Source: a virus. Taken from it: DNA of 64,000 nucleotides. Numbering within the stretch: the first letter of the stretch is position 1; each line of letters begins with the position of its first letter. This document shows positions 1-64,000 of this stretch, piece by piece. Under the pieces are notes generated by a model. That model made no database searches. It worked only from the letters and a program-made list of their open reading frames with translations, and was not told the DNA's origin. Both the position numbers and the translations under genes were made by a program. The stretch lies in the IMG/VR virus record IMGVR_UViG_3300000095_000001; one strand, given 5' to 3'.

Positions 1-1
1 C

Positions 2-97
2 TATCTATTTCTTAGATGTCCAGAAGCTTTACCTGAAGTAATTGAGTTATTGGATAGATTACACAATCAATATCGAGGGAGAATTAATGATGACTAA
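2..97 (+). CDS. 3' end of a gene entering from the left (YLFLRCPEALPEV...RINDD*)
   Basis: Open frame from base 2 to TAA at 95-97, overlapping the next start. Confidence 0.4.
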   Translation, partial: YLFLRCPEALPEVIELLDRLHNQYRGRINDD

Positions 98-410
98 CTT
101 AGATATAACTTTGCCACAATTCCATCTATTACTAGACCACTATTTAATCTCTAAAGACTTAAAGAATAAATTTACTGTTGAAGGTAAGAATGTAATTTAT
201 AAAGCAATAACAGAAGATTTAGACTCAAATATGATTTGGACAATAGAAGAGATAGTTAATGAATATAGTGAGTTATCTTTAGTTGAGTTTGCTAATAAGT
301 ATGATGTAGAAGCAGATGAGGATGCTGTCGATAATTATTTATGTCAAGAAAGTAGTTATGCTTTAGGTTTTACTGAAGATACTGTAGTGTTTCAAGATGT
401 TCTTAGATAA
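87..410 (+). CDS. Hypothetical acidic protein
   Basis: Track ORF 42..410; ATG at 87 preferred because GAGGGAG lies just upstream. Confidence 0.6.
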   Translation: MMTNLDITLPQFHLLLDHYLISKDLKNKFTVEGKNVIYKAITEDLDSNMIWTIEEIVNEYSELSLVEFANKYDVEADEDAVDNYLCQESSYALGFTEDTVVFQDVLR

Positions 411-1011
411 GGAGACAACCATCATGGAAAAAGAATTGTTTGAGTACAAAGGTTTTACTGTAAATATAATTCCTTTAGGTATAAATCCTACTTATGGAAT
501 GGTTTATGAAGGTAGATGTAAAGAGCTAGATTACAAGAGTTTAGGGTTCTTTAGGAAATCTGACTTGATAGAAGACGTTATGAGTGAAATAGACACAAGA
601 TTAGAGGAAAAAGCAAAGATGGAAGAATCAACTTGGGAATTCTATACTACTGTTATGTATGCTGGTTTTTATCTTAAAGTCTTCAAAGATAGAGACACAG
701 ATAACTATTTAGCTATTGGTGATTTTAGTTTTAGTGATAAAGGTAATTCAGCTAAGGAAGTAGAAGATAGATATAAAGAGAAAGTTAATAAGTATATATC
801 TACTATTTCTGAGAATTCCCTTTTTAGTAAAGATATTGATAGTTTGATTTCTCAATATGAAGTAAGAGATAAAAAGATAGAGGAATTAGTAAAAGTAATT
901 AGCGGTCTTAACAAGAAGTTAGAAGAGAAAGATAAGAAAATTGAAAGTCTGAAGAAAGAGAATGAAATTCTTAAAAAGAAGATAGCTGCTGTTAAGTTTG
1001 AATTAAGTTAG
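397..1011 (+). CDS. Protein with two HicB-like domains and a C-terminal coiled coil
   Basis: FEYKGFTVNI...YEGRC...IDTRL and MYAGFYLKV...EDRYKEKVNKYI; heptad-rich tail; start may be ATG 424. Confidence 0.55.
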   Translation: MFLDKETTIMEKELFEYKGFTVNIIPLGINPTYGMVYEGRCKELDYKSLGFFRKSDLIEDVMSEIDTRLEEKAKMEESTWEFYTTVMYAGFYLKVFKDRDTDNYLAIGDFSFSDKGNSAKEVEDRYKEKVNKYISTISENSLFSKDIDSLISQYEVRDKKIEELVKVISGLNKKLEEKDKKIESLKKENEILKKKIAAVKFELS

Positions 1012-1024
1012 AAGAGTATAAAAT

Positions 1025-1273
1025 ATGATTTCAATTTTATCTAATCTAGAAGTTTATGGTAGTTCTCCAGAATCTGATTCTGACCATCGTTGGGTAGCAG
1101 TAATAGATGAAGTTACTCGTAATAGATTCTTTGTTTTAACTATTTGTTCTAAATGTGGGACGTTAGCTAGAAAGAATAATTCTACTCATTGGGAGTTGTG
1201 TAAACCTTCTGATGATAGATGGAGAATGTCTACTTTAAATGATTGTCCGGGATTGTTAGAAGAAGTTAATTAA
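1025..1273 (+). CDS. Hypothetical protein (CxxC)
   Basis: ORF in tightly packed operon. Confidence 0.6.
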   Translation: MISILSNLEVYGSSPESDSDHRWVAVIDEVTRNRFFVLTICSKCGTLARKNNSTHWELCKPSDDRWRMSTLNDCPGLLEEVN

Positions 1274-1284
1274 AGGAATAAACA

Positions 1285-1545
1285 ATGAAGATTCTTGTAG
1301 TAATAGGCGAAGATACATTCAAGTTAGATTCCATTAGTTCAGAATCTTATAGAGATGGAAGTGTTCGTTATATAGTTAAGTACAATAAAGAGTTCTTAGA
1401 AAAGATTGTTCCTGATGAAAAAGTAGATAGTAACACTTTTGAATTTATTAAAGGTTGGAGTTTTAAAGATGGTACAGATTACTACAAGATATCGATTAAA
1501 GGTAAAGAAACTAAGTTTAAACCTAAAGAAGTATTTTTCTCTTGA
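1285..1545 (+). CDS. Hypothetical protein
   Basis: ORF with AAGGA upstream. Confidence 0.6.
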   Translation: MKILVVIGEDTFKLDSISSESYRDGSVRYIVKYNKEFLEKIVPDEKVDSNTFEFIKGWSFKDGTDYYKISIKGKETKFKPKEVFFS

Positions 1546-1757
1546 TTGAAATGATTACTCTACAACAAGCTAGAAATGCAAAACTAAGTCTAACATCTAC
1601 TACTAAAGATTTACCTGTAAGTATAGGAATTGCTCATGATAATCATGGATATTACTTAAAAGTTTATTTATCTGAATTAGTAAATCATAATATTCCGAGT
1701 GAGATAGATGTAGTAAGAGTAGTAATAGAAGTAACTGGATTACCTAGGAGTTATTAG
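1542..1757 (+). CDS. Small hypothetical protein
   Basis: Operon packing; ATG at 1551 is the likelier start. Confidence 0.55.
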   Translation: MIEMITLQQARNAKLSLTSTTKDLPVSIGIAHDNHGYYLKVYLSELVNHNIPSEIDVVRVVIEVTGLPRSY

Positions 1758-1758
1758 T

Positions 1759-2148
1759 ATGGCTGTTCAAATTAACTATAAGACTTTTACATTAGATGTA
1801 TTTTTAGATAAAGAAGATAATTGGAAAGGAAAAATAATCGAGCTAAAAGAGCTAGATAACTCCAATAATAAATATACATTTACTGCTAATACGTATAACG
1901 AGTTAAAAGAGAAATTTGAATATTTAGTAGATGAGTATATAAATACTCCTAGAATAGAAACTCAGTTTTTAGTAGTGTATAAGAATTCTACTTTGTATGT
2001 TCAGCCTTTAGTAGATCGCCGTTACAGTGCTGTTTGTGGTAGTTGGATTTTTGGGTTATTCCCCTCTTTAGATGAGTTAATAGCTGCGTTTCAAGAAAGA
2101 GTAGAGGAGTATATTCATAGCGGTTGTATATCTATTAATAGGAAATAA
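1759..2148 (+). CDS. Protein with two HicB-like domains
   Basis: INYKTFTLDV...WKGKI...TFTANTYNELKEKFEYLVDEYI and VVYKNSTLYV...LDELIAAFQERVEEYI. Confidence 0.6.
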   Translation: MAVQINYKTFTLDVFLDKEDNWKGKIIELKELDNSNNKYTFTANTYNELKEKFEYLVDEYINTPRIETQFLVVYKNSTLYVQPLVDRRYSAVCGSWIFGLFPSLDELIAAFQERVEEYIHSGCISINRK

Positions 2149-2149
2149 A

Positions 2150-2308
2150 ATGAATAGTAGTTTCTTTCATCTAGGTTACGAGTTACTAATAGTCAAAGAT
2201 AACTGTATTTATTACGGTAGCTGTCTAGAATTAAACTATTTTAGTAACTCAGATAACGAGCAAGAGTTGAAGAATGATTTTGTTGAATACATTGATGGAG
2301 TAATTTAG
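2150..2308 (+). CDS. Single HicB-like domain protein, 52 aa (not in ORF track)
   Basis: Translated by hand: MNSSFFHLGYELLIVKDNCIYYGSCLELNYFSNSDNEQELKNDFVEYIDGVI*. Confidence 0.6.
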   Translation: MNSSFFHLGYELLIVKDNCIYYGSCLELNYFSNSDNEQELKNDFVEYIDGVI

Positions 2309-2310
2309 TT

Positions 2311-2553
2311 ATGTTTGACCCATTAAAAGAAATTTTAACTTTAGATATTGATTGGATGAAAGCTAATGGTTGGACATTGAGAGGAATACTAGCTTATCGA
2401 CATATCTTGTATGAATTCAATCACTCAGGAGTTCCATCTCAAAGAAAGATTATGGAGATTATTAGGAAATACGATGCTGAGAAATATACTTATAAGATAG
2501 AGAATGCTTTAAGAAGTTTAATTGAGTTGAAGAATTACGTAAGAAATCTTTAG
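2311..2553 (+). CDS. Hypothetical protein
   Basis: ORF in operon. Confidence 0.55.
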   Translation: MFDPLKEILTLDIDWMKANGWTLRGILAYRHILYEFNHSGVPSQRKIMEIIRKYDAEKYTYKIENALRSLIELKNYVRNL

Positions 2554-2575
2554 TTATTTAGGAGAGAGAAGAGTA

Positions 2576-2794
2576 ATGAAAATAGTAAGTGTAGATGCAA
2601 TAATGGCTGGAGCAGACATACTAATAGCTGAAAATGTTAATGAGTTTTATGGTAAGTTAGTAGTTGATTTGTTGAATGAGAGAGAAGGATATCGCAGTCA
2701 AAATCACTTTGTTTTAAGAGAAGATAGTTATGTGTTGCGAGAAGAACCAGAAGATTTAGAGTCTAGTTATTATTTAGTAGTAGAAAAACTATGA
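2576..2794 (+). CDS. Hypothetical protein
   Basis: ORF with AGGAGAG upstream. Confidence 0.6.
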   Translation: MKIVSVDAIMAGADILIAENVNEFYGKLVVDLLNEREGYRSQNHFVLREDSYVLREEPEDLESSYYLVVEKL

Positions 2795-2967
2795 TATACA
2801 ATCACAAAGGTTACGAATTAAAGATTACTTATAATTCAGAAACTAAGCAATTTGAAGGTAAATGCTCTGAGTTAGGTATTAAATTATATAGTAGTAGTAA
2901 AGACTTGTTAGAGAAGAGTTTTAGAGAAAGAGTTGATGAGTATCTTGGAAGTTTCATAGGAGAGTAG
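2791..2967 (+). CDS. Single HicB-like domain protein, 58 aa (not in ORF track)
   Basis: MIYNHKGYELKITYNSETKQFEGKCSELGIKLYSSSKDLLEKSFRERVDEYLGSFIGE*; closest copy to the HicB N-terminal pattern YKGY...F.G...L...F...VD.YL. Confidence 0.7.
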   Translation: MIYNHKGYELKITYNSETKQFEGKCSELGIKLYSSSKDLLEKSFRERVDEYLGSFIGE

Positions 2968-4146
2968 ATGAAAGAGGATTATTGTGACATCTATTATCGT
3001 GGTTATGTAATATCTATCGAAGAAGAAAAGTATTTAGAAGGAGATTCTGAGTTTAGTTTTGTTCTGAAGAAAGAAAATGATAGTTGGAGTAAAGCCAGAT
3101 TTTCTAATTTAGTATATGTTACTCCTCTTTCAGTTATAAGATATTTCTTAGATTATGTAGATACAATATTAGGAAAGAGTAAAGAAAAACTGCTGTCTAA
3201 AGTAGTTTACAAAGGTCACAAGTTAGAGATACATGGTCGTTATAACCAGCACACTTCTAGACTTATTTATTCAGGACAATCTAAGAATCCTGAGTTTGTA
3301 AGGTTGAGAACCGATTATATGTGGATCCTTGAAGCTTTTAGAAAAGAGGTGGATAATATGTTAGCTAATAAACAAAAGAAAGAAAAGACTTATAAAGAAG
3401 TATATCAAGAATGGGGTAAAAGTCGTTATAAGAGAGTTAACTATAAAGACAAAACTCTAGTAGTAATGTTAGTTCCAAGAGGAGAAGATGAGGGGGTGTT
3501 TTATGTTGGATATACTTATTATTATCCAAATAATCATTATAAAGACATAAGCTTTGAGAGCATTCATTACGATAAAGTGATTGCTAAGTTTGAGAAATTT
3601 GTTGATGAGTATTGTACTGATTGGAGTGGAGATGGTGCAGGTTATCCCAATCCTAGAGAGTACAAAGGTCAAAGAATTTTAATTAGGAAAGAGAAAGATA
3701 AAGAGTTTTATATTGGTTATGTTCGGTTTCATAAGAATTCTACTTTTAAACACATTGCCCATACTAGAGAAGAAGTAGAAAGATGTTGTAAGAACAGAAT
3801 AGATAAAGTGATTTATGAGAAAGAAAAAGTACAAAGAAAGATGTTAACTCCTAAACAAGAAAAGATTAAAGAGTTAGAAGAGTTGTTAGCTAGAATATCT
3901 ACTCAATTAGAAGAACTAAAGAAAGAGAAAGACACTTTAACTTATAAGTATGTAATACTTGAGATAAGTACAGGAAAGAATCAATGGGGCGCTACTTACT
4001 TTGAAGGTGTTCTTAAAGAACTATCTGATCCAGCTCCTTTTAGAGAAAATAGTTTAGAAGACTTAAAGAAATCTTTTGAAAAATACGTTGATAAGTTAGA
4101 GAGTCAGTACCTTCTATTCTGTAAGTTAACTGGTAAAGACTTTTAG
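2968..4146 (+). CDS. Protein with about five tandem HicB-like domains
   Basis: Units start YYRGY, VYKGH, NYKDK, EYKGQ, TYKYV and end LDYVDTIL, KEVDNML, KFVDEYC, NRIDKVI, KYVDKL. Confidence 0.6.
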   Translation: MKEDYCDIYYRGYVISIEEEKYLEGDSEFSFVLKKENDSWSKARFSNLVYVTPLSVIRYFLDYVDTILGKSKEKLLSKVVYKGHKLEIHGRYNQHTSRLIYSGQSKNPEFVRLRTDYMWILEAFRKEVDNMLANKQKKEKTYKEVYQEWGKSRYKRVNYKDKTLVVMLVPRGEDEGVFYVGYTYYYPNNHYKDISFESIHYDKVIAKFEKFVDEYCTDWSGDGAGYPNPREYKGQRILIRKEKDKEFYIGYVRFHKNSTFKHIAHTREEVERCCKNRIDKVIYEKEKVQRKMLTPKQEKIKELEELLARISTQLEELKKEKDTLTYKYVILEISTGKNQWGATYFEGVLKELSDPAPFRENSLEDLKKSFEKYVDKLESQYLLFCKLTGKDF

Positions 4147-4167
4147 AATTGGATTAGATAATTAATT

Positions 4168-4205
4168 AAGAGAGTTGAGTTTTTCTTAGCTCTCTTTTAC
4201 TTTTG
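4168..4205 (+). terminator. Intrinsic terminator
   Basis: AAGAGAGTTGAG / CTTAGCTCTCTT stem (with G-U pairs) followed by TTACTTTT. Confidence 0.7.
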
Positions 4206-4225
4206 AGAAGTGAATAAGTGAATAA

Positions 4226-4525
4226 ATGATTAATACAAGTTCTAAATTGATTATTGAAATAAAAGAAGATAGATTTTCTATTCCGTTAATAAGCGTTGGT
4301 GGATTTGGGTTAAACAATAATTACTACTTAGTTAAAGACACAGATGAGTTAAAAAGATTTACTAAATTTCTGGGTTATTTAGGTTCTGAAGAAAATGAAT
4401 ATCCTAAAGTAATGGTTGTTTATGATAAATCTACTGAGCAATACAGTCACAAACTTCATATATTTAATGATTTGCAGGATATAGAAATTGAGTTTACTTT
4501 TGATGAACTTTATGTAGATTGGTAA
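4226..4525 (+). CDS. Hypothetical protein, paralogue of 29987..30346
   Basis: Shared SK[LI]I[IV]EI.ED, RF.K[FY]L and terminal spacing. Confidence 0.6.
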   Translation: MINTSSKLIIEIKEDRFSIPLISVGGFGLNNNYYLVKDTDELKRFTKFLGYLGSEENEYPKVMVVYDKSTEQYSHKLHIFNDLQDIEIEFTFDELYVDW

Positions 4526-4920
4526 CTATGAAAATAACCATCTGGGGCAATCAATTTCCTTTACGTCTTGATACTAGAAATTTGCATTTAAGTTTTCCTG
4601 GTATTGAGACAATGGAAAGAGGTAAAGAGAAAAACAGTGATTTAGATTACATAACTTTTTACATTGAGGGACGTTTCTTCAGTATTAGATTTGATTATAC
4701 TGAGTTTGGTCTTAAAGTATTTCCGGAAGTTTATGACTCTGAGTTACAGTTTCTATTTGATAATTTTGATAGAGCTGAGAGATTTGGTTTGTTTTTGAGA
4801 AATGGAGAAATAGTAGAAGCTAATTCTTATTGGAAAAATGGAGAAATGATAATTTATAAAAGTAAGTTAGACAAGTTAACTGAGATGACCGAAGAAGCTG
4901 GTCTTTACGATTATTACTGA
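4519..4920 (+). CDS. Hypothetical protein
   Basis: ORF in operon. Confidence 0.6.
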   Translation: MVTMKITIWGNQFPLRLDTRNLHLSFPGIETMERGKEKNSDLDYITFYIEGRFFSIRFDYTEFGLKVFPEVYDSELQFLFDNFDRAERFGLFLRNGEIVEANSYWKNGEMIIYKSKLDKLTEMTEEAGLYDYY

Positions 4921-4926
4921 GGAGTT

Positions 4927-5370
4927 ATGGAAGTTAAACTGATAATTGCTGGTTCTAGAGATTTTAATAACTACGAACTTTTAAAAGAAAAAGTAGATGA
5001 TTATCTTTTAAGTACTTTAGCACCAGATAGAAAGTTGTATGACGAGTTTATAATACAGCTTTTGTATAATGAGAAATCGACATATTCTTTCCATATTGAG
5101 ATAGTATCCGGTGGAGCTAGAGGAGCAGATAGATTAGGTGAAAGATATGCTAAAGAGAGAAAATTAGCAGTTAAACAGTTTATTCCTAACTAGGAGGATG
5201 AAGGTAAGAAAGCAGGTCACTTAAGAAATGAGGAGATGGCAAAATATGCTAGTCACTGCATTTGTTTTGATTTAGGAACTCCTGGGACTGCTAGTATGAT
5301 TCGTTTAGCTAAGAAATACAAATTAGGTTTGAAAGTAGTAAGAATAGAATCTACTAATGAAAAAGAATAA
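4927..5370 (+). pseudogene. SLOG/YspA-like (DUF2493-type) protein interrupted by in-frame TAG at 5191-5193
   Basis: IIAGSRDF, IVSGGARGADRLGERYA, then FIPN*EDEGKKAGHLRNEEMAKY...GTPGTASMIRLA continues in frame; Trp is expected at the stop position. Confidence 0.75.
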
Positions 5371-5926
5371 TTCTCTCAAAGTCCTAACTTCTCATAAATC
5401 AGATGAACACAATACTCCAAGTTACATAATAGAAGCTGCTAGAGAAGTCTTAGAAGGTATTGATTTAGACCCAATGTCTAATGTTTTGGCTAACGAAATG
5501 GTTAAAGCTACAACATTTTACACTAAAGAAGATGATGGGTTGGATAAAAACTGGTATGGTAGAGTTTGGCTAAATCCTCCGTTTTCTTTAGCTAAAGAAG
5601 CAATTATTAAGTTAATAGATTCTTATAAATCAGGACGAGTAAAAGAAGCTGTATTGCTAATTAAATCTGATGTTTCTACTCAGAAATATAAATTGCTTTA
5701 TCCTTATCCATTTTGTGAGTTAAACAAGAGAGTTAAGTTTGAGAATGTAGATAATAAAGATTCAGCTCCTTTCCCGGTAGTATTATTCTATTTAGGAAGA
5801 AAATACTATAAGTGGAATGAAGTGATGAGTAAGATAGGTAAAGTTCATCCGGGTAGTTTTCTATTTATGAATGTAGCTATGAAGTGTAGTATTGATGATT
5901 TGCGTTATTTAGGAGTAATGGAATGA
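5357..5926 (+). CDS. Phage DNA N6-adenine methyltransferase
   Basis: DEHNTP, IDLDP, DGL..W.GRVWLNPPFS (NPPF motif IV). Confidence 0.85.
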   Translation: MKKNNSLKVLTSHKSDEHNTPSYIIEAAREVLEGIDLDPMSNVLANEMVKATTFYTKEDDGLDKNWYGRVWLNPPFSLAKEAIIKLIDSYKSGRVKEAVLLIKSDVSTQKYKLLYPYPFCELNKRVKFENVDNKDSAPFPVVLFYLGRKYYKWNEVMSKIGKVHPGSFLFMNVAMKCSIDDLRYLGVME

Positions 5927-6150
5927 TTACTAGAGAAGAGTTATGTAGTTTAGATAGAAAGTTTCCTCTAGTTAAAGAAAGAGACTATAAATTTGGACAG
6001 ACTACAGAAGATAATAATGATTCTTATATTGAGACTAATAAAGAAGCTGTTGTTTGGTTGTTAGATAACTCTACGTTACTTTTAGAGATAATAGAGAAAT
6101 ATCGTAGAATTACTGAAATTACTTTTGAAGGAAAAGAACTAGATGACTAA
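5923..6150 (+). CDS. Hypothetical protein
   Basis: ATGA overlap with upstream gene. Confidence 0.55.
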   Translation: MITREELCSLDRKFPLVKERDYKFGQTTEDNNDSYIETNKEAVVWLLDNSTLLLEIIEKYRRITEITFEGKELDD

Positions 6151-6523
6151 ATTAAATATACAAAGAGTTAGTGTTAAAGAAACTATTCCTAGTCCAGATA
6201 GAGTTTATATTGGTAGAGCTAATAAAACCTACTCTTTCCCACAAAGTCCACTAGCTAATCCTTTTGTACTTAATAAAGATGGCAATAGAGATGAAGTAGT
6301 TCAGAAATATAGAATTTGGTTGCACGAGCAAGTTAAAGAAGGTTTGTCGGGTAAAAAGAATTCTGCTTGGGAAGAACTAAAGGCACTTAAAAAGCAAGCT
6401 AAAACTAATGGGTTTTTGAGAGTAGCTTGTTGGTGCAAAGAAGATGAGAAATGTCATGGAGACGTAGTTATTAACTGTCTTAACTGGATAAATGAAAATA
6501 ATTTAGGAGATAAAGATGAATAG
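6143..6523 (+). CDS. DUF4326 family protein
   Basis: VYIGR, SPLANPF, RDEVVQKY, ACWC, CHGDV motifs. Confidence 0.85.
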   Translation: MTKLNIQRVSVKETIPSPDRVYIGRANKTYSFPQSPLANPFVLNKDGNRDEVVQKYRIWLHEQVKEGLSGKKNSAWEELKALKKQAKTNGFLRVACWCKEDEKCHGDVVINCLNWINENNLGDKDE

Positions 6524-6824
6524 AAAAACTTTTAAATACAAGGGATTCTATCTATCTGTTTGTGAAACTAAGAACTGGAAGGCTCCTTTTATAGGTACTC
6601 TTTACAGTAAAAGATATAATAAGTCTAAGGAAGTGTTTTATCCAAAAAATATTACTCATGAGTTTGGAGAAGAACAGTTAATATCTTCTATGGAGAAAGA
6701 GGTAGACAGATTCTTAACGGGACATAGAGAATGGTTACAGTGGAAAATACAAAATCTTAAAGAATTTTTAAACACTAAAATTAGTGAGTTGCATTTTGTA
6801 GAGCAAAGTTTAAAAGAGGAATAA
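6516..6824 (+). CDS. HicB-like domain plus short coiled coil
   Basis: FKYKGFYLSV...FIGTL...MEKEVDRFL. Confidence 0.5.
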   Translation: MNRKTFKYKGFYLSVCETKNWKAPFIGTLYSKRYNKSKEVFYPKNITHEFGEEQLISSMEKEVDRFLTGHREWLQWKIQNLKEFLNTKISELHFVEQSLKEE

Positions 6825-6827
6825 ACC

Positions 6828-7358
6828 ATGCTAGTACAAAGAGCTGAAGAATTTGCACGTTTAGTTCACAGAAATCAATTCTATGGAGAACTGCCTTATG
6901 TTGACCATCTTAAAGAAGTTTATTTAACTCTATTAGATTTTGGAGTTAGAGATGAGACGATTCTAGCTGCTAGTTGGTTGCATGACTCTATTGAAGATAC
7001 TGAGACTACTTATGAGATATTAGATACTCAGTTTGGTAAGGAAGTTGCAGATTTAGTTTTAACCGTTACGAATGAGAAGGGGACTAATCGTAAAGAGATA
7101 TTAGAGAAAACAGTTTCCAAAATCAAGGATAATGAAGCAGCTTTAGTTATTAAGTTAGCTGACAGAATAGTAAATACTGAGTTTAGTCTTTTTTATAATG
7201 AAAAACTGTACAAAATGTATGAAAAGGAATTTCCTAGATTTAGGACTCTTTTACTTAGAGCAAATGAGAAGAATGAAACTGTTTTAAAGCTGTGGAATTA
7301 TTTAAGTAATCTCTGTGAAAGAAAGGAGTTTGAATATTATGATTCAATTAAATACTGA
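6828..7358 (+). CDS. RelA/SpoT-type HD hydrolase (small alarmone hydrolase, Mesh1-like)
   Basis: A..FA...H, PY..H, AASWLHDSIEDT, FG.EVA.LV, IKLADR..N; no synthetase domain. Confidence 0.8.
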   Translation: MLVQRAEEFARLVHRNQFYGELPYVDHLKEVYLTLLDFGVRDETILAASWLHDSIEDTETTYEILDTQFGKEVADLVLTVTNEKGTNRKEILEKTVSKIKDNEAALVIKLADRIVNTEFSLFYNEKLYKMYEKEFPRFRTLLLRANEKNETVLKLWNYLSNLCERKEFEYYDSIKY

Positions 7359-7698
7359 GAAATGGTGGGATGAAGAGAGAGATAAGGATTTAATTGACCA
7401 ATATGCTTTACTATCTTTACTTATCAGTCAATGCTTTCAATTGAACGAGCAAGAATACTTAAAGCTAGAAGAACTTCTTAAAAACTCTTCTAAAGGTACT
7501 AAATTCAAAATAACGATTGAGAGAAATGAACCTGAAGATAATCCTTGGGTGAGGTTAGCTGGTAAGTATGAAAACGATCCGCAGTACGATGAGGTATTGG
7601 CACACATAGAAGAATCTCGAAAAGAATTAGATGAGGAAGTTGATAGATATTATGATGATTGTTACGAAATAGTAGAGGAAAGAATGTATGACCTTTAG
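7339..7698 (+). CDS. Protein ending in a module like the C-terminal tail of cyanobacterial HicB-family antitoxins
   Basis: NPWVRLAGKYENDPQYDEVLAHIEESRKELD; start set at ATG 7339 after AAGGAG. Confidence 0.5.
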   Translation: MIQLNTEKWWDEERDKDLIDQYALLSLLISQCFQLNEQEYLKLEELLKNSSKGTKFKITIERNEPEDNPWVRLAGKYENDPQYDEVLAHIEESRKELDEEVDRYYDDCYEIVEERMYDL

Positions 7699-7707
7699 GG
7701 AGTTTTT

Positions 7708-8511
7708 ATGCAAGTAAGATTAATTACTAAAACTGAAGGTGTTAAAGGAACTGAGTATGAAGGTAAGTCTCTTGATGAGATAACTGTCGGGATAGCTCGT
7801 CTCAGCTCAAGCAGGGAGATTAATGAACTATTTGATGAACCTCATAAGTTACTACGACACTGTATTTCTGAAGGTCATTGGAGTGTTTTTACTACTACTA
7901 ATCTAGGAATTGAAATAGTTACAAGTAGAGCAGTTGGAAGACAGTTGTTACGGCATTGGAGTTTAAAACCACAAGAACTAAGTCAAAGATATGCAGAAAT
8001 TACTAGCTTTGAAGAAGTGGAACTTAGAAAGCAGTGCAAGAATAATAGACAGAGTAGTGAGGAAGTCCTATCTACTATAGTGGAAGATGAATATGCTTGT
8101 AAAAATTACTTCAATGAAGATGAGAATATTAGATTAACAGAGGTCGCTGAAGAGTGTCAGATGTTACTAGCTCAAGCTAAGTATACTTATGAAAGATGTT
8201 TAGATTGGAATGTAAGTCGTGAAACTGCTCGAATGTTTCTACCTGAATGTGCTACTACTAAGATTATCTTTAACGGTACTCTAAGAGATTGGATTACTAC
8301 TCTTAATCAAAGACTCCATGAAACAGCTCAGAAGGAAACTAGGTTAGTGTGTGAAGCTATCCGAGATTCTTTTATGATTGAATGTCCTATCATATCTAAA
8401 TGTCTGTTTAACTTTGAGGATGCTTATGAAATACATCTATTAGATAGATTAGTTCTTGAGAAGTTTGGTGTTTATAATTTAGTGAAAAATAACGGCTACA
8501 AGAAACTTTAA
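7708..8511 (+). CDS. thyX: FAD-dependent thymidylate synthase
   Basis: GHWSVF, RQLLRH...QELSQRY, E.ARMFLP, GTLRDW motifs. Confidence 0.92.
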   Translation: MQVRLITKTEGVKGTEYEGKSLDEITVGIARLSSSREINELFDEPHKLLRHCISEGHWSVFTTTNLGIEIVTSRAVGRQLLRHWSLKPQELSQRYAEITSFEEVELRKQCKNNRQSSEEVLSTIVEDEYACKNYFNEDENIRLTEVAEECQMLLAQAKYTYERCLDWNVSRETARMFLPECATTKIIFNGTLRDWITTLNQRLHETAQKETRLVCEAIRDSFMIECPIISKCLFNFEDAYEIHLLDRLVLEKFGVYNLVKNNGYKKL

Positions 8512-8521
8512 AAAATTAACT

Positions 8522-8959
8522 ATGACTAAACTCAAATTGTGGAAGTTTTCAGAAGATTACGGGAGAATGGGCGATGCTGAAGGATTATTCATTGCTACTG
8601 AAGAAGAAGTTGATAGATTTCTAGATAAGAGAAATGTTTGTTTTGGAGAAGTATTAGGTAAACATTCAGAGGTAGACGTTTATTTTGAAAGAGGTAAGAA
8701 TCTTAAATGTTTAAATGTTTCTACTTCTACTATTTATGAATTGCTAAACGCATTAGATAGAAGATGTATTTCAGGGCGGTATCCTTTTCAATATGTTAGC
8801 CAAGAAGTTAGATGTACTAATTGTGGAGAAGAGGGGGACTTTTATGATGGTTGGATGTTTGATGCTGATACAGTTGAATGTCCTGATTGTGGTTGTGAAT
8901 CATATACGTTAGTAGAAGAGAATGAAAATAGAACTAGATTTAACCAAGGAACAATTTGA
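8522..8959 (+). CDS. Hypothetical protein with C-terminal Zn ribbon
   Basis: CTNC...CPDC. Confidence 0.6.
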   Translation: MTKLKLWKFSEDYGRMGDAEGLFIATEEEVDRFLDKRNVCFGEVLGKHSEVDVYFERGKNLKCLNVSTSTIYELLNALDRRCISGRYPFQYVSQEVRCTNCGEEGDFYDGWMFDADTVECPDCGCESYTLVEENENRTRFNQGTI

Positions 8960-9155
8960 ATTATTATTGAATTTAGTATTCTTTAAATACGATGAACTAA
9001 ATAAGTTAGAAGATGCTCTAGATGGTTGTATAACATTCTGTGACGAGACAGATGACTTTAAAGAGCAGCTAAAAGAATTAGAAAAACCCTTGGGAGATGC
9101 TAAAAATCTATTTCTTCAAGTAAGAAAGTATAAATATCCTGATTCAGAGTATTAA
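8922..9155 (+). CDS. Hypothetical protein
   Basis: ORF convergent with portal. Confidence 0.5.
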   Translation: MKIELDLTKEQFELLLNLVFFKYDELNKLEDALDGCITFCDETDDFKEQLKELEKPLGDAKNLFLQVRKYKYPDSEY

Positions 9156-10475
9156 CTACATAGGAGGAGACATTTGGCTTTGTTGTTCTATTTGCTTCAG
9201 AGCCTTTGCTTCTTCTATTTCTTGTTCAGTTTGAAGAGGTAATCCAAGAAGTCCTCTAATCCTATTATTAATTACAGGGTCATCTCCACTTAAAATTCCC
9301 ATTGAAACAGCAGTAAATATGTTCTGTAGTTGCTGCATTTCTACTCCTGGGTCTGAAGAAGAATCAATAGTAAATTTACCGTAATCTTTCTGTTTACCAA
9401 AGTTGTTAATGATTATAGGTTTACAGACTTTCTCAATAATCTGGTCTTGAATCTGATTTACTACTACTTCGATATTTGCGTCTAGAAGAGTAGATTGCTT
9501 GACGGATAATGTTGCTACTCCTATTGAACCACTACCTTCTTCAAATATGAGTTGAGGAATACCAAATGCTCTGTGAATATTTTTTTCATATCTGTTGAGA
9601 GATACTTCCCAAGATTGGCTTCCATCTGGAACGTTTAGAGCCGTAACATTATTAGCTTTATCTGTGACAATAATAGAGTTGTTTTCTACATTAGCTAACT
9701 TATCATACATTACTTGAGCTGCATTTTTTTTAATAGGTTGATTATCTCTTCCTAATATTGGGTTTCCATAAGCATCAGTAACAGTAGCGTTAATAGTAGC
9801 AGCACTATCTACTTGAGCAAATAGAATTCCGGTAGCTAGGTTCTTAATAGACACAATCATGTCAGCAAAAACAGATAATTTAGCTCTCCAAAATGGATAT
9901 GCAATTGCAGCTTCTGCATGACCAAAAGGATCGTTAAACGTAGTAGCAGCAGAGTTAGTTACGTGGATAACTTTTTTATAAGGGATATGAATGTTGGATT
10001 TAACTTTATCATTATAAGTAACATATTGAATAAAACCTTTAGCTCCTTTAAATTTTACTCTCTCAAGACTTAAAGGGTAAAGACTTATTAATTTTAAATA
10101 GCCTTCATTATCATAATCTAAATTAATTTCTGCTACTGAAAACCCTAAAGCTTGAGCAATAGCTAATTCTGCAACAGATTTTTTTAAAGTCCCTCTCATG
10201 TTTCCAAACATTTCTAACATGAAGTTCGTAATTTCTGATTTACTGTGTTGGTAAACCCCAAATGTATTAGCAGCTCTCAAACACTTAATATCTACACAAG
10301 ATTTAGCACTCGGGTCTTTGTGAATAAAGTGAATTAGTTTATCTATTGGGTATTCACCATCCCAACTAATTTCTTGAATAGTAGAATCAGATAGTTTAGA
10401 TATTTTTGACGAATGATTGGTAGTATAAAGCTGTTCTTCAAATTGTCTTGTTGGTTGAGGGTTTCTTGATTTCAT
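9156..10475 (-). CDS. Portal protein (DUF935 / Mu gp29-like)
   Basis: 439 aa; D...KSC..IK, A...GFSVAEI, KKVIH, PFG.......AYP.W..K, I..A..IPQL, NQ...K...P....NFG. Confidence 0.8.
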   Translation of the reverse strand: MKSRNPQPTRQFEEQLYTTNHSSKISKLSDSTIQEISWDGEYPIDKLIHFIHKDPSAKSCVDIKCLRAANTFGVYQHSKSEITNFMLEMFGNMRGTLKKSVAELAIAQALGFSVAEINLDYDNEGYLKLISLYPLSLERVKFKGAKGFIQYVTYNDKVKSNIHIPYKKVIHVTNSAATTFNDPFGHAEAAIAYPFWRAKLSVFADMIVSIKNLATGILFAQVDSAATINATVTDAYGNPILGRDNQPIKKNAAQVMYDKLANVENNSIIVTDKANNVTALNVPDGSQSWEVSLNRYEKNIHRAFGIPQLIFEEGSGSIGVATLSVKQSTLLDANIEVVVNQIQDQIIEKVCKPIIINNFGKQKDYGKFTIDSSSDPGVEMQQLQNIFTAVSMGILSGDDPVINNRIRGLLGLPLQTEQEIEEAKALKQIEQQSQMSPPM

Positions 10476-10533
10476 TGGCTATTATTATTTAATCTCTTTG
10501 TAAACTTTAACATGAAATAAAGATTGAAAGATT

Positions 10534-10917
10534 ATGGGATGTTATGTTGAACTTTCATTAGATATTAAATTAAAAGCAGATACCCCAAAAGAAGTTATAG
10601 ATGTTTTAAAATATGCTTTGTCTAGAAAAGCTAGTAGACCTAGGAAAGTAAAACTACCTGATCACAGATTTTTTAAGAATCCAGATTGGTGTTCTACATT
10701 AGGATGCAATAATGATTCAGAAATACCAAGATTAAGAAAGCTTAGAGGAAAAAACAAAGGTTATAGTTTAAATATTTATTCGGAGTTCAAAGAGTATTGG
10801 GCAAGTGAATATAGATTTATAGATTGGATAGAACCTTATTTAGACCATCTACCAGGAGAAATTTTAGGTTGGAGAGAAGACGATTATAACGAACGTACTA
10901 CTATAAAGAAAAAATAA
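10534..10917 (+). CDS. Hypothetical protein
   Basis: ORF divergent from portal. Confidence 0.6.
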   Translation: MGCYVELSLDIKLKADTPKEVIDVLKYALSRKASRPRKVKLPDHRFFKNPDWCSTLGCNNDSEIPRLRKLRGKNKGYSLNIYSEFKEYWASEYRFIDWIEPYLDHLPGEILGWREDDYNERTTIKKK

Positions 10918-10929
10918 GGAGATTAAATT

Positions 10930-11322
10930 ATGACTTTTAACCAAGAAGAATACATCAGATTATTTTCAGAAATTGTTATCAAACCTATTGAATCAGATGA
11001 AGAGCTAGATAGATATGTAAAGCTAGTAGAGCCTTACTTCTTTGATAAAGAGAAAACTCCAGAAGAAGTAGCTATTTATAACCTACTAACTATCTTGATT
11101 GTCGAATATGAAAGAGAGCATTACCCTGACCCAGAGTTAACACCATTAGAATTCTTGAAAGGTTTGATGGAGTTAAAAGACTTAAAACAAAAAGATTTAG
11201 TTGGAGTTATTGGTAGTAAAGGAGTAGTATCTGAAGTTATTAACGGTAAAAGAGAGATATCAAAAGCACAAGCAAGAGCATTAGGTGAATTCTTTAAAGT
11301 AGATTACAAGAGTTTTTTATAA
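10930..11322 (+). CDS. higA: HigA-type antitoxin / XRE HTH regulator, orphan
   Basis: LL.ILI..YE.EHYP, L..LME..DLKQKDLVGVIGSKGVVSEVINGKREISKAQARALGEFF, typical of cyanobacterial HigA-like proteins. Confidence 0.8.
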   Translation: MTFNQEEYIRLFSEIVIKPIESDEELDRYVKLVEPYFFDKEKTPEEVAIYNLLTILIVEYEREHYPDPELTPLEFLKGLMELKDLKQKDLVGVIGSKGVVSEVINGKREISKAQARALGEFFKVDYKSFL

Positions 11323-11339
11323 ATAGAATAACAGTCTAT

Positions 11340-11588
11340 ATGAAAATTGGTTCTAAAGTTTTAGTTAAAGGTTCTTATCATCCCTCTAATATTTATAGAG
11401 GGGAGATTGTAGGGGAAAGTGAAGAAGGTAATAGACCTGTTTGGGTAGTATTGGTATGGTTTTCTAATGATAGTAGATTAGAACCTGTAAAGTCCAATTA
11501 CTTTAAGGATTCTTTTACTAGATTACCTAATAATACGTCTAGTAGCACTATATTTTATATTGAGGAGGTAGAAAATGATCGAAATTAA
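11340..11588 (+). CDS. Hypothetical protein (possible SH3/KOW-like beta fold)
   Basis: KIGSKVLVK...YRGEIVG pattern. Confidence 0.5.
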   Translation: MKIGSKVLVKGSYHPSNIYRGEIVGESEEGNRPVWVVLVWFSNDSRLEPVKSNYFKDSFTRLPNNTSSSTIFYIEEVENDRN

Positions 11589-11898
11589 AAAGATAATTGA
11601 AGTAGATAGTTATGACTTACTAGGTTATTACTCAGAAGACCATGTTAATAAAGAGGAAGTCATTGAGGTAGTGAGTGAGCATATTAAAGAAGATGTGGAG
11701 GAAGGCACTTTAGACTGGGATTGGGAAGATGGAGATATTATATTACCTACAGTAGAAAGAGTAGAGTATATCTGGTACAAAATAATTAATTTAGGAGAAA
11801 TAGATAATTACTATGAAAAAGAGGATGATGAGTTTTGTTTTGTATTTAGTAATAGAGGTAAGGAAGGTTACTCGAGAATGACGAGGTACTATCTATGA
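11575..11898 (+). CDS. Hypothetical acidic protein
   Basis: ORF in operon. Confidence 0.55.
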   Translation: MIEIKKIIEVDSYDLLGYYSEDHVNKEEVIEVVSEHIKEDVEEGTLDWDWEDGDIILPTVERVEYIWYKIINLGEIDNYYEKEDDEFCFVFSNRGKEGYSRMTRYYL

Positions 11899-13634
11899 AT
11901 AAGAAATTACTATTTATTTTAGGTGCAGGTAGGTCAGGAACTACATTACTACTTTCTTACTTATTAGGTATTCCTAATATTAAAGTCTTATATGAAAGTA
12001 AGATACTAAGCAACCGAATCGAGAGTCTTGAGAAATTAGCTGATTATTTTGATTCTATAGAAGAAGAAATAGTAATAGAGAAAACACCTTGTCACTGCCT
12101 TTACTTAGAAGATATCGAGAGACTTAGGAGCTTATGTAAGAGAAATATTCATGTTATCTATGTTACTAGACCGCCAGTTCCTACTATCTTATCTATATTA
12201 AAAGCTAGTAACGGTAATAGCCAACTATTTGGGGAGATGGATGTATTAAGTGCTTGTGAGAAGTACGAAGAAGCAATGATTAGTATATATCATAATCTTA
12301 TTACTAGGGTACATCATCCTAATACTCACATAGAACAAGAAAAACTAAAGTATACTACAGGTGAAGTTAGTGATATTGACTGTATTTCTACTTATGAAAT
12401 ACCCTATTCATTTTGTATTACGTATAGAGAGTTGATAGAGGATGCTTACTCCATATTGGATTATCTATTAGTGTATGAACTCCACCTTGACCTTAGTGAC
12501 TCAGATATAAGAGGCTTAATAGTTAATCGAGTAAATAATATAAATAGGTTACTACCTCAAGTAGAAGAAGAATTACATCATAGTAATTTGTTTAAAGAAG
12601 TAGATGTAGTTGCTAAAGAGAGATTTAGTAGTGTAAGTAATTTGACTGAGGAAGATAAGAGAAATATTAAGTACATTAATAACTACTTCACTAATAAAGG
12701 TAATAAGTTTAGTGTATATGACTTAGTAACTAAGAACGAAGTAATAACTACAGAAGATAGCCCGTTAGTTACTATAGTAGTCCCTTTATATAATAAGGAG
12801 AAGTATATAGAAGAGACATTATCTTCCTTACTTAATCAGACATATCAGAAAATACATATCATAGTAGTAGATGATGGAAGTACAGATAATAGTCTAGAAA
12901 TAGTAGATAAGTACATAAAATCCTTAGATGAGAGTAGTAAATGTAAAATTAGTATACTTACTCAAGACCATTTTGGTGTATCTGAAGCTAGAAATAGAGG
13001 CTTCCCCTTTTCTTGTGATATTATTACCTTCTGTGATGCTGATGATATATGGGACTTAACTCTAGTAGAGAAGTCAGTAGCTACATTTAAGAAATACCCT
13101 TATGTGGGTTGTGTCTACTCTCGCGTTTTAATCGACAAAGATGGTGAGATAACTAAGAATCATTCTAAGATATGTAACGGAGATGTTTATGAAGATGCTT
13201 TAGAGTATAACTTCCTTACTTGTGGTAGTAATCTATTTGTTAAAGCTTCTGTAATAGAAGAACATAGCATTAGGTTTAATACTTCCTTACAAGTAGCTGA
13301 AGATTGGGACTTTCTTATTAGATTAGCTAAAATAGCCGTCTTTAAGTGTACTAAAGAGTATCTTGTTACTTATAGGCAAGTACCTAATTCATTATCTACT
13401 AATAAAGAACTTTTACTAGAAGATAGTCAGTGGGTATTGATGACTCATTTAGATGTACTAGAAAGTCATTTATATAGAGGAGAGAAGTATAGTAGAATAT
13501 TTACTCGTTTGTTTCTTTACTGCTTTTCTATTAAAAATCTTAAGTGGAGTTACTTAAAAGATTTAGATATTAATTATATACTTAGAGTTGTAGTTAATAA
13601 ACTGAAGTCCTTTGTTAAGTCATATATATTATAA
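11895..13634 (+). CDS. Sulfotransferase-like domain fused to GT2 glycosyltransferase
   Basis: FILGAGRSGTTLL, EKTP, YVTRPP..TILS; then VTIVVPLYN, VVDDGSTD, SEARNRG, FCDADD, AEDWDF. Confidence 0.8.
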   Translation: MNKKLLFILGAGRSGTTLLLSYLLGIPNIKVLYESKILSNRIESLEKLADYFDSIEEEIVIEKTPCHCLYLEDIERLRSLCKRNIHVIYVTRPPVPTILSILKASNGNSQLFGEMDVLSACEKYEEAMISIYHNLITRVHHPNTHIEQEKLKYTTGEVSDIDCISTYEIPYSFCITYRELIEDAYSILDYLLVYELHLDLSDSDIRGLIVNRVNNINRLLPQVEEELHHSNLFKEVDVVAKERFSSVSNLTEEDKRNIKYINNYFTNKGNKFSVYDLVTKNEVITTEDSPLVTIVVPLYNKEKYIEETLSSLLNQTYQKIHIIVVDDGSTDNSLEIVDKYIKSLDESSKCKISILTQDHFGVSEARNRGFPFSCDIITFCDADDIWDLTLVEKSVATFKKYPYVGCVYSRVLIDKDGEITKNHSKICNGDVYEDALEYNFLTCGSNLFVKASVIEEHSIRFNTSLQVAEDWDFLIRLAKIAVFKCTKEYLVTYRQVPNSLSTNKELLLEDSQWVLMTHLDVLESHLYRGEKYSRIFTRLFLYCFSIKNLKWSYLKDLDINYILRVVVNKLKSFVKSYIL

Positions 13635-14106
13635 ACTAGCTATTTATGAATACTCTCTATCTAACTTCTACAAAAAGATAAGTAGGAGAGATGATGAGTA
13701 TTCTTCTTACTTCTATCAGTTATCAGTAGATGAGAAGAAGCATAGTAAGATGTTGTTTAGTCTATTAAATAAGAGAGGATATGATGTACCTAATAAGTTC
13801 TTAGTAGAGCAGGTAATAATACAAGGTCAGGAAGTAAAGACTAATATAGAAGTAAGTAAGAGAAATGTACTGTTCTATTTAATCTTTAAAGGTAAGTCTG
13901 CCTCTAGTTACTCTACTAATGAGTTACTTAGTTATGTAAATAAAGGAGAGAAGATAGCTTATGTGTATTACTCAGTTCTCTTGTGGGTAGTTAAGTGTCT
14001 TAGTTATCTTACTCAAGATAAAGTATATGACTTAGATATAAATCTTCTGTCAACTATTAGAAGTGAAGAGAAGGAGCATAGTAGCTATGAAAGATTTAGT
14101 GTATGA
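13612..14106 (+). CDS. Ferritin-like (ExxH x2) protein
   Basis: SVDEKKHSKML and IRSEEKEH; start uncertain. Confidence 0.5.
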   Translation: MLSHIYYKLAIYEYSLSNFYKKISRRDDEYSSYFYQLSVDEKKHSKMLFSLLNKRGYDVPNKFLVEQVIIQGQEVKTNIEVSKRNVLFYLIFKGKSASSYSTNELLSYVNKGEKIAYVYYSVLLWVVKCLSYLTQDKVYDLDINLLSTIRSEEKEHSSYERFSV

Positions 14107-14349
14107 AGAGATGAGTAAGAGGTTTATAAAAGAAAAGTTAGTGAAAATTAATCTGAATCAAAAAGTTAAATTTAAACTTACTAAAATAGGGAGAGAATAT
14201 TTGAAAAAGAATAAACTATTAATGTGGTCAGATAAGGAGGGTTATTCTACTGAACAGCTTTGGGTAGTAATGGGATCTTTGGAGAAGCAATGCGATATCC
14301 GACTAGGAATACAGTGGTAGAACCAGATATGTTTTTAGTAGATGATTGA
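14087..14349 (+). pseudogene. Phage hypothetical protein with probable 1-nt deletion at about 14278-14280
   Basis: Track frame ends LWVVMGSLEKQ..; the -1 frame gives FGEAMRYPTRNTVVEPDMFLVDD* ending 14349. Confidence 0.45.
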
Positions 14350-14375
14350 CAAAATTAAATAGTTTGTGGTAGATT
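14346..14375 (+). promoter_or_regulatory. Sigma70-type promoter for the tRNA pair
   Basis: TTGACA (14346-51), 18 nt, TAGATT (14370-75) with extended -10 TGn; 8 nt from the tRNA 5' end. Confidence 0.75.
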
Positions 14376-14383
14376 AAATTTAT

Positions 14384-14457
14384 TCGGGAATGGAGCAACG
14401 GCTAGGCTCATGACTCTCCTAAAGTCAAAATTAGTAAGTTCGATTCTAACTCCCGAT
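14384..14457 (+). tRNA. Non-canonical tRNA, anticodon CCT (Arg/AGG)
   Basis: D stem GAGC/GCTC, anticodon stem TGACT/AGTCA with loop CTCCTAA, TTCGATT T loop; acceptor only 6 clean bp, A-A mismatch in T stem, no CCA. Confidence 0.55.
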
Positions 14458-14462
14458 TTCAA

Positions 14463-14544
14463 GAGTCAGTCCTCCTATTTAGTATAGGTAGCTGTCTGTA
14501 AAACAGTGGCTTCGGCATTGTAAGTGCGAATCTTACCTGACTCA
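14463..14544 (+). tRNA. Non-canonical class II tRNA-Tyr(GTA)
   Basis: Acceptor GAGTCAG/CTGACTC plus A73, anticodon arm GCTGT-CTGTAAA-ACAGT, variable arm GC-TTCG-GC, T stem GTAAG/CTTAC; atypical T loop TGCGAAT and D arm lacking GG. Confidence 0.7.
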
Positions 14545-14548
14545 TTTA

Positions 14549-17500
14549 TCATACTTCCTTCTTCTTCTTAGTCACGGTGATATACGGATATATATATACT
14601 AGGAAGCTAAGATTGGGGTCTAGCTGTACATTAGTAGGTTTTTTGATAGTTACTTGTTTAGTAACATCTAAGACTCCAGGTGTAAGAACTGTTTCTAAAT
14701 CTTGTACTTTATTTAATACGAAGTTATATTCACTATTAGCGTAGATTTGGTCAGTTGCATACTTTATGTATTGAGTAGCGTTAGTAGGTGGTACAAATTC
14801 TACATCTTTATAAGAGTCTACATCTACTTTAATAAACCCATCATATATAAATTGCGCCCAAAGATTATTAAACCATTGACGGGTATCTATACCTTTAACA
14901 CTTGAAGTAGGATAGCTTCCTGTTCTACTATTTTGAGCTAAGATAAACTCTCTTGTTTCTGAGTTATTACTATTTTGATTGCTGTAGAAAAGTGAGGGTA
15001 CTTCTAATAAAGGTGCGTTAATACCATCTAATCTTGCTGTAGTATATTGAGTCCAACGAGTTAGATTATAAGTGTAGAAGAAATTCAGTCCGTAGCTATC
15101 TAACATACTTTTTCTAGTAGATAAGTCTAAAGCAAATGAGTTATTCAAACTTATCAATTTGTTTCTAGCACTTCTAATATTAGAAGGTACATAAACTTTA
15201 GGTCTCGCAGTTAGATATTCAAAATAACTTTCTTTACTAACTTGATTGTTATTTACAGATGTAGTGTAATTTAAGTTTGAGTTTAATCCGTAACTTGTGA
15301 GAATTTGATAAATATTTCTGTCGTAACCTACTACTGAGTTAAGCCGTTTCTTTTCAGTATCTAAAATACTTCTATCCCATAACGACCACCAGCTAGAATT
15401 ACTTATCATTATTTGTCTTTGATTGTCTCCTGATACTACTGGTTTAGATAAGTATGTCCAGCTACTAACAAAAGAGTTCATAGGAGAAGTAATGTTACTT
15501 ACAATGATGCTTTTTGCTTGGCTGTAATTGTATTGCTCGTTGTTATTACCGGATATAGGATTATTTATTGATGTGTTATTAGTTGTTTGTAAAAGGATAG
15601 TATTAGCAGCATCTCTATCTCTATTACTTACTGTACCTCCGGTGTTATTGCTAAGACTTCCATAAGAAACAAAGAACTTCTTCTCAATATAAGATTTATT
15701 CCAAAGAGCAGAAGGTAGCAGTGAGGTGTCTAAACTGTTGTTTGTAGATTCTACTTGCCAGTTTTTAATTTTTATAGTTACGTATTTTCTATATTCCCAG
15801 CTTTGGTTAGGTGTAAAATCGTTAGCACTAAAAGCAGGATTACTTACCGTACTACCTTTACAATCAGTGTTGCTAAGTGTATTTTTAGGTTCTAATCCAA
15901 GTTTTAAATGTACTATTTGAGTTTTATTATCTAAGACTGTTAGATTTATAGTTCTTTGATAAAGGTTGTCTACTATTTGTTGTAACGACCTATTTCTCGG
16001 GTCTACCAGATTCCCTTCTATATTAGGAGTTACGTAGTTAGCAGAAGGAACATTATTTAAGACATATATCCAAACTCGAGGGTCAATCCTTAAGTCAATA
16101 ATATTTTTGTTGCAGTTTTCATAAAATTTAAAATGTTTAGCTTGGTCTTCCTCACTTACCGCAAAATTTCTTCTTAATCTGTTTTCTATATCTACTTGAG
16201 TTTCATTAGCTGCTAGGATAAAAGCATTATACATTCCACTAAATAAATCGCTAGCTCCTAGTTCGTATAATTTAATAGCTTCAGTTTTTTTACTGCTCCC
16301 CAACCAAATCTCAGCTTTGTGAGTAGATAGCTTCATATCTCTTTTTTTTAGTTTAGGGGGGCCATCAGGATTTCTGTTTCCTCCACTACCGTCATAAGGG
16401 CCACCATCTCCTAAATTGCTAGGACAGCCCGGAGTCCAAGGAAAGTAGTTAGGTGGTAGATTTCCGGGTATTTGATCTTCGTTTACTTCTAATATGTAGA
16501 AACCGCCAGGAGCCGTTGACCCGTTTAAGTATTGCTGTGGAAAATGCCTCTTGTACATAAATTGGTAGGGAAGATTTACCCAGCCATAAGTATGTCCCCA
16601 ACTATTATCGATAGAACCTACACTTGGTTGACCGGGAGTTTCTTGTCCAAATAAAGGTGCTTTACTGCTAATAAAACCTCTCGTGTCGCAATACCCAGCA
16701 GCTTGCATAGCAGGAGTACATTCATTAGTAAATCCGGGGAGAAAGCTAAATTCACATCTAAAGAAATTTCTAGTTATATTTGTTTGAGAATCAGTAGTAG
16801 AGGCTAATTCCCACCCCGCTAAGTGCATCCCTCCAGAGCATTCTAAAATCGTTCCATAACCAAATAGTTTTTTAAAGCTAGTTCCGTATTCATTGTCATG
16901 TGAAGTTAAAGCAGCTAACATTCTTTGTTCATCTTCAGCAGTAACTTTAGTAGAGAACATTTTCCAACCTAAATTAACCCCGTTTTCATCTTCAGTTCCA
17001 TGAGGAGTTTTAGCATCTCTACCTAAATCATCACTAAAACAATCATTTAAAGAGTTATAAGGTTTATAAGGTAATCCGGTATAAGATGTTCCTCCAATAG
17101 TTTCTTTAGCTGCGTAGTTGCATCTTTCATAAGCTCCGACAAATTGAGTACATGAACTTCCTTTCCTAATCCAAGTAGATTGCAATTGACTAGGAACAGG
17201 AGAACCTGTATCTACTAACTTGACAAATAAATAGAAAACTTCAATATCTGAATCAGTATATTCAATAATTTTCTTATCATCTACTGGTTTAGTTTTTCTT
17301 ATCTGAATAATTCTTTCAGTTACCTGCTCTGCTGCTTTAAACGTAACTGCCTTGTATTGACCGTCGTTAGAATCTTTTACTACTAAAACTTCCCCACTAG
17401 AATCCACATTAACAGATAAAGCTTGAATAGTTTTCCCCGTCTCAGTATTTCTAACGTTAATCTTGGTTCCAATTCCACCGTTAAGAGCATAGCCAATAAA

Positions 17501-17584
17501 AGCTGTATTATTTTCTAATAACTTAAGAATTTTCTGGACAACTAAATCTTCAGATATCGAGCCTGGGAGATAATCATCATTCAT
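14549..17584 (-). CDS. Large tail-associated protein (tail tip or receptor binding, unassigned)
   Basis: 1011 aa, N/T/S rich, last gene of the tail cluster. Confidence 0.5.
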   Translation of the reverse strand: MNDDYLPGSISEDLVVQKILKLLENNTAFIGYALNGGIGTKINVRNTETGKTIQALSVNVDSSGEVLVVKDSNDGQYKAVTFKAAEQVTERIIQIRKTKPVDDKKIIEYTDSDIEVFYLFVKLVDTGSPVPSQLQSTWIRKGSSCTQFVGAYERCNYAAKETIGGTSYTGLPYKPYNSLNDCFSDDLGRDAKTPHGTEDENGVNLGWKMFSTKVTAEDEQRMLAALTSHDNEYGTSFKKLFGYGTILECSGGMHLAGWELASTTDSQTNITRNFFRCEFSFLPGFTNECTPAMQAAGYCDTRGFISSKAPLFGQETPGQPSVGSIDNSWGHTYGWVNLPYQFMYKRHFPQQYLNGSTAPGGFYILEVNEDQIPGNLPPNYFPWTPGCPSNLGDGGPYDGSGGNRNPDGPPKLKKRDMKLSTHKAEIWLGSSKKTEAIKLYELGASDLFSGMYNAFILAANETQVDIENRLRRNFAVSEEDQAKHFKFYENCNKNIIDLRIDPRVWIYVLNNVPSANYVTPNIEGNLVDPRNRSLQQIVDNLYQRTINLTVLDNKTQIVHLKLGLEPKNTLSNTDCKGSTVSNPAFSANDFTPNQSWEYRKYVTIKIKNWQVESTNNSLDTSLLPSALWNKSYIEKKFFVSYGSLSNNTGGTVSNRDRDAANTILLQTTNNTSINNPISGNNNEQYNYSQAKSIIVSNITSPMNSFVSSWTYLSKPVVSGDNQRQIMISNSSWWSLWDRSILDTEKKRLNSVVGYDRNIYQILTSYGLNSNLNYTTSVNNNQVSKESYFEYLTARPKVYVPSNIRSARNKLISLNNSFALDLSTRKSMLDSYGLNFFYTYNLTRWTQYTTARLDGINAPLLEVPSLFYSNQNSNNSETREFILAQNSRTGSYPTSSVKGIDTRQWFNNLWAQFIYDGFIKVDVDSYKDVEFVPPTNATQYIKYATDQIYANSEYNFVLNKVQDLETVLTPGVLDVTKQVTIKKPTNVQLDPNLSFLVYIYPYITVTKKKKEV

Positions 17585-17596
17585 AGGAAATTATTT

Positions 17597-17866
17597 ATGT
17601 CTGTAAGTTTTGTAGCTAACGTAATGCAGAGAAAAGTAAGACCTCTACATCCTGGTTCTATTTTAGTAGATATCCTAGAAGATAGAGGAATTAGTGTAAA
17701 TGAGTTTAGTAAAAGTAACTCAAAACTTAGAGATGTATTATTATGTACAAGACCTATAACTTATCTTTTAGCTGTAGAGGTTGACCTTAGATTAGGTGTT
17801 CCTACTCAGCTCATATTAAATCTACAAAGAAAAGTAGATATTTGGGATAGTTTATATAATGACTAA
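17597..17866 (+). CDS. higA: HigA family addiction-module antidote, orphan
   Basis: RPLHPGSIL..ILE.RGIS...F, RPIT..LA......LG.P....LNLQ...D.W. Confidence 0.75.
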   Translation: MSVSFVANVMQRKVRPLHPGSILVDILEDRGISVNEFSKSNSKLRDVLLCTRPITYLLAVEVDLRLGVPTQLILNLQRKVDIWDSLYND

Positions 17867-18336
17867 AAAGATTTAAAGGTAATTAAACTTTTCTCATAAT
17901 TGTATTCAAAACATAAAGCGTCATGGACATTGTTAACAGCCGGATTGACTTGTCTGAAGTACAACCAACCATTATTAGAGAAGGTATTTGTTATTCTATT
18001 ATTTCCCTTCATTAAAGAAGGAGTAAATGTAGGTGACTCAAAAGGGTTGGTAGTTATCGCATAAGTCCTAGTAGGAGGATTGTGGTAACTTGCTAATGCA
18101 CCGTTAATACTAGATGAAGCACTAATGTAATTAAATTTAACTGTGCCTGTTCCTTCAGTAGCTATATCAAAGAAGTTATATTGAAGATTAAAAGTTCCAC
18201 TATGACTAGCCGGAACCCAAAGAAGTTTACCTGTACCTTTAGGACAGTTGCCGCATTCTCCCATTCTACATTGATTAAGTATTGGGGAACTCATCTCTAC
18301 TATTGGATTAATTTTAGATAGTATAGTAATTTTCAT
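17863..18336 (-). CDS. Tail-region hypothetical protein
   Basis: ORF in tail cluster. Confidence 0.55.
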   Translation of the reverse strand: MKITILSKINPIVEMSSPILNQCRMGECGNCPKGTGKLLWVPASHSGTFNLQYNFFDIATEGTGTVKFNYISASSSINGALASYHNPPTRTYAITTNPFESPTFTPSLMKGNNRITNTFSNNGWLYFRQVNPAVNNVHDALCFEYNYEKSLITFKSF

Positions 18337-18339
18337 TAG

Positions 18340-18912
18340 TTACAATAGAATCTCCAAAGTTATTCTTATACCTGTACTTGAGATACCCGTTAAAGTATGA
18401 GCATTTCTAGCTAATAGAATCCCGTATAAATTAGCAGAACCTGCTGAATCTGTTGTGTATGACATACCAATACTTGTAACTGAGTAGAGAGTGTTAAGAG
18501 AACTAGCTAGAGGAAAGGAAAATTCAATATCACCTACAAAAGATTGAGCTTCAGTATCTGTAAGAGCAAAAGCAGAATAAAGAGTCTTATCTACCATTGT
18601 TGTTGTAATAGGTTTATCAAATAGGCGGATTAAATATTGTCCAGTAGAAACTACTTCACAGTATAAAGAGGCGTTCTGAATTACTCCTCCTAAACCTGCT
18701 CTTAAAGCTACTCCTGGGAAAGTAAATTGAGATGTTCCCATTACTTGATTAGCAGCATAAGCAGTAGTAGTTATTCCCGCTGTATTAGTTCCTACTGAAG
18801 AAACAGTTTGATTAGTGATAACAGGGATATGGGTAATTAGTCCTGTAATAGGATGAGTATAAGTAATACTATCAATATTTAAACCAGAACCTTGAGTGAC
18901 TGTATAAGGCAT
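18340..18912 (-). CDS. Tail-region beta-rich protein
   Basis: T/S/G rich ORF in tail cluster. Confidence 0.55.
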   Translation of the reverse strand: MPYTVTQGSGLNIDSITYTHPITGLITHIPVITNQTVSSVGTNTAGITTTAYAANQVMGTSQFTFPGVALRAGLGGVIQNASLYCEVVSTGQYLIRLFDKPITTTMVDKTLYSAFALTDTEAQSFVGDIEFSFPLASSLNTLYSVTSIGMSYTTDSAGSANLYGILLARNAHTLTGISSTGIRITLEILL

Positions 18913-18947
18913 TGTTTTTTATTTATTTTAACGTTTAAAATGGAAAG

Positions 18948-19331
18948 CTAGATAGTCTGCCGGACATAAGTAAGGATAATTGTTGCCGCATTTGGTTCTA
19001 CTGTAGTGTACCAAGGAAAACCACCAATCACACCAAAAGAAGTTCCCCCTGATAAACTATTAGGAACCACTGTAATTTCTAGTTTATCAGTTCCCCTTAA
19101 TCTAAGTTTAGAAATAGAGTTGAGTTCTATTGGTTCTGAACTAAATATAGGGAGAGTTAAATCTTTAATTATTGTTAAATCGTTTAGTTTAATAGTAACT
19201 TTAGCAGTTTCATTCTTTTCATTTTTTAATAGAACTTTAGCAATGATGTATGATGTGTTGCTATTAGCCTGAAAAAGAGTGGTAGGAGCAACGTTTAAAG
19301 TAGAATATTCTGTTAGTAGTTCTGTTGCCAT
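18948..19331 (-). CDS. Tail-region hypothetical protein
   Basis: ORF in tail cluster. Confidence 0.55.
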   Translation of the reverse strand: MATELLTEYSTLNVAPTTLFQANSNTSYIIAKVLLKNEKNETAKVTIKLNDLTIIKDLTLPIFSSEPIELNSISKLRLRGTDKLEITVVPNSLSGGTSFGVIGGFPWYTTVEPNAATIILTYVRQTI

Positions 19332-19338
19332 CTTTTCT

Positions 19339-19635
19339 TTAAATAATAGGTTTTTTAGCTAACTGTTGTTTGTTTCTCTCTACTCCAATAGCTTCTTGAA
19401 TAGTTTTCATTGCTTCTGTTAATTTAGCATTTCCTTTACAGCTAATTCTTAGTGGTTCAGAATCCCAATAAGGTTGTCCTGCTAATTTACCACTAGGAAG
19501 TCTAGTTTCTACAGTAAAATAAACTTCTATTATTATATCTTCTACTATTTCTTTAGCTGCTGCTAGATTAGCTTGTAATCGTTCTGTAGTATGTAAAGTA
19601 GATATATTATCTGAATCTGTAATTTTAAGCGGCAT
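19339..19635 (-). CDS. Tail-region protein (possible fibre chaperone)
   Basis: Directly downstream of the fibre gene. Confidence 0.45.
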   Translation of the reverse strand: MPLKITDSDNISTLHTTERLQANLAAAKEIVEDIIIEVYFTVETRLPSGKLAGQPYWDSEPLRISCKGNAKLTEAMKTIQEAIGVERNKQQLAKKPII

Positions 19636-19643
19636 ATTGATAT

Positions 19644-20825
19644 TTAGACTATATTGACAACATTTCCGTTTCTCCAGAGTGTTCCTGCGGGAAGTCCAGA
19701 TGAAGAAGTGGGTAAATTAGAAAGATTGATGCGAGTACCTGCTACAAACAAATTCCCTGTAAGTCCTAGAGAAGTTGCTGTAACTGCTGCAGCGGTACTA
19801 GAAGTAGCTTGAGTACCAGAATTAAATACGATGTTAGTATTGTTTTTAATTACAAAAGCTCCGGGACTACTATTTTCTGCATCATTTAAAGGAGCAAAGT
19901 AGAAGTCCCCATTAGGATCTACAAACATTTGGAATTTTTTTAAATCGGTGCCATACCCTGTACCGTTAAACACTATTTTTGGGTAAGCACTATTAATAAC
20001 TCTTAATTCTGGCCCCATAGATTTTACACCCGTAATGGTTTGAGCAGTTGTTAAATCTACAAAATTTTGAGTAGAGCTACCAGTACCTCCGTTAGCAATT
20101 GGTAAGCTTCCTGTAACATCGCTAGTTAAAACTACTTGTCCTAGCACTGAATTAGTTCCGTCACTTCTAAGAACTCTATTAGCTGTTTGGGTTCCCACTA
20201 AAGAGTTAATTGCTGCTTGTCTAGTCGTAGTCCCAGTTCCTCCGTTTCCAATTAATACAGTTCCAGTAATATTACTAGCAGTCCCAGTTGTATTTTGATT
20301 TAAAGTAGGGATATCGTTAGCTTGAATAGTAGATAGTATAACATTAGTTCCGTTACCTCTTAGATAAGTACCGGAAGTAACTGCTCCTGCTAAAGTATTT
20401 AGAGAAATCTGTTTATCTGCTAAGTTACTTAGATTTCCTGCACTATTAAGAAGAACTTGAGTAGCATTAGCACTATTTCTAAATTCTAAGTTAGCACCAT
20501 TTCTCCAAATAGCTCCTACAGATGTATGTACTGTAGTAGGTAAAACTAAACCATCACTAAAAGTTTTACTCCCTCCAATAGTTTGGCTAGTGGTTAAATC
20601 TACATAAGAAGCTGAGTTACCAGAACCGCCATTAGCAGGAGGAAGAACACCTATAACATCCGTACTTAAATCTACTTGAGCTAAAACAAGATTAGTACCG
20701 TTGCTTCTAAGAACTCTATTAGCTGTCATTGTAGATACTAAAGAGTTAAGAGCTAACTGTCTGTCATTAGCAGTTTTAACAACAGTTATTACACCATCTT
20801 TAAGTATCTGTATTCTCGTTGACAT
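19644..20825 (-). CDS. Tail fibre protein with internal repeats
   Basis: TANRVLRS[ND]GTN.VL.QV.L..DV.G.LP.ANGG.G...VDLTT.QTI.G.K twice plus one partial copy. Confidence 0.7.
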   Translation of the reverse strand: MSTRIQILKDGVITVVKTANDRQLALNSLVSTMTANRVLRSNGTNLVLAQVDLSTDVIGVLPPANGGSGNSASYVDLTTSQTIGGSKTFSDGLVLPTTVHTSVGAIWRNGANLEFRNSANATQVLLNSAGNLSNLADKQISLNTLAGAVTSGTYLRGNGTNVILSTIQANDIPTLNQNTTGTASNITGTVLIGNGGTGTTTRQAAINSLVGTQTANRVLRSDGTNSVLGQVVLTSDVTGSLPIANGGTGSSTQNFVDLTTAQTITGVKSMGPELRVINSAYPKIVFNGTGYGTDLKKFQMFVDPNGDFYFAPLNDAENSSPGAFVIKNNTNIVFNSGTQATSSTAAAVTATSLGLTGNLFVAGTRINLSNLPTSSSGLPAGTLWRNGNVVNIV

Positions 20826-21003
20826 CTAAATTCTCATCTATTTCAGGGTCTAGTTCTTTGATTCTTGCTTTTAAGTTTTCTATTTCATCTAAAACTACAT
20901 TTAGTTGAGCTTGCAAAGATATGCGTTCTTGTAGATACTGATAGCATTGATTTAGTGTTACTTCGATTAGCTTTTTTGAATACTGTTCTTGTTCTATTTG
21001 CAT
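20800..21003 (-). CDS. Small coiled-coil protein
   Basis: Heptad pattern, in operon. Confidence 0.55.
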   Translation of the reverse strand: MQIEQEQYSKKLIEVTLNQCYQYLQERISLQAQLNVVLDEIENLKARIKELDPEIDENLDVNENTDT

Positions 21004-21009
21004 AGTTAG

Positions 21010-23499
21010 TTACCACATTGAATAAATCATTAAATCTACTATTGTTCCTCTTTTGTTAGCTTCGACATAAGCTTTACTGTCTAGTGTAACAGATGTGTAG
21101 TTCTCCGGGATAACATAAACACTTCCAAAATTATATATTCCAGGGTTTCTAATCTGTAAATAATAAGTATCTCCATTCATCATATTGAGAGGATTATTTA
21201 TGTTACTAATTGTTCCAGTATTGTTAATTAGACAATATTTATCTGTTACTGCTAAATCAGGAGTAATAGTAGAAGCATAAGTAACTATTTGAGCAGGTTC
21301 TACATAAGAAGTTCCTGTACTACTGTTACTACTACTTCCACCACCTAAAGCTAATATAAGAGGTATCACGCTATCATCTACTGACCTAATTAAGTCATTT
21401 AAGGTACTAATGTTAGGAAATATAGTAGAGTAGACGTAAGCACTTACTTGGTCTAAGTTAAGTCCTGATTCTTTTTCTTTCCATATACCCGGAGAACTAG
21501 AAGGCAAAGTACCTGGTTTAAAGCTAGTTACATTATTAGCTGCTCCTGTCTGATATTTGTAGAATACTAAATCTAAGTAACTGTTATCTGTACCTTTAAG
21601 TGATCTTCTCTGCCCATCAGGTATGTAAGTAGTGTCTAATGAAATTAATTGTTCTTTAAATAAAGGTTCTCCTAAATACTTCATGTTGTTGAGTGCTTGA
21701 GATAAGGGCATATCTAGTTCTAAGATACATCCTTTAGCAGTATCGTGGTTGATAGATGTTACTTGATTGCCATCATACAGATAAGCAATACTAAATCTAT
21801 AACTACCGATACTAAAGCCACTACCTAACCCACTGCTGATAACAAAGTAAGGTAAGTCGTATAGATTAAAACTACTATCTGTACTTGTTGCATTAGGTAT
21901 ATTACTTACAACTACTCCACTGTTCCAATCTAATAAGTTAATAGAGAAGGTACTATTAGTTATGTTGCTGTTATAGTTAACTTCAAACTTCCTCACTTCA
22001 GAGTTAGATTGTCTCTGAACGTATACTACATACTTACCAATAACAAAATTAGTAAGGGAACTAGCTATTAAGTCAGGGTAGTTACTTCTAATAGAGGTAG
22101 GTAAAGTCAGTTGTAAGGCGAAGTTAGAGTTTTGAGTAATAGATATGTAACTACTCCAGTTGGTAGCAGAAGTCTGTCCGGAAACAGTAGACACAATAGC
22201 TCTAATAGCAGAAGAGTTAGGTAAAGCAGTAGGAGCTAAAAAGCAGTTACCTAAGTTGTTGATAAAAACTTTTTGATTAGCTGTATTAGGTACTAATCCT
22301 AAAATAGTAGTTTTTGGTAGTAGAGGAAAAGTGTAATTCTTAATTAGTCCACTACCTGACAGCACTTCAAGACCTGTATTAGTAGTAGAAGGGAATACTC
22401 TGCGCCTACCTCCTTCAGTAAATATACAATCTCCTATTATCTCACCTCCTGCTACGTAACTCCCTACATTAGAAACAAAAGAAGGGTAAATAGAAATAAT
22501 AGAACCTTCTGGAATAAAGTCATTGAGTTCTGCTCCTAAAAAGTTTAAATAGAAACTAAAAGATAAAGTCTCTCCAATTAATAAGTCTTCTTCTAACGCA
22601 AAGTTTGGATTGTTAGCATTAAATATTAAAGGAATACCTAACTTCTCAAAAGGTGTAATTCCATCTCTTTTAGTAGTTCTAAGAGTACAAGTGTCTAAAT
22701 CTACTATTCCTTCAAATACGTAACGAATCTTTCTATCAAATAGATTAGTTTTTATATTCTCGTTTAGTTTAACTGTAAGAGTAATTCTAGTTCCAACTGC
22801 TACTGAACCACTAGCATTATCTACCCACAACCTAATAGAAGAAGAATCACTTCCATCACTCCCATAACTTCCAAGAATAGGACTAATATTGTTTTCTTCT
22901 CTTAAATCTAGTCTAGAACCGTCAACATCGTAAACTGATGAGATATAAGTAGAAAAACCTCCTCTAGCCTTAAATCGTTTACCAGTGCTTGCTAAAAGAG
23001 TTTCTTGATTGTTAACTTCAGAAGTAGAATCAAAAGCGTCATATTCATAAACTAATCCAGTTCCGTTATAGCCAATCCTCATTCCATGAAGTAAATCAGC
23101 AGAAGAAATATTGATAAGATTATCTGACGTTATATAACCAGTCCTTAAGAATATATCTCTACTAATAACTAAAACTAATGGGAAAGTAATAGATGAAGTT
23201 ACTGGTATTTTAGCTATCTGACTGAAGGTATTAGGTAAAGGAGAAGTAGAAACTCCAATAACGTAATTAAATATCTCCTCAGTTGGTAGTTTAGCTTGTG
23301 AGTTAATAGTTATAGTAACTTTACCAGAAGAAGGTATAACTACTAGAGATGAGATAAGTAGTAGATTTCTACCTATTCTATTTTCAGTTTGAAGTGAGAA
23401 ATAAAGACTTTTAGAACTTAAAGAACCATTAGTAGAAGGAGTTACTGACCAACAGCTATTAGGTAAAACTATTCTACTATTTGCATAAGTTACTGCCAT
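21010..23499 (-). CDS. Tail tip / baseplate-associated protein
   Basis: 829 aa, beta-rich, fibre-like C-terminus. Confidence 0.55.
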   Translation of the reverse strand: MAVTYANSRIVLPNSCWSVTPSTNGSLSSKSLYFSLQTENRIGRNLLLISSLVVIPSSGKVTITINSQAKLPTEEIFNYVIGVSTSPLPNTFSQIAKIPVTSSITFPLVLVISRDIFLRTGYITSDNLINISSADLLHGMRIGYNGTGLVYEYDAFDSTSEVNNQETLLASTGKRFKARGGFSTYISSVYDVDGSRLDLREENNISPILGSYGSDGSDSSSIRLWVDNASGSVAVGTRITLTVKLNENIKTNLFDRKIRYVFEGIVDLDTCTLRTTKRDGITPFEKLGIPLIFNANNPNFALEEDLLIGETLSFSFYLNFLGAELNDFIPEGSIISIYPSFVSNVGSYVAGGEIIGDCIFTEGGRRRVFPSTTNTGLEVLSGSGLIKNYTFPLLPKTTILGLVPNTANQKVFINNLGNCFLAPTALPNSSAIRAIVSTVSGQTSATNWSSYISITQNSNFALQLTLPTSIRSNYPDLIASSLTNFVIGKYVVYVQRQSNSEVRKFEVNYNSNITNSTFSINLLDWNSGVVVSNIPNATSTDSSFNLYDLPYFVISSGLGSGFSIGSYRFSIAYLYDGNQVTSINHDTAKGCILELDMPLSQALNNMKYLGEPLFKEQLISLDTTYIPDGQRRSLKGTDNSYLDLVFYKYQTGAANNVTSFKPGTLPSSSPGIWKEKESGLNLDQVSAYVYSTIFPNISTLNDLIRSVDDSVIPLILALGGGSSSNSSTGTSYVEPAQIVTYASTITPDLAVTDKYCLINNTGTISNINNPLNMMNGDTYYLQIRNPGIYNFGSVYVIPENYTSVTLDSKAYVEANKRGTIVDLMIYSMW

Positions 23500-23507
23500 G
23501 TCATCTC

Positions 23508-23660
23508 CTATCTCAGTTGAGTAATTCTAGTAATAACTTTCTGACCACCTTTACTAGATAACTTAATTTGCTTACCTCCGATAGTTAGAATATTACCTTT
23601 AATAGTTATCTTGTCTTTCTCTAATATCTGAAGTATTTTAGTTATTAACTGTTCTTCCAT
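23508..23660 (-). CDS. 50-aa hypothetical protein (not in ORF track)
   Basis: MEEQLITKILQILEKDKITIKGNILTIGGKQIKLSSKGGQKVITRITQLR*; ends 8 nt before the next start. Confidence 0.55.
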   Translation of the reverse strand: MEEQLITKILQILEKDKITIKGNILTIGGKQIKLSSKGGQKVITRITQLR

Positions 23661-23699
23661 TTTTGTTATATTTATAGTGTCTATTTAATAGTATCTCAC

Positions 23700-25097
23700 A
23701 TGATAGGGAAGAATAAGGTAAAAGGTCATAATAGAGTAGCTAAAGGGAAGAGCGGGTTTAAAGTAATAAGAGTAGATGACTTTTTCCGGAAGAAAGATGA
23801 TAACAGAGGAAAGAAGATAGCTTTAGGAGTTGCAGGCGCAGGACTTCTATTAGGAGCAGGGTTACTAGCTAAAAAGAAAGGTTTTAAGTTACCTTCATTT
23901 GGTAAGAAAGCTAGTGAGATGGTAGTAGATGTAAAAGCTACTAGAGTTCCAAGTAATAAACTACTAACTCCTGGTAAAAAAGCTCAAAACTTAATAGAAG
24001 ACCCTTGGGAAACTCCTATATTAACTAAGATACAGAAAGAAAGTCAATTAGTTACTACTAAATCAGAAGGCAGTAAGTTACTGAGTCCTGCCAAGCCTAA
24101 GGAAAGAAGTCTATTACAAAAACCTCAAAGAAAAACTAAAGGATTAGAAGATAAAGTGATTCAAGTAAGTAATGCACAGAGAGACTATCAATCTCTTCCA
24201 GTAGAGATGCAGACTATACTACAAGTTGAGAAAGCTCTATTATCTCCAACTAAAGTAAGTAAGCTAGGTAGACCTCCTGAAAGAACGTCTATTGTCAAAT
24301 TAGTAGATGGCTCAGAAGGTAGATTAGATAAAGCAACTAGGAAAGTAAAAGATAGACTTCAAAGAGAAAAGTCTATTTCAGATGGAGCTGTAAAAAAAAA
24401 ACTAGATGATGTTGTTCCTAGTGCATCTAGAAGAAACTTATTACTAATAGATAAAACTAAAGCTGCTATTAGGGATAGAGACACGATTAAAGATATTGTT
24501 ATTACTTCTGTTACTGAGCGTAAAAGTCCAATGGGATTAGCAATTCAACAAATTAATAAATTAGCTAAAGACCCAGAAGCAGAGAAGTTAGGTATTCAAG
24601 TAAAAGCAGAAGAATGGGAAAGAGCTTTATCTCAAATATCTGGTAGAAGAGGTGCAATTAAAGCTACTGGCAGAGGTTTAGCTAAAGGTACTGAGTCTGC
24701 TATTTATGCTCGTGTAGTTAAACCTAAGATTATAAGAACTCTACTAAATGAAGTCAGGTCAGGTAATCTCAAATCTACTAATCCTAAAGGTTATTCTGAA
24801 AGACTTAAAAGAATCCACGATAACTTTGATGAGTTAATGACTAAAGGAGAAGGAGTAGATTATAGAACTCTATCAAGGAGAGACTTAGCTAAACGAGTAA
24901 GTAAAGTAATGGAACCTGAAATTAAAGATGCTACTACCAAAGCTAAAGATTGGGCTACTAGCGGTAGTGATCTATACGATACTTTTTTAGGCGCTCCTAC
25001 AGAAGTAACAACAGCACTTAACCGAGCAGGAATTACAGATAGAAAAGCTCAGTTCGTAATGAGGCAGATTATGAGATTAAACGGATTAATACCTTAG
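23700..25097 (+). CDS. Basic protein with N-terminal glycine-zipper helix (putative internal virion protein)
   Basis: VKGHNR...KVIRVDDFFR then KKIALGVAGAGLLLGAGLLAKK; similar to the N-terminus of 58322..59407. Confidence 0.6.
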   Translation: MIGKNKVKGHNRVAKGKSGFKVIRVDDFFRKKDDNRGKKIALGVAGAGLLLGAGLLAKKKGFKLPSFGKKASEMVVDVKATRVPSNKLLTPGKKAQNLIEDPWETPILTKIQKESQLVTTKSEGSKLLSPAKPKERSLLQKPQRKTKGLEDKVIQVSNAQRDYQSLPVEMQTILQVEKALLSPTKVSKLGRPPERTSIVKLVDGSEGRLDKATRKVKDRLQREKSISDGAVKKKLDDVVPSASRRNLLLIDKTKAAIRDRDTIKDIVITSVTERKSPMGLAIQQINKLAKDPEAEKLGIQVKAEEWERALSQISGRRGAIKATGRGLAKGTESAIYARVVKPKIIRTLLNEVRSGNLKSTNPKGYSERLKRIHDNFDELMTKGEGVDYRTLSRRDLAKRVSKVMEPEIKDATTKAKDWATSGSDLYDTFLGAPTEVTTALNRAGITDRKAQFVMRQIMRLNGLIP

Positions 25098-25102
25098 AAA
25101 CT

Positions 25103-25282
25103 ATGAAATATAAGATATACATTTCTTGGAGCTGTGACAGATATGATTATTATTGTACTGATAGCGACGAGTATGTAGTAGATGACTTAGAAGAGTATCT
25201 AGTTGATTTTGCTGAGAAAGTTGAATATATAAGAAAAACTTGTGGAAGTATTATAACTATTCAAATTAATAAAGTAAACTAA
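25103..25282 (+). CDS. 59-aa hypothetical protein (not in ORF track)
   Basis: MKYKIYISWSCDRYDYYC...QINKVN*; fills the gap. Confidence 0.55.
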   Translation: MKYKIYISWSCDRYDYYCTDSDEYVVDDLEEYLVDFAEKVEYIRKTCGSIITIQINKVN

Positions 25283-25286
25283 TGTA

Positions 25287-25838
25287 ATGATTAAATTAAC
25301 TAAAAAGGATAATAAGAAAATTACTTTATACTTACCTGAGTACGAAACAAAAATAATAGAGTCTATACTAACTAAAGAAGAAATTGAGTTATTAATTGAA
25401 CAGCGAAAAGAAGCTAGAAGGTTTAAGAATTATTTAAAAGCGGATAATATTCGTAATAAACTTAAAGACACGGGAGTATTTCTCTTTGATAAAGAAGATG
25501 GGAGAACTGTTTGGGATACTGGAAGTTGTATCGGTGAAAGCTTATTTCGATTAGATTTTAATATAAATCGTCTTGTAAGTAAAGGTAGACCCGATTGGGG
25601 TTGGCTGCCTGTGTCCTATATGCTAGAGATATACTCCAATCCTAGAAAAGTAACTAAATATAATGAAACTATAAGTTACTTATGGATTGAGACTTACAGT
25701 GATATAGAAACTATGTTTGATCATTTTCACTTAGCTAATAGTTTTGTACTACATATTAAAGGTAAAAAAATCTATTTAGTTAATGATTGGAATGAGATAG
25801 ATAAAGTGATGCTTGTTGGTGGAAAGTGGAAAAGATAA
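25287..25838 (+). CDS. Protein containing a CysRS C-terminal (anticodon-binding)-like domain
   Basis: EEIELLIEQRKEARRFKNYLKADNIRNKLKDTGVFLFDKEDGRTVW. Confidence 0.65.
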   Translation: MIKLTKKDNKKITLYLPEYETKIIESILTKEEIELLIEQRKEARRFKNYLKADNIRNKLKDTGVFLFDKEDGRTVWDTGSCIGESLFRLDFNINRLVSKGRPDWGWLPVSYMLEIYSNPRKVTKYNETISYLWIETYSDIETMFDHFHLANSFVLHIKGKKIYLVNDWNEIDKVMLVGGKWKR

Positions 25839-25839
25839 G

Positions 25840-28533
25840 TTACCCGCTATACCTACTACCAAACCCGTAAGCTATTTTTCCTAACTCTTTTCCTCTAGTA
25901 TATATGTCAAATATATGGACTTCATTGGGGGAATTATTTGCATTACTAATAGGTTCTGTATTTTCTTTTGGTAGTTTGATTTTAGTTAATGAGGTTAAGC
26001 TACCTAAACTACTATCTATTCCTAAACTAAGAGAAGTAGAACCAACTCCTATAACAATGGGTAAGTCACTACCTACTTCTTCTATATAACCCTTAATCTC
26101 TACACTACTGCTACTACTAATCATTCGACACTTCCAAGCATCCCAAGAATAGTTAAATGTAACTTTACTACCCTCAATCATTTCAGGTATAAAGAGAGTA
26201 GTAAAAGAAATAGAACAGTTATTGTTCATATCATCTATTTCTAAATCAGTAATAGCTCCTAAGAATGCTTCAGATTTGTGTTTAGTATTGTAAGAAACAG
26301 AACCTTGAATTGGGTCATTAACGTTATAACCTTGAGTGATTAGTAGATGTCTGTAAGTATCTTTAGGCTTTTGAATAGCATCTTTACGTTTAGTCTCAGT
26401 CATTGTGTAATAGAAGTCTGAATTTTCTTTTAAGCTCTCTTCAGTTTTAAGAACAAAAGGTAATTGTTTTCTAGTTGCTTCTGGAGGTCTACCACTTCCA
26501 TCTTCTATCCTAATATTAGTAGAGGCATTTCTGAAGTTACTATCTTGAGCTGACCTTTCAGCTATGTGAGTTTCGTATTTGTCCTCTAACCCATCTTTGT
26601 CATCTCCAATAAAGTTGTCTTTAACTGAACTACCAGTAGAAGTAAAACCCAATCCTTCTTCTTGAATAGTAGATTTACTTCTATGGATGAAGGTCTTTTT
26701 ATATATCTCCATCTCTCTGCCAGTAGTTAGTGGAGGATTGTAAATAGGATTATCAGTAACAGTTTCAGGAGGAGAATCTCTAAACTCTCTTCTTAAAGCT
26801 AAGTTAGCTGGGTCTTCTATTCTACTAAAGCATGAGTAAAAGGTATATTCTTCTCCTACGTGCATTGGTTCTATCCAAGTAGGGTCTCTCATGTATTTAG
26901 TAACTAACTTACCGTCAGATGTACATACTTGATAAGGGATGTTAGGAGATGAGTTATTAGCATCTTGATAGTAATCTCTATTCTGTCTCAATATAAACTG
27001 AGTTCCTCCACTAATAGGTATTGCTCTAAATCTATAACAATCTATTATTTGGTTTAGTTCATATAGCTTCTCTCCTCTTACTACATCGTCTGATTCATAT
27101 AACTTAGATAGTGGGTCTGCTATTGCTAACTTCTCTTGTTCTAATTTAGCTGTCTCAGTAGATGACTCTTGTTTGTATCTGCACATCTTCCATCCTGTTA
27201 TTGAGTTACCTAAGTAATAACCAGTAGCAGAATCAAATAGATAAGTAGTTTCTTGTACTTCAGTTAATCCCCAGTAGTTGCTAGGAGAAGCTTCTAATAT
27301 ACTTTCTCCGTTTCTAGTAATCACAATATCCTTAGATAGATACATGAATCCCCAAGTCTCTATCTTCTCCCAGATGATTGTAGTACCTTCTCTCTTAGTA
27401 GTAGTTTTAACCTTTATCTTCCCTGATGCGTCATAGTTAAGGTCTACTGTCTTGAGTAATCCTTCGTCGTTTGGAGGGGATGATGCGTTATCTGGGTCAG
27501 ATATACTTTCTTTTACTCTAATGTTTAGCTGAAGCCATTGAGGAATAGTATTCTGATAAGTATCTTCTTCATTAGTTTCTAAAGGCACCTCATCTGACTT
27601 GTTCCATGTAAGTTCAGAAGGTTTATATCCTAACTCGCTCATGTTGTCAGAATAACTAACAGTAGATATTATCTTCTTCTCTCCTACTTTATACTTCTGA
27701 GGAGTTGCCCATTTCACAGTCTTTATACCTTCATCTGATGAGTAGAGGACATAAAGACCTTTAGTTCTCTTTCTACTATCTAACTCACTAGCAAATGTAG
27801 TAGTAAGGTCAGGAGATACTGGTTTCTGATAGTTGCATAAGAAGTCATAACCTAAGTAATTAATTCCTAATCTACCTGCATAAGAACTGAGAGGCACTAC
27901 TAATTCATCTGACTTGTTGAGTGAGTTAGCTAATCCAGTAGAAGGTCTACTATTTCCATCTATCTTACATTCAGGTGCTTCAAAAGGTTTGTTAGTAAGG
28001 TTACTTGTTCCTCTGTTCTTCACAAATAAAGGTTGATTGATTAACTTAGAGTACCAACCTTCAAAAGAAATGTTAATGTCATAATGTCCTATCGGATGAA
28101 CTGCTCTCTCATGAATAGTTTCTGAGTAGTTAGTACATCTGAAAGGAATATTATAGAATACATATTTAACTTCCCTATCTCTGAACTTGTCACGTACATT
28201 ATCTATTTCATCTCTGCTACATACTAGATTAAAGGATATAGAAGGGTGATTCTCAAAACTTCTACTAATAGTAAAGCCTCCTACTAATTTATGTTCTATT
28301 ATGAAGTCCGGTAGTTCTATTTGATTGCTTATAAATACTTCCTTATCTCCTAATATTTTTATTGGTAGAGGGTCATTAGTAATTTTAGTATTTACTTTAC
28401 AACATAAGAGAACTTTTTGAGTAATAGGGTTGAAGAGAAATGTACCTGGACTTGTAGCTAACTTAGTAACTTGTTCAGAAGGTAGTTGATTAGTAGATGT
28501 AATGATGCTATTTAAAGGTGACTTAGGAGACAT
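25840..28533 (-). CDS. Tail hub / tail tip protein
   Basis: 897 aa, downstream of tape measure and distal-tail-like gene. Confidence 0.55.
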   Translation of the reverse strand: MSPKSPLNSIITSTNQLPSEQVTKLATSPGTFLFNPITQKVLLCCKVNTKITNDPLPIKILGDKEVFISNQIELPDFIIEHKLVGGFTISRSFENHPSISFNLVCSRDEIDNVRDKFRDREVKYVFYNIPFRCTNYSETIHERAVHPIGHYDINISFEGWYSKLINQPLFVKNRGTSNLTNKPFEAPECKIDGNSRPSTGLANSLNKSDELVVPLSSYAGRLGINYLGYDFLCNYQKPVSPDLTTTFASELDSRKRTKGLYVLYSSDEGIKTVKWATPQKYKVGEKKIISTVSYSDNMSELGYKPSELTWNKSDEVPLETNEEDTYQNTIPQWLQLNIRVKESISDPDNASSPPNDEGLLKTVDLNYDASGKIKVKTTTKREGTTIIWEKIETWGFMYLSKDIVITRNGESILEASPSNYWGLTEVQETTYLFDSATGYYLGNSITGWKMCRYKQESSTETAKLEQEKLAIADPLSKLYESDDVVRGEKLYELNQIIDCYRFRAIPISGGTQFILRQNRDYYQDANNSSPNIPYQVCTSDGKLVTKYMRDPTWIEPMHVGEEYTFYSCFSRIEDPANLALRREFRDSPPETVTDNPIYNPPLTTGREMEIYKKTFIHRSKSTIQEEGLGFTSTGSSVKDNFIGDDKDGLEDKYETHIAERSAQDSNFRNASTNIRIEDGSGRPPEATRKQLPFVLKTEESLKENSDFYYTMTETKRKDAIQKPKDTYRHLLITQGYNVNDPIQGSVSYNTKHKSEAFLGAITDLEIDDMNNNCSISFTTLFIPEMIEGSKVTFNYSWDAWKCRMISSSSSVEIKGYIEEVGSDLPIVIGVGSTSLSLGIDSSLGSLTSLTKIKLPKENTEPISNANNSPNEVHIFDIYTRGKELGKIAYGFGSRYSG

Positions 28534-28534
28534 A

Positions 28535-28960
28535 TTAGGTACTTTCTCTTTCTTCTATGGATAAGGAATCAATGCTTGCAGGTAAGGTATCAATGTTAGG
28601 TACTAATGTCTCATCTCCGTTACTTACAAGATTAAATTTATCAATAGATAACAAGTTCTGGTACTTAACTCCATTTAAGTATAATGTCTCTAATTCTTCT
28701 ACTATGTTAGGAGATAGTATATCTAGTTCTACTACTTGGTACTGAGAAGATATAGTGCTAAAAGAGAATACATAATCCTCTCTTGTCTCTGCTACTTCAT
28801 TTATATGTTCTAGTTGAAACATAGGAGAGAAGTTAGCAAGATTAGTTAAGCTGTTGGTTAACTGGAAACAAGGTACTGAGATAGTAGAAGGTGTTATGGT
28901 AGTAGTTGGTACCGTAGTATTATCTCCTAACGTCGATTGAGTGCGAGTTATTTTGAACAT
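28535..28960 (-). CDS. Tail-region hypothetical protein
   Basis: ORF abutting the tail hub gene. Confidence 0.55.
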   Translation of the reverse strand: MFKITRTQSTLGDNTTVPTTTITPSTISVPCFQLTNSLTNLANFSPMFQLEHINEVAETREDYVFSFSTISSQYQVVELDILSPNIVEELETLYLNGVKYQNLLSIDKFNLVSNGDETLVPNIDTLPASIDSLSIEEREST

Positions 28961-28984
28961 AAGTAAATAAAGAGATTATCTTAT

Positions 28985-29209
28985 ATGAGATTAACACAAA
29001 AGGAGTTGAAGATAATAAAAGAGTTTGTTAGAGGTAGGTACTTTACTATATCTCCTTATGAATATCAAAAAGAAGTTATAGATTTTGTGCAGGAATCTTT
29101 ACGAGACTGGAAACCTTTTCCTCAGAAACCTACTAACGTGACTATGAAAGCTCAGTATAAAGGGCGTAAGAAGCCATTATCCTATGTATTAGAGGAAAAA
29201 GATGACTAA
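28985..29209 (+). CDS. Hypothetical protein
   Basis: First gene of a + strand island. Confidence 0.5.
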   Translation: MRLTQKELKIIKEFVRGRYFTISPYEYQKEVIDFVQESLRDWKPFPQKPTNVTMKAQYKGRKKPLSYVLEEKDD

Positions 29210-29432
29210 TGAAAGTAAGATTGAGTGGTTAGTACATGACTACCTAACAGAGTTCTATAAAACATCTACTTATATTCAAGTGATAGCAAATAGTATGAGT
29301 AACGTAGCTAATAATCCTAAAGAGTTAATGGATAGAATTAAGATGATGCAGAAACATACAGGTGCTTTATATGGCATTACTAATGCTATCTACTTTAGTG
29401 TATTAGAGCAGATGGAGGGAAGTAATGAATAA
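29202..29432 (+). CDS. Hypothetical protein
   Basis: Overlapping start/stop packing. Confidence 0.55.
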   Translation: MTNESKIEWLVHDYLTEFYKTSTYIQVIANSMSNVANNPKELMDRIKMMQKHTGALYGITNAIYFSVLEQMEGSNE

Positions 29433-29634
29433 TGAACAGCAGCTAGAAGAATTAAATAAAGAGTACCTTAAATATAGACAAGATTTAAATGAGTTAAGGT
29501 CATCAGTGGTGGAGTACAGTATATCAGTAGATACAAAACTAGCTAATATACAAAAGAAGCTAGATGACTCCTACAACAAAATTCTCAATCTACAAGAACA
29601 AATAACCATAGAACTCAAAGCTAGAAGATTATGA
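29425..29634 (+). CDS. Small coiled-coil protein
   Basis: Heptad pattern. Confidence 0.55.
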   Translation: MNNEQQLEELNKEYLKYRQDLNELRSSVVEYSISVDTKLANIQKKLDDSYNKILNLQEQITIELKARRL

Positions 29635-29836
29635 TAAATTATCAGTCTCTTGTTAATAAAGCAAGTAATCTTAAAAAATACAAAGCTGAAACAAGCAACT
29701 ACTTTGAGATATCTCAATTGCAGATGATTATAAATCTTTAGTAGCTCATCTACTAACTGTAATAGAAAAACAGCAAATCGATATTTCACAATTAGAACGT
29801 TTAACTGCTGGAAAAAGGAGAAGGTATTATGACTAG
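29631..29836 (+). pseudogene. Small gene with probable 1-nt deletion near 29715
   Basis: MINYQSL...YFEISQ stops at TAGTAG; the -1 frame continues IADDYKSLVAHLLTVIEKQQIDISQLERL...YYD* into the next start. Confidence 0.4.
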
Positions 29837-29987
29837 AGAAGAACTAGAAGACTTAAAAGATAAATGTGACAGCTTATTTAACGAGATTATGTTTGATTAT
29901 TCAGATATAGCTCTACCTAAACTTTATGAGATGTTGAGTAAATTTTTAGAAGCTTGTGAAAAAAAGCGATTAAAGGAAGGTAAGTAA
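29829..29987 (+). CDS. 52-aa hypothetical protein (not in ORF track)
   Basis: MTREELEDLKDKCDSL...KEGK*; TAATG coupling to next gene. Confidence 0.55.
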   Translation: MTREELEDLKDKCDSLFNEIMFDYSDIALPKLYEMLSKFLEACEKKRLKEGK

Positions 29988-30346
29988 TGGAAATTTATAA
30001 GAACTACTCAAAAATTATAGTAGAAATCCAAGAAGATATAAAATTTACTTTTCTACTATGGAAATGTTTTCGTGTTGACAATATGACTACTTATAGTCTC
30101 AGCGATATTTACCAAGCTAATAATAAAGAAGATTTAGAGTTTAGTAGATTTATAAAATATCTAAAAATTGATACTTCTACAGAAGAATGGAATAGTAGAA
30201 GTGCTTTAGTAATATCAGAGGAAGAAGTAGTATGTCCCTATAAATATTGTGATGGAGAATCTAGGTGGTTGTATAAGTTTCATTGGTTAGTAGGTGACAA
30301 GTTAAATGTAGTTAGTTTTAATCCTGAATATATCTACTTTGAATAA
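29987..30346 (+). CDS. Hypothetical protein, paralogue of 4226..4525
   Basis: Shared motifs, see findings. Confidence 0.6.
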   Translation: MEIYKNYSKIIVEIQEDIKFTFLLWKCFRVDNMTTYSLSDIYQANNKEDLEFSRFIKYLKIDTSTEEWNSRSALVISEEEVVCPYKYCDGESRWLYKFHWLVGDKLNVVSFNPEYIYFE

Positions 30347-30368
30347 TTATTCATCCGCTAAAGACGAG

Positions 30369-30962
30369 TTAGCCTAGTCTATAAGAATTCTCAGTAAAAG
30401 TTAAAGTAAATCCTTCAGGAGTAAGAATAGGTCGAGTAGTCGGTTTACTTATACCATCTACTGTTTTTACTCCACTCATTTGTCCAGTGTATTGTAAAGG
30501 TAAATAGATAAGTCCTTTTCTGACTGTATAACCTTTGTCATAATCTTCAGTTTCAGGACGAACATAATCTATTACTTCTACAAATTTCTTTTCTTTAATT
30601 GCATCTTTAGCTATTTTATCTAAACTAACCATGATATCGGTTAATGTATAGTCAAATTGAGCAGTAAATCCTTTTCTAACTAAGGAGTATTTAACGTAAC
30701 TACCTGCTCCAGTTGGTGCCATCCGAGTAGCTTCCCCTTCAATAGTTACTTGGTAAGCATTAGGTTCTAAGAATAAACAGATATAAGATTTACCTCGAAT
30801 ATTATAAAGAACTTCATTACCTATATCTGTACCTTCTAATAAATTCTTCTCATTTAAGAAACATAACTTACGAGTAAAAGGGAAACATTTAGTTAGGTCG
30901 TCCTCTCTTCCATGTTGTCCTAGTATCACTGGGTCATCTATATCTTGAAATACATTACTCAT
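30369..30962 (-). CDS. Distal-tail-like protein
   Basis: 197 aa, immediately after the tape measure. Confidence 0.5.
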   Translation of the reverse strand: MSNVFQDIDDPVILGQHGREDDLTKCFPFTRKLCFLNEKNLLEGTDIGNEVLYNIRGKSYICLFLEPNAYQVTIEGEATRMAPTGAGSYVKYSLVRKGFTAQFDYTLTDIMVSLDKIAKDAIKEKKFVEVIDYVRPETEDYDKGYTVRKGLIYLPLQYTGQMSGVKTVDGISKPTTRPILTPEGFTLTFTENSYRLG

Positions 30963-33900
30963 CTACTTCTTCCTTTGTTGTACTTTAGTTACTAAGCTAT
31001 ATAAATGCTTGTTAATATCTACTCCTGCGTTCTTATCTCCTCCGTTTACAGTAATAGGAGAAGTAATATTAACATTACCACCTTTCTCAATGTGTTCTTC
31101 TATCTTCTCTATTAGTTGCTCAATAGATTTCTGTAACTTGTCATTATCTTTTTGTTCTTCTTTAAACCTAGTATCAGCTTCTTTCTTTTTAGCTATATTA
31201 GACTTATCTACTGATAACTTAAAGTTAGTAATAGCTTCTCTAATAGTTCTCAATGAGTCAGGTACAATCTCCCCTTTCTTAGGCTTAGGTGGATTAATTA
31301 CCTTCTTACCTTTGAGAGTAGTACCTGTAATTGTATTAGTAGCAGAAGTAATGCTCTTACCTATGTTCTTTACACTAACATCTATTAGTTTATTAATACT
31401 CTTACTATTAGTGTTATATGTTTTAATAAGAGACTGAGTATCTAATCCTAACTTCTTAGTAATAGATTTCTCTGCTTTATCTATTGACTTACTTAAGTTA
31501 TTGATAGAAGTAAACATATTGTCTTTACTATCTTTCTTAGTTCCATTACTACTTTCATTAGTACCTGAACTTGTCCTTCCCTTACCAAGACCTCCTATTC
31601 CAGGGACATTAGTGGATGAAATGTTGTTTTTAGGTGTTAAAGTAGTTTCTTGAGTAGTGTTACTAATGTCTTTCATATCTATAGGTTTACGTAACCTCAT
31701 AGACTCAGTAAACTCTTTAAGTATATTAGCTACATTATCTTTAGTAGCAGAAGTTAAGTTATTACTACCTATACTTCTTTCATCTAATTCTCTGTATCTC
31801 TGAGCTTTACCTCTTACTTGACTATCATCAGCAGTATTAGATGTTAAAGAAGCTAATGATTGCTCAGCTTGTAGTCTTTGATTTCTTTGATTGCGAGCAT
31901 TAATAAGTTCTTTATTCTTCTCTGACTGGTCTTCTATCTTAGATACTTCAATAGCTAACTCTTTATTTGCTTTAGCTGCTAAGATACCTTGTTCTGCTGA
32001 TTCTACTGCTAATCGAGCTGCTAATTTCTCTTCATCTGTAGCATCTTTTCTAGCATTAGTTCTAGCTTCTTCTGCTTTTGACATTGCAAGAGCTTGTTTA
32101 GCATTAATTTCTGCAATAGTTAGTTCTACTTTCTGTCTTTCTCTTACAATCTTATTTTTAGCTTTTTCTAGATTGAAGCTTTCATTCTCCATTCTTTGTT
32201 GGAGTTCTAAGTTGTTTAATCTATCTTGAGCTTGTTCTCTAGCTAACTTGTCCTTAGTTAGGTCGGATTTAGCCATTGACTGCTCAATACCGTAAAGAGT
32301 ATCAATAGAACTTAAAGTAGAGTCCATCAATTCTTTTCTACTGTTTAATAGAGAAATCTGAGTATCGTAAGCTTTAGTTAGTAAATCTCCTATAACTTTC
32401 TCTTTATTTGCACTAGCTTCTATTAAAACCCCTTTCATTTTGAGTTGAGACAACTGTTTCTCATAACCTGCGATGATAAGACCTTGTTTTGCTTGTTCAA
32501 CATCTAAAGCAGAGTTCTTTTGAGCTAAATCTTGCTGCTGTTTAACTACTTCTATTTGGTTTCTACTAATCTCAGCTTGATTGGCTATTTGAGTAGATAT
32601 GAGTCCTTCACTTCTACCTAAAACACCGTATTGGTCGCTAATAGAGTCTAGTTGTAGTTGGAGCGCATCAATAGAAGCTTGGTCTAGTTTGTTTAACTTA
32701 GCTTTCTTTAGTTCTGCTTCAGTTTGTAACTTACTTCTATCAAGTTCTAACCTGTTAAGACTAATCTGAATCCGTTCTCTTTCTAAAGCAGCTTCATTAA
32801 TTAAAGCATTGTTCTTAATAGAGTTGATTTCTAACTGTTGACTTTCTAATAGAGACTTTTGCTTCATCTCTGCTATTTGAACGTCAATTTTAGCTCTCTT
32901 TTCAACATCCCCAGTAGAACGGTTAGTTAACTCTAACAAGCCAATTTGATAATCTGAAGTAGCCTTAATAACTGAGCTTCTAGAATCCTCAAGTTTAATC
33001 TGCTCTTGTAGTTCTTTAGCAAGAGAATCACTAGAATTTAGCTGTCGGGTAATAGATTGTTTCTGAGCTTCTATTGAGTCGTTTTGAGATTTAGTAAGTC
33101 TGTCAATATCTCTAATAGCTTTATCTACTACTGATTTTTGATAGTCTATTTGGAGCTGAGATAAGTCTTTTAAGATAGCTAAATATTCTCTACTTCCTTT
33201 CTGATAGAATTTAAGTTGTTTAGTAAATGCTTCTTGTTGCAGCAGATTTACTTTTTGAGATGAAGCAGTTAATTTATCTTCAAAACTTTCTCTATCAATA
33301 TCTCCTCGGAGCAGTTTTTTCTCTAATTCAATATTGTTGATATCTATTTTAGTCTTCTTGAACTCTAGATTGGTTTGGATTAGATTCTTTTCTTTGTCTA
33401 AAGTTTGCTTTCTAAGATTGTTGATTTCTTTTTGAAGGTTAGCTTCTAGAGCAAGACGTTCTTTACTTCCAGCCTTATAAAGAGCCATTTGCTTTTTAAT
33501 AGAATCAATAGTAAGTTTAGTCTCTTTTATCTTTGTCTCTTCTACTATTTTAAGTTCTTGTTCTGTGACACCATCAATTAGAGCGGCTTCTTTTAAGGCT
33601 ACCTGTTTATCTAATTTATTCTTTGCATCTTCAAGTTGAGATTCTAGTTTCTCCCTCTTGTTACCAAACTGAATCTTCTGCAACTTAGTAATCTCTTGAG
33701 TTAGTTGAGCTTCTAACTGCAATCTTTCTTTACTGCCCAATTTGTAAGTAGCTAATTGTTTCTGAATAGACTGAATTACTATTTGAGTTTCTTTTACTTT
33801 TATCTCCTTCAACTTATCCAAATCTTTCTCAAAAGTCCCGTTAATAGTAGAACGTTCTAGTAGAGACTGGATTTTAGTGATTTTAGTCTTCTCTAATGAA

Positions 33901-36900
33901 ATTTCTTCTTCTATTAAGTCTCTCTTGTTAGCTACTCTTTGCTTATCTAGTTTGAGCAACTCTTCTCTTAACGCTCTTTCTAAATCTTTTCTCTGAGTGC
34001 TTCCTGCTTTAGTTAAATTAATTTCTTTCTTAATTCCTTCAATAGTAATTTGAATTTCTTCTTCTTTAGATGCACGAACTTTCTTAGAATCCTCAGTAGA
34101 AGTTCCAAGTACCATCAGTTTTTCTAGTTGAAGTTGGCTATCTTTAAAAGCTTTCTTTTTGTTATCTATTTGAGTTTGCAGTCTTGACTTTTGATTCTCA
34201 TAAACTTGCTTGTCTAACTTAAGAGTTTCTTTAGCAATTTCTTGTTCCAAAGCAATTCTCTCTTTACTACCTTCACGATAAAGAGTTGACCTTTGCTTAA
34301 GAGTTTCGATAGTAGAAGTAATTTCCTCTTCTTTTAATTTTCTGTTAGCCTCAATATCTTCATCAGTAGTTCCTCTAATAGAGTTTTTTTCCAAATCAAT
34401 TTGTTTGGCTTCTAACTTTTTACGTCTATCTTCTAGAGATTGTTCTAATCTTTCTTTTTGATTGTCAAATTGAGTTTTCTGTAACTTATTAACTTCTAAG
34501 ATTAATTGCTGTTCTAAAGCTAACCTTTCTTTGCTACCTTTTTCAGTCAAAGCAATTTGAGAGTTAATAGAATCAATGTTTAGCTGAACTTCTTTTTCTC
34601 TCAACTGCCGAGTAGCTTCTAAACTTTTGTTAGTAGAGCCGCGAATATTATTTCTTTCTTCTAGAGCTGCAATAGTGGATAATTCAGTTTTCTTTCTCTC
34701 AATTTCCTCATTGCTTCTATCTTTAGATTGTTTAACTTGAGTCTCGCGTAAAGAAATTTGAGCTTCTAATAACTGTTTCTCTATTTCTAAGAACTTCTCG
34801 CTTCCTTTCTTTTCTACTGCTAAACGAGATTCTAAAGTTTTAATGTTCAAAGCAATTTTATCAGTTTCTAATTTTCTAACTGATTCAAGTTCTTCCTTAG
34901 TAGTTCCGTTAAGAGCGTCTTCTCTAGCTTTAAGTTCTCTTTTACCTAAAGCATTGGTTTGCAGCTTAAATTGTTCTTCTATTCTTCTTCTGTTAATTTC
35001 TAGTAGATTGAAGTTAAAATCTTTCTCATCGCTTTCCATTGACTTCCGGAGAGCCTTGATAGCTTTAGCATTTTTAACTTCATCTTTCATCAGTTCAGCT
35101 AGAGTTTTCTGCTTCTCTGCTAACTGAGTTTGATATAAAGTTTTAGAATCTTTTAGTTCTTCATCAATATATTGCCGTCTAGTAATATTTCCTAACTCAA
35201 GTTCTTTCTTTAAATTGTCAAATCTTTCTTTACTTTGTGCTTTAGCTATTTCAACAGGGTTGTTAGATTTTTGACTTGAAAGGTTTAGTTCAAGAGACTC
35301 TAGTTCAGCTTTAGCTTTAACTACTTGAGGAGCAGATTCTTTATATAATGTCAGCAGTCTAGCCAACTCTACTTTCTTGCTTTTGATATTCTCTTCAGTA
35401 GTTTGGATATTGAGTTTGTTAATTTGTTCAATATAATCAGTTTCTAGTAAAAATCCGTATTTTTTCTGTTGTTCTAAGGCAGAAGTTTCCATTCCAATAT
35501 AGCTAAGTCTCTGTTCGGAAGCAGCTTTTTCATAACCAATAAGAGTCTCTGTTAAGTCTTTATAAGCAGCCGGAGTTACTCGACCTTTCATCTGGTTGTA
35601 GACGTTCTCAAACTTTTTAGCTATTTCTTCGCTAGTAGCTTCCCCACTTTCTGCAACAGCATTTAAAGACTCAACGTACATTCCTAAGTTCTCTTCAAAC
35701 TTGTTGAAATCTATTGAATCTGCTGTGAGGGTTTTCTCAGTTTCTACTCCAATTTCTTTAAGAGCTGCTAAAATCTGGTCTTTATTTTTACCAGTAATTG
35801 CAGTTTTTAGTTTTTCTAATTGTTCAGTTTTAATTTCACTTTCTACTTGACCTAACTCTTTTAACCCTTCAGTAAGGTCTAATGTTCCGTTTAAAGCCTC
35901 TTTAGTAAACTTCTCAGTAGAAGACGTGACATAAGTATTAAGACCCTTAGAAGATGAATCTAGAGCGTTTAGGAAAGACTGTAAATCTGTTTCTGCTAAC
36001 CTCAAAGATTTTTTAAGAGAAGTAGAAAATTGAGTAGCTCCTACATCGTCTTTAGTAGTAGATAAAAATGCTCTTTTCTTCTCTTGATACTTATCAGATA
36101 GAACACTAAAGTCTGCTAAGTCTTTTTCTAAATCTTTTAAGTTAATTAGTTTGATTTGACCTTCTGATTCTTCATAGCTTTTACGCATTTTATTAGCAAG
36201 AACAGATAAGTCTTTAGGTATTTCTACTCCTGCCTCAGTTAAAGCATCTCTAGTTTCTTTAAGACCTAATACTTGTTCTAATGTATATTTCTTACCATCT
36301 ATTTCTTTACCTTTGAGAACTGTCTCGATTGACTTAAGAACTGTATCTGGAAGTTTAGATATAGCTTTACCGTCTTGGTCTACTTTATAAATTTCTCCAC
36401 CAAGACCTTTCAAAGTAGCTTTTACACTCAAACTACCATCTTTAAGGTCAGATAGAAACTGTTTAGATTTAACAGAAGAATCTTTAATAGAATCCGAATA
36501 GATATCTAATCCTTCTGAAATATTAGTGTTAAGAGCAGTTTGAGAAGAATTGACTTGGTTTTGAAGAGATTTAATTTCTTCTAAAGAAACTTGAGAGTTA
36601 CTAAATTTATTTTCTCTATCTAGTAGAAGGTTGCGAGCTTCATAATACTTAAGTTGGTCTTCAAACTGTTTCTTACTTACTTCTATTACTTTCTCTCTTC
36701 TTGAGATTTCGGATTCTAATAGAGCGATTTGTTGTTTATCTCTATCGTTTAACTTATCTCCTTTACCTTTTAGTTCTTCTAACTCTTTTTTCTGAATCTC
36801 GGTCATTGACAGGAACGACTCAATTCTAGTAGTATTAGCAGCTTTTTCTCGCTCTAAATCCTCACCAGTCAGAATCATCCTAGCTTTAATTTTTTGGTTA

Positions 36901-39900
36901 GAAGTCTCGGTTAGTAAATTGCCTTTTTCTAATTCTTTATTTTGTCCTCTAAGAGCTAACTCGTAAGTCTGGATGAAGTCAGAAATCTGAGTCATTTTAG
37001 CAGAACGTTTAATAAATTCTGCATCTGAAAAGCTAGTCCAAATTGCAGATATTCTTTCTCCTATATTTGCAAATAATGGGTCTAAAGCACTTAATCCAGT
37101 AGCAGTTTTGACAAAACCTACTAATCCCCCAACAGCACCTTTAATACTGTTTCCAATATCGTCAAATACTGTAGAATCTACTTCGCTCATTAATTTTTTA
37201 GAAGCTTCTAGTCTGTCACTAAACTTGTTAAGTCCTTGAACGCTATTGTCAAAAGAAATATTAGCTCTATCAAATTTAGTAGCCGATTCTTCTAAAGTTA
37301 CGTTGAAGTCTTTATAAGTTTTGTCTAATTTGGCTGCTTCTTGACCTACTTGAAATAACTTTACTCCTAATCCAATAACAGCTCCAATTAATAAACCAAT
37401 ACCCGTAGATATAAAAGCAGCTTTAAGAGTTTCTCCCATTAATGCAGCAGACGTACCAATAGCAGCAAAACTAGCTTGAGCAGATGTAGCCATTCCTGTA
37501 AAACTTCTACTAGCAGTTGCACCTATTTGACCTATATTAGTTTTCAAGTCAATTATCTTATTCCTAAGGCTGTCTTGAACGCTTCCGAGAGTAACAGTTC
37601 CAGAACTTACTGCTTTAAAAGACCTCGTTAAATCAACATTAGTAGCTACTAAAGCTCTATTAAATGCGTTGTTCTTAAGAGCTATTGCTCCTGAACGAGT
37701 CCTCATTTCAATAAGAGAACCTTCTGCTAAACCTTGCTCTCTAGTTAATTGTCTGAGTTTACTTTTAGTTTCTATTTCAGCTTTATTTGCCGCTTGTAAC
37801 GCAGATTGTTGAGTGATTCTAGCTTTATCAACTGTAGACCTTTGATTAGCTTCTTCAGTTTGTAGAGCTACTACTTTCTTTAATTGCTGTTGATATTCTG
37901 CGCTATCTTTATTTCTGATTTTATCTAAGCTAGCTTGTTCTTTTCTTAAATTGTTTTGTACTTGGTAAAGACGTTCTTGTTGACTTTTAAATGCAATATC
38001 TACTCTATCAGCAGTAGCTTTCTTAGTATTTAAATCTTGTTGGAGAATAGCTAGATCCGTAGTAGCTTTAGTAACTCTATTAAGCTTTTCGGTTTGATTA
38101 ATTTTAGCTGCTTCTAACTTCTCAGCTTCTTTTGTTACTACATTATTAGCCTCTTGAAGTTTTTGTCTTTGACTTAATAAGACTAACTCTTCTTGACTAA
38201 TTTTAGTGCTGAGGTTATTGCTAGCATTAGTTAATCTAGACCTTTCTTTATCCGTTAAAGTTTTATCTTCTAATTTAGAATCAATATTAGATTTAACAGT
38301 TTTAGCACTAGAAACTTTCTTCTCTGTTTCTATAACTTGAGCTTGTAAATCAGTGCTAATAGTTTTTTTCTTATTGAGAGCTTCTTCTGCCTTTTTAACT
38401 TTCTCTTGACCTTTAATAATAGACGTGTCTCTAGCAACTATTGCGTCTATTTCTTTTTGAACCGCAGATATTGAAGTAGCTCTTTCTGTGTTGGTTTTAC
38501 CAATAGAGTTTACTAGCTCTTTTTCTAAAGTCGTAGAATTAGCAATTGCTTTATTAATTCTGTCTTGACTGAGTAACCTCTGCTGGTCTATTCCTAATAC
38601 TTGTTTTCCAATAGCTACTAAACCTTGATTGGAAGTATAAAGGTCTCTAATTACTCCTGCTTCTTTTCTTAAATCTTTAAAACCATTGGTAAGTCCACCA
38701 AGAACTAAACCAAAAGCTCTAAAGCTAAGCATAGTCCCTACAATACTGAGAAATGTTTTGCTAATAGCTCCTAGAACACCTGTAATTTTATTTAATGTGT
38801 CAAAGAATGCAACTGATTTCTCTGCTATTTGGATAAGGGGTTCTTTAAAAGTAACTAATAATTCTTTATAAGTTTCTACTGATGCTACTCCTTCTTCACT
38901 TCTCTTTTGAAAAGCTTTACCAAACGCAATCATTATCTCATCGTAAGAGTTAGTGATTTGTTCCATTTTGGCTTGAGAAGATTTAGTAGCAGAATCAAAA
39001 GCTTCAGTTAAATTTTCAGAAGTTACAGCACTAATATCTTGAATAGATTTCTTAGCTAAATTACCGTTTTGAGCTAATACTTTCATTGCAAAGTTAAAAG
39101 CGTTAGTCTCGTTATATACTTCCTTAATTTTCTCTGTGTTGTAGCCAACTGCTTCTGCAAAATCTACTATTCCTTGAACTACTCCTTTTCTACCGAAGTA
39201 TTCTTGATTGAGAGTAATAGCTTTACCTTGTGCATCTACTAACCCTTCCAAAGCTTTCATTGCTTCAGGAGTTTTACCAATAGTGTTTCTAGCAAAAGCC
39301 TGCATTTCTGTTGAGATGTCAGTTACTTTGCCACCTAATTTAGTAAAAGCTACGACTAGCCCTTGAGTCTCGTTAACTAAGTCTTTAGTGCCAATACCTG
39401 CGTTTTTAAGAGAAGAGTACATATCGGAAATATACTCGGTCATATCCCCTACAGTAGTCAGACCTTGTTGTTCAGTGGCCAGCCATTTAGCAGTAACAGT
39501 TTCTAATTCTGCGATATCTTTAGTTTCTAAAACACCAGCACCTTTACCAATAGCTCCACCAATCTGAAACAAGTCACTTCCAGGGGCAGCTTTATTAGCC
39601 TTAATTGCTAGCTGTACTACTTCTTGGTTTTGTTGAAATTCTGTAAATCCAGCAGAAGCAGCCTGATAAGCAGCGTTTAATGCAGTAAGAGAACCAACAC
39701 TATTTTTTAGGTTCTTCTCCAAACCGTTTTGTAGTGCATCTCCGTATTCAGATAGCCTTTCTTGAGATAATCCAAATACAATATTGACTTCATTGAGCTT
39801 TTGTTCAAACTGATTGTAGGCAAGAGTAGATTTAGTGGCAAAATGTTCTATTGCTTCAGTATTTCCGGTTATTACTGCTCCTATTTCATTAAAAGTATTT

Positions 39901-40319
39901 AATAAAGGACTAGCATCGTATCCACTAGCAACCATAAGGTTAAGACCGCGGTTAGTAGTTTCTAATGCATTTTTAACTTCAAAAATTCCTCCGAGAACGG
40001 TATCGAAATATACTTTAGCCTGAGTAATGTTTGTATAAGCAGTAAAAGCAGCAAAAGTTAACCCAACAGTTTTAGTTAGCTCTTTAGTAGTTTTACTTAA
40101 TGTAAGAGAGGTTTTGTTTAAGTTCTCATATTCTACTAAAAGCTTTCCTACTACTTTTTGATTAGCAGTTATTTCAGTAGAAGAACCTTTAAAACCTTGA
40201 TTGAAGAGTTTGATAGTTTTCTCACCCATCTCTTTCATAGACTTTTGAGTCTTTTCTAGAAACTGGGTAAACTTATCGTCACCTTCTACATTAAATTTAA
40301 TATTGCTTGCAGTGTCCAT
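30963..40319 (-). CDS. Tape measure protein (3118 aa)
   Basis: TP901-type core (FEQKLNEVNIV...A.YQAASAG), hydrophobic segments, very long coiled coil, follows the chaperone gene. Confidence 0.92.
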   Translation of the reverse strand: MDTASNIKFNVEGDDKFTQFLEKTQKSMKEMGEKTIKLFNQGFKGSSTEITANQKVVGKLLVEYENLNKTSLTLSKTTKELTKTVGLTFAAFTAYTNITQAKVYFDTVLGGIFEVKNALETTNRGLNLMVASGYDASPLLNTFNEIGAVITGNTEAIEHFATKSTLAYNQFEQKLNEVNIVFGLSQERLSEYGDALQNGLEKNLKNSVGSLTALNAAYQAASAGFTEFQQNQEVVQLAIKANKAAPGSDLFQIGGAIGKGAGVLETKDIAELETVTAKWLATEQQGLTTVGDMTEYISDMYSSLKNAGIGTKDLVNETQGLVVAFTKLGGKVTDISTEMQAFARNTIGKTPEAMKALEGLVDAQGKAITLNQEYFGRKGVVQGIVDFAEAVGYNTEKIKEVYNETNAFNFAMKVLAQNGNLAKKSIQDISAVTSENLTEAFDSATKSSQAKMEQITNSYDEIMIAFGKAFQKRSEEGVASVETYKELLVTFKEPLIQIAEKSVAFFDTLNKITGVLGAISKTFLSIVGTMLSFRAFGLVLGGLTNGFKDLRKEAGVIRDLYTSNQGLVAIGKQVLGIDQQRLLSQDRINKAIANSTTLEKELVNSIGKTNTERATSISAVQKEIDAIVARDTSIIKGQEKVKKAEEALNKKKTISTDLQAQVIETEKKVSSAKTVKSNIDSKLEDKTLTDKERSRLTNASNNLSTKISQEELVLLSQRQKLQEANNVVTKEAEKLEAAKINQTEKLNRVTKATTDLAILQQDLNTKKATADRVDIAFKSQQERLYQVQNNLRKEQASLDKIRNKDSAEYQQQLKKVVALQTEEANQRSTVDKARITQQSALQAANKAEIETKSKLRQLTREQGLAEGSLIEMRTRSGAIALKNNAFNRALVATNVDLTRSFKAVSSGTVTLGSVQDSLRNKIIDLKTNIGQIGATASRSFTGMATSAQASFAAIGTSAALMGETLKAAFISTGIGLLIGAVIGLGVKLFQVGQEAAKLDKTYKDFNVTLEESATKFDRANISFDNSVQGLNKFSDRLEASKKLMSEVDSTVFDDIGNSIKGAVGGLVGFVKTATGLSALDPLFANIGERISAIWTSFSDAEFIKRSAKMTQISDFIQTYELALRGQNKELEKGNLLTETSNQKIKARMILTGEDLEREKAANTTRIESFLSMTEIQKKELEELKGKGDKLNDRDKQQIALLESEISRREKVIEVSKKQFEDQLKYYEARNLLLDRENKFSNSQVSLEEIKSLQNQVNSSQTALNTNISEGLDIYSDSIKDSSVKSKQFLSDLKDGSLSVKATLKGLGGEIYKVDQDGKAISKLPDTVLKSIETVLKGKEIDGKKYTLEQVLGLKETRDALTEAGVEIPKDLSVLANKMRKSYEESEGQIKLINLKDLEKDLADFSVLSDKYQEKKRAFLSTTKDDVGATQFSTSLKKSLRLAETDLQSFLNALDSSSKGLNTYVTSSTEKFTKEALNGTLDLTEGLKELGQVESEIKTEQLEKLKTAITGKNKDQILAALKEIGVETEKTLTADSIDFNKFEENLGMYVESLNAVAESGEATSEEIAKKFENVYNQMKGRVTPAAYKDLTETLIGYEKAASEQRLSYIGMETSALEQQKKYGFLLETDYIEQINKLNIQTTEENIKSKKVELARLLTLYKESAPQVVKAKAELESLELNLSSQKSNNPVEIAKAQSKERFDNLKKELELGNITRRQYIDEELKDSKTLYQTQLAEKQKTLAELMKDEVKNAKAIKALRKSMESDEKDFNFNLLEINRRRIEEQFKLQTNALGKRELKAREDALNGTTKEELESVRKLETDKIALNIKTLESRLAVEKKGSEKFLEIEKQLLEAQISLRETQVKQSKDRSNEEIERKKTELSTIAALEERNNIRGSTNKSLEATRQLREKEVQLNIDSINSQIALTEKGSKERLALEQQLILEVNKLQKTQFDNQKERLEQSLEDRRKKLEAKQIDLEKNSIRGTTDEDIEANRKLKEEEITSTIETLKQRSTLYREGSKERIALEQEIAKETLKLDKQVYENQKSRLQTQIDNKKKAFKDSQLQLEKLMVLGTSTEDSKKVRASKEEEIQITIEGIKKEINLTKAGSTQRKDLERALREELLKLDKQRVANKRDLIEEEISLEKTKITKIQSLLERSTINGTFEKDLDKLKEIKVKETQIVIQSIQKQLATYKLGSKERLQLEAQLTQEITKLQKIQFGNKREKLESQLEDAKNKLDKQVALKEAALIDGVTEQELKIVEETKIKETKLTIDSIKKQMALYKAGSKERLALEANLQKEINNLRKQTLDKEKNLIQTNLEFKKTKIDINNIELEKKLLRGDIDRESFEDKLTASSQKVNLLQQEAFTKQLKFYQKGSREYLAILKDLSQLQIDYQKSVVDKAIRDIDRLTKSQNDSIEAQKQSITRQLNSSDSLAKELQEQIKLEDSRSSVIKATSDYQIGLLELTNRSTGDVEKRAKIDVQIAEMKQKSLLESQQLEINSIKNNALINEAALERERIQISLNRLELDRSKLQTEAELKKAKLNKLDQASIDALQLQLDSISDQYGVLGRSEGLISTQIANQAEISRNQIEVVKQQQDLAQKNSALDVEQAKQGLIIAGYEKQLSQLKMKGVLIEASANKEKVIGDLLTKAYDTQISLLNSRKELMDSTLSSIDTLYGIEQSMAKSDLTKDKLAREQAQDRLNNLELQQRMENESFNLEKAKNKIVRERQKVELTIAEINAKQALAMSKAEEARTNARKDATDEEKLAARLAVESAEQGILAAKANKELAIEVSKIEDQSEKNKELINARNQRNQRLQAEQSLASLTSNTADDSQVRGKAQRYRELDERSIGSNNLTSATKDNVANILKEFTESMRLRKPIDMKDISNTTQETTLTPKNNISSTNVPGIGGLGKGRTSSGTNESSNGTKKDSKDNMFTSINNLSKSIDKAEKSITKKLGLDTQSLIKTYNTNSKSINKLIDVSVKNIGKSITSATNTITGTTLKGKKVINPPKPKKGEIVPDSLRTIREAITNFKLSVDKSNIAKKKEADTRFKEEQKDNDKLQKSIEQLIEKIEEHIEKGGNVNITSPITVNGGDKNAGVDINKHLYSLVTKVQQRKK
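33180..34830 (-). repeat. About seven tandem 89-aa repeats inside the tape measure
   Basis: GS[KET].[RFY]L.[LI]E anchor recurs; first interval counted as exactly 89 aa. Confidence 0.75.
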
Positions 40320-40330
40320 TATTTCTTATA

Positions 40331-41121
40331 CTATCCCGGAGTAATTTCAAAGTTTAGAAGATTGCTAGCTAAGACTACTTGTTCGCCAATAGCAATGCCT
40401 CCTTGAAGCCCTTTCTCTTCTTTGAGTTCGTTATATTTCTGAACTGCTAATTCCTTATCTCTTTCTTCTTGAGGTCGATGGTGTTCGAGAGTTTGACCAA
40501 TAAGCAAGTTAATAGATTCTTTATCATATTTCTCCCAAATATCTTGTATTGGGTTAATTGGATATTCTCTATAAACTTCTAGTAGCAGAGCTAATTCATC
40601 TATTGAAGCATCTCCACTACTAGGAATTGGAGCGCTTAACTTTTCTTCTCTACTTCCTGAAGTTGTTTTTCCATCATCTTTTTTCTTGATTCCTGCCAGT
40701 AGAAATCAAAGTTTAACTGATGTAGTTCAGAGATAAGAGATGATTTCCAAAGAACTCTTTTACCTTCTTCTGTTTCAGTTTCTTCAAAAGTTCCGTCATC
40801 TTTCATGCTTTGAGTCATAAAGATTTGACAAATCTGTTCCAAGTCATCAGATATTTCTTCTAAATCAAATCCACGTTCTTTCTTACCTAAAATATGGAGA
40901 TTACTGGCAAGAGTCTTTAAAGTATTCCAAGTATCGTTATCTCGAATAAGTTCACCTGCACTAGCGCTAGATTCAATAAATTTATAAAGAATTTCTTTTT
41001 GCAGCTCTACTATTGTGTCTAACTCATTTCTAGGAGAACGCTGTACAATATAAGTCTTATCTGCTAGGTATTCGTTCTTTTCCGAATTGTATTTCTTAAT
41101 CTGAATTTTAAAGTTCTTCAT
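40331..41121 (-). CDS. Tail assembly chaperone G (40636..41121) and -1 frameshift product GT (263 aa)
   Basis: In-frame A AAA AAG at 40678-40684; the -1 frame stays open for 116 codons to TAG at 40331-33, 11 nt before the tape measure ATG. Confidence 0.85.
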
Positions 41122-41133
41122 TGAGGTCTAAGT

Positions 41134-41550
41134 ATGTTGTTGATTAATTCTTCGTCTACTAATATAGCATTATTATTTCTCTATGCTATAAGTTTGAGAT
41201 TTATATTGTTTTTCTATTGGAAACCGTGTTGGGAAGTTTTAGAAAAAAGAGTAGAGGAGATTACTATTGCTTCTTCTAAAGAATCTAAAAAACGTTGGAG
41301 TGGTTTAATAGTAGTAACTTTAAATAATTCACAAAGCCCGTTCTGGAAAGGTACCTATGGAGTGATTCACAAAGTAAATATATGTTCTTTCTGTCAAGGA
41401 TGTTGGGCAGGATATTTAATTTATCTATCATTAGTAGTTGATTTTAGTAATTTAACTGTAAATATTCAGCAAATAATAGAGTTTGCTTTTTTTAGTTGGA
41501 GTTGTGGAATAGTTTCTCGACTTACTACTCCAAAAATAGATAGTTTATAG
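41134..41550 (+). CDS. Membrane protein, DUF1360-like
   Basis: Hydrophobic helices flanking CSFCQGCWAG. Confidence 0.5.
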   Translation: MLLINSSSTNIALLFLYAISLRFILFFYWKPCWEVLEKRVEEITIASSKESKKRWSGLIVVTLNNSQSPFWKGTYGVIHKVNICSFCQGCWAGYLIYLSLVVDFSNLTVNIQQIIEFAFFSWSCGIVSRLTTPKIDSL

Positions 41551-41562
41551 GAGATTAATCAG

Positions 41563-41745
41563 GTGCATCCAGAAAATCCAGATGGTTTATTAAGTTCAGA
41601 AGATAAAGAAAATATTAAAAGAGTTCAAGAACAGATATTAGAGGATAGGAAGAATGGAACTAATAAAGTTGGAGAAAATATTACTTCTGATGCTAAACAA
41701 CTTAAAGATAAATTAAATCAAAAAAGAAAAGAATTAGGACAATAA
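41563..41745 (+). CDS. Small charged hypothetical protein
   Basis: GTG start after AGGAG. Confidence 0.5.
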   Translation: MHPENPDGLLSSEDKENIKRVQEQILEDRKNGTNKVGENITSDAKQLKDKLNQKRKELGQ

Positions 41746-41749
41746 ACAT

Positions 41750-41795
41750 AAAAATAGAGGTCTACTTATATTTAGTTTGACCTCTAACATTTTTT
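41750..41795. terminator. Probable bidirectional terminator between convergent genes
   Basis: TAGAGGTC / GACCTCTA stem flanked by A run and T run. Confidence 0.6.
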
Positions 41796-41809
41796 AACTA
41801 CTTAGCTCT

Positions 41810-42571
41810 TTAACAAGAAACTTTATCACCTGTTTTCATTAGAGTAAATGCTTGACATCCACCACTAGGATAAATTTTAAGTGTCAAATCAAATCCTTCC
41901 GCAGAAAAGTCAATTGACCCACCAGCAGCAGAAGGTTTAGCATTAGGTGCATAAAAAAGCCAGACGTATCCTTCCGTATCTACTGCACTTGCTACAATTC
42001 GATGTTGACCTATTAACTGTGAACCTATTCCAATTCCAGTAACAGAGTAAGGGATAAGCATCGAAACTGTCTCTTTAGCAGCTACCAAGGCAGCACTAAA
42101 AGTAATAGCTCCACCTGCACTAATAGTAAAATCTACTCCTTCTTGTAAATCCTGAGACATTCCGTTAGCTTTCTTAATAGAAGCTTTTGCATCTGCTCCA
42201 GCAATAATAGTGTGACCTAGATTGGGAGCTTGAGAAGCGGGAAATGTACCTCCCTCAGATAAATCGAAAGTTACGGGGATAAATAATTCTTCTGTTTTAT
42301 TTTCAAAATAATTACCGATTCGGAACTGGAGTAACTCTGGTTGAACGTGTTGATACGAAATAGTTACAGTAGGGCTTTCTCCACGAATATAGGAAGAAGT
42401 TTCTGTAGTTCTACCTAATCTGTTCTTACCCATAATTACTCTTTCATCCTTAGCCAAATCAATAACCATGTTTGCTGGATTTGGTAAGTGATATATTAAT
42501 CCATCAGATACTCGCTGTATCTTAACTTCAGTAACCCCAATAATAGTGGCTTCTTTCTTTGTTTGTGTCAT
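41810..42571 (-). CDS. Major tail (tube) protein
   Basis: 253 aa, beta-rich, upstream of chaperone and tape measure; no sheath gene seen. Confidence 0.7.
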   Translation of the reverse strand: MTQTKKEATIIGVTEVKIQRVSDGLIYHLPNPANMVIDLAKDERVIMGKNRLGRTTETSSYIRGESPTVTISYQHVQPELLQFRIGNYFENKTEELFIPVTFDLSEGGTFPASQAPNLGHTIIAGADAKASIKKANGMSQDLQEGVDFTISAGGAITFSAALVAAKETVSMLIPYSVTGIGIGSQLIGQHRIVASAVDTEGYVWLFYAPNAKPSAAGGSIDFSAEGFDLTLKIYPSGGCQAFTLMKTGDKVSC

Positions 42572-42597
42572 ATATTTTATTTAGTTATTGTTTGTTA

Positions 42598-42957
42598 TTA
42601 GCTATTTTTTCTAGCATCACCAACAGCAGTTAGAAAAGTATCTAAGTCCATAGTGATTCCTCGAATAATTTCACCTGTAATACTAGCTTGAGCATCAGTA
42701 GGAGCATCTGGAGCAGTACCCGCAAAAGTTAATTCTTGTAAATCTAGTCGAACTGTTGTTCCTGCAATTACCGGAATGATTTTGACTCGTTTCAATACTT
42801 TAGTAGCTGTACTTGCATCGTCTTTAGTAACAGTATATTTAAGGTCAACTGTATAAACATTATTAGTTGTATCTTCTACTAGAGTTGCTGTAACCGGGAC
42901 AGTTTCATCTAGTGTAGTTACTAATTTAGGTCTTGGAAAAGTTAGATTTATTGCCAT
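42598..42957 (-). CDS. Structural hypothetical protein
   Basis: T/V/A rich, between terminator-like and tube genes. Confidence 0.55.
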   Translation of the reverse strand: MAINLTFPRPKLVTTLDETVPVTATLVEDTTNNVYTVDLKYTVTKDDASTATKVLKRVKIIPVIAGTTVRLDLQELTFAGTAPDAPTDAQASITGEIIRGITMDLDTFLTAVGDARKNS

Positions 42958-42961
42958 ATTT

Positions 42962-43504
42962 TTAGTCCGTAATTGTGATATCTGCTCTTAAAAAGGAGTA
43001 GATGTTTTGCCCTACTTCATTAATCATTGTTCTATATTGAACTCTTATTCCCGGTTCTACTTTTACTTGACAACTTGGAGTTAGTAGCAACTTATTAATT
43101 TGATAGCTAACCCAATTAAGAAAAGGCATTAGTTTATCTTGTTGAGGGACTACTAAAGAATAAGAGATAGATATATTAGAAGTTCTAGTTAATTTACCAG
43201 GTTTCCAAACATCATTTACTCGATAAACTTTTAGTAGTGGAAATGCTGTAGTAGAAGGATCATAAGCGTCATAAGTTCTATAAGTTCTTACTGCCACATC
43301 TCCTAACGGACTCCTCAAGCCAGGATTAGCTTCTATAAAAGTTTTAAATTCCTTATTAAGGTACTCAAATAAATACTCAGCTAAATAACTAATAGCTTCA
43401 TCTTTATCAGGAGTTATCTCTAAGTTAGCTGAAAACTTTTGAGTAGAACCTAGATTAATTTTGTTTTGTAAGTTCTCTAACGCTCTAGGATTTAATTGGT
43501 ACAT
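42962..43504 (-). CDS. Tail terminator / completion-like protein
   Basis: Position after virion morphogenesis gene; AFPLLKVYR motif. Confidence 0.5.
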   Translation of the reverse strand: MYQLNPRALENLQNKINLGSTQKFSANLEITPDKDEAISYLAEYLFEYLNKEFKTFIEANPGLRSPLGDVAVRTYRTYDAYDPSTTAFPLLKVYRVNDVWKPGKLTRTSNISISYSLVVPQQDKLMPFLNWVSYQINKLLLTPSCQVKVEPGIRVQYRTMINEVGQNIYSFLRADITITD

Positions 43505-44088
43505 TATTCTTTTAACTCCTTCACATCTGATTTAGTTCTTATTCTCGTTTCTCCTGTTAACACAAACTCATTAATTACATCTACTATTTCTTTCTCTAGT
43601 GCTTCGTGAATAAATAAGAAAGGTCTAGGAGCTAGTTTACCTTTACTCCTAAACATTTCACTTACTCTTTCATCTTGTAATAAACTAAATGGGATAGTAG
43701 TTCCTATTTCAGGAGGTTGATGGTCTTTAGCATAACTAACTTTAGTTCCGAACTGAAAACCTTCACGAGTAATAGAGAAAACAGAGTTATCATTACCCAT
43801 CATTAATGAGTTAAGTAACTTACCAGTATCTTTTAGTAGAGGTTTACCCATTCTTTCTGGATGAGTAGCTAACCAATTAGGAGTCATTTTCGACCAGTAG
43901 ACATTGCCATGAGCTAATCCACCTCTATTAGTTAAAGGAGCAGTAGCAAATCTCAACTTAACATCTTCTACTAATATCTCTTTGATACCTGCTTCTAGTT
44001 GAGTAATATCTTTCTTCCTTTTCAAAGCATTCTCAAACTTTCTGCTAAGTCCTTCTAATCCACTAAAGTCTGCTGATAAAGTTACCAT
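43504..44088 (-). CDS. Virion morphogenesis protein (Mu gpG / P2 gpS-like)
   Basis: W..M, LKDTGKLLNS, FGTKVSYA..HQ, PRPFL. Confidence 0.8.
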   Translation of the reverse strand: MVTLSADFSGLEGLSRKFENALKRKKDITQLEAGIKEILVEDVKLRFATAPLTNRGGLAHGNVYWSKMTPNWLATHPERMGKPLLKDTGKLLNSLMMGNDNSVFSITREGFQFGTKVSYAKDHQPPEIGTTIPFSLLQDERVSEMFRSKGKLAPRPFLFIHEALEKEIVDVINEFVLTGETRIRTKSDVKELKE

Positions 44089-44089
44089 A

Positions 44090-44995
44090 TTAACCCCACT
44101 TGTTATCCACTAAAGTAGTCATTAAATTAAAACTTCCAGCTTCAACAGGAGGATACCTACCGTCTAAACTATCTATTACCCTCACCTCATAATAGAGTTT
44201 AGTAGGTCGTTGATTACTAATTAAGTAAAAGTCAGATTCTTTTAATTGAATTTGAGCTTTATATTCTTTTACAAACGAGCTAGGTAGAGATTTAACCTGG
44301 ATAAATTTAATACCTCCTTTGTTAGTAGACGAGTATATAACTGCTGTATTATCAGGGTCAGAAATATTTCTTTTAACTATAAACTCAATAGCTGTACCTT
44401 CTTGGGTTATTCTGTCCCCATAAACAAGAATATTAATGGCATGAACAGAGTTGCGAGTTAAGTTATAGCCGTTAAGAGATACATCTACTCCTTTGATAAT
44501 TACATAAGTCTGTCCAGTAGGAGCTTCAGTTAAGATATCTCGTTCTACTTTACTAATCCTAAGATTAGATTTATCCGTTTCTAAATTAGTAGTAATAGCT
44601 CTAATAGCTTTAGGAACAATAGTAATAGAACTTGAGTCTACTGAAAATTCTGCTTTAGCTGCTCTCCAAGCTCCTAAGATAATATTTGTTTTAGCTGGTT
44701 TAGCGTATATATTGGTAGATATTGCTACTTTTTTCTTAGCATTCATATCTATTTTAGACTTGTCAGTAAAAAGATTTGCTACATGAGCTACATATTTACG
44801 CATTACAGCAGTAATACTACTTCTATCAGTCTGGATATTTGCGGTCAAAGCTCGGGTATAATTAACTTTACTTATTTCTAACTTACTACTATCAGTTTTA
44901 ATATTTGCTTCTAATGACCTAGTATAATTAACCCTATCTATAGTCGCAGAAGACTTATCTGTATAGATATTAGCTTGTAATGCATATCGAGCCAT
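44090..44995 (-). CDS. Protein with N-terminal 21-23 aa repeats and a BppU-N-like C-terminal domain
   Basis: [AT]N[IL].TD.S..I repeated about seven times; C-terminal IEFIVKR...YYEVRV...G.F. Confidence 0.55.
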   Translation of the reverse strand: MARYALQANIYTDKSSATIDRVNYTRSLEANIKTDSSKLEISKVNYTRALTANIQTDRSSITAVMRKYVAHVANLFTDKSKIDMNAKKKVAISTNIYAKPAKTNIILGAWRAAKAEFSVDSSSITIVPKAIRAITTNLETDKSNLRISKVERDILTEAPTGQTYVIIKGVDVSLNGYNLTRNSVHAINILVYGDRITQEGTAIEFIVKRNISDPDNTAVIYSSTNKGGIKFIQVKSLPSSFVKEYKAQIQLKESDFYLISNQRPTKLYYEVRVIDSLDGRYPPVEAGSFNLMTTLVDNKWG

Positions 44996-44999
44996 CTTT

Positions 45000-45830
45000 T
45001 TACTCCGTTACTGTAATAGCACCAACAGGAACACGTAGCTTATCCATAGCATTAATCACTTTAGTTTCATTTTCTGCAAAAGTACCTGCATAAAGCAATG
45101 TAGTAGTACCAGTAGAAGCTAAATACAAAGCAAAAGATTTAATAGCTTCCCAATCTGAGTATCCTGCTGCTGGAAATAATATCTCCTTAAGATTTTTAAC
45201 AGTCCTACCAGTTTGTTGCCAGTTGTCTGTATTGCAAGGAATAGCTACTCGGGCATAGTTATGAGACATAGAAGAGACTAATTCACCAATATCACCTTCC
45301 GTAGTGGGAGCCTTTGTACCTAGAGCTAAAAATACTTCTGAAGGAGTTTCTAGTGTTTCGTTTCTAAATAACTTTAGTTGCGAGTTAGCTAAATAAGTGC
45401 TTTTACAGAAAGTAGCTTGTTTCTCGTGAATTGTAATCTTTCCGGGAGGGAAATAATACCCGTCTTCTACTCCAACACTTCTACCTAAATCAATATGACC
45501 GAAGTAGATAGGAACTGTATCGTTGGAATCATCAAAGATACCTACAGCAACAATTGTTGGGTATTGAGTAAGTGCTAAAGGTAAATTAATCTCTTGTTGA
45601 TTGGAAGTAGACCTATTAGTTGGTTCAGTCCAATAACTAACACCTGTAGAATAAGAAATTTTTGTATAACCAGTAGATGCTGCAGGTTCAGTAAAGTTAC
45701 CTCCATCAATAGTAGGAAGAGTAGTAGATAGACCTATAAATACATTACTGTTGAGAGGAGCTTTTACTAATTCACCTTTAAAGAAATTTAGTAGATTAGC
45801 TGCTTGAAGTGGACTTTTATTATCTGCCAT
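45000..45830 (-). CDS. Minor tail protein with duplicated domain
   Basis: Two copies of N.....F....VF[IL][GA]L.T..PT..G...E......Y.[KR].....N..EI.[LF]P.A....W..I...[GA].[FY]. Confidence 0.7.
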   Translation of the reverse strand: MADNKSPLQAANLLNFFKGELVKAPLNSNVFIGLSTTLPTIDGGNFTEPAASTGYTKISYSTGVSYWTEPTNRSTSNQQEINLPLALTQYPTIVAVGIFDDSNDTVPIYFGHIDLGRSVGVEDGYYFPPGKITIHEKQATFCKSTYLANSQLKLFRNETLETPSEVFLALGTKAPTTEGDIGELVSSMSHNYARVAIPCNTDNWQQTGRTVKNLKEILFPAAGYSDWEAIKSFALYLASTGTTTLLYAGTFAENETKVINAMDKLRVPVGAITVTE

Positions 45831-45958
45831 GATGATTGTTCTATTTTTCGACTTTACTTTTATACTAATTGAGTTGTGGAACTTATAAAGAAATTATTCA
45901 GTTTGGGAATGATGAGGAGAATTAGTAAGGGGGGGGTGTTTATTAGTTCCTCTTTTAT

Positions 45959-46468
45959 TTATATTCCTGTTCTCCATCTGTTATACAACTTCTCCCAACC
46001 AGCAGACATTAACTGTTTAAAGTAAATAGGTTCCCCAGTTAAAATAAACTCTAGCTCATCTTGCCAGATAGGATAGTAAGTGAAACTATCATTACTTATA
46101 TAGTTATTATCTATATCTACGAATGAGCTAGAGTATTGAAAGTGAAATAAACCCTCATGATGTTCTTCATATCTATTAATCCAGATAGTATGTGGAACAA
46201 GTAAAGTATGTTCTTTAATAACCTTAGAAGCTAAACTATATATCTCAGTTGTAATTGACCCAGCTACATGGTCATCAAAATCGCTACATATAACCAGCTC
46301 GTACTCTTGAGGATTAAGATACCTACGCTGAACCTTAATAGCCTTACTTGTTTCATCAAAATCATATAGTGGCGAATATATCTGTAATCTACAGTTATTG
46401 TTCTGAGTACCTGTACTTGTATCTGATTGCCAGTTAAGTATCTTATCTACTTTAAGCGCGTTCCTCAT
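45959..46468 (-). CDS. Hypothetical protein
   Basis: 169-aa ORF in operon. Confidence 0.55.
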   Translation of the reverse strand: MRNALKVDKILNWQSDTSTGTQNNNCRLQIYSPLYDFDETSKAIKVQRRYLNPQEYELVICSDFDDHVAGSITTEIYSLASKVIKEHTLLVPHTIWINRYEEHHEGLFHFQYSSSFVDIDNNYISNDSFTYYPIWQDELEFILTGEPIYFKQLMSAGWEKLYNRWRTGI

Positions 46469-46833
46469 TAGTTGTTATCCTCTAATATTGTTTTACCATA
46501 TACTGACTTAGGTTTGTCTTTAGTAATATTAGTCCACATTGTTAATAGTTTATCTTCTAGACAAAGTTGATAGATATTAGTACCTTGTCTTAAGTTGCAT
46601 GATTTGCATGAGTAAAGAAGGTTAAGTTCATTAGTTACTAAAGTAATAGAATTGTGTACCTTAAGTAGTTTAATAGGAATGATGTGAAATAGATGTCCTT
46701 CTCCTAATGATAAAGGTAATCTGCATATTGGGCATAAATAGAGTGACTTTCTAATAAGACTTCTACTAATCTCCCAAGCTTCTCTATTTCTTTTCCAGCT
46801 ATTAAATTTAGAACGGAATTTACATTTAGACAT
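46468..46833 (-). CDS. HNH-like Zn-binding endonuclease
   Basis: CPIC...H..HIIP...N..NL...CKSCN..G. Confidence 0.7.
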   Translation of the reverse strand: MSKCKFRSKFNSWKRNREAWEISRSLIRKSLYLCPICRLPLSLGEGHLFHIIPIKLLKVHNSITLVTNELNLLYSCKSCNLRQGTNIYQLCLEDKLLTMWTNITKDKPKSVYGKTILEDNN

Positions 46834-47201
46834 TATTTCTTAATTCTCTTTTTACCTTTATCTGACCTACCATCTCTATCTCTAGTTTGTAGATAGTAAC
46901 TAAGTCCCCCACTTAATCCTGCTCCGATTCCAGCTCCTATAATTTTAGCTTTGTACCCTTTACCTTGAAGTTTTACTCCTGACTTATGTTGTTTGTAGTC
47001 TCTAGATAATCCAGTAGCTCCATAACCTACATAACTACCAGCAGCTCCCATTAGACCTATATGATTTAGGCTAATCTTTTTATTACCTACATTAGTTAGA
47101 TATTTCTTATCATTTTCTTTAATAATTTCTTTATCTCTTTTACTTAAAAGTAGATTAGATTTAAAATTTGCATAGTTACCGGGAAAATAAAAATTAATCA
47201 T
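46833..47201 (-). CDS. Basic glycine-zipper protein (putative internal head protein)
   Basis: MINFYFPGNYANF leader, two G/A-rich helices, DGRSDKGKKR tail. Confidence 0.65.
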   Translation of the reverse strand: MINFYFPGNYANFKSNLLLSKRDKEIIKENDKKYLTNVGNKKISLNHIGLMGAAGSYVGYGATGLSRDYKQHKSGVKLQGKGYKAKIIGAGIGAGLSGGLSYYLQTRDRDGRSDKGKKRIKK

Positions 47202-47202
47202 A

Positions 47203-47527
47203 CTATTTACGCTTCTTACCTTTATCTGAACGACCGTCTTTATCTTTTTTTACCAAATAGGCCTCTCTTACTATTAAGATAAGCAGCTCCACCTCCAATA
47301 GTAGCTCCTAATCCTAATGCACCTAACTGCTTAAATCCACCTGCCTTTCTAGTTAGTAGATGTCCTACTCCACCACCAATACCCGAAGATATAGCTATAT
47401 TTCTAACTTTGTCTTCATAAGTAGGTTTTTTAAATCGTTTAGTACCTAACTTCTTATCAGGAAATTTAACAGAAACATATTCATCTTTAGCAAAGTTTAT
47501 TTGACCTGGAAAATAGAAATTAATCAT
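47203..47527 (-). CDS. Paralogue of 46833..47201; frame broken at an A7 run (47245-51)
   Basis: MINFYFPGQINF leader; the +1 frame after the A run gives DKDGRSDKGKKRK* ending 1 nt before the next ATG. Confidence 0.6.
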
Positions 47528-47536
47528 AGTTTTAAA

Positions 47537-48145
47537 TTATCCATACCATAAAGGAATCTCACCGTCTAAAGCAATAGAACGATTCCAATGTCTGTCATCT
47601 CCAAAATTAACATCAATATTGTTCTTATTATTTTTATAACTACCTAAGACAGTAAAGTTTTGAGTAGCAGAAGTTCTTTTATATCCTAGCTCAGGGGTAT
47701 TTGGAAGGATTAGTCTAGAAGCATTTTGCATTGCGTTATCTTCTGGAGCAGATACACCTGGAATATAGATGTTAGTGCCAATAAAGTAACTCTTAAGTAA
47801 CTCCTTAGCTTTTTGGTAGATAGTAGAACCTAATCCTCCATCACCTCCTAGACTAGCTATCATTCCTTGGTCATATAAGGACATCATTAAGTCATTAATA
47901 ACAAACCCTACTACTATTGGTTCTATTAGTGGAATATCTAAAGGATGTATTGGTAGAACGTACAACATCCTAAAGTAAGTATCTATAAGTGTCTCATTAG
48001 CTAAGATTAGTTCATGTACTAACTCTACATCTAAATTAGAAGATATAACTGACACATTATCTGAAGGTATTAGTGCCTCAGTAAATATATTAGCTCGTCT
48101 ACCTAACCTTCTTTGAATTTTTTCTACTGTGCAATATTTATACAT
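47537..48145 (-). CDS. Head-tail connector (Mu gp36 / DUF1320-like)
   Basis: Y.T...I..R.G, I...E..ID.Y....Y.LP, Y..A...L pattern. Confidence 0.7.
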   Translation of the reverse strand: MYKYCTVEKIQRRLGRRANIFTEALIPSDNVSVISSNLDVELVHELILANETLIDTYFRMLYVLPIHPLDIPLIEPIVVGFVINDLMMSLYDQGMIASLGGDGGLGSTIYQKAKELLKSYFIGTNIYIPGVSAPEDNAMQNASRLILPNTPELGYKRTSATQNFTVLGSYKNNKNNIDVNFGDDRHWNRSIALDGEIPLWYG

Positions 48146-48663
48146 TACTTAAACACTCTTCCTAAACTAATAGCAGTATGCAACCACCTTCTACCTTCTT
48201 GAGCTACTTGAACTCCAGTCTTTACTCTATCTCTATCTTCTTTATGAGCTAATAGACCTGATTTCTTTGGTTTGAGTTTACGTTTGTACCTCTTTCTACC
48301 TTCTGCATTGGTCTTGCCAAACTCAGTAATAGTATAAGCAGAACTAAACTTACGGTACTTATTTCTTTTTTTACCTTTATCTTTTCTCATCTTACGGTGC
48401 AAAGCTACTCCACTTCCAACAACTAAAGCTGTAGCACCTACTATTCCTGCTGCTTTTAGAACTAATCCACTTCCTTTAGGTTTAAGTAGTTTACTAGGAG
48501 GTATTACTTTACTAACACCTGTTGATTTGTTTGAAGAAAAAGGAATTTCTGGTATTCCTAGTTCTCGATTTCTTTTATTTACTATTCCTAACTGACGGTC
48601 ATCTAACTCAATATTCCAAGCAAAATCTGCATCTTGTATTTGACCCATAAAAGTAATTTTCAT
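48145..48663 (-). CDS. Basic glycine-zipper protein (putative internal head protein)
   Basis: DADF/A leader, G/A helix, RKDKGKKR, second TEF/G unit. Confidence 0.6.
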   Translation of the reverse strand: MKITFMGQIQDADFAWNIELDDRQLGIVNKRNRELGIPEIPFSSNKSTGVSKVIPPSKLLKPKGSGLVLKAAGIVGATALVVGSGVALHRKMRKDKGKKRNKYRKFSSAYTITEFGKTNAEGRKRYKRKLKPKKSGLLAHKEDRDRVKTGVQVAQEGRRWLHTAISLGRVFK

Positions 48664-48664
48664 A

Positions 48665-50224
48665 TTAGTCTTTTTTTCCTTCTATCTGTTTAAGCTCTTT
48701 ATTGTATTGAATAAGATAGGGTTTAGCTATGTTATGGTAAAGAGCAGGGAACAATATTCCGAATATCACGTAACTAATCACAAGTAATCCTACTAAGTTT
48801 TTGAAGTTAATATTTTTACCGAGACTCAAAATATTGATATTTAATAAGTCGCTTAGTTCCGTAGATAGTTTAGACTGACTTTCTTTTACTTTATTAACAT
48901 CTTCTCTAAGGTCTTTAACTTCATATTTGAGATTAGCTACTTCACTGAGAAGGTTGTTGCCGTTATTGTGAAAAATAGTATCGTTAAGTCGTTTCAGTTC
49001 TTCTTCTATCTTTCTAATAATTATCTCGGCTTTAATTAACCCCTCAGAGCTAGAAGTAAGAGGAGTATCTACAAGTTTTCTGAACACGTCATTATTAAAG
49101 TTAGTGTTAGTAGAGTAGAGAGTCTTTAACAGTAAGTCTGACCTTTCCTCCATTTCTATCAGTTTAGTAGCTAATAACGCTTCTTCACTTCTATCAATAA
49201 TTGAAGATAAAACTCTTAAATCTCCGTCTCTAATAGCAAGTTTGTTAGACCATTTAGTATCTAGATGATTACCATCTTTTTTGCAGATTTTATAATTGCT
49301 AACTACTAACTCTACTTCATGGTTAAGTAACCTCTTAAGCTGTCCTTGCATTGCAATAGCATCTTCAGAATTAAGAAGACTTATATCTCTAATATTTTTA
49401 CCAATAATAGAGTTGTCCCACCCTAATAGCTCTCTAGCCTGTTGATTCCAGCGAGAGATATTAAAGTTTCTATCCCATTCAATTTTTATAAGTAAGCTAG
49501 TATTAAAATTCTCTTCATCTAATAGAGCTAATTCAGCTAACCTACTAGACATTAACTCATCTTTAGTAATATCTCTTAAGTAGCTAATAGTTACGACAAC
49601 ATTTTCTCTTAAGATTCTACAAGTATGGTCTAAGACAGTTATATCTTTACCGGATTTACTTACTAATCTATATTTTTGGTAGAAAGATGCGGTTCCCTTA
49701 TCTAAATAAGTAAGCAGTTCAGATTTAAAAGAACTAACATCATCTGAGTGAATTAAAGATATATAGGGTTTAGCTAGTATTTCTTGCTTTGTATATTCGA
49801 GAAGTCCAGCTAAATTATCAGAGATATCTTCAGGAACACTTTCTTTTGAACTAACCCACTGAATAAGAAATAAATAGTTTTCTTTAAATAAAGTGTTTTC
49901 TAATAAACTATCCGACTTTTGACTTCCAACTAAAATAATAAAATTGAGATATTTATAACCAAATAGAGTTAGAGATATCTCTTTTTCACTTCTCGGGTCT
50001 TTAACAGTAAAATCTTCAATATGTTCACCAGTTTCAAAAGTTCTATCTAAGAACTTATAAACCGATTCAGCATACATTGGCCCCTGAACGTTAATAAAGC
50101 TACTAATAGGTTTATCCAATCTATCAGTACGGTAGCTAGGGAGATAATACGTAATACTATCACTTATATATCGGTAATAATATTCATCCTCAATTTTTTC
50201 AAACAGTACACTAAATACAACCAT
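48665..50224 (-). CDS. Triple PAS-domain protein with coiled coil and C-terminal transmembrane helix
   Basis: PAS2 aa 118-220 (LIHSDD, YRL..K.G, LRDIT); PAS3 aa 240-346 (EWD, RWN..A..LLGW, IIGK, KKDG, W.N); degenerate PAS1 aa 1-100; TM aa 477-496. Confidence 0.8.
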   Translation of the reverse strand: MVVFSVLFEKIEDEYYYRYISDSITYYLPSYRTDRLDKPISSFINVQGPMYAESVYKFLDRTFETGEHIEDFTVKDPRSEKEISLTLFGYKYLNFIILVGSQKSDSLLENTLFKENYLFLIQWVSSKESVPEDISDNLAGLLEYTKQEILAKPYISLIHSDDVSSFKSELLTYLDKGTASFYQKYRLVSKSGKDITVLDHTCRILRENVVVTISYLRDITKDELMSSRLAELALLDEENFNTSLLIKIEWDRNFNISRWNQQARELLGWDNSIIGKNIRDISLLNSEDAIAMQGQLKRLLNHEVELVVSNYKICKKDGNHLDTKWSNKLAIRDGDLRVLSSIIDRSEEALLATKLIEMEERSDLLLKTLYSTNTNFNNDVFRKLVDTPLTSSSEGLIKAEIIIRKIEEELKRLNDTIFHNNGNNLLSEVANLKYEVKDLREDVNKVKESQSKLSTELSDLLNINILSLGKNINFKNLVGLLVISYVIFGILFPALYHNIAKPYLIQYNKELKQIEGKKD

Positions 50225-50272
50225 TTCATTTTTTATACTTTGTTGTTAGGAATTGCGTCTTAGCAATGCTTT

Positions 50273-50521
50273 CTAGCGAATACCTGTACCTACTAAACCT
50301 ACTGGCACTCCTCTTTCTGCACTTTCTCTAATATCGTCGTTAACTCTTGCTCGGCTGCCACTTACTCCTAAGAAACCAAATGTTCCTACAAGTAAAGCAG
50401 TAAAATCATCCTTACTCATTTGACCATCATAAATATAGTTAACAAGTGGCTGATAAACTACTGATAAATATAGAAGTAAAGAAAATAGAAATGTCTTTGT
50501 TAAATAAAGTGAGCGTCTCAT
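50273..50521 (-). CDS. Holin-like two-helix membrane protein
   Basis: Two hydrophobic segments, charged tail, directly after the putative endolysin; start moved to MRRSL. Confidence 0.55.
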   Translation of the reverse strand: MRRSLYLTKTFLFSLLLYLSVVYQPLVNYIYDGQMSKDDFTALLVGTFGFLGVSGSRARVNDDIRESAERGVPVGLVGTGIR

Positions 50522-50543
50522 AATAGTCTTTTTTATAAGTTTT

Positions 50544-51305
50544 TTATTTAGGTAAATGTAACCAATAATTTCCATCTCCTTCTACCGCCCCAACTTGAGC
50601 AATTAGAGAGTAAGAATACAAAGTCTCTTTTCCTGCTGTTGGAGTATGAATGTAACCGTTATGAGTAAACTCACCGTAAGGATCGTTAACTACAAATGCA
50701 CCTCTACCATCATAAGCAGAATCATCATATCCAACTACTAATACAATGTGACTAGCTTCAGTTAAATAAGTACCTAAAATTACAGGAGCTTTAGTTACCG
50801 TATCTTTTAATTCTTGAGCAGTCCCAGAAGTTGTAAAATAATAGTTAACTCCATAAACTTTAAGAATAGCTACTATATCTTGACCAGAAAACCTATCATA
50901 ACCCAAGTCAAGACACTTATTATAAAGTTGGTCAGGAGTTACTTTAACCTTATAAAAAGAAAGCAACATAGCAACACAAGTCAAGAAGCAAGAAGTATAA
51001 GGATGGTAGTGATTATCTATTTGGTAGTAATAATCAGTTTTCAATACATTCTTAGTAGATTTCTTTTTCTTATCTTCTATTACTTCAACGTGTTCCTTAT
51101 AAATAAACCAAGTTCTAATACCTACTGGGCTGTCAGGAAAATTAATAGATAGTTTAACCTCGTAGTGAGCATCTTTCTCTTTTAAAATCTCAACTTCTAT
51201 TTCTTTACCAGTATCTAACCAGTAGAGATATTTAGGTTGCAATTCAATAAAAGGAATAGGACGGCTTTTTAACGGAGTTCTATTGATAATTTTTAGTTTA
51301 GTCAT
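50544..51305 (-). CDS. Peptidase C39-like protein with N-terminal SH3-like domain (probable endolysin)
   Basis: YYYQ.DN, SCFLTCVAMLL, HIVLVVGYD, VNDPYG; N-terminal TPLK...WFIYKEHVE. Confidence 0.75.
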   Translation of the reverse strand: MTKLKIINRTPLKSRPIPFIELQPKYLYWLDTGKEIEVEILKEKDAHYEVKLSINFPDSPVGIRTWFIYKEHVEVIEDKKKKSTKNVLKTDYYYQIDNHYHPYTSCFLTCVAMLLSFYKVKVTPDQLYNKCLDLGYDRFSGQDIVAILKVYGVNYYFTTSGTAQELKDTVTKAPVILGTYLTEASHIVLVVGYDDSAYDGRGAFVVNDPYGEFTHNGYIHTPTAGKETLYSYSLIAQVGAVEGDGNYWLHLPK

Positions 51306-51310
51306 ATTTT

Positions 51311-51737
51311 TTATTTGTCTTTTTTATTTTTTAATTTATTTACTAACAATGTTCCGCCTAAGCCTACCCAGCTCCAATAACCCGCCGTCACCGCCACTTC
51401 CGCCGCGCATTTTAGCTTTATTAAAAACTTTTACTAGCTTGCTATCTAATTTAGGAGTGGAAGATGCGCTCTTAGGGTTACGAATACTATCAATAACTAG
51501 CTTTCCCATAGAATGACTAACAATTTTATCAGTTAAATTGAATTTATAACCATTTTTAAGACCCGTTTTTTTAAACTTATTAGCTATTAAGCCCGTTTGA
51601 GCCAATTCACTGCCTATTCCAGCTCCTACAGTTCCTAAACCAGCAGTAGCTAATAGTCCCCGACTTTTACGTTTCTTTTTATCTTTTCCTCGTGCGTAAA
51701 AAGAATCAGTAGAGCCAACAAATTTAATTTTTCTCAT
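51311..51737 (-). CDS. Basic glycine-zipper protein; C-terminal frame ambiguous
   Basis: RGKDKKKRK plus G/A helix; track frame stops at 51336, the +1 frame ends GLGGTLLVNKLKNKKDK* at 51311. Confidence 0.55.
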
Positions 51738-52135
51738 ATTAATGTAGCTTTACTTGTGAAATACCCTTCATCCAACGTAACTTCTGCTGTATCCGGAAAA
51801 GTAGCTTTAGTCACATAATAAATAGACGAGTCTAGTTTTGGGTCTAGTTTTGACTGAATAGTCTCCTTTTCTACTAAACCTTTAGAGATTATCTTGTTAG
51901 GTTCAGTAACTATTGGAGATAAGCCGCTATAAGTACCGTAATTCCCAACACTAAAATTAGTAGTAGAAGTATTTGTAAAAACAGTAAAGTTAACGGATAC
52001 TCCAACTCCCAATAAAGAAGGGTTATCTGTAGATTCTAAAGTGACTCCTAAAGGTAAATCGTCCGACCTTGGGACAATAGAACCTGAAAGAGGATTATCT
52101 TTCCATTCTCGATAAGTAGAGACTTTAATGCTCAT
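51734..52135 (-). CDS. Ig/BppU-like structural protein
   Basis: Beta-rich, YYV......G.F ending as in its neighbour. Confidence 0.45.
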   Translation of the reverse strand: MSIKVSTYREWKDNPLSGSIVPRSDDLPLGVTLESTDNPSLLGVGVSVNFTVFTNTSTTNFSVGNYGTYSGLSPIVTEPNKIISKGLVEKETIQSKLDPKLDSSIYYVTKATFPDTAEVTLDEGYFTSKATLI

Positions 52136-52557
52136 GTTAGGTAAAAATTTCCTGTATCTGTATATTTAGATATATTAGTAGTAGTTTTGACTGAGATGTC
52201 TAATTCATAAACAATACTGTGAACTCTTTCAGAAAAATCTAAATCTCCAGAGCGATAAAAAGTAGCAATATCTGAACCGTTAATATATAAGATTGCTTGA
52301 ATATCTGACTCTCTAATTAAAGGGAAGATAAAACTATTATTATCATATTGCTTAAGAACAAATCCCGTAAGTTGGTGAATTAGTTTAAAGGTCAAACCTA
52401 TATTATTTATTTTAAAAGGTTCACTAGCATTAATATTTATTACTATCGGAATTGTGTCTTTAATCGAGTGACTTGAGTTTTTAAAGTAGATATAAGGTTT
52501 TTCTACTGTAGAGTCTCTAACTACTTGAAGAGTTGTAACTTTAGATTTGATTAGCAT
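52132..52557 (-). CDS. BppU-N-like structural protein
   Basis: DTIPI.I.I...F, YELDI...YT.TGNF. Confidence 0.5.
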   Translation of the reverse strand: MLIKSKVTTLQVVRDSTVEKPYIYFKNSSHSIKDTIPIVININASEPFKINNIGLTFKLIHQLTGFVLKQYDNNSFIFPLIRESDIQAILYINGSDIATFYRSGDLDFSERVHSIVYELDISVKTTTNISKYTDTGNFYLT

Positions 52558-52562
52558 AACTA

Positions 52563-52601
52563 ATAAAAATAAAAGTATAGTCCTTCTACCAAACTATACT
52601 T
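52563..52601 (-). terminator. Intrinsic terminator ending the capsid operon
   Basis: 9-bp inverted repeat AAGTATAGT (52573-81) / ACTATACTT (52593-601), then a T-rich run on the - strand. Confidence 0.65.
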
Positions 52602-52631
52602 AATTAATAACTAAATTTAGTAGAAGTAGTA

Positions 52632-53084
52632 TTACTCTTCAGTTGACCCGTATTTAAAGTGAAAGTCTGCCCAAGTCTTACCAAGAGGAGGTTTAACTCT
52701 AGTATTTAAATCTGCCATACTCTCATAAGGTCTGCTAGCAATAATTAAAGTTGCTGTCTTCTCTGCAATTCCTTTAATATTTTTAATATCTTCCAAAGAA
52801 GCAGTATTAATGTCTAACCTAGAAATAATAGTAGGAGTAGGCTCTACAAAATTAGAAACTAAAGGAGTTGGATTATCTTGAGTAGGATTTAGATGTCTGA
52901 CTTCTTGTTCAGGATTAACAGATTTAGACACTGCAACATGAGTTTCTACATCTATTACTGTTACCAAAGTAGGGTCTTTAACTACTTTTGCAGGTAAATC
53001 TCCCTCATCATAAGGAGTGGTTCTAGCCCAATGAAGGTTGCCACTAGGGTCTCGAACTGTTTTATGTAAAATATATTTTTTCAT
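52632..53084 (-). CDS. Helix-hairpin-helix (ComEA-like) protein
   Basis: LDINTASLEDIKNIKGIAEKTATLII..RPY.S..DL. Confidence 0.75.
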   Translation of the reverse strand: MKKYILHKTVRDPSGNLHWARTTPYDEGDLPAKVVKDPTLVTVIDVETHVAVSKSVNPEQEVRHLNPTQDNPTPLVSNFVEPTPTIISRLDINTASLEDIKNIKGIAEKTATLIIASRPYESMADLNTRVKPPLGKTWADFHFKYGSTEE

Positions 53085-53086
53085 AG

Positions 53087-54259
53087 TTAGTTCATTGTCT
53101 GAGCCATTAACAGTTTAGGATTCATAACGATAGGAATAAAACTAGCAATAGTAGTTACAACATCGTTTTCTGGGTCAGTATTTTCGCTACGTATCTTTAA
53201 ATAGATACCTGCTTTAGGATTAGGAACATCTTTACTTGTACCTCCACCCATAATATTAGTCTTAGACTCCATAGTTGGCCCAATAGCAGAGATACCCATG
53301 TTCTCCTTCATAAAGACAATCCGGTTATCGTTAAGATAATTAACAGTAACCATTTCACCATTGGGAAGTTCTTCTTGATATTTCTCACCAAAAATAGTAA
53401 CTTTAGGTAGCTCACGACGTTCTAATAGTGTCTTAGCCATATCAGTAGAAACAAGACCAATTTCAGAAGTAGTCATTGCTCTAGCAGCATCTTTTGTACT
53501 TTTCTGGTCTAAGAAATGATTCCATAGTTTACGGCTCATTACAATCTCATCTGGCATAAAACCATTTGTATCGTAATATAAGTCTACTAATGTCTGAATG
53601 TTGCGAAGACCTTGAGCATTGTTGTAGTCACTCCAGCGGTTAAGAGTAGGTTCAACAGTATTTCCAGTAGCAATGAGGGGAACAGGGAAATGGTTGTAAG
53701 GTGCGTCTGCCTTCTTATAATCAATCTCAAATTTAGCTCCAGTAGCCATATCTTCAATAGATAATGCTCCGGTACTAGCAGCTTGCCACTTCATCATATC
53801 CATCCGGTCAACCATTCCATCTAATAGATGTTGAACGTCACCAAACAAAGTAGTAGCCAAATCGTTATTAGCTCCTCGTTGAACAGTTCCATCTGGCTTG
53901 TGAATAGTTTGGATATTACGCCACATATAATTAGCTAATTTATAAGCTTCATATAAGTCCCACATATCGTGTTCGTCATATCTGCGTCTTTGAGCTAGCT
54001 TAACCAATTGAGCTGCTACTTTTTCAAAGCTACCATGAGAAGTAACTGGGATTTCAGCACCCCAAGCAACTACTCTTGCAGCAGGAGCAACTCTACTTGT
54101 CAGCATTCCCATAAAGTTCCTCGTCTCAAATGTTTGAGTAGGGAAATACTTATCTATCAGCTTATCTCGTTTTAAGAGGTGGCTTTCTGTTTCGTCAACC
54201 AAAGCGTTTAATTGCTTGTTGATAAAAGGTTCATTGAAAAATGATGCTACGTAACTCAT
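53087..54259 (-). CDS. Major capsid protein (lambda gpE-like)
   Basis: 390 aa, follows scaffold and decoration genes; R...M.WQA..TG, G..PD..VMS motifs. Confidence 0.8.
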   Translation of the reverse strand: MSYVASFFNEPFINKQLNALVDETESHLLKRDKLIDKYFPTQTFETRNFMGMLTSRVAPAARVVAWGAEIPVTSHGSFEKVAAQLVKLAQRRRYDEHDMWDLYEAYKLANYMWRNIQTIHKPDGTVQRGANNDLATTLFGDVQHLLDGMVDRMDMMKWQAASTGALSIEDMATGAKFEIDYKKADAPYNHFPVPLIATGNTVEPTLNRWSDYNNAQGLRNIQTLVDLYYDTNGFMPDEIVMSRKLWNHFLDQKSTKDAARAMTTSEIGLVSTDMAKTLLERRELPKVTIFGEKYQEELPNGEMVTVNYLNDNRIVFMKENMGISAIGPTMESKTNIMGGGTSKDVPNPKAGIYLKIRSENTDPENDVVTTIASFIPIVMNPKLLMAQTMN

Positions 54260-54284
54260 ATTTTTATCTATTTATTGTTTGTTA

Positions 54285-55118
54285 TTAAGACCACACATCG
54301 CGAGCTTCGAGGTCAGGACATTCATACATTAGGTTATTGTCGTAGTAAGGTAGATGCCTCTTGTACAAATAAGCTTTATCTACAATTCCAAGAATCTGAC
54401 CAGTAACCCCACCAGGAGTAAAATCAATTGAGTGAGGAAATACTCCTAGAACCTCATCTTGAGGAACCCCAATAGAAGAACCTACAGGTAAAGTACCTAC
54501 AACCGCACTACCTAAAACAATTTCTTCTGTTAAAGGGTCAATAGAACTTACAGTACCTATAGGAACAGTATTTGCAGCCGTAGTAGTAACAGTAGAACCT
54601 AAAGTACCTGAAGGAGTAAAAGTAATCAAAGGACGACCAGCAGGAGAATAGGCATATAAGTTAGCTCCAGCATTTACAAATTCCAAATCTTTATTAAGAG
54701 AAGGGATACGATTAAATTCTGCTGCTAAGATTGCCGCTGCTTCAGTTGCATTAGCTGCCCCAACAGGAGTAAATTTAAAAGTCTGATTGTTGTAAGTAAT
54801 CCCAGCTTCCCCTACCCCAGAGACGGTTAGCATTGCTGAAGGGTTAAGAATCTCCAATACATCTCCTTGAACAAAACAGTAAGGATTAGCTACTTTAATT
54901 CGATTAGCACTTGTAGGAGCAGTTACTCTAGCACGTGGAAGAAATCTCCATTCTCCATTCTTTTTAGAAACAAACATCCCTTCAGGTAAAGCATATTTAC
55001 CATCTTTGTTTCGACTAATGTATTTGTTATTTAACGAGACGTGATAAGGAACTCGAATACCACGTGGGTAAACAATAATTGCCTTATCCGCTGTAACTTT
55101 GCCGTATCTTGTAAACAT
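54285..55118 (-). CDS. Head decoration protein
   Basis: Between scaffold and capsid; LPEGMFVSK, A/G/T-rich inserted domain. Confidence 0.65.
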   Translation of the reverse strand: MFTRYGKVTADKAIIVYPRGIRVPYHVSLNNKYISRNKDGKYALPEGMFVSKKNGEWRFLPRARVTAPTSANRIKVANPYCFVQGDVLEILNPSAMLTVSGVGEAGITYNNQTFKFTPVGAANATEAAAILAAEFNRIPSLNKDLEFVNAGANLYAYSPAGRPLITFTPSGTLGSTVTTTAANTVPIGTVSSIDPLTEEIVLGSAVVGTLPVGSSIGVPQDEVLGVFPHSIDFTPGGVTGQILGIVDKAYLYKRHLPYYDNNLMYECPDLEARDVWS

Positions 55119-55137
55119 GTCTATTTCTCTCTATTAA

Positions 55138-56157
55138 TTATTTAAAACGACGAAAAGCAGGATTTTCTTTTAATTTCTCAATCTGTAATCTAGCTAATTC
55201 ATCTTCTGCACTATTAGCCGGAGTAATATCTTCAGTAACATAAGAGCTGAAATTAACTCTTTCACCACACTCTTCATCTGCTTTGAGAGAGAAAAGAACT
55301 GCATAAAGTTGAGTTGCTAAATCTACTTTGTTTGCGTTAGCTGTTTGAGAAAATGCTGCTACTCTATCTTCATCTTTATCAAAGGAACCTAAAAGCAAAT
55401 CGTATTTAGCACGAGATAACCAACGTTCCTCAAGTCCTTGTTTAGCAAATTCTGCAATAGAGCTAAGCTTTTGTTTGAGGGCATTTGTACGTTCAATGTC
55501 TGCCATCTTAAACTCTAACTCTTGAACTCGTGGGTCAACTGCTGAGTAATTAGCTTCGGGTTCATCTTCTTCATCCAAATCTTCATCTAATTCTTCATCG
55601 TCGTCTTCCTCGTAGTCCACATCTCCTTCTTTTAGTTCTTCTTCAGTAGTATCACCACGTTCCAAAGCACCCATTAGTTGAAGACCTAAAGCAGCTTCCG
55701 GGTCAGTAGCAGTTTCTTCAAACATTCCGTTAAGAATATCGATAAACTCCGGGGAAGCTTCTAACTTACCAGCTAAGAAATCTTCTAGTTCATCTTCATC
55801 AATTTCTGTAGCATCTAGAATATCCTGAAAAGCCTCATCTCGGTCTTCGTAATGCTTATCAATTAAGTCCATTACTGCTGGAACTAAATAGAGACTTGCT
55901 GTACTAAAATTTGCGTAATTTGTTTTCATAGAATAGTTTTGTTCTTCTTCAGTATCATATTCACTAAAATCATCTAAATTGTCTTTTGTGAGTCCTCTCA
56001 ATTCAGCTAAAGCTAATTCAAGTTCAGCTAACGTCTGAGTTTTTAAATCTATTAACTCATCTTCAGAAATCTCTTCGTTTGTATAAGCTTCTTCTAAAGA
56101 GTCAATTGTCTCACTGTAAAGATTTACATATTCGATTTCTTGTTCTTTTACAGTCAT
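55138..56157 (-). CDS. Acidic capsid scaffold-like protein
   Basis: D/E rich, helical, between protease and capsid genes. Confidence 0.65.
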   Translation of the reverse strand: MTVKEQEIEYVNLYSETIDSLEEAYTNEEISEDELIDLKTQTLAELELALAELRGLTKDNLDDFSEYDTEEEQNYSMKTNYANFSTASLYLVPAVMDLIDKHYEDRDEAFQDILDATEIDEDELEDFLAGKLEASPEFIDILNGMFEETATDPEAALGLQLMGALERGDTTEEELKEGDVDYEEDDDEELDEDLDEEDEPEANYSAVDPRVQELEFKMADIERTNALKQKLSSIAEFAKQGLEERWLSRAKYDLLLGSFDKDEDRVAAFSQTANANKVDLATQLYAVLFSLKADEECGERVNFSSYVTEDITPANSAEDELARLQIEKLKENPAFRRFK

Positions 56158-56390
56158 TATTTTTTCACTTTTTTAAGTAGTCCGTAAGCAGTTCCCGCAC
56201 CTAAACCACCTACAATAGCAGCTCTTTGAATAGTAGGAGCTTTCTTGTTCTTATTTTTCTTTAACTTACCTTTAGAAAGAATAGGAACTTTAGCATCTGA
56301 CTCTCCTGCTATGTAACTAGCTCCATAACCTAAAGTAGCTCCAGAACTAGCACCTCTTGCTGCATTTAATAATCGCGGTTTAATTGCCAT
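56157..56390 (-). CDS. Small basic glycine-zipper protein
   Basis: Two G/A helices with K-rich linkers. Confidence 0.6.
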   Translation of the reverse strand: MAIKPRLLNAARGASSGATLGYGASYIAGESDAKVPILSKGKLKKNKNKKAPTIQRAAIVGGLGAGTAYGLLKKVKK

Positions 56391-56415
56391 AAGAACCTAC
56401 TCTCTCTTTAGTAAA

Positions 56416-56832
56416 TTACTTTTTAGACTTCAGTTTACGATAGGCACCGTAACCAACAGCTCCTAATGCACCAGCGGCAGCTAAACCAAGACCTACTTTA
56501 TTCTTCATAGCAAACCTTCCAGCTTTCTTGAGAGCTACACCTGTTTTAGTAGCTTTCTTCTTTACTATTGCAGTTTTTTGGTCAGCAGGTAAAGCACCCA
56601 TTCCGGCTCTACCAGACTTAATTCTGTTGCTTAAAGTATTAGCACCAATCGCCCGTTCCCCTACTGCACCATAACTTTTAGTACCTGTAGAATTTCCTGT
56701 GGGAGTTGTTGCTCCTGTAAAAGGATTAGCTCTCATTTCAGGAGTTCTAGTGCCTTTTGTTTTAGTACGTTTTACTGCAAAATCTGCGTAATTCAATCCG
56801 TTGTTACCGTAATTAGAGTTTAGAAATTTCAT
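56416..56832 (-). CDS. Basic glycine-zipper protein (putative internal head protein)
   Basis: YADF/A leader, C-terminal VGLGLAAAGALGAVGYGAY plus K tail. Confidence 0.65.
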   Translation of the reverse strand: MKFLNSNYGNNGLNYADFAVKRTKTKGTRTPEMRANPFTGATTPTGNSTGTKSYGAVGERAIGANTLSNRIKSGRAGMGALPADQKTAIVKKKATKTGVALKKAGRFAMKNKVGLGLAAAGALGAVGYGAYRKLKSKK

Positions 56833-56839
56833 ATTTTTA

Positions 56840-58051
56840 TTAAACCTTTACTTTTGAATTAGTTGTTTTGAAACCGAACTTTTGTCTTTGTCTAAGATTT
56901 TTAGCAATCTGACCGTTAGTAGCTTTAGGAGGTAATTTAGCAGTTGGCCCACCAGTAATAGTTCTACCTACTTTAGCAACTGTACTGCCTAAAGACTTAA
57001 ATTTACCTCTAGTAGCATTTCCAATCTTGCTAGCAAACTGACTTCCAATCTGACCTACTGATTTACCAGTAACATTTCTATTTCTAAGTTGTTTAAATGC
57101 TCCAGAAATAGCTTGTCGATAACCAAATTCAGCAGTGTAGCCTTGTCCAGTATAGAACATTACTATATCATTAGAAGAACTAAATCTTCGAGCAGGGGCA
57201 GTAGGTCTAGCAGCAGTAACCGGAGAAGTAGGTTGAGTTTCTTCTTCAGGTGGCATACCTAAAAACATATCTCCTAATCTAACACTTAAATCTTCAATAG
57301 CAGCTTGAATAACTTCTGAAGGGTCTTGAATTCCCATTGAAGCCATTTCTTCTTCATCTATTTCATTAGCACTTTCTATTACTTCTAGAAATGCAGTAAA
57401 GACTTTAAGAGCTTCTTCCCTTTGCTGTTCTATTGTTTGAGAGGCACTCATTGCTTCATCAATAGATAATGCGTAGTTACTCTCTTTAGGCAATAATAGA
57501 TAATTTTTCTTGTTTCGTTTCATGTTGCCTTTTCTTTGATTTTGATTCTGGTAGCTAAACAAAGTAGCGTTAGCAATAGCAGGTAAAGCAACCAATGAAA
57601 GTTCTTTAATAGAAAAAGAATCTAAGTCAATGCCTGCACTTACAGATTTAGCTAAACCTTGATTCATCTTCTCAATAATTTCAGAAGATTTAATCTTTAC
57701 ATCATTTACAAATACTCCAATTCTTCCTAATAAATGTTTTAGTTTTGGATTGCCTTTAGTATAATCCTCAGTAATAACTTTGGCTTCTAAAGGACTTTCA
57801 ATAAACCCAACTACATTATTAACATTTTTTTGATGTTCTGTAAGAACTGGAATTCCCAACTCAGTAGTTTCAAAGTGCTTGTTAGTATTTTCTACTAACT
57901 TAATAACTTTATCTGGTGGGAAATCATGAGCAACTTTTCTACTATCTACATGAGGACTTTCATCAGTAGTAGAGTAAAATATCAGACCTTTTTTAATAGT
58001 TTCGTTTGCGGTATCTTTTAGAGGTAACGCATTAAAATGGATTGTTGTCAT
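56840..58051 (-). CDS. Prohead protease with scaffold-like and basic C-terminal extensions
   Basis: PVLTEH, VVGFI, KSVSAGID, KELSLVALPAIANA. Confidence 0.75.
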   Translation of the reverse strand: MTTIHFNALPLKDTANETIKKGLIFYSTTDESPHVDSRKVAHDFPPDKVIKLVENTNKHFETTELGIPVLTEHQKNVNNVVGFIESPLEAKVITEDYTKGNPKLKHLLGRIGVFVNDVKIKSSEIIEKMNQGLAKSVSAGIDLDSFSIKELSLVALPAIANATLFSYQNQNQRKGNMKRNKKNYLLLPKESNYALSIDEAMSASQTIEQQREEALKVFTAFLEVIESANEIDEEEMASMGIQDPSEVIQAAIEDLSVRLGDMFLGMPPEEETQPTSPVTAARPTAPARRFSSSNDIVMFYTGQGYTAEFGYRQAISGAFKQLRNRNVTGKSVGQIGSQFASKIGNATRGKFKSLGSTVAKVGRTITGGPTAKLPPKATNGQIAKNLRQRQKFGFKTTNSKVKV

Positions 58052-58118
58052 AGTTTCTTTATATCATTTAATTTCATGCTACTATATTTTTATACTTTGG
58101 TAATTCTTATAGAGAATA

Positions 58119-58325
58119 ATGTCTCATCTAAATATAAACGAAAGATTTGGTAACAAGTTAAAAGAATATCGCTACAAACACAATATGTCTCAATATGCTT
58201 TAGGAAAATTGCTTAGCTATACTCAAGCAGAAATATCTAAAGTAGAAAACGGAAAAAGAGATATCAGTATTAGTAAGTTTGTCTATATTAAAACTGTTTT
58301 AGATTTAATAGATTTTAGTATTTAA
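58119..58325 (+). CDS. XRE-family HTH regulator
   Basis: FG.KLKE.R....MSQ..LG..L..TQ..ISKVE.GKR.I. Confidence 0.85.
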   Translation: MSHLNINERFGNKLKEYRYKHNMSQYALGKLLSYTQAEISKVENGKRDISISKFVYIKTVLDLIDFSI

Positions 58326-59407
58326 CTTTTAACTAAAAACTTTTCTAATAATTCTAATGTTCTTTTAGAAGTTGGGGTTTGACCGTTCATGTATGCGGGT
58401 AAAAAATGAGCATGAACTTTAGTTAAATTCTCGGGTGTATATTCAGGTCGTTTATTCTGTTTGATAGCTTCTGCAATATCATTCTGCCTCATTAATTCAC
58501 GATACTCCTTACCTGCTCCTGGGCCAAGGACAATATTATTTCTTTCTAGTGAAGGAATGGCTATTCTCCCATCTCTAACAGGTATAGCTTGAGCAAACAT
58601 ATCATCACTATGAATAAGTTTCATAGTAGGAACAATCTCATCTACTATCCCATAATCAGGACTTCCCATAGAAAATACCTTCATAAGTTTCTTATCTACT
58701 CCTGCTGCATCTAATATGTGAGGAATATCTCTTCCTTGAAAACCTCCTGCACTATGAGTAATTAAATTAATAGGTTTAGTAGGATTAAGTTTGTGCCATT
58801 TATAAATTTCTTTAGCCATTAACGCAGAATCCATATTGTACCCTTGAACAGCAGCTTTATCAAAAGCATCAATAATCTTTTGAGCTTCTCCTAAAGGTGA
58901 ACGACCTACTACTTGAACGTTGTGATACAAAGGAATAAACTCATGTGTTTTATCTAATTTTTGACTTCGAGTAACCATTTTTGTAGTTCTCATTAGTTTT
59001 TCTCCAGAAACAACCGCTCTATCTTCTAGTCCACCTAAAAAGAAAGTAAGAGATTCTTTACTGTCTTCTATCTTCCTAGGTGCAATATATGCTTTAGCTT
59101 CTTTAGGTAACTTCATATCTAATGGGAAGTTATTAGAGCCAATATCTTTTCCAAACTTAACTAGATTCTTGTTATACCTCAACTTAACTACAGCAGCTCC
59201 AGCCAGTCCTACTCCTAATATGCCTCCTAGTGTAGCTAAACTTCCAACAGCAACTTTCTTAGCTAAATCATTTTTGACGTTAACTTCTTGATTTCTGTCA
59301 AATGCTCTAACTACTTTACCGTTTCTAACAAAGCTCTTTACTTTTACATCTTTTTTAGTCTTTTGTACTTGACCTGCAAACGTAATAAACGTATCTCTTA
59401 TCTCCAT
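58322..59407 (-). CDS. Membrane-anchored alpha/beta hydrolase (lipase/esterase-like) with internal-protein leader
   Basis: FLGG oxyanion-like loop, THSAGG nucleophile elbow, SMGSP, DD, terminal H; N-terminal ITF/A and G/A helix. Confidence 0.7.
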   Translation of the reverse strand: MEIRDTFITFAGQVQKTKKDVKVKSFVRNGKVVRAFDRNQEVNVKNDLAKKVAVGSLATLGGILGVGLAGAAVVKLRYNKNLVKFGKDIGSNNFPLDMKLPKEAKAYIAPRKIEDSKESLTFFLGGLEDRAVVSGEKLMRTTKMVTRSQKLDKTHEFIPLYHNVQVVGRSPLGEAQKIIDAFDKAAVQGYNMDSALMAKEIYKWHKLNPTKPINLITHSAGGFQGRDIPHILDAAGVDKKLMKVFSMGSPDYGIVDEIVPTMKLIHSDDMFAQAIPVRDGRIAIPSLERNNIVLGPGAGKEYRELMRQNDIAEAIKQNKRPEYTPENLTKVHAHFLPAYMNGQTPTSKRTLELLEKFLVKS

Positions 59408-62400
59408 AGAACAAAGTCTCTTATATCTGGTAATAACAATATCTTCTCAGACATCTCTTTACTTATAATACTATCATCTCCGTATTGAGAGAACTTAATA
59501 GAACTATCTGCTATACTCACATCAAAGTTACTTAGCTTAGATAACATCTCTTCAGTTTCTTCTAAGTAAGATTGGTAGGTATTCCTAATTGTCACTACAT
59601 TACTTACTTCTTCGTATTTCTTCTTGATGTCTGCTAGTTGTTTTTTATCCCACAGACCTCGACTGTAAGAATAACCACTATCTACCTTACTCTGAATCTC
59701 TGACCTATATAAGTTAACAAAGTTATCTAACTCAGTATCATTACTAGGTAATTTCCCTAACTCTTCGGATATAACCTTCTGCTGCTCTATTACTTTCTTT
59801 ATATAAGTCTCTTGAGTATCTATTAGAAGTGTCCTATCTACATTACTTCCACTACTAAGTCTAGATGTACTAATAGACCGAATAGTTTCTTTAGTAGTAG
59901 ATAAGTTATTGAGCTCTCTCTTTACTTCATCTATATTACTTACTACTTTATCTAATGTCCTGATATTAGGAACAGTTAAGGTACTTGTTTCTAATGTCCT
60001 GTACTTATTAACTAATTCAGTAGCTTTCTGTCTAGTATCTATTCCATCTAGTGTAGAATCTAATACCTTACTCTCAATACTTACTTTATCTAATAATCCT
60101 TTCTTCTCTAATGCAAGGTTATCACGTATATTTTTTAGCTGAGCATTAGTAAAGGTCAAAGCATTTCTACTTCTAACACTACTTAACGCATCTTCTAAAC
60201 TTACATTAGAAGGTAAGCTATCTCTATTTCGTAATATCTGTCTATTAGCATCAACTGATATCTGTGACTGAACATTATTTACTGTACTCTTAAGGTTACG
60301 TGTACTACTTAGATGTTTAGTCATAAGGTTGTTATATTTATCTCTTGCAGTTATATAGGACTTATAAGTAGCTTGTCTAGTCTCTAATGGAACTGACTTG
60401 TCATACATAATACTTCTCAACCTATAATACTCATCTCTTGCAGTAATAACGGGTCTTAAGTCCTGAACATACTCAGGTATTTCATCTACTACTTGGTTAA
60501 ATGTCTGCTTCTTAGTAGATAAGGTTACATAAGGCTTATTGCTAACTACTTCATCTATATCATCTACTACCTCTACTACTTCAGGTTCTATATTGGTAGG
60601 TAATTTCAGAGGTATGCGTAAGAGAGTCTTAGTAGTATCTTCTACTGCTTTAAAAGCCTCATTACTAACATCTAAAACTTCTTTAGTATCTTGTATCTGT
60701 TTTTCCGTGAGTTTAAGAGGTAATTTAACTATTGGCCTACCTAATACATTATTAACTGCATTACTAACATTAGTAGTAACATTCTGAACTACTTCCTTTA
60801 CCCCTTCTACTATCTTAGGTACTCGTATCTTATTTCTACCAAATTTACTGTAAGCTAGATAAGCTCCTGCGACTGATAGCAATCCAACTCCAGATAATAT
60901 AAGAGAGTCATCAATGCTAGGTACTAACCCTGTCTTTCCACCTTCATCATCTACTCCAACTAAATAACACCAACAAGAGACATGAAAAGGAGGAGCAATA
61001 GAGTATTTACCTTCTACTTCTCCGTATTTAGTAGATACTTTATCTTGATATAAGGACTTGATATCTAATGGAGGTTCCTTTGCTCTACCTACACAATGAG
61101 CGCATAAGATAGGCATATATTGTTCGCTGTTCTTAGCTCTATAAGCTTTAGGAATATTTCCAAAACTAGATAAAGCTCTTTGCCTATTAACTACATTCTC
61201 AGCTTCATTAGTTATCTTTACTCGTGTATAACCTAATTCTTCTAGTTTCTTGAGACGACCAATGTTATAAGCTACTGATATCTCAGTTTCAGCTATTCTC
61301 TTTATTCTATTTAAATTAGTGTTATCTACTAACAAACTCTCTAATTCTTCTCTTGTCCTGTACTTATTAGCTTTATTATCCCAAGCACCTTCAACATATT
61401 CACTTCCTTTCTTAGCAGGATGAGTCTCTCTATATTTAATAGAATCAACAATAGGTTTAATAGAGTTGCTGTACTTAGTTACTTTATTATTTAACTCACT
61501 TACCAACTGATTAACTAAGTCTTCAAATAGAGTACCTTTACTACTTCTCTTAATGTTAGTTAGTTCTTTCTTACTAGATTCCCTACTAATGTACTCATAG
61601 ACAGACTTGTCGCTTTTACCTAGATTACTAATCAATGACTTTAGGTTATCTGCTGCGTTTCGGTCTTTAGTAGATAACTTGTCCTTACTTCTAATGAGAC
61701 TCTTAATTCTAGCTTGTTCATCTTTGTTACTTCTGCTAGTAGTAGACTTAGTTAATGAGTCAAATAAAGTGGATTCTCTATTACTAGGTCTTATACCTTC
61801 ATTACTTCCAAAATACCTTTTAATAGAATCTACAATACCTCTCTTGTAACCACCTGCAAAACTTTTACCTAATAGTAAAGTCCTCTTATTCTGGTAGATA
61901 GTTCCAAAGTCACTTGAGTTAAGAATATCTATACTATCTTCTTTACTAGATGTAGTTGTACTTGACTTACTTACCTCATCTATCTTTACTTCCATTACTC
62001 GAATAGTTTCTTGCAAATCACGAATTCTAACCGCAATAGATCTAAACTGTTTAGGTACTGAGTTAGGCTTCTTCTCATTAACTTGTCCTAAGAACTGCTG
62101 AAGCTCATTACTATAGTTCTTAAGAGTATTTCTAATGTCTCTTATACTATCTTCCTCAGGAGTACCCTTACTTAATTCAGTATTTAACCTCTTCTGCTCT
62201 CTTATTACCTTCTTATTAATACTTTGTAGTCTTCTCTTCTCTTCATTTAGTTCTACTATCTTCTGAGCGGGATTATCGTTAGCAGCAAAAGTAATTAAAC
62301 TATTTTCCTTACTAAACTTGCTGGACTTCCTCTTCTCATCGTTAATACAATCTTTCTGACCTAATAGCCAGTGATAGTTCCATAACTCATCTAATTGGTT

Positions 62401-62616
62401 CTTTACTAATAGAGCAGGAGAAGATAAATTCTTTTCTATATCAGATATTACTGACTTATCTAACTCATCTAACTTCTTCTTATAAGGAGTAAGAAATATC
62501 TTATTGAAGTCATATAGTTTATCTTCTACTCTACTAACAAAGTCTTCAACGTATTTTGTATTGAGACTAGAGAAAGATTTCTTATTATCAGCTTTTTTTA
62601 TCAATCTAGTTGTCAT
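59398..62616 (-). CDS. MuF / SPP1 gp7-like head morphogenesis protein with TM helix and long C-terminal extension
   Basis: RIAETE...YN.G, C.HC, PPFHVSCWC, then SGVGLLSVAGAYLAY and about 480 further aa. Confidence 0.75.
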   Translation of the reverse strand: MTTRLIKKADNKKSFSSLNTKYVEDFVSRVEDKLYDFNKIFLTPYKKKLDELDKSVISDIEKNLSSPALLVKNQLDELWNYHWLLGQKDCINDEKRKSSKFSKENSLITFAANDNPAQKIVELNEEKRRLQSINKKVIREQKRLNTELSKGTPEEDSIRDIRNTLKNYSNELQQFLGQVNEKKPNSVPKQFRSIAVRIRDLQETIRVMEVKIDEVSKSSTTTSSKEDSIDILNSSDFGTIYQNKRTLLLGKSFAGGYKRGIVDSIKRYFGSNEGIRPSNRESTLFDSLTKSTTSRSNKDEQARIKSLIRSKDKLSTKDRNAADNLKSLISNLGKSDKSVYEYISRESSKKELTNIKRSSKGTLFEDLVNQLVSELNNKVTKYSNSIKPIVDSIKYRETHPAKKGSEYVEGAWDNKANKYRTREELESLLVDNTNLNRIKRIAETEISVAYNIGRLKKLEELGYTRVKITNEAENVVNRQRALSSFGNIPKAYRAKNSEQYMPILCAHCVGRAKEPPLDIKSLYQDKVSTKYGEVEGKYSIAPPFHVSCWCYLVGVDDEGGKTGLVPSIDDSLILSGVGLLSVAGAYLAYSKFGRNKIRVPKIVEGVKEVVQNVTTNVSNAVNNVLGRPIVKLPLKLTEKQIQDTKEVLDVSNEAFKAVEDTTKTLLRIPLKLPTNIEPEVVEVVDDIDEVVSNKPYVTLSTKKQTFNQVVDEIPEYVQDLRPVITARDEYYRLRSIMYDKSVPLETRQATYKSYITARDKYNNLMTKHLSSTRNLKSTVNNVQSQISVDANRQILRNRDSLPSNVSLEDALSSVRSRNALTFTNAQLKNIRDNLALEKKGLLDKVSIESKVLDSTLDGIDTRQKATELVNKYRTLETSTLTVPNIRTLDKVVSNIDEVKRELNNLSTTKETIRSISTSRLSSGSNVDRTLLIDTQETYIKKVIEQQKVISEELGKLPSNDTELDNFVNLYRSEIQSKVDSGYSYSRGLWDKKQLADIKKKYEEVSNVVTIRNTYQSYLEETEEMLSKLSNFDVSIADSSIKFSQYGDDSIISKEMSEKILLLPDIRDFVLWR

Positions 62617-62638
62617 ATATAAATTTACTAACTATAAT
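62610..62638 (+). promoter_or_regulatory. Sigma70-type promoter for the HU-like gene
   Basis: TTGTCA (62610-15), 17 nt, TATAAT (62633-38); the -35 box overlaps the MuF start codon on the other strand. Confidence 0.75.
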
Positions 62639-62671
62639 GTTGAGTATAATGTTTTTTTGATTTGCAAGAGA

Positions 62672-63022
62672 ATGAATTTTCAGAAAGTTACAAAAGAAGA
62701 ATTGGTAGAACGAGTCAGAGATGAAGTTAAAAGCCGAGGAGGTACTTTACTGTCCAAAGTCTTAACTGCTAAGATTTTTGATATTGTATTTGAAGTAGTA
62801 GTTTCCTTTATCGAAGAAGGTAAAGAAGTTACAATGCCTGGTCTTGGTGTCTTAGGTCATAAAACTGTCCCAACTACTAAACGCCGAGATATTGGTAGAA
62901 ACAGCTTTATTACAGTAGAAGGCTATTACCGTCCAAAATTAAGACTGAATGATGCTTTACGTAAGAGATGTATTAATAGAAAATATACCTTTAACGAACC
63001 TCAAGTAAGGACAATAGATTAG
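62672..63022 (+). CDS. HU/IHF-like DNA-binding protein
   Basis: TK.EL...V, G.EV...GLG........RR.IG..S.IT....Y.P; start moved to MNFQK downstream of the promoter. Confidence 0.85.
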   Translation: MNFQKVTKEELVERVRDEVKSRGGTLLSKVLTAKIFDIVFEVVVSFIEEGKEVTMPGLGVLGHKTVPTTKRRDIGRNSFITVEGYYRPKLRLNDALRKRCINRKYTFNEPQVRTID

Positions 63023-64000
63023 TAGAAAATAGAACGTCCAGTTGACCTAGCAAAGTCTGAACTAGGACTTCTACTACCGAAAATAGAACGAGAAGCAGAG
63101 GAAGTATCAGCAAAGATATTTCTTCTTTCTTTTATGTGTTCGGGAACTTCCATCATCACCTCAGTAGTATCCACAACTCTTTCATTTCTTTCTAACCAAA
63201 GTATTCCGTAGCAGAAAGCATCCATCACGTCATCGTTGCGACAAAGTGGAAAAGTAGTTAATTGGTCTTTAAGAGTAACTATCTTCTCGCAAGCTTCTTT
63301 AGTAGGGAAATATACCTTGCCATCTCGAAATGCAGGAATAGTAGCTTTAAGTCTAGCTTCTTTTTGGTTGCCGTAATCTTTAGGTTCAAGAGCAATAAAA
63401 CCAGGGTATTCTTTGGATAAGGTAGCTACTAGAGCAGGCCCCATACTTTTCTTTTCTACTAACTTGTGTCGGCAATTTGGATATTTAGTTAGAAGATTTT
63501 TTACTTCTAGTAGTTGGTCTTCAAATCTAAGTTTCTTTTCTACTACATCTACTACATAATACTTATTCTCATAAATACCAAAGACTACAATTCCGGTATA
63601 ACAAGCATCATCCTCGACTGATTCAGCTAAATCTGCTGCTAAAACATAAGATTCATAAGGTGGAGAATGAACATACTCTTTAAAATGTTTGGAATTAATT
63701 ACATTACCACCAGTACCTTTTACGTTTTGTTGGCATTGTCTTTCAAATTCCAAACCTCCCATTTCTTTTTCGAGTTGAACTACGTCATCAGAACTAAGTA
63801 ACTCTGGTACAAGTATTTCTCCTGGTTTTTTTCTCCAATCTTTAAAACCTAATTTAGTATGGCTTTCAGAAACACCAGTAAATAGAAGAGGTAAAACTAA
63901 TCTATCAAATCCACCTAGTTCTTCTAAAAACCCAGAACAGTCATCTTCAGCTAGTTTCTGCTGAATAAGAATAATAACTTTTTCACCTGTTCTATTTAAA
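63019..64000 (-). CDS. terL: Terminase large subunit, C-terminal part (runs off the window)
   Basis: Frame open past the window end (IILIQQKLAEDD); ADLA..DD..YT, VEKKSMG, K.AR, FP...NDDVMDA nuclease motifs. Confidence 0.9.
   Translation of the reverse strand, partial: LNRTGEKVIILIQQKLAEDDCSGFLEELGGFDRLVLPLLFTGVSESHTKLGFKDWRKKPGEILVPELLSSDDVVQLEKEMGGLEFERQCQQNVKGTGGNVINSKHFKEYVHSPPYESYVLAADLAESVEDDACYTGIVVFGIYENKYYVVDVVEKKLRFEDQLLEVKNLLTKYPNCRHKLVEKKSMGPALVATLSKEYPGFIALEPKDYGNQKEARLKATIPAFRDGKVYFPTKEACEKIVTLKDQLTTFPLCRNDDVMDAFCYGILWLERNERVVDTTEVMMEVPEHIKERRNIFADTSSASRSIFGSRSPSSDFARSTGRSIFY

Follow-up and report, generated by a model that had tools for sequence, protein, structure and literature searches.

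Transfer RNA genes are common in phage genomes, and their purpose is debated between codon supply and escape from tRNA-cutting defences. The described systems that stand closest to the locus treated here bear on both sides of this debate. A strongly promoted phage tRNA-Tyr rescues SP15/T5-type phages from retron-Eco7, and overexpressed host tRNA-Tyr rescues them too (PMC11555353). The type III CRISPR-associated Schlafen nuclease CbCash cleaves the UUC motif of the T loop directly on the 5′ side of U55, a cleavage that is lost when either U54 or U55 is substituted (PMC13462974). In addition, cyanobacteria have long tRNA arrays, and 23 of the 26 array tRNAs of Anabaena are aminoacylated in vivo (PMC8421152). 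Here we describe two tRNA genes in a stretch of viral DNA of 64,000 nucleotides (IMG/VR virus record IMGVR_UViG_3300000095_000001), which as a whole is called the window. With a probability of about 0.7 the two genes are read as a self-contained, promoter-driven cassette in a variable slot of the phage genome, which would supply tRNA during infection. As such the cassette belongs to an ordinary class of phage cargo and is real and conserved; what is unusual here is its array-type ancestry, the bases A18 and G55 on an otherwise well-kept tRNA-Tyr, and an initiator-like tRNA with a shifted anticodon.

The window is AT-rich (about 32% G + C) and phage-like, with portal and capsid genes and an open reading frame (ORF) of 3118 amino acids (aa). 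The best cultured relatives of its capsid protein are those of the Pseudanabaena phages PA-SR01 and Pam2 (137–143 kb), at 28% identity. The phage is placed in a family with genomes of roughly 130–150 kb whose hosts are most likely filamentous cyanobacteria of the Microcoleus/Oscillatoriales type; the basis for a filamentous cyanobacterial host consists of the tRNA affinities described below and this capsid similarity. ARAGORN and Rfam analyses together give two tRNA genes, and no more, in the 64-kb window. They lie together with their promoter in a block of about 205 bp between an upstream ORF of 85 aa (14063–14320, plus strand, from the ORF list) and a convergent gene of 1011 aa (14549–17584, minus strand), which forms the downstream edge of the slot. 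The spacer between gene 1 (14383–14458) and gene 2 (14463–14544), both on the plus strand, is 4–5 nt. The 5′ strand of the T stem, GTAAG, is common to both genes and neither encodes CCA, so in these respects, as in the approximately 5-nt distance between the genes and in every other sequence detail that it listed for them, the original prediction can be read directly in the DNA. The absence of CCA is unremarkable because most tRNA genes of Microcoleus vaginatus, as called by ARAGORN, also lack it. An integration site (attP or partial tRNA) was rejected as an identity of the block because both genes have their full length and a promoter, and recoding or a suppressor tRNA because of the long ORFs under translation table 11 and the sense anticodons.

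A near-consensus promoter had been predicted ahead of the tRNA pair, and a promoter scan found its boxes, a −35 box TTGACA (14346–14351, plus strand) and, after an 18-nt spacer, a −10 box TAGATT (14370–14375), which together have 10 of 12 consensus matches; with the TG upstream the extended −10 box, TGGTAGATT, occupies 14367–14375. The motif TTGACA-N13–16-TGnTAnnnT occurs at a single site in the 64-kb window, where 0.16 sites are expected by chance, and at least one site was found in 15 of 100 shuffles, so the single occurrence alone is not significant. However, a promoter stands in the same slot in six relatives, 8–10 nt before the first tRNA gene, with TGnTAnnnT kept and with a −35 box that is unchanged in five of the six and reads TTGATA in the remaining one. 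The promoter is judged real because both its boxes and its distance are conserved across these six relatives.

The gene of 1011 aa was used to find related loci. Its homologues number about 50 and come mostly from metagenomic contigs, the longest of which are around 150 kb, and more than a dozen of their neighbourhoods were compared. Neither the slot DNA (megablast and blastn) nor the 1011-aa protein (tblastn) gave a match among cultured-phage records. The slot and its promoter are conserved while the tRNA cargo is swapped between related phages: Met(CAU) and Pro(UGG) are found in L006, CAU and Asp in L007, Trp-like and Gly in L008, and an odd tRNA-like gene together with a Trp-like, Gly or CAU gene in L009, L011 and L029. 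The slot of other relatives contains no tRNA, but an HNH ORF in one and a GIY-YIG ORF in another; these homing-endonuclease ORFs follow directly after the 1011-aa gene (L023, 5542–6258, and the P0006 Logan contig). In L014 there is no cassette, and the match to the region of the 85-aa ORF runs straight into the match to the end of the 1011-aa gene (alignment A6); because both flanks are joined directly there, the cassette is a clean indel of about 205 bp. Like the window, the relatives have only a few tRNA genes per contig.

Several members of this cargo deserve a description of their own. The odd gene in the first slot position of L029 (5600–5680, minus strand), L011 and L009 is a conserved tRNA-like gene with the acceptor strand GUCUGGA and the T loop UUCGAUU. 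It has an anticodon loop of 8 nt in L029 and L011 (AACCAUAA) and of 12 nt in L009, it is called by neither ARAGORN nor Rfam, and it may represent a tRNA of the frameshift type or one that does not decode. The Trp(CCA)-like tRNAs of L008 (6110–6181, minus strand) and L009 (5463–5533, minus strand) have imperfect acceptor stems and T loops with G55, UGCGAAU and UGCAAAU, respectively; they reach 45–55 bits with Rfam, are missed by ARAGORN and have an array-type Microcoleus tRNA-Trp as their nearest match. As for the CAU tRNAs, the window uses AUA heavily (24 per 1000 codons, about one third of the Ile codons), so that the CAU genes in the slot of the relatives may be lysidine-type Ile tRNAs rather than Met tRNAs. 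The CAU, Trp-like and Gly genes of the relatives are closer to the array copies of M. vaginatus than to its housekeeping tRNAs.

Gene 2 is a class II tRNA-Tyr(GUA) of the cyanobacterial array type. It matches RF00005 with 35.3 bits (gathering score 29), which corresponds to E = 7.7e-6 on a 451-nt stretch and to 0.0011 on the whole window; it is missed by ARAGORN and, because of the speed filters, also by a fast-filter Rfam run on the whole window at the gathering threshold. The low score is largely a trait of the family, since the array copy has 35.7 bits. From the sequence and the Rfam alignment, gene 2 has G1:C72, A73, the anticodon G34 U35 A36 (GTA, 14498–14500, in the loop CTGTAAA) and a long variable arm (14508–14519) made of a 2-bp stem and a UUCG tetraloop. 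G1:C72, A73, the GUA anticodon and the long variable arm are the identity features of bacterial tRNA-Tyr. Single tRNA sequences folded by minimum free energy did not return the cloverleaf, and this folding was left out of the evidence.

Homologues of gene 2 that are called as tRNA-Tyr by ARAGORN are present in L012 and L015, at another genomic position. Compared with the L012 gene, gene 2 differs at ten paired positions, and these make up five compensated pairs (2:71, 5:68, 49:65, 50:64 and 51:63) with none broken. The loop of the variable arm is UUCG in gene 2, GUAA in L012 and UUAAA in the array genes, of which the first two are stable tetraloop types. Furthermore, in the family alignment of 15 sequences, the window included, 98.8% of the cells are paired and seven pairs are doubly changed, which is matched by none of 500 shuffles. 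The proposal that the Tyr stems are under selection is thus borne out: the covariation check that went with it was run, and the stems proved to be compensated, with no decay against L012. Gene 2 is very probably a functional tRNA-Tyr, judging from this pattern of substitutions.

The origin of gene 2 is indicated by its D arm and its anticodon arm. The 18-nt word of the anticodon arm was found at 81 places when one genome per prokaryotic species was searched, among named records mostly in Microcoleus, Tychonema and other Oscillatoriales, and the cyanobacterial matches have in common a D arm of the gene 2 type, with an extra nucleotide in the linker of positions 8–9 and a CCU(A)/(U)RGG stem. In M. 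vaginatus HSN003 the tRNA-Tyr of this type belongs to a 6-kb array with about 30 tRNA genes and is distinct from the housekeeping tRNA-Tyr; gene 2 is 70% identical to this array copy, and its three best matches do not include the housekeeping tRNA-Tyr. The anticodon stem-loop of gene 2 is that of the array copy, and the 7-nt loop CUGUAAA is also that of the housekeeping copy. The gene had been predicted to be non-canonical, and of this the D loop without GG and the T loop TGCGAAT are real, whereas the odd D arm is explained as an inherited trait, since the family of Microcoleus-type array tRNA-Tyr has it. In IMG/VR the anticodon-arm word gave only L027, a distant Tyr gene, and L026, whose contig is that of L012, while the exact word of the T arm gave non-homologous tRNAs and some coding matches but no relatives of gene 2.

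The two altered loops of gene 2 lie in the elbow of the molecule. The D loop (A18 G19 at 14481–14482; G18 G19 in homologues, alignments A2 and A4) reads UUAGU instead of UUGGU, and the T loop (14525–14531, with G55 at 14526) reads UGCGAAU instead of UUCAAUU. Gene 2 therefore lacks the canonical G18 and U55 but has G19, U54, C56 and A58. Every distinct tRNA that ARAGORN called in all DNA gathered for this analysis, 878 in total, was sorted by these positions: 835 have U55 with GG, 15 have U55 without GG, 3 have G55 with GG and 22 have G55 without GG (Fisher P = 6e-31, for a table that contains many orthologous genes and whose 878 tRNAs are not independent events). Besides these classes there are two tRNAs with C55 and two whose T loops are not 7 nt long. 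We read the two altered loops of gene 2 as a single, coordinated replacement of G18 by A and of U55 by G. However, one CAU family of the arrays has A, C or G at position 18 in members with G55, so the elbow contact may be relaxed and not strictly re-paired.

Every G55 tRNA among those examined comes from a phage cassette or a mobile tRNA array. The set includes Cys and Ile tRNAs with encoded CCA from the tRNA array of a phage that is apparently unrelated. From cyanobacterial arrays it includes Leu, Glu/Gln and CAU tRNAs, and from the relative L029 a CAU tRNA. The dispersed housekeeping tRNAs of M. vaginatus HSN003 are canonical in 47 of 47 cases, all with U55 and GG and none with G55. All array Tyr copies collected have U55, in contrast to G55 in gene 2. 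A tRNA-Cys in the array of another phage has exactly the 17-nt T arm of gene 2, and the Trp-like gene of L008 agrees with this arm in 15 of the 17 nucleotides. The Tyr homologues of gene 2, in contrast, share only about 9 of the 17. Because this T arm is nearer to those of other tRNAs than to those of the Tyr homologues, it suggests that T arms are exchanged between tRNA genes as modules. In the literature searched, no description of A18/G55 or of U55G as a natural tRNA variant was found.

Other tRNA-like elements have this arm or this base. On a 127-kb IMG/VR contig, L003 (9450–9660, minus strand) is a tRNA-like gene that carries the T arm of gene 2 but has its D region separated from this arm by a long insert, and it adjoins a suppressor tRNA with the anticodon CUA. 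A short CCA-ended element in L005 (6660–6745, minus strand) has a GTAAG-TGCGAAT-CTTAC arm and no normal D or anticodon arms. Moreover, the 6-kb array on the M. vaginatus HSN003 chromosome (L121, 2527700–2533700) includes the G55 tRNAs Gln-CUG and Leu-GAG, a gene called “Tyr(AUA)” and several low scorers.

Gene 1 is a member of an initiator-like CAU family that has the anticodon CCU (CCT at 14418–14420). ARAGORN calls it tRNA-Arg(CCT) at 14384–14457, and 14383–14458 is the register consistent with its family (alignment A5). Against RF00005 (gathering score 29 bits) no match is listed for it at E ≤ 10, and the only match listed from the clan is tRNA-Sec with 19.4 bits; its orthologue in L007 is called by ARAGORN and is likewise unreported by Rfam. 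In the family register, gene 1 has a U1×U72 mismatch, a 3-nt linker AUG and the D stem GAGC/GCUC. The shifted acceptor register noticed earlier is therefore real, but it is inherited and not an oddity of this phage, because the mismatch, the linker and the D stem are shared by the family and the first two are found in cyanobacterial array genes. Ten homologues, two from phages and eight from cyanobacterial arrays, have the AUG linker, the GAGC/GCUC stem and, without exception, the anticodon CAU, which makes CCU the derived state, reached by a point change (A35 to C). The T stem GUAAG/CUAAC contains one A·A mismatch, which is specific to the copy in the window. Positions 1 and 72 are mismatched in 10 of 11 family members, and A11:U24 is invariant. 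A 1×72 mismatch and A11:U24 are hallmarks of bacterial initiator tRNAs, as are CAU and, at the lower end of the anticodon stem, three consecutive G:C pairs, and gene 1 is without these other features, having the anticodon CCU and the anticodon stem UGACU/AGUCA. The family alignment has 92.6% of its cells paired and ten doubly changed pairs, a result reached by none of 500 shuffles. These characters place the ancestor of gene 1 among the initiator-like tRNAs with CAU, of the type that cyanobacterial arrays contain.

By the neighbour gene, with 79% amino-acid identity, L007 is the closest relative of the window. Gene 1 and the gene at the same position in L007, whose anticodon is CAU, are identical at 66 of 74 positions (89%), whereas the synonymous third positions of the neighbour gene are 62% identical, so gene 1 was constrained for most of the divergence. 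By manual reading of alignment A5, most of the eight differences arose on the branch of the window, with which relaxed constraint fits as well as remoulding does; two of the three branch-specific stem changes improve pairing (C2·A71 to U:A and U31·G39 to U:A). The identity set of Escherichia coli ArgRS comprises C35, U36 and A20 in the D loop, and C35 is a major arginine determinant; gene 1 has C35 and U36, and the base after the GG of its D loop is C. Codon demand does not explain the switch to CCU, as AGG is a minor codon in the window (5.7 per 1000, against 27.8 for AGA and 24.2 for AUA). It is about equally likely that gene 1 is a remoulded reader of AGG, probably charged with arginine, and that it is a recently crippled copy.

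In the reading preferred here, the host RNA polymerase would start transcription within a few nucleotides of the 5′ end of the first tRNA, the dicistronic transcript would be cut by host tRNA-processing enzymes, and CCA would be added post-transcriptionally. Gene 2, presumably a descendant of a tRNA-Tyr of the cyanobacterial long arrays in whose elbow A18/G55 has replaced G18/U55, would be tyrosylated and would read UAU and UAC, which amount to 41 per 1000 codons in this AT-rich phage. Gene 1 would go back to an initiator-like CAU ancestor that gained CCU by the change of A35 to C. The cassette would thus be a tRNA supply for an AT-rich phage that grows on a host of higher G + C content.

Against this supply reading stand three others. 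The first supposes that the G55/A18 elbow resists a host tRNase, or another host factor, that reads the T loop or the elbow, and that the strong promoter floods the cell with such tRNA so that translation survives. By analogy with CbCash, which needs U55, the loss of this base (UGC in the T loop of gene 2, not UUC) may spare gene 2 from a T-loop tRNase; likewise, a strongly promoted phage tRNA-Tyr beats retron-Eco7 (PMC11555353), and the restriction of G55 to phage cassettes and mobile arrays, away from every housekeeping tRNA examined, would suit such a role. Of 81 genomes sampled from the family of M. vaginatus HSN003, 44 encode Schlafen-domain proteins, but the HSN003 genome itself has no Schlafen domain, and two Schlafen proteins that were looked at are fusions with response regulators, encoded beside histidine kinases, and not Cash proteins. 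No nuclease is linked to the inferred host, most slot tRNAs of the relatives keep U55, and in the retron case overexpressed host tRNA-Tyr rescues as well, so that a variant structure is unnecessary. The original prediction had proposed nuclease-resistant replacements or decoys; an escape in the anticodon loop, however, is not seen, as CUGUAAA is unchanged from the loop of the host, and nothing was found in support of decoys. Counter-defence through the elbow, a narrower form of that proposal, is accordingly rated as improbable. A broader form of the idea is held to be just as doubtful: A18/G55 might mark a mobile class of tRNAs in phage cassettes and long arrays that stays usable when nucleases cut UUC T loops, with the tRNA-Tyr serving counter-defence and the initiator-like gene 1 caught midway in its remoulding to a reader of AGG. 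As a separate observation, L166 (1468–2526) and L170 (1495–2520), both from the M. vaginatus family, encode a receiver domain fused to a Schlafen (AlbA_2) domain and adjoin a histidine kinase; they look like Schlafen proteins under two-component control.

The remaining two readings are decay and a use away from the ribosome. One or both genes could be left over from the turnover of tRNA genes at a recombination hot spot and give no working tRNA. In favour of this, the slot cargo does turn over, some relatives have odd tRNA-like genes there or lack a tRNA, two relatives have a homing-endonuclease ORF in the slot, and in gene 1 the anticodon is unique, the T stem contains the A·A mismatch and an RF00005 match is not listed. 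But decay would hardly leave the stem changes of the Tyr gene all compensated, its tetraloops stable and its identity features intact, gene 1 far more conserved than synonymous sites with two of three branch-specific stem changes towards better pairing, and the promoter intact and conserved; we regard it as unlikely, somewhat more so than counter-defence. Least probable is that the G55 tRNA is charged and then diverted to another aminoacyl-transfer or signalling role, for which there are analogies in a non-proteinogenic staphylococcal tRNA-Gly without the G18/G19–U55/C56 contacts (PMC4574755) and in the non-canonical roles of array tRNAs that the authors of PMC8421152 left possible. Gene 2, however, retains G19 and C56, the G55 tRNAs span many amino acids and also occur inside full decoding sets, and no transferase gene is linked to the cassette. 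The supply reading is kept.

Whatever its use, the locus clearly links phage tRNAs by descent with the mobile tRNA arrays that filamentous cyanobacteria carry. The A18/G55 switch is well controlled by close homologues and removes a base that is required by one published antiviral tRNase, and gene 2 (A18/G55) forms with the Tyr genes of L012 and the arrays (G18/U55) a natural pair for the comparison of nuclease sensitivity, modification and decoding.

Among the nearest known systems are the trn operon of PCC 7120 and the other cyanobacterial L-arrays (PMC8421152). The cassette genes are closest to array copies and share with them the odd D arm, the 1×72 mismatch and the 3-nt linker. The arrays also hold G55 tRNAs, and homing endonucleases are linked both to arrays and to the phage slot. 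However, the trn operon arrays have 20–40 genes and stress-induced repression, whereas the cassette has two genes behind a constitutive-looking promoter of its own and encodes no CCA, and gene 2 has G55 where the array copies of tRNA-Tyr have U55. The evasion of retron-Eco7 PtuAB (PMC11555353) likewise involves a phage tRNA-Tyr(GUA) directly behind a near-consensus promoter, but there the rescue is by abundance and not by altered structure, and neither a retron nor another nuclease for tRNA-Tyr is known for this host. The anticodon-loop escape tRNAs of mycobacteriophages (PMC10264068) and the T5 tRNA-Lys that acts against PARIS (PMC11464382) are, like gene 2, phage isoacceptors unlike the housekeeping copy; gene 2 differs from its counterpart in the elbow and stems and has the loop CUGUAAA unchanged. 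The staphylococcal tRNA-Gly (PMC4574755) also lack canonical contact bases of the D and T loops, but they lose G19 too and serve cell-wall synthesis, whereas gene 2 keeps G19:C56 and its amino acid is tyrosine. The endonuclease ORFs in the slot of two relatives fit an endonuclease-driven turnover as in the tRNA region of phage T4. Finally, gene 1 resembles the alloacceptor shift known as tRNA remoulding in that a point change of the anticodon, A35 to C, creates C35. In early work, tRNA-Met given arginine anticodons reportedly gained arginine acceptance. Gene 1 differs from such cases in its initiator-like body and in having C, not A20, after the GG of the D loop.

Follow-up and report, generated by a model that had tools for sequence, protein, structure and literature searches.

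Several phages carry, next to the holin gene, a gene whose product times holin triggering, as is the case for the antiholins and holin regulators T4 RI and RIII, lambda S107 and P1 LydB, and T4 RIII acts from the cytoplasmic side of the membrane. The cue to which known holin regulators react is either superinfection or simply the concentration of the regulator itself together with the membrane potential. To our knowledge, none of T4 RI and RIII, lambda S107 and P1 LydB carries a PAS or any other sensor domain, nor are we aware of a built-in environmental sensor that sets the time of lysis in any characterised phage. XhlA, found in phages of Gram-positive hosts, is a small protein devoid of PAS domains. 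PET-C39-2 is listed among the catalogued catalytic domains of endolysins (table in PMC5017753), and a precedent for an accessory protein of lysis that is tethered to the membrane and lies in the cytoplasm is the releasin gp25 of phage Mu (DUF2730; Chamblee et al. 2022, PMC9239132). A literature search for PAS domains in connection with holins or cyanophages returned nothing relevant.

The stretch of 64,000 nucleotides analysed here (the window) comes from IMGVR_UViG_3300000095_000001, an uncultured soil phage whose host is probably a cyanobacterium, filamentous cyanobacteria of soil crusts being likely hosts of the phage family. The phage has the appearance of a long-tailed siphovirus, with an ORF of 3118 aa in the tape-measure position, and a Mu-like head module comprising Portal_Mu, a gp36-like gene and a Phage_tail_S-like gene. 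A block of three genes occupies positions 48665-51305 on the minus strand and encodes, in the order originally predicted, a C39_2 peptidase (50544..51305, 253 aa), a small protein with two hydrophobic segments, hereafter 2TM (50273..50575, longest ORF 100 aa), and a triple-PAS, helical, C-terminally anchored protein of 519 aa (48665..50224). The gene order suggests that the last of these, referred to below as the PAS protein, may help to time the bursting of the host. Apart from the genes described here, the minus strand between 46.5 and 52.6 kb holds no ORF of at least 40 aa.

The C39 protein matches Pfam Peptidase_C39_2 (PF13529; E 2.9e-15, 57.5 bits against a cut-off of 24) and PHROG 10051, 'endolysin' (E 5e-20). 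The catalytic Cys and His are conserved within its C39_2 domain, and Q95, C106, H186 and D208 are invariant in 10 homologues. An AlphaFold2 (AF2) model built from the 10-sequence alignment, of low confidence (pLDDT 56), places C106 on a helix (104-117) and H186 on a strand (185-194), preceded by an all-beta domain (1-76) that is predicted, with weak support, to be SH3-like. Such a domain is common only to the homologues in the Microcoleus phage My-WqHQDG and in L049, a temperate-looking contig. The fold search with this model gave weak SH3b and NlpC/P60 matches and matches to the CyaB C39 domain and an actin maturation protease, none of them significant. No TM or SAR segment was found in a hydrophobicity scan, and the protein is a candidate soluble endolysin. 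Among ORFs of at least about 55-60 aa in the window and in a complete relative of 151,199 bp with terminal repeats, C39_2 was the only peptidoglycan-hydrolase-type family identified at E <= 1e-4. Homologues occur in 29 database phages, all 29 of them cyanophages and many annotated as endolysins, the identity to the genes of S-N03, S-CBP2, A-HIS1 and TR020 being 26-37%; a search of 185,579 species genomes gave no match. We know of no experimental demonstration that members of this C39 clade cleave peptidoglycan.

The longest ORF of the 2TM gene overlaps the stop of the C39 gene by 32 nt, and the start conserved among the homologues is M19 (position 50521), which gives a protein of 82 aa. Its hydrophobic segments lie at about residues 5-27 and 39-56 and are separated by an 11-residue loop, with a positive N-terminus and a charged C-terminal tail of 26-37 aa. 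The protein thus shows the features of class II holins, being small, with two TMDs and a charged C-terminal tail and with its gene adjoining that of a candidate endolysin, and is described here as holin-like with a predicted class II-type topology. The nearest ESM-Atlas clusters are Phage_holin_1 at 0.91 and 0.90 (language-model features), the former with 179 shared features, where the chance rate of the tool for values of at least 0.9 is 4-10%. No match to the 2TM protein was obtained in Pfam, PHROG, NCBIfam or PADLOC, and the proteins of the block did not match any holin, antiholin, XhlA, releasin or spanin family in these four collections. Two unrelated phage contexts, neither with a PAS gene, also have a small membrane ORF after a C39 gene: My-WqHQDG, where the pair is located away from the structural genes, and L049, where it adjoins an integrase. 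BLASTP showed no similarity between the small ORF of My-WqHQDG and the 2TM protein, so that only the architecture is parallel. The C39-2TM pair reads well as an endolysin and a holin.

The surroundings of the block were compared between the window and 14 relatives, down to 51% identity. The order of major capsid gene, C39, 2TM, PAS, variable gene and adaptor-like gene is kept in all 14 related loci, including the endolysin-holin-PAS order proposed earlier as a check on the link to lysis, and the 2TM and PAS genes, a few nt apart, are never separated (14/14). Insertions occur before C39, between C39 and 2TM (L005) and always after PAS. The upstream anchor, the major capsid gene (53087..54259, minus strand; PHROG 29, E 9.8e-33), encodes a protein with 28% identity over 95% of its length to the capsid proteins of the Pseudanabaena phages PA-SR01 and Pam2. 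The variable gene directly downstream of the block (48145..48663, minus strand) here encodes a very basic protein of 172 aa with one hydrophobic segment; this slot holds at least three different genes among the relatives, and soil-metagenome contigs skip positions 48325-48640 within it. The downstream anchor (47537..48145, minus strand) encodes an adaptor-like protein of 202 aa, weakly Mu gp36-like (PF07030, E 0.028), with 68-98% identity across the family and 26% identity to its homologue in PA-SR01 and Pam2. The block is thus embedded in a head-neck operon. In PA-SR01, the nearest cultured relative, the capsid and adaptor genes do not have the block between them, which indicates an inserted module rather than a core part of the head. 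Predicted promoters and terminators were fewer than in shuffled sequence, and none of them delimits the block.

The original prediction had placed the PAS gene in a lysis cassette, and this reading of the block is plausible, since C39 is the sole recognisable lysin-type family and 2TM is holin-like; the block is, however, not a free-standing cassette but lies inside the head-neck operon. This location brings up a quite improbable alternative, in which the C39 protein would be an entry enzyme packaged in the virion, and the 2TM and PAS proteins ejection or membrane-channel components or membrane-bound head-assembly factors. The block lies among small basic proteins that carry a conserved N-terminal leader-like motif (M-I-x-F-x-G...F/Y) and may themselves be packaged, but the PAS protein does not have this leader, and the absence of the block from the PA-SR01 position speaks against a structural part. 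The C39 homologue of Arthronema virus TR020 likewise directly follows the capsid gene, whereas the pairs of C39 and small membrane genes in My-WqHQDG and L049 have the other locations given above. The C39 peptidase is more conserved than the capsid protein between the window and G003 (86% against 57.5%), which favours this alternative; in long-tailed siphoviruses such as this phage appears to be, however, entry lysins are normally located in tail proteins, and no other endolysin would be left for exit.

The same leader-bearing neighbours allow a further reading, in which the C39 protein would be a leader peptidase maturing them and the 2TM and PAS proteins a processing or export system. C39 peptidases classically cut off leader peptides, and the fold matches to CyaB and the actin maturation protease, although not significant, would fit; the putative leaders of the several nearby genes concerned, however, end in F or Y and not in Gly-Gly. 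The occurrence of C39 homologues in 29 cyanophages of very different types and the N-terminal SH3-like domain (weakly supported), which is typical of cell-wall enzymes, also argue against this reading, under which the phage would have no lysin at all, and we consider it very improbable indeed.

In the PAS protein, PAS_3 (PF08447) matches residues 134-201 (E 5.2e-12, 46.3 bits, cut-off 25.6), two further Pfam PAS profiles lie above their cut-offs (PF13426, 31.8 bits against 27; PF00989, 31.3 against 22.6), and TIGR00229 matches two stretches, the best at 240-344 (E 2.8e-13, 50.1 bits, cut-off 22.9). These significant profile matches cover the second and third domains only. The AF2 model shows three domains of beta-beta-alpha-alpha-beta-beta-beta order (1-102, 118-218 and 246-344), with the five-stranded antiparallel sheet and flanking helices of the PAS fold, the first domain showing the topology only. 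Its best Foldseek match is the triple-PAS protein PpsR (4hh2; E 3.5e-14, 381 columns), and the closest sequence and fold matches are the heterodimerising PAS-B domains of ARNT, PER and HIF. The N-terminal domain (49919..50224, minus strand, residues 1-102) is recognised by predicted fold only (pLDDT 50-83): it has no Pfam match, hhalign comparisons with the other two domains are not significant, and it aligns only within PAS-A+PAS-B pairs of AHR/CLOCK-type proteins (VIA-align). The three PAS folds of the original prediction are thus two by sequence and one by predicted fold.

The second PAS domain (49568..49873, minus strand, residues 118-219), to which the PAS_3 match belongs, ends in a DIT motif. 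It superposes on the YtvA LOV domain (residues 115-236; VIA Z 15.3, rmsd 2.2 over 120 residues), but the NCRFLQ cysteine motif of LOV domains is absent from the protein sequence. D199, H200, C202 and Y215-I219 (YLRDI) are invariant and T220, which completes the DIT, is nearly so; the H200/C202 pair may serve as a lead, though no more than that, for cofactor or ligand binding. A J-alpha-like helix (220-233) directly follows the DIT motif, an arrangement that is the usual signal-transmitting junction of PAS arrays. The third domain (49193..49489, minus strand, residues 246-344) has Pfam matches to PAS_8 (0.023) and PAS_4 (0.096) and, over residues 225-346, resembles the fatty-acid-binding PAS domain of RpfR (VIA Z 14.7). 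It aligns in register with the second domain across 85 columns (hhalign, E 0.001), yet all three domains are very diverged from one another. This divergence, together with the lack of a close cellular homologue or of any homologue in the 185,579 species genomes, gives no support to the earlier proposal that the array was captured from a host kinase.

Beyond the PAS domains, the AF2 model has long helices at 345-372, 393-419 and 425-461. The most conserved segment of the protein (48950..49063, minus strand, residues 388-425) comprises a PLT motif and, after it, an amphipathic helix, with a mean column identity of 0.90 against 0.60-0.84 elsewhere and a long stretch of invariant residues from E394 to L425. 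The PLT-helix motif is retained in two remote homologues, P0034 and P0035, and the segment is a candidate effector or interaction surface. By eye the PLT motif recalls the TPLT of HisKA, but a degenerate HisKA was not supported in Pfam or PDB searches. The coiled coil of the original prediction corresponds to a long helix (48842..48949, minus strand, residues 426-461) that the model retains at low pLDDT, its coiled-coil character resting on weak matches to CorA, SKA2 and Uso1 (Pfam) and Borealin (PDB profile). There follow, as predicted, a single strongly hydrophobic TM helix (48725..48811, minus strand, residues 472-500, Kyte-Doolittle 2.53) and a charged tail of 19 residues (48668-48724); Y485, F488, P493, Y496 and P502 in the TM region are invariant. 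The absence of HisKA, HATPase_c and GGDEF domains was likewise confirmed in Pfam and NCBIfam. A profile of the C-terminal 175 residues yielded coiled-coil noise only against the PDB, and an ESM-Atlas query with the same residues no usable match.

The PAS family is very small and sharply defined, amounting to three clusters among 1.84 billion representatives. Its 33 full-length homologues share 51-100% identity and are all 513-520 aa long. Searched against the same representatives, the C-terminal profile retrieved this family and the weak but real relatives P0034 and P0035 only. Each of them is a singleton, the two contigs being 1.9 and 2.9 kb long, and their genomic context is therefore nearly uninformative; the little flanking DNA holds no recognisable C39 or holin gene, and P0035 adjoins an HTH protein, a PD-(D/E)XK nuclease and a DNA methylase. 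Among 50,697 phage records, no match was obtained by tblastn with the PAS protein or by megablast with a 12-kb query. No relative of the family was found in the 185,579 species genomes, and thus neither a prophage copy nor a direct assignment of the host was obtained. Searches of sequencing runs identified two with relatives of about 88-90% identity as short contigs, no RNA being among them.

It is possible, if rather unlikely, that the PAS protein, made late and anchored in the membrane, has a function outside lysis and that its gene stands beside the holin-like gene only through joint insertion. It might then be a decoy or partner of host PAS regulators, a modulator of superinfection or of the membrane state, or serve some other localisation at the membrane. 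PAS domains are common protein-protein interaction modules, and such a role would suit a PAS protein with no enzymatic output whose closest matches are the heterodimerising PAS-B domains. The neighbours of P0035 are not lysis genes and, compared with PA-SR01, the block is inserted, but the adjacency of 2TM and PAS has been kept in 14/14 relatives despite variable genes inserted all around, and the C-terminal anchor and conserved juxtamembrane helix point to a partner at the membrane.

The reading preferred here, which we hold tentatively and as somewhat short of probable, is that the PAS protein intervenes in lysis from the membrane, late in infection, as a regulator of the antiholin or co-holin type. 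Its gene would be expressed late, in one operon with those of a soluble C39-type endolysin and the two-segment holin-like protein, and the PAS protein would face the cytoplasm, tethered to the inner membrane by its C-terminal tail. In the most likely mode of action, the conserved helix, the membrane helix or both would bind the holin-like protein and set the time of its triggering, while the PAS array would either mediate oligomerisation or respond to some ligand or state of the cytoplasm. The conserved 388-425 helix is what would be expected of an output or interaction site and favours a regulator; the position of the block within the head-neck operon, among putatively packaged small basic proteins, weakens the case. 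The functional argument for the PAS protein is one of synteny, that is, of guilt by association throughout. The more specific proposal, that the array senses host redox, energy or light-driven metabolism and gates the holin through the juxtamembrane helix, appears improbable, and gating by light, dark or redox state is speculation, since no cofactor motif is recognisable in the protein.

If the regulator reading is correct, a lysis accessory protein built of signal-sensing domains would couple the bursting of the host to a chemical or physiological cue. This would bear on the timing of carbon and nutrient release by phages of soil-crust or bloom-forming cyanobacteria, and engineers would gain a lysis module that a ligand can control. 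Should the idea of sensing prove wrong, the succession of PAS domains, coiled coil and C-terminal anchor is still an undescribed architecture, and the PAS family that carries it stands in a clearly testable genetic context.

Compared with the known systems, the C39 protein agrees with the PET-C39-2 class and the cyanophage C39 genes in its PF13529 and PHROG 10051 matches, and differs from the genes of S-N03, S-CBP2, A-HIS1 and TR020 in its additional N-terminal SH3-like domain. The PAS protein resembles the antiholins in its position beside a holin-like gene and has no sequence similarity to them. An i-spanin requires an N-terminal TMD, a periplasmic coiled coil and a lipoprotein as its partner, and the predicted topology of the PAS protein is the opposite. 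With XhlA of the PBSX and SPbeta lysis modules it shares a location beside a holin-like gene and a C-terminal TM helix preceded by a helical or coiled-coil stretch, but PF10779 is not among the Pfam matches at E <= 0.1. Like Mu gp25, it is predicted to be membrane-tethered and cytoplasm-facing, is encoded beside lysis-type genes and has no enzymatic domain. The gp25 protein is, however, small, has its membrane anchor, a TMD, at the N-terminus, and the endolysin on which it acts is of the SAR type (PMC9239132), whereas the PAS protein has a C-terminal anchor, a cytoplasmic part of about 470 aa and three PAS-type domains; the lack of a DUF2730 match in Pfam, the C-terminal TM helix and a C39 protein without a SAR or TM segment set it apart from the Mu releasin. 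Tandem PAS domains with helical linkers are shared with PpsR (4hh2), FixL (8js5) and DosP (9cmf), as are, with multi-PAS sensors, the DIT-type junction after the second domain and the long helix after the last. Unlike the multi-PAS kinases and PpsR, the PAS protein has no HisKA, HATPase, GGDEF, EAL or HTH output, and a sensor histidine kinase was rejected since both the H-box of HisKA/DHp and HATPase_c are absent in Pfam and NCBIfam searches; in the place of an output domain it carries the conserved helix, the predicted coiled coil and the C-terminal membrane anchor.

The three open reading frames (ORFs) follow one another head to tail, all on the minus strand, from 51305 to 48665. The first (50544-51305, 253 aa) was assigned to the Pfam family Peptidase_C39_2 with an E-value of 2.9e-15, far over the cut-off, and also matched PHROG 10051 'endolysin' (E 5e-20). 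Residues Q95, C106, H186 and D208 are invariant in 10 homologues and are placed in the low-confidence predicted structure as a papain-like catalytic set would be, while residues 1-76 are predicted to form an all-beta domain with a weak likeness, short of a significant match, to the bacterial SH3 domains of cell-wall enzymes. The protein carries no hydrophobic segment, so that a SAR endolysin was ruled out. Identity of the window's proteins to their counterparts in the 151-kb relative is 86% for the C39 peptidase and only 57.5% for the major capsid protein (53087-54259), which would represent an unusually strong constraint for a lysin.

Peptidase_C39_2 is among the catalogued catalytic domain classes of endolysins (table in PMC5017753). 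A Pfam scan of greedily called ORFs of at least about 55-60 aa in the window and the complete relative, including a 3118-aa ORF and the ORFs that cross the boundaries between analysed segments, found no lysozyme, amidase, transglycosylase, M15, M23, CHAP or NlpC/P60 domain. The C39_2 peptidase is the only candidate lysin of the phage. All the 29 phage records with a C39 homologue are cyanophages, many with an endolysin annotation. In Microcoleus phage My-WqHQDG, which has the closest homologue (37% identity, N-terminal domain included), the C39 gene and a following small ORF with two hydrophobic segments form a two-gene unit between opposite-strand genes, and a C39 homologue sharing this N-terminal domain stands in a temperate-looking IMG/VR contig ahead of a hydrophobic ORF of 55 aa, behind which comes an integrase. 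This recurrence favours an endolysin-holin pair; as counterpoints, the C39 homologue of Arthronema virus TR020 also lies directly behind the capsid gene, and BLASTP detected no similarity between the small ORFs adjoining the C39 genes of the window and My-WqHQDG. A leader-peptidase system, another reading weighed for this peptidase, is considered very improbable.

The second ORF (50273-50575, minus strand) encodes 100 aa in its longest frame, but the conserved start of its homologues, M-K-R-S-L-Y, corresponds to M19 (50521), giving 82 aa. Its N-terminus is positive, a loop of 11 residues separates the two hydrophobic segments, and the tail, 26-37 residues long, is charged, which is the layout of a class II holin. 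It was unmatched in every HMM library searched, and among ESM-Atlas clusters it lies nearest to Phage_holin_1 families (179 shared language-model features at 0.91, 171 at 0.90), a proximity to be treated as a lead and not as proof. At its C-terminus the window protein is shorter than its relatives by about 10 residues, which accounts for the gap of 48 nt (50225-50272) before the start of the third ORF, the PAS protein; in most relatives this gap is a few nt.

The complete 151,199-bp relative, which carries a 127-bp terminal repeat, matches the window collinearly over its 45.5-118 kb. In the window and all 14 related loci the order runs from the major capsid gene through the HHH protein, p141, p133b and an optional insert to C39, and onward through the two-segment gene and the PAS gene to a variable small basic gene and a gp36-like protein. 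One locus has an insert behind C39, and the pair formed by the two-segment and PAS genes is unbroken in the window and 14 of 14 loci, with a spacing of a few nt in most. The block is embedded in the head-neck operon, and the phage's head module is Mu-like (Portal_Mu, the gp36-like gene and a Phage_tail_S/Neck1-like gene); a promoter and terminator scan found none that delimits the block. In such surroundings a virion, ejection or assembly role for the PAS protein has to be weighed, which we regard as improbable. The closest cultured relatives are the Pseudanabaena phages PA-SR01 and Pam2 (137-143 kb; 28% identity for the capsid protein and 26% for the gp36-like protein), and since the capsid-to-gp36-like interval of PA-SR01 holds just two small genes, the block is an insertion in a conserved head-module backbone and not a core structural element. 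It is well defined and very likely related to lysis. From the exclusive occurrence of C39 homologues in cyanophages and the Pseudanabaena-phage kinship we infer a filamentous cyanobacterial host; relatives at 88-90% occur as short contigs in two public runs, one labelled soil metagenome and neither of them a confirmed RNA run.

Several other features of the phage were observed. Small, very basic, glycine-rich proteins with a common N-terminal leader-like motif, M-[IV]-x-F-x-G ... [FY]-[GSA], are encoded in the window at 46833-47201, 47240-47527, 48145-48663, 51336-51737 and 56416-56832, and in L001, L003, L005, L012, L014 and other related loci. They act as variable cassettes: the slots before C39 and after the PAS gene are filled by different members, in L005 one is inserted between C39 and the two-segment gene, and metagenome contigs of relatives omit exactly these genes (46829-47204, 47245-47537, 48325-48640 and 51306-51744). 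The 3118-aa ORF (30963-40319) has no Pfam domain and occupies the position of the PA-SR01 tape-measure gene; if it is a tape measure, an exceptionally long tail would follow. Within the structural module, a 121-aa ORF (46468-46833) with two CxxC pairs is HNH-like by eye, with no Pfam match at E <= 1e-4. The outer regions of the 151-kb relative (1-45 and 118-151 kb; L021-L028) encode colicin/cloacin-immunity-like, SUKH (SMI1/KNR4) and LRR proteins, a MoxR-VWA pair, STAND NTPase-like domains, a Macro domain, an RNA ligase and an intein, and look like a rich stock of candidate counter-defence or immunity genes. CheckV completeness is only 48-49% for the two relatives with direct terminal repeats (146.5 and 151.2 kb), and the protein index assigns the window's own PAS protein to a 325,497-bp contig; the discrepancy may reflect a concatemer, a chimera or a larger genome.

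The PAS protein (48665-50224, minus strand, 519 aa) was analysed with Pfam, NCBIfam, AlphaFold2, Foldseek and VIA-align. Pfam clearly identified one domain at residues 134-201 (PAS_3, E 5.2e-12) and another only weakly, and NCBIfam TIGR00229 matched two stretches, the better at 240-344 (E 2.8e-13). The AlphaFold2 model, built from 29 homologues (mean pLDDT 67.5), has PAS-topology domains at 1-102, 118-218 and 246-344, helices at 345-372, 393-419 and 425-461 and a terminal helix at 475-516. The best Foldseek match in the PDB is the triple-PAS regulator PpsR (381 columns); in VIA-align, domain 2 matches LOV domains (Z 15.3) and domain 3 the RpfR PAS domain (Z 14.7), while the PAS likeness of domain 1 is confined to its topology and to its co-alignment with PAS-A of AHR/CLOCK-type proteins. 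The gene order and two of the three PAS folds of the original prediction are hence confirmed, the third (domain 1) being a structural prediction. The protein's single C-terminal transmembrane helix is borne out by a strongly hydrophobic stretch at 472-500 (Kyte-Doolittle 2.53), a putative membrane tether, and so is the lack of a HisKA, HATPase or GGDEF-type output, since searches of Pfam, NCBIfam and PDB profiles found no kinase, cyclase or DNA-binding output domain. With no signal sequence, the large N-terminal part must remain in the cytoplasm, the normal working place of true PAS domains. A canonical DIT motif closes PAS2 (49568-49873, minus strand), followed by a helix, and the LOV cysteine motif is not present. 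A D-H-x-C motif (D199, H200 and C202) on one PAS2 beta strand is invariant in 29 of 29 aligned homologues, and H200/C202 may ligate a metal or heme. This pair is the sole hint of sensing, and a lead; light, redox or ligand sensing by the PAS array is possible but unsupported.

In an index of 5.8 billion proteins, 33 clusters of full-length homologues (513-520 aa, 51-100% identity) were found and none beyond these. A search of 1.84 billion representatives with a profile built from the last 175 residues retrieved the family itself and two remote relatives, P0034 (391 aa, two PAS domains) and P0035 (257 aa, one PAS domain), whose homology BLASTP confirms (P0034 with the family member P0016, 23% over 380 residues, E 2e-15; P0035 with residues 348-449 of P0001, 32%, E 7e-7). 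Both retain the PLT motif, the conserved helix, the coiled coil and the C-terminal transmembrane helix, so that the conserved unit is this C-terminal module, preceded by PAS domains in varying number. In the main family, residues 388-425 are the best conserved (mean column identity 0.90, against 0.66-0.70 for the PAS domains and 0.60 for the transmembrane helix). As to the surroundings of the two remote relatives, one, on a contig of 22.5% GC, is flanked by an acidic coiled-coil ORF and a multi-TM ORF, and the other adjoins an HTH protein, a PD-(D/E)XK nuclease and a DNA methylase. The PAS protein is a real, conserved and undescribed architecture. Its supposed capture from a host kinase is unsupported: close cellular relatives are lacking, a search of 185,579 species genomes gave no match, and the divergence among the three domains is too great.

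The strict pairing with the two-segment gene, the conserved juxtamembrane helix and the absence of an enzymatic output place a lysis-timing accessory first among the possible roles, tentatively and on position and architecture alone. Tethered by its C-terminal helix and with its domains in the cytoplasm, the protein would act by binding a membrane partner. A late membrane-anchored PAS protein serving some other purpose, for instance as a decoy of host regulators, is judged rather unlikely. Sensor-gated lysis would be an attractive and testable form of the lysis-timing role, for which synteny is the only argument. Although it has no homology to the PAS protein and the two are anchored at opposite ends, the Mu releasin gp25 (PMC9239132) offers a precedent for a lysis accessory protein that is cytoplasmic and held at the membrane by a tether.
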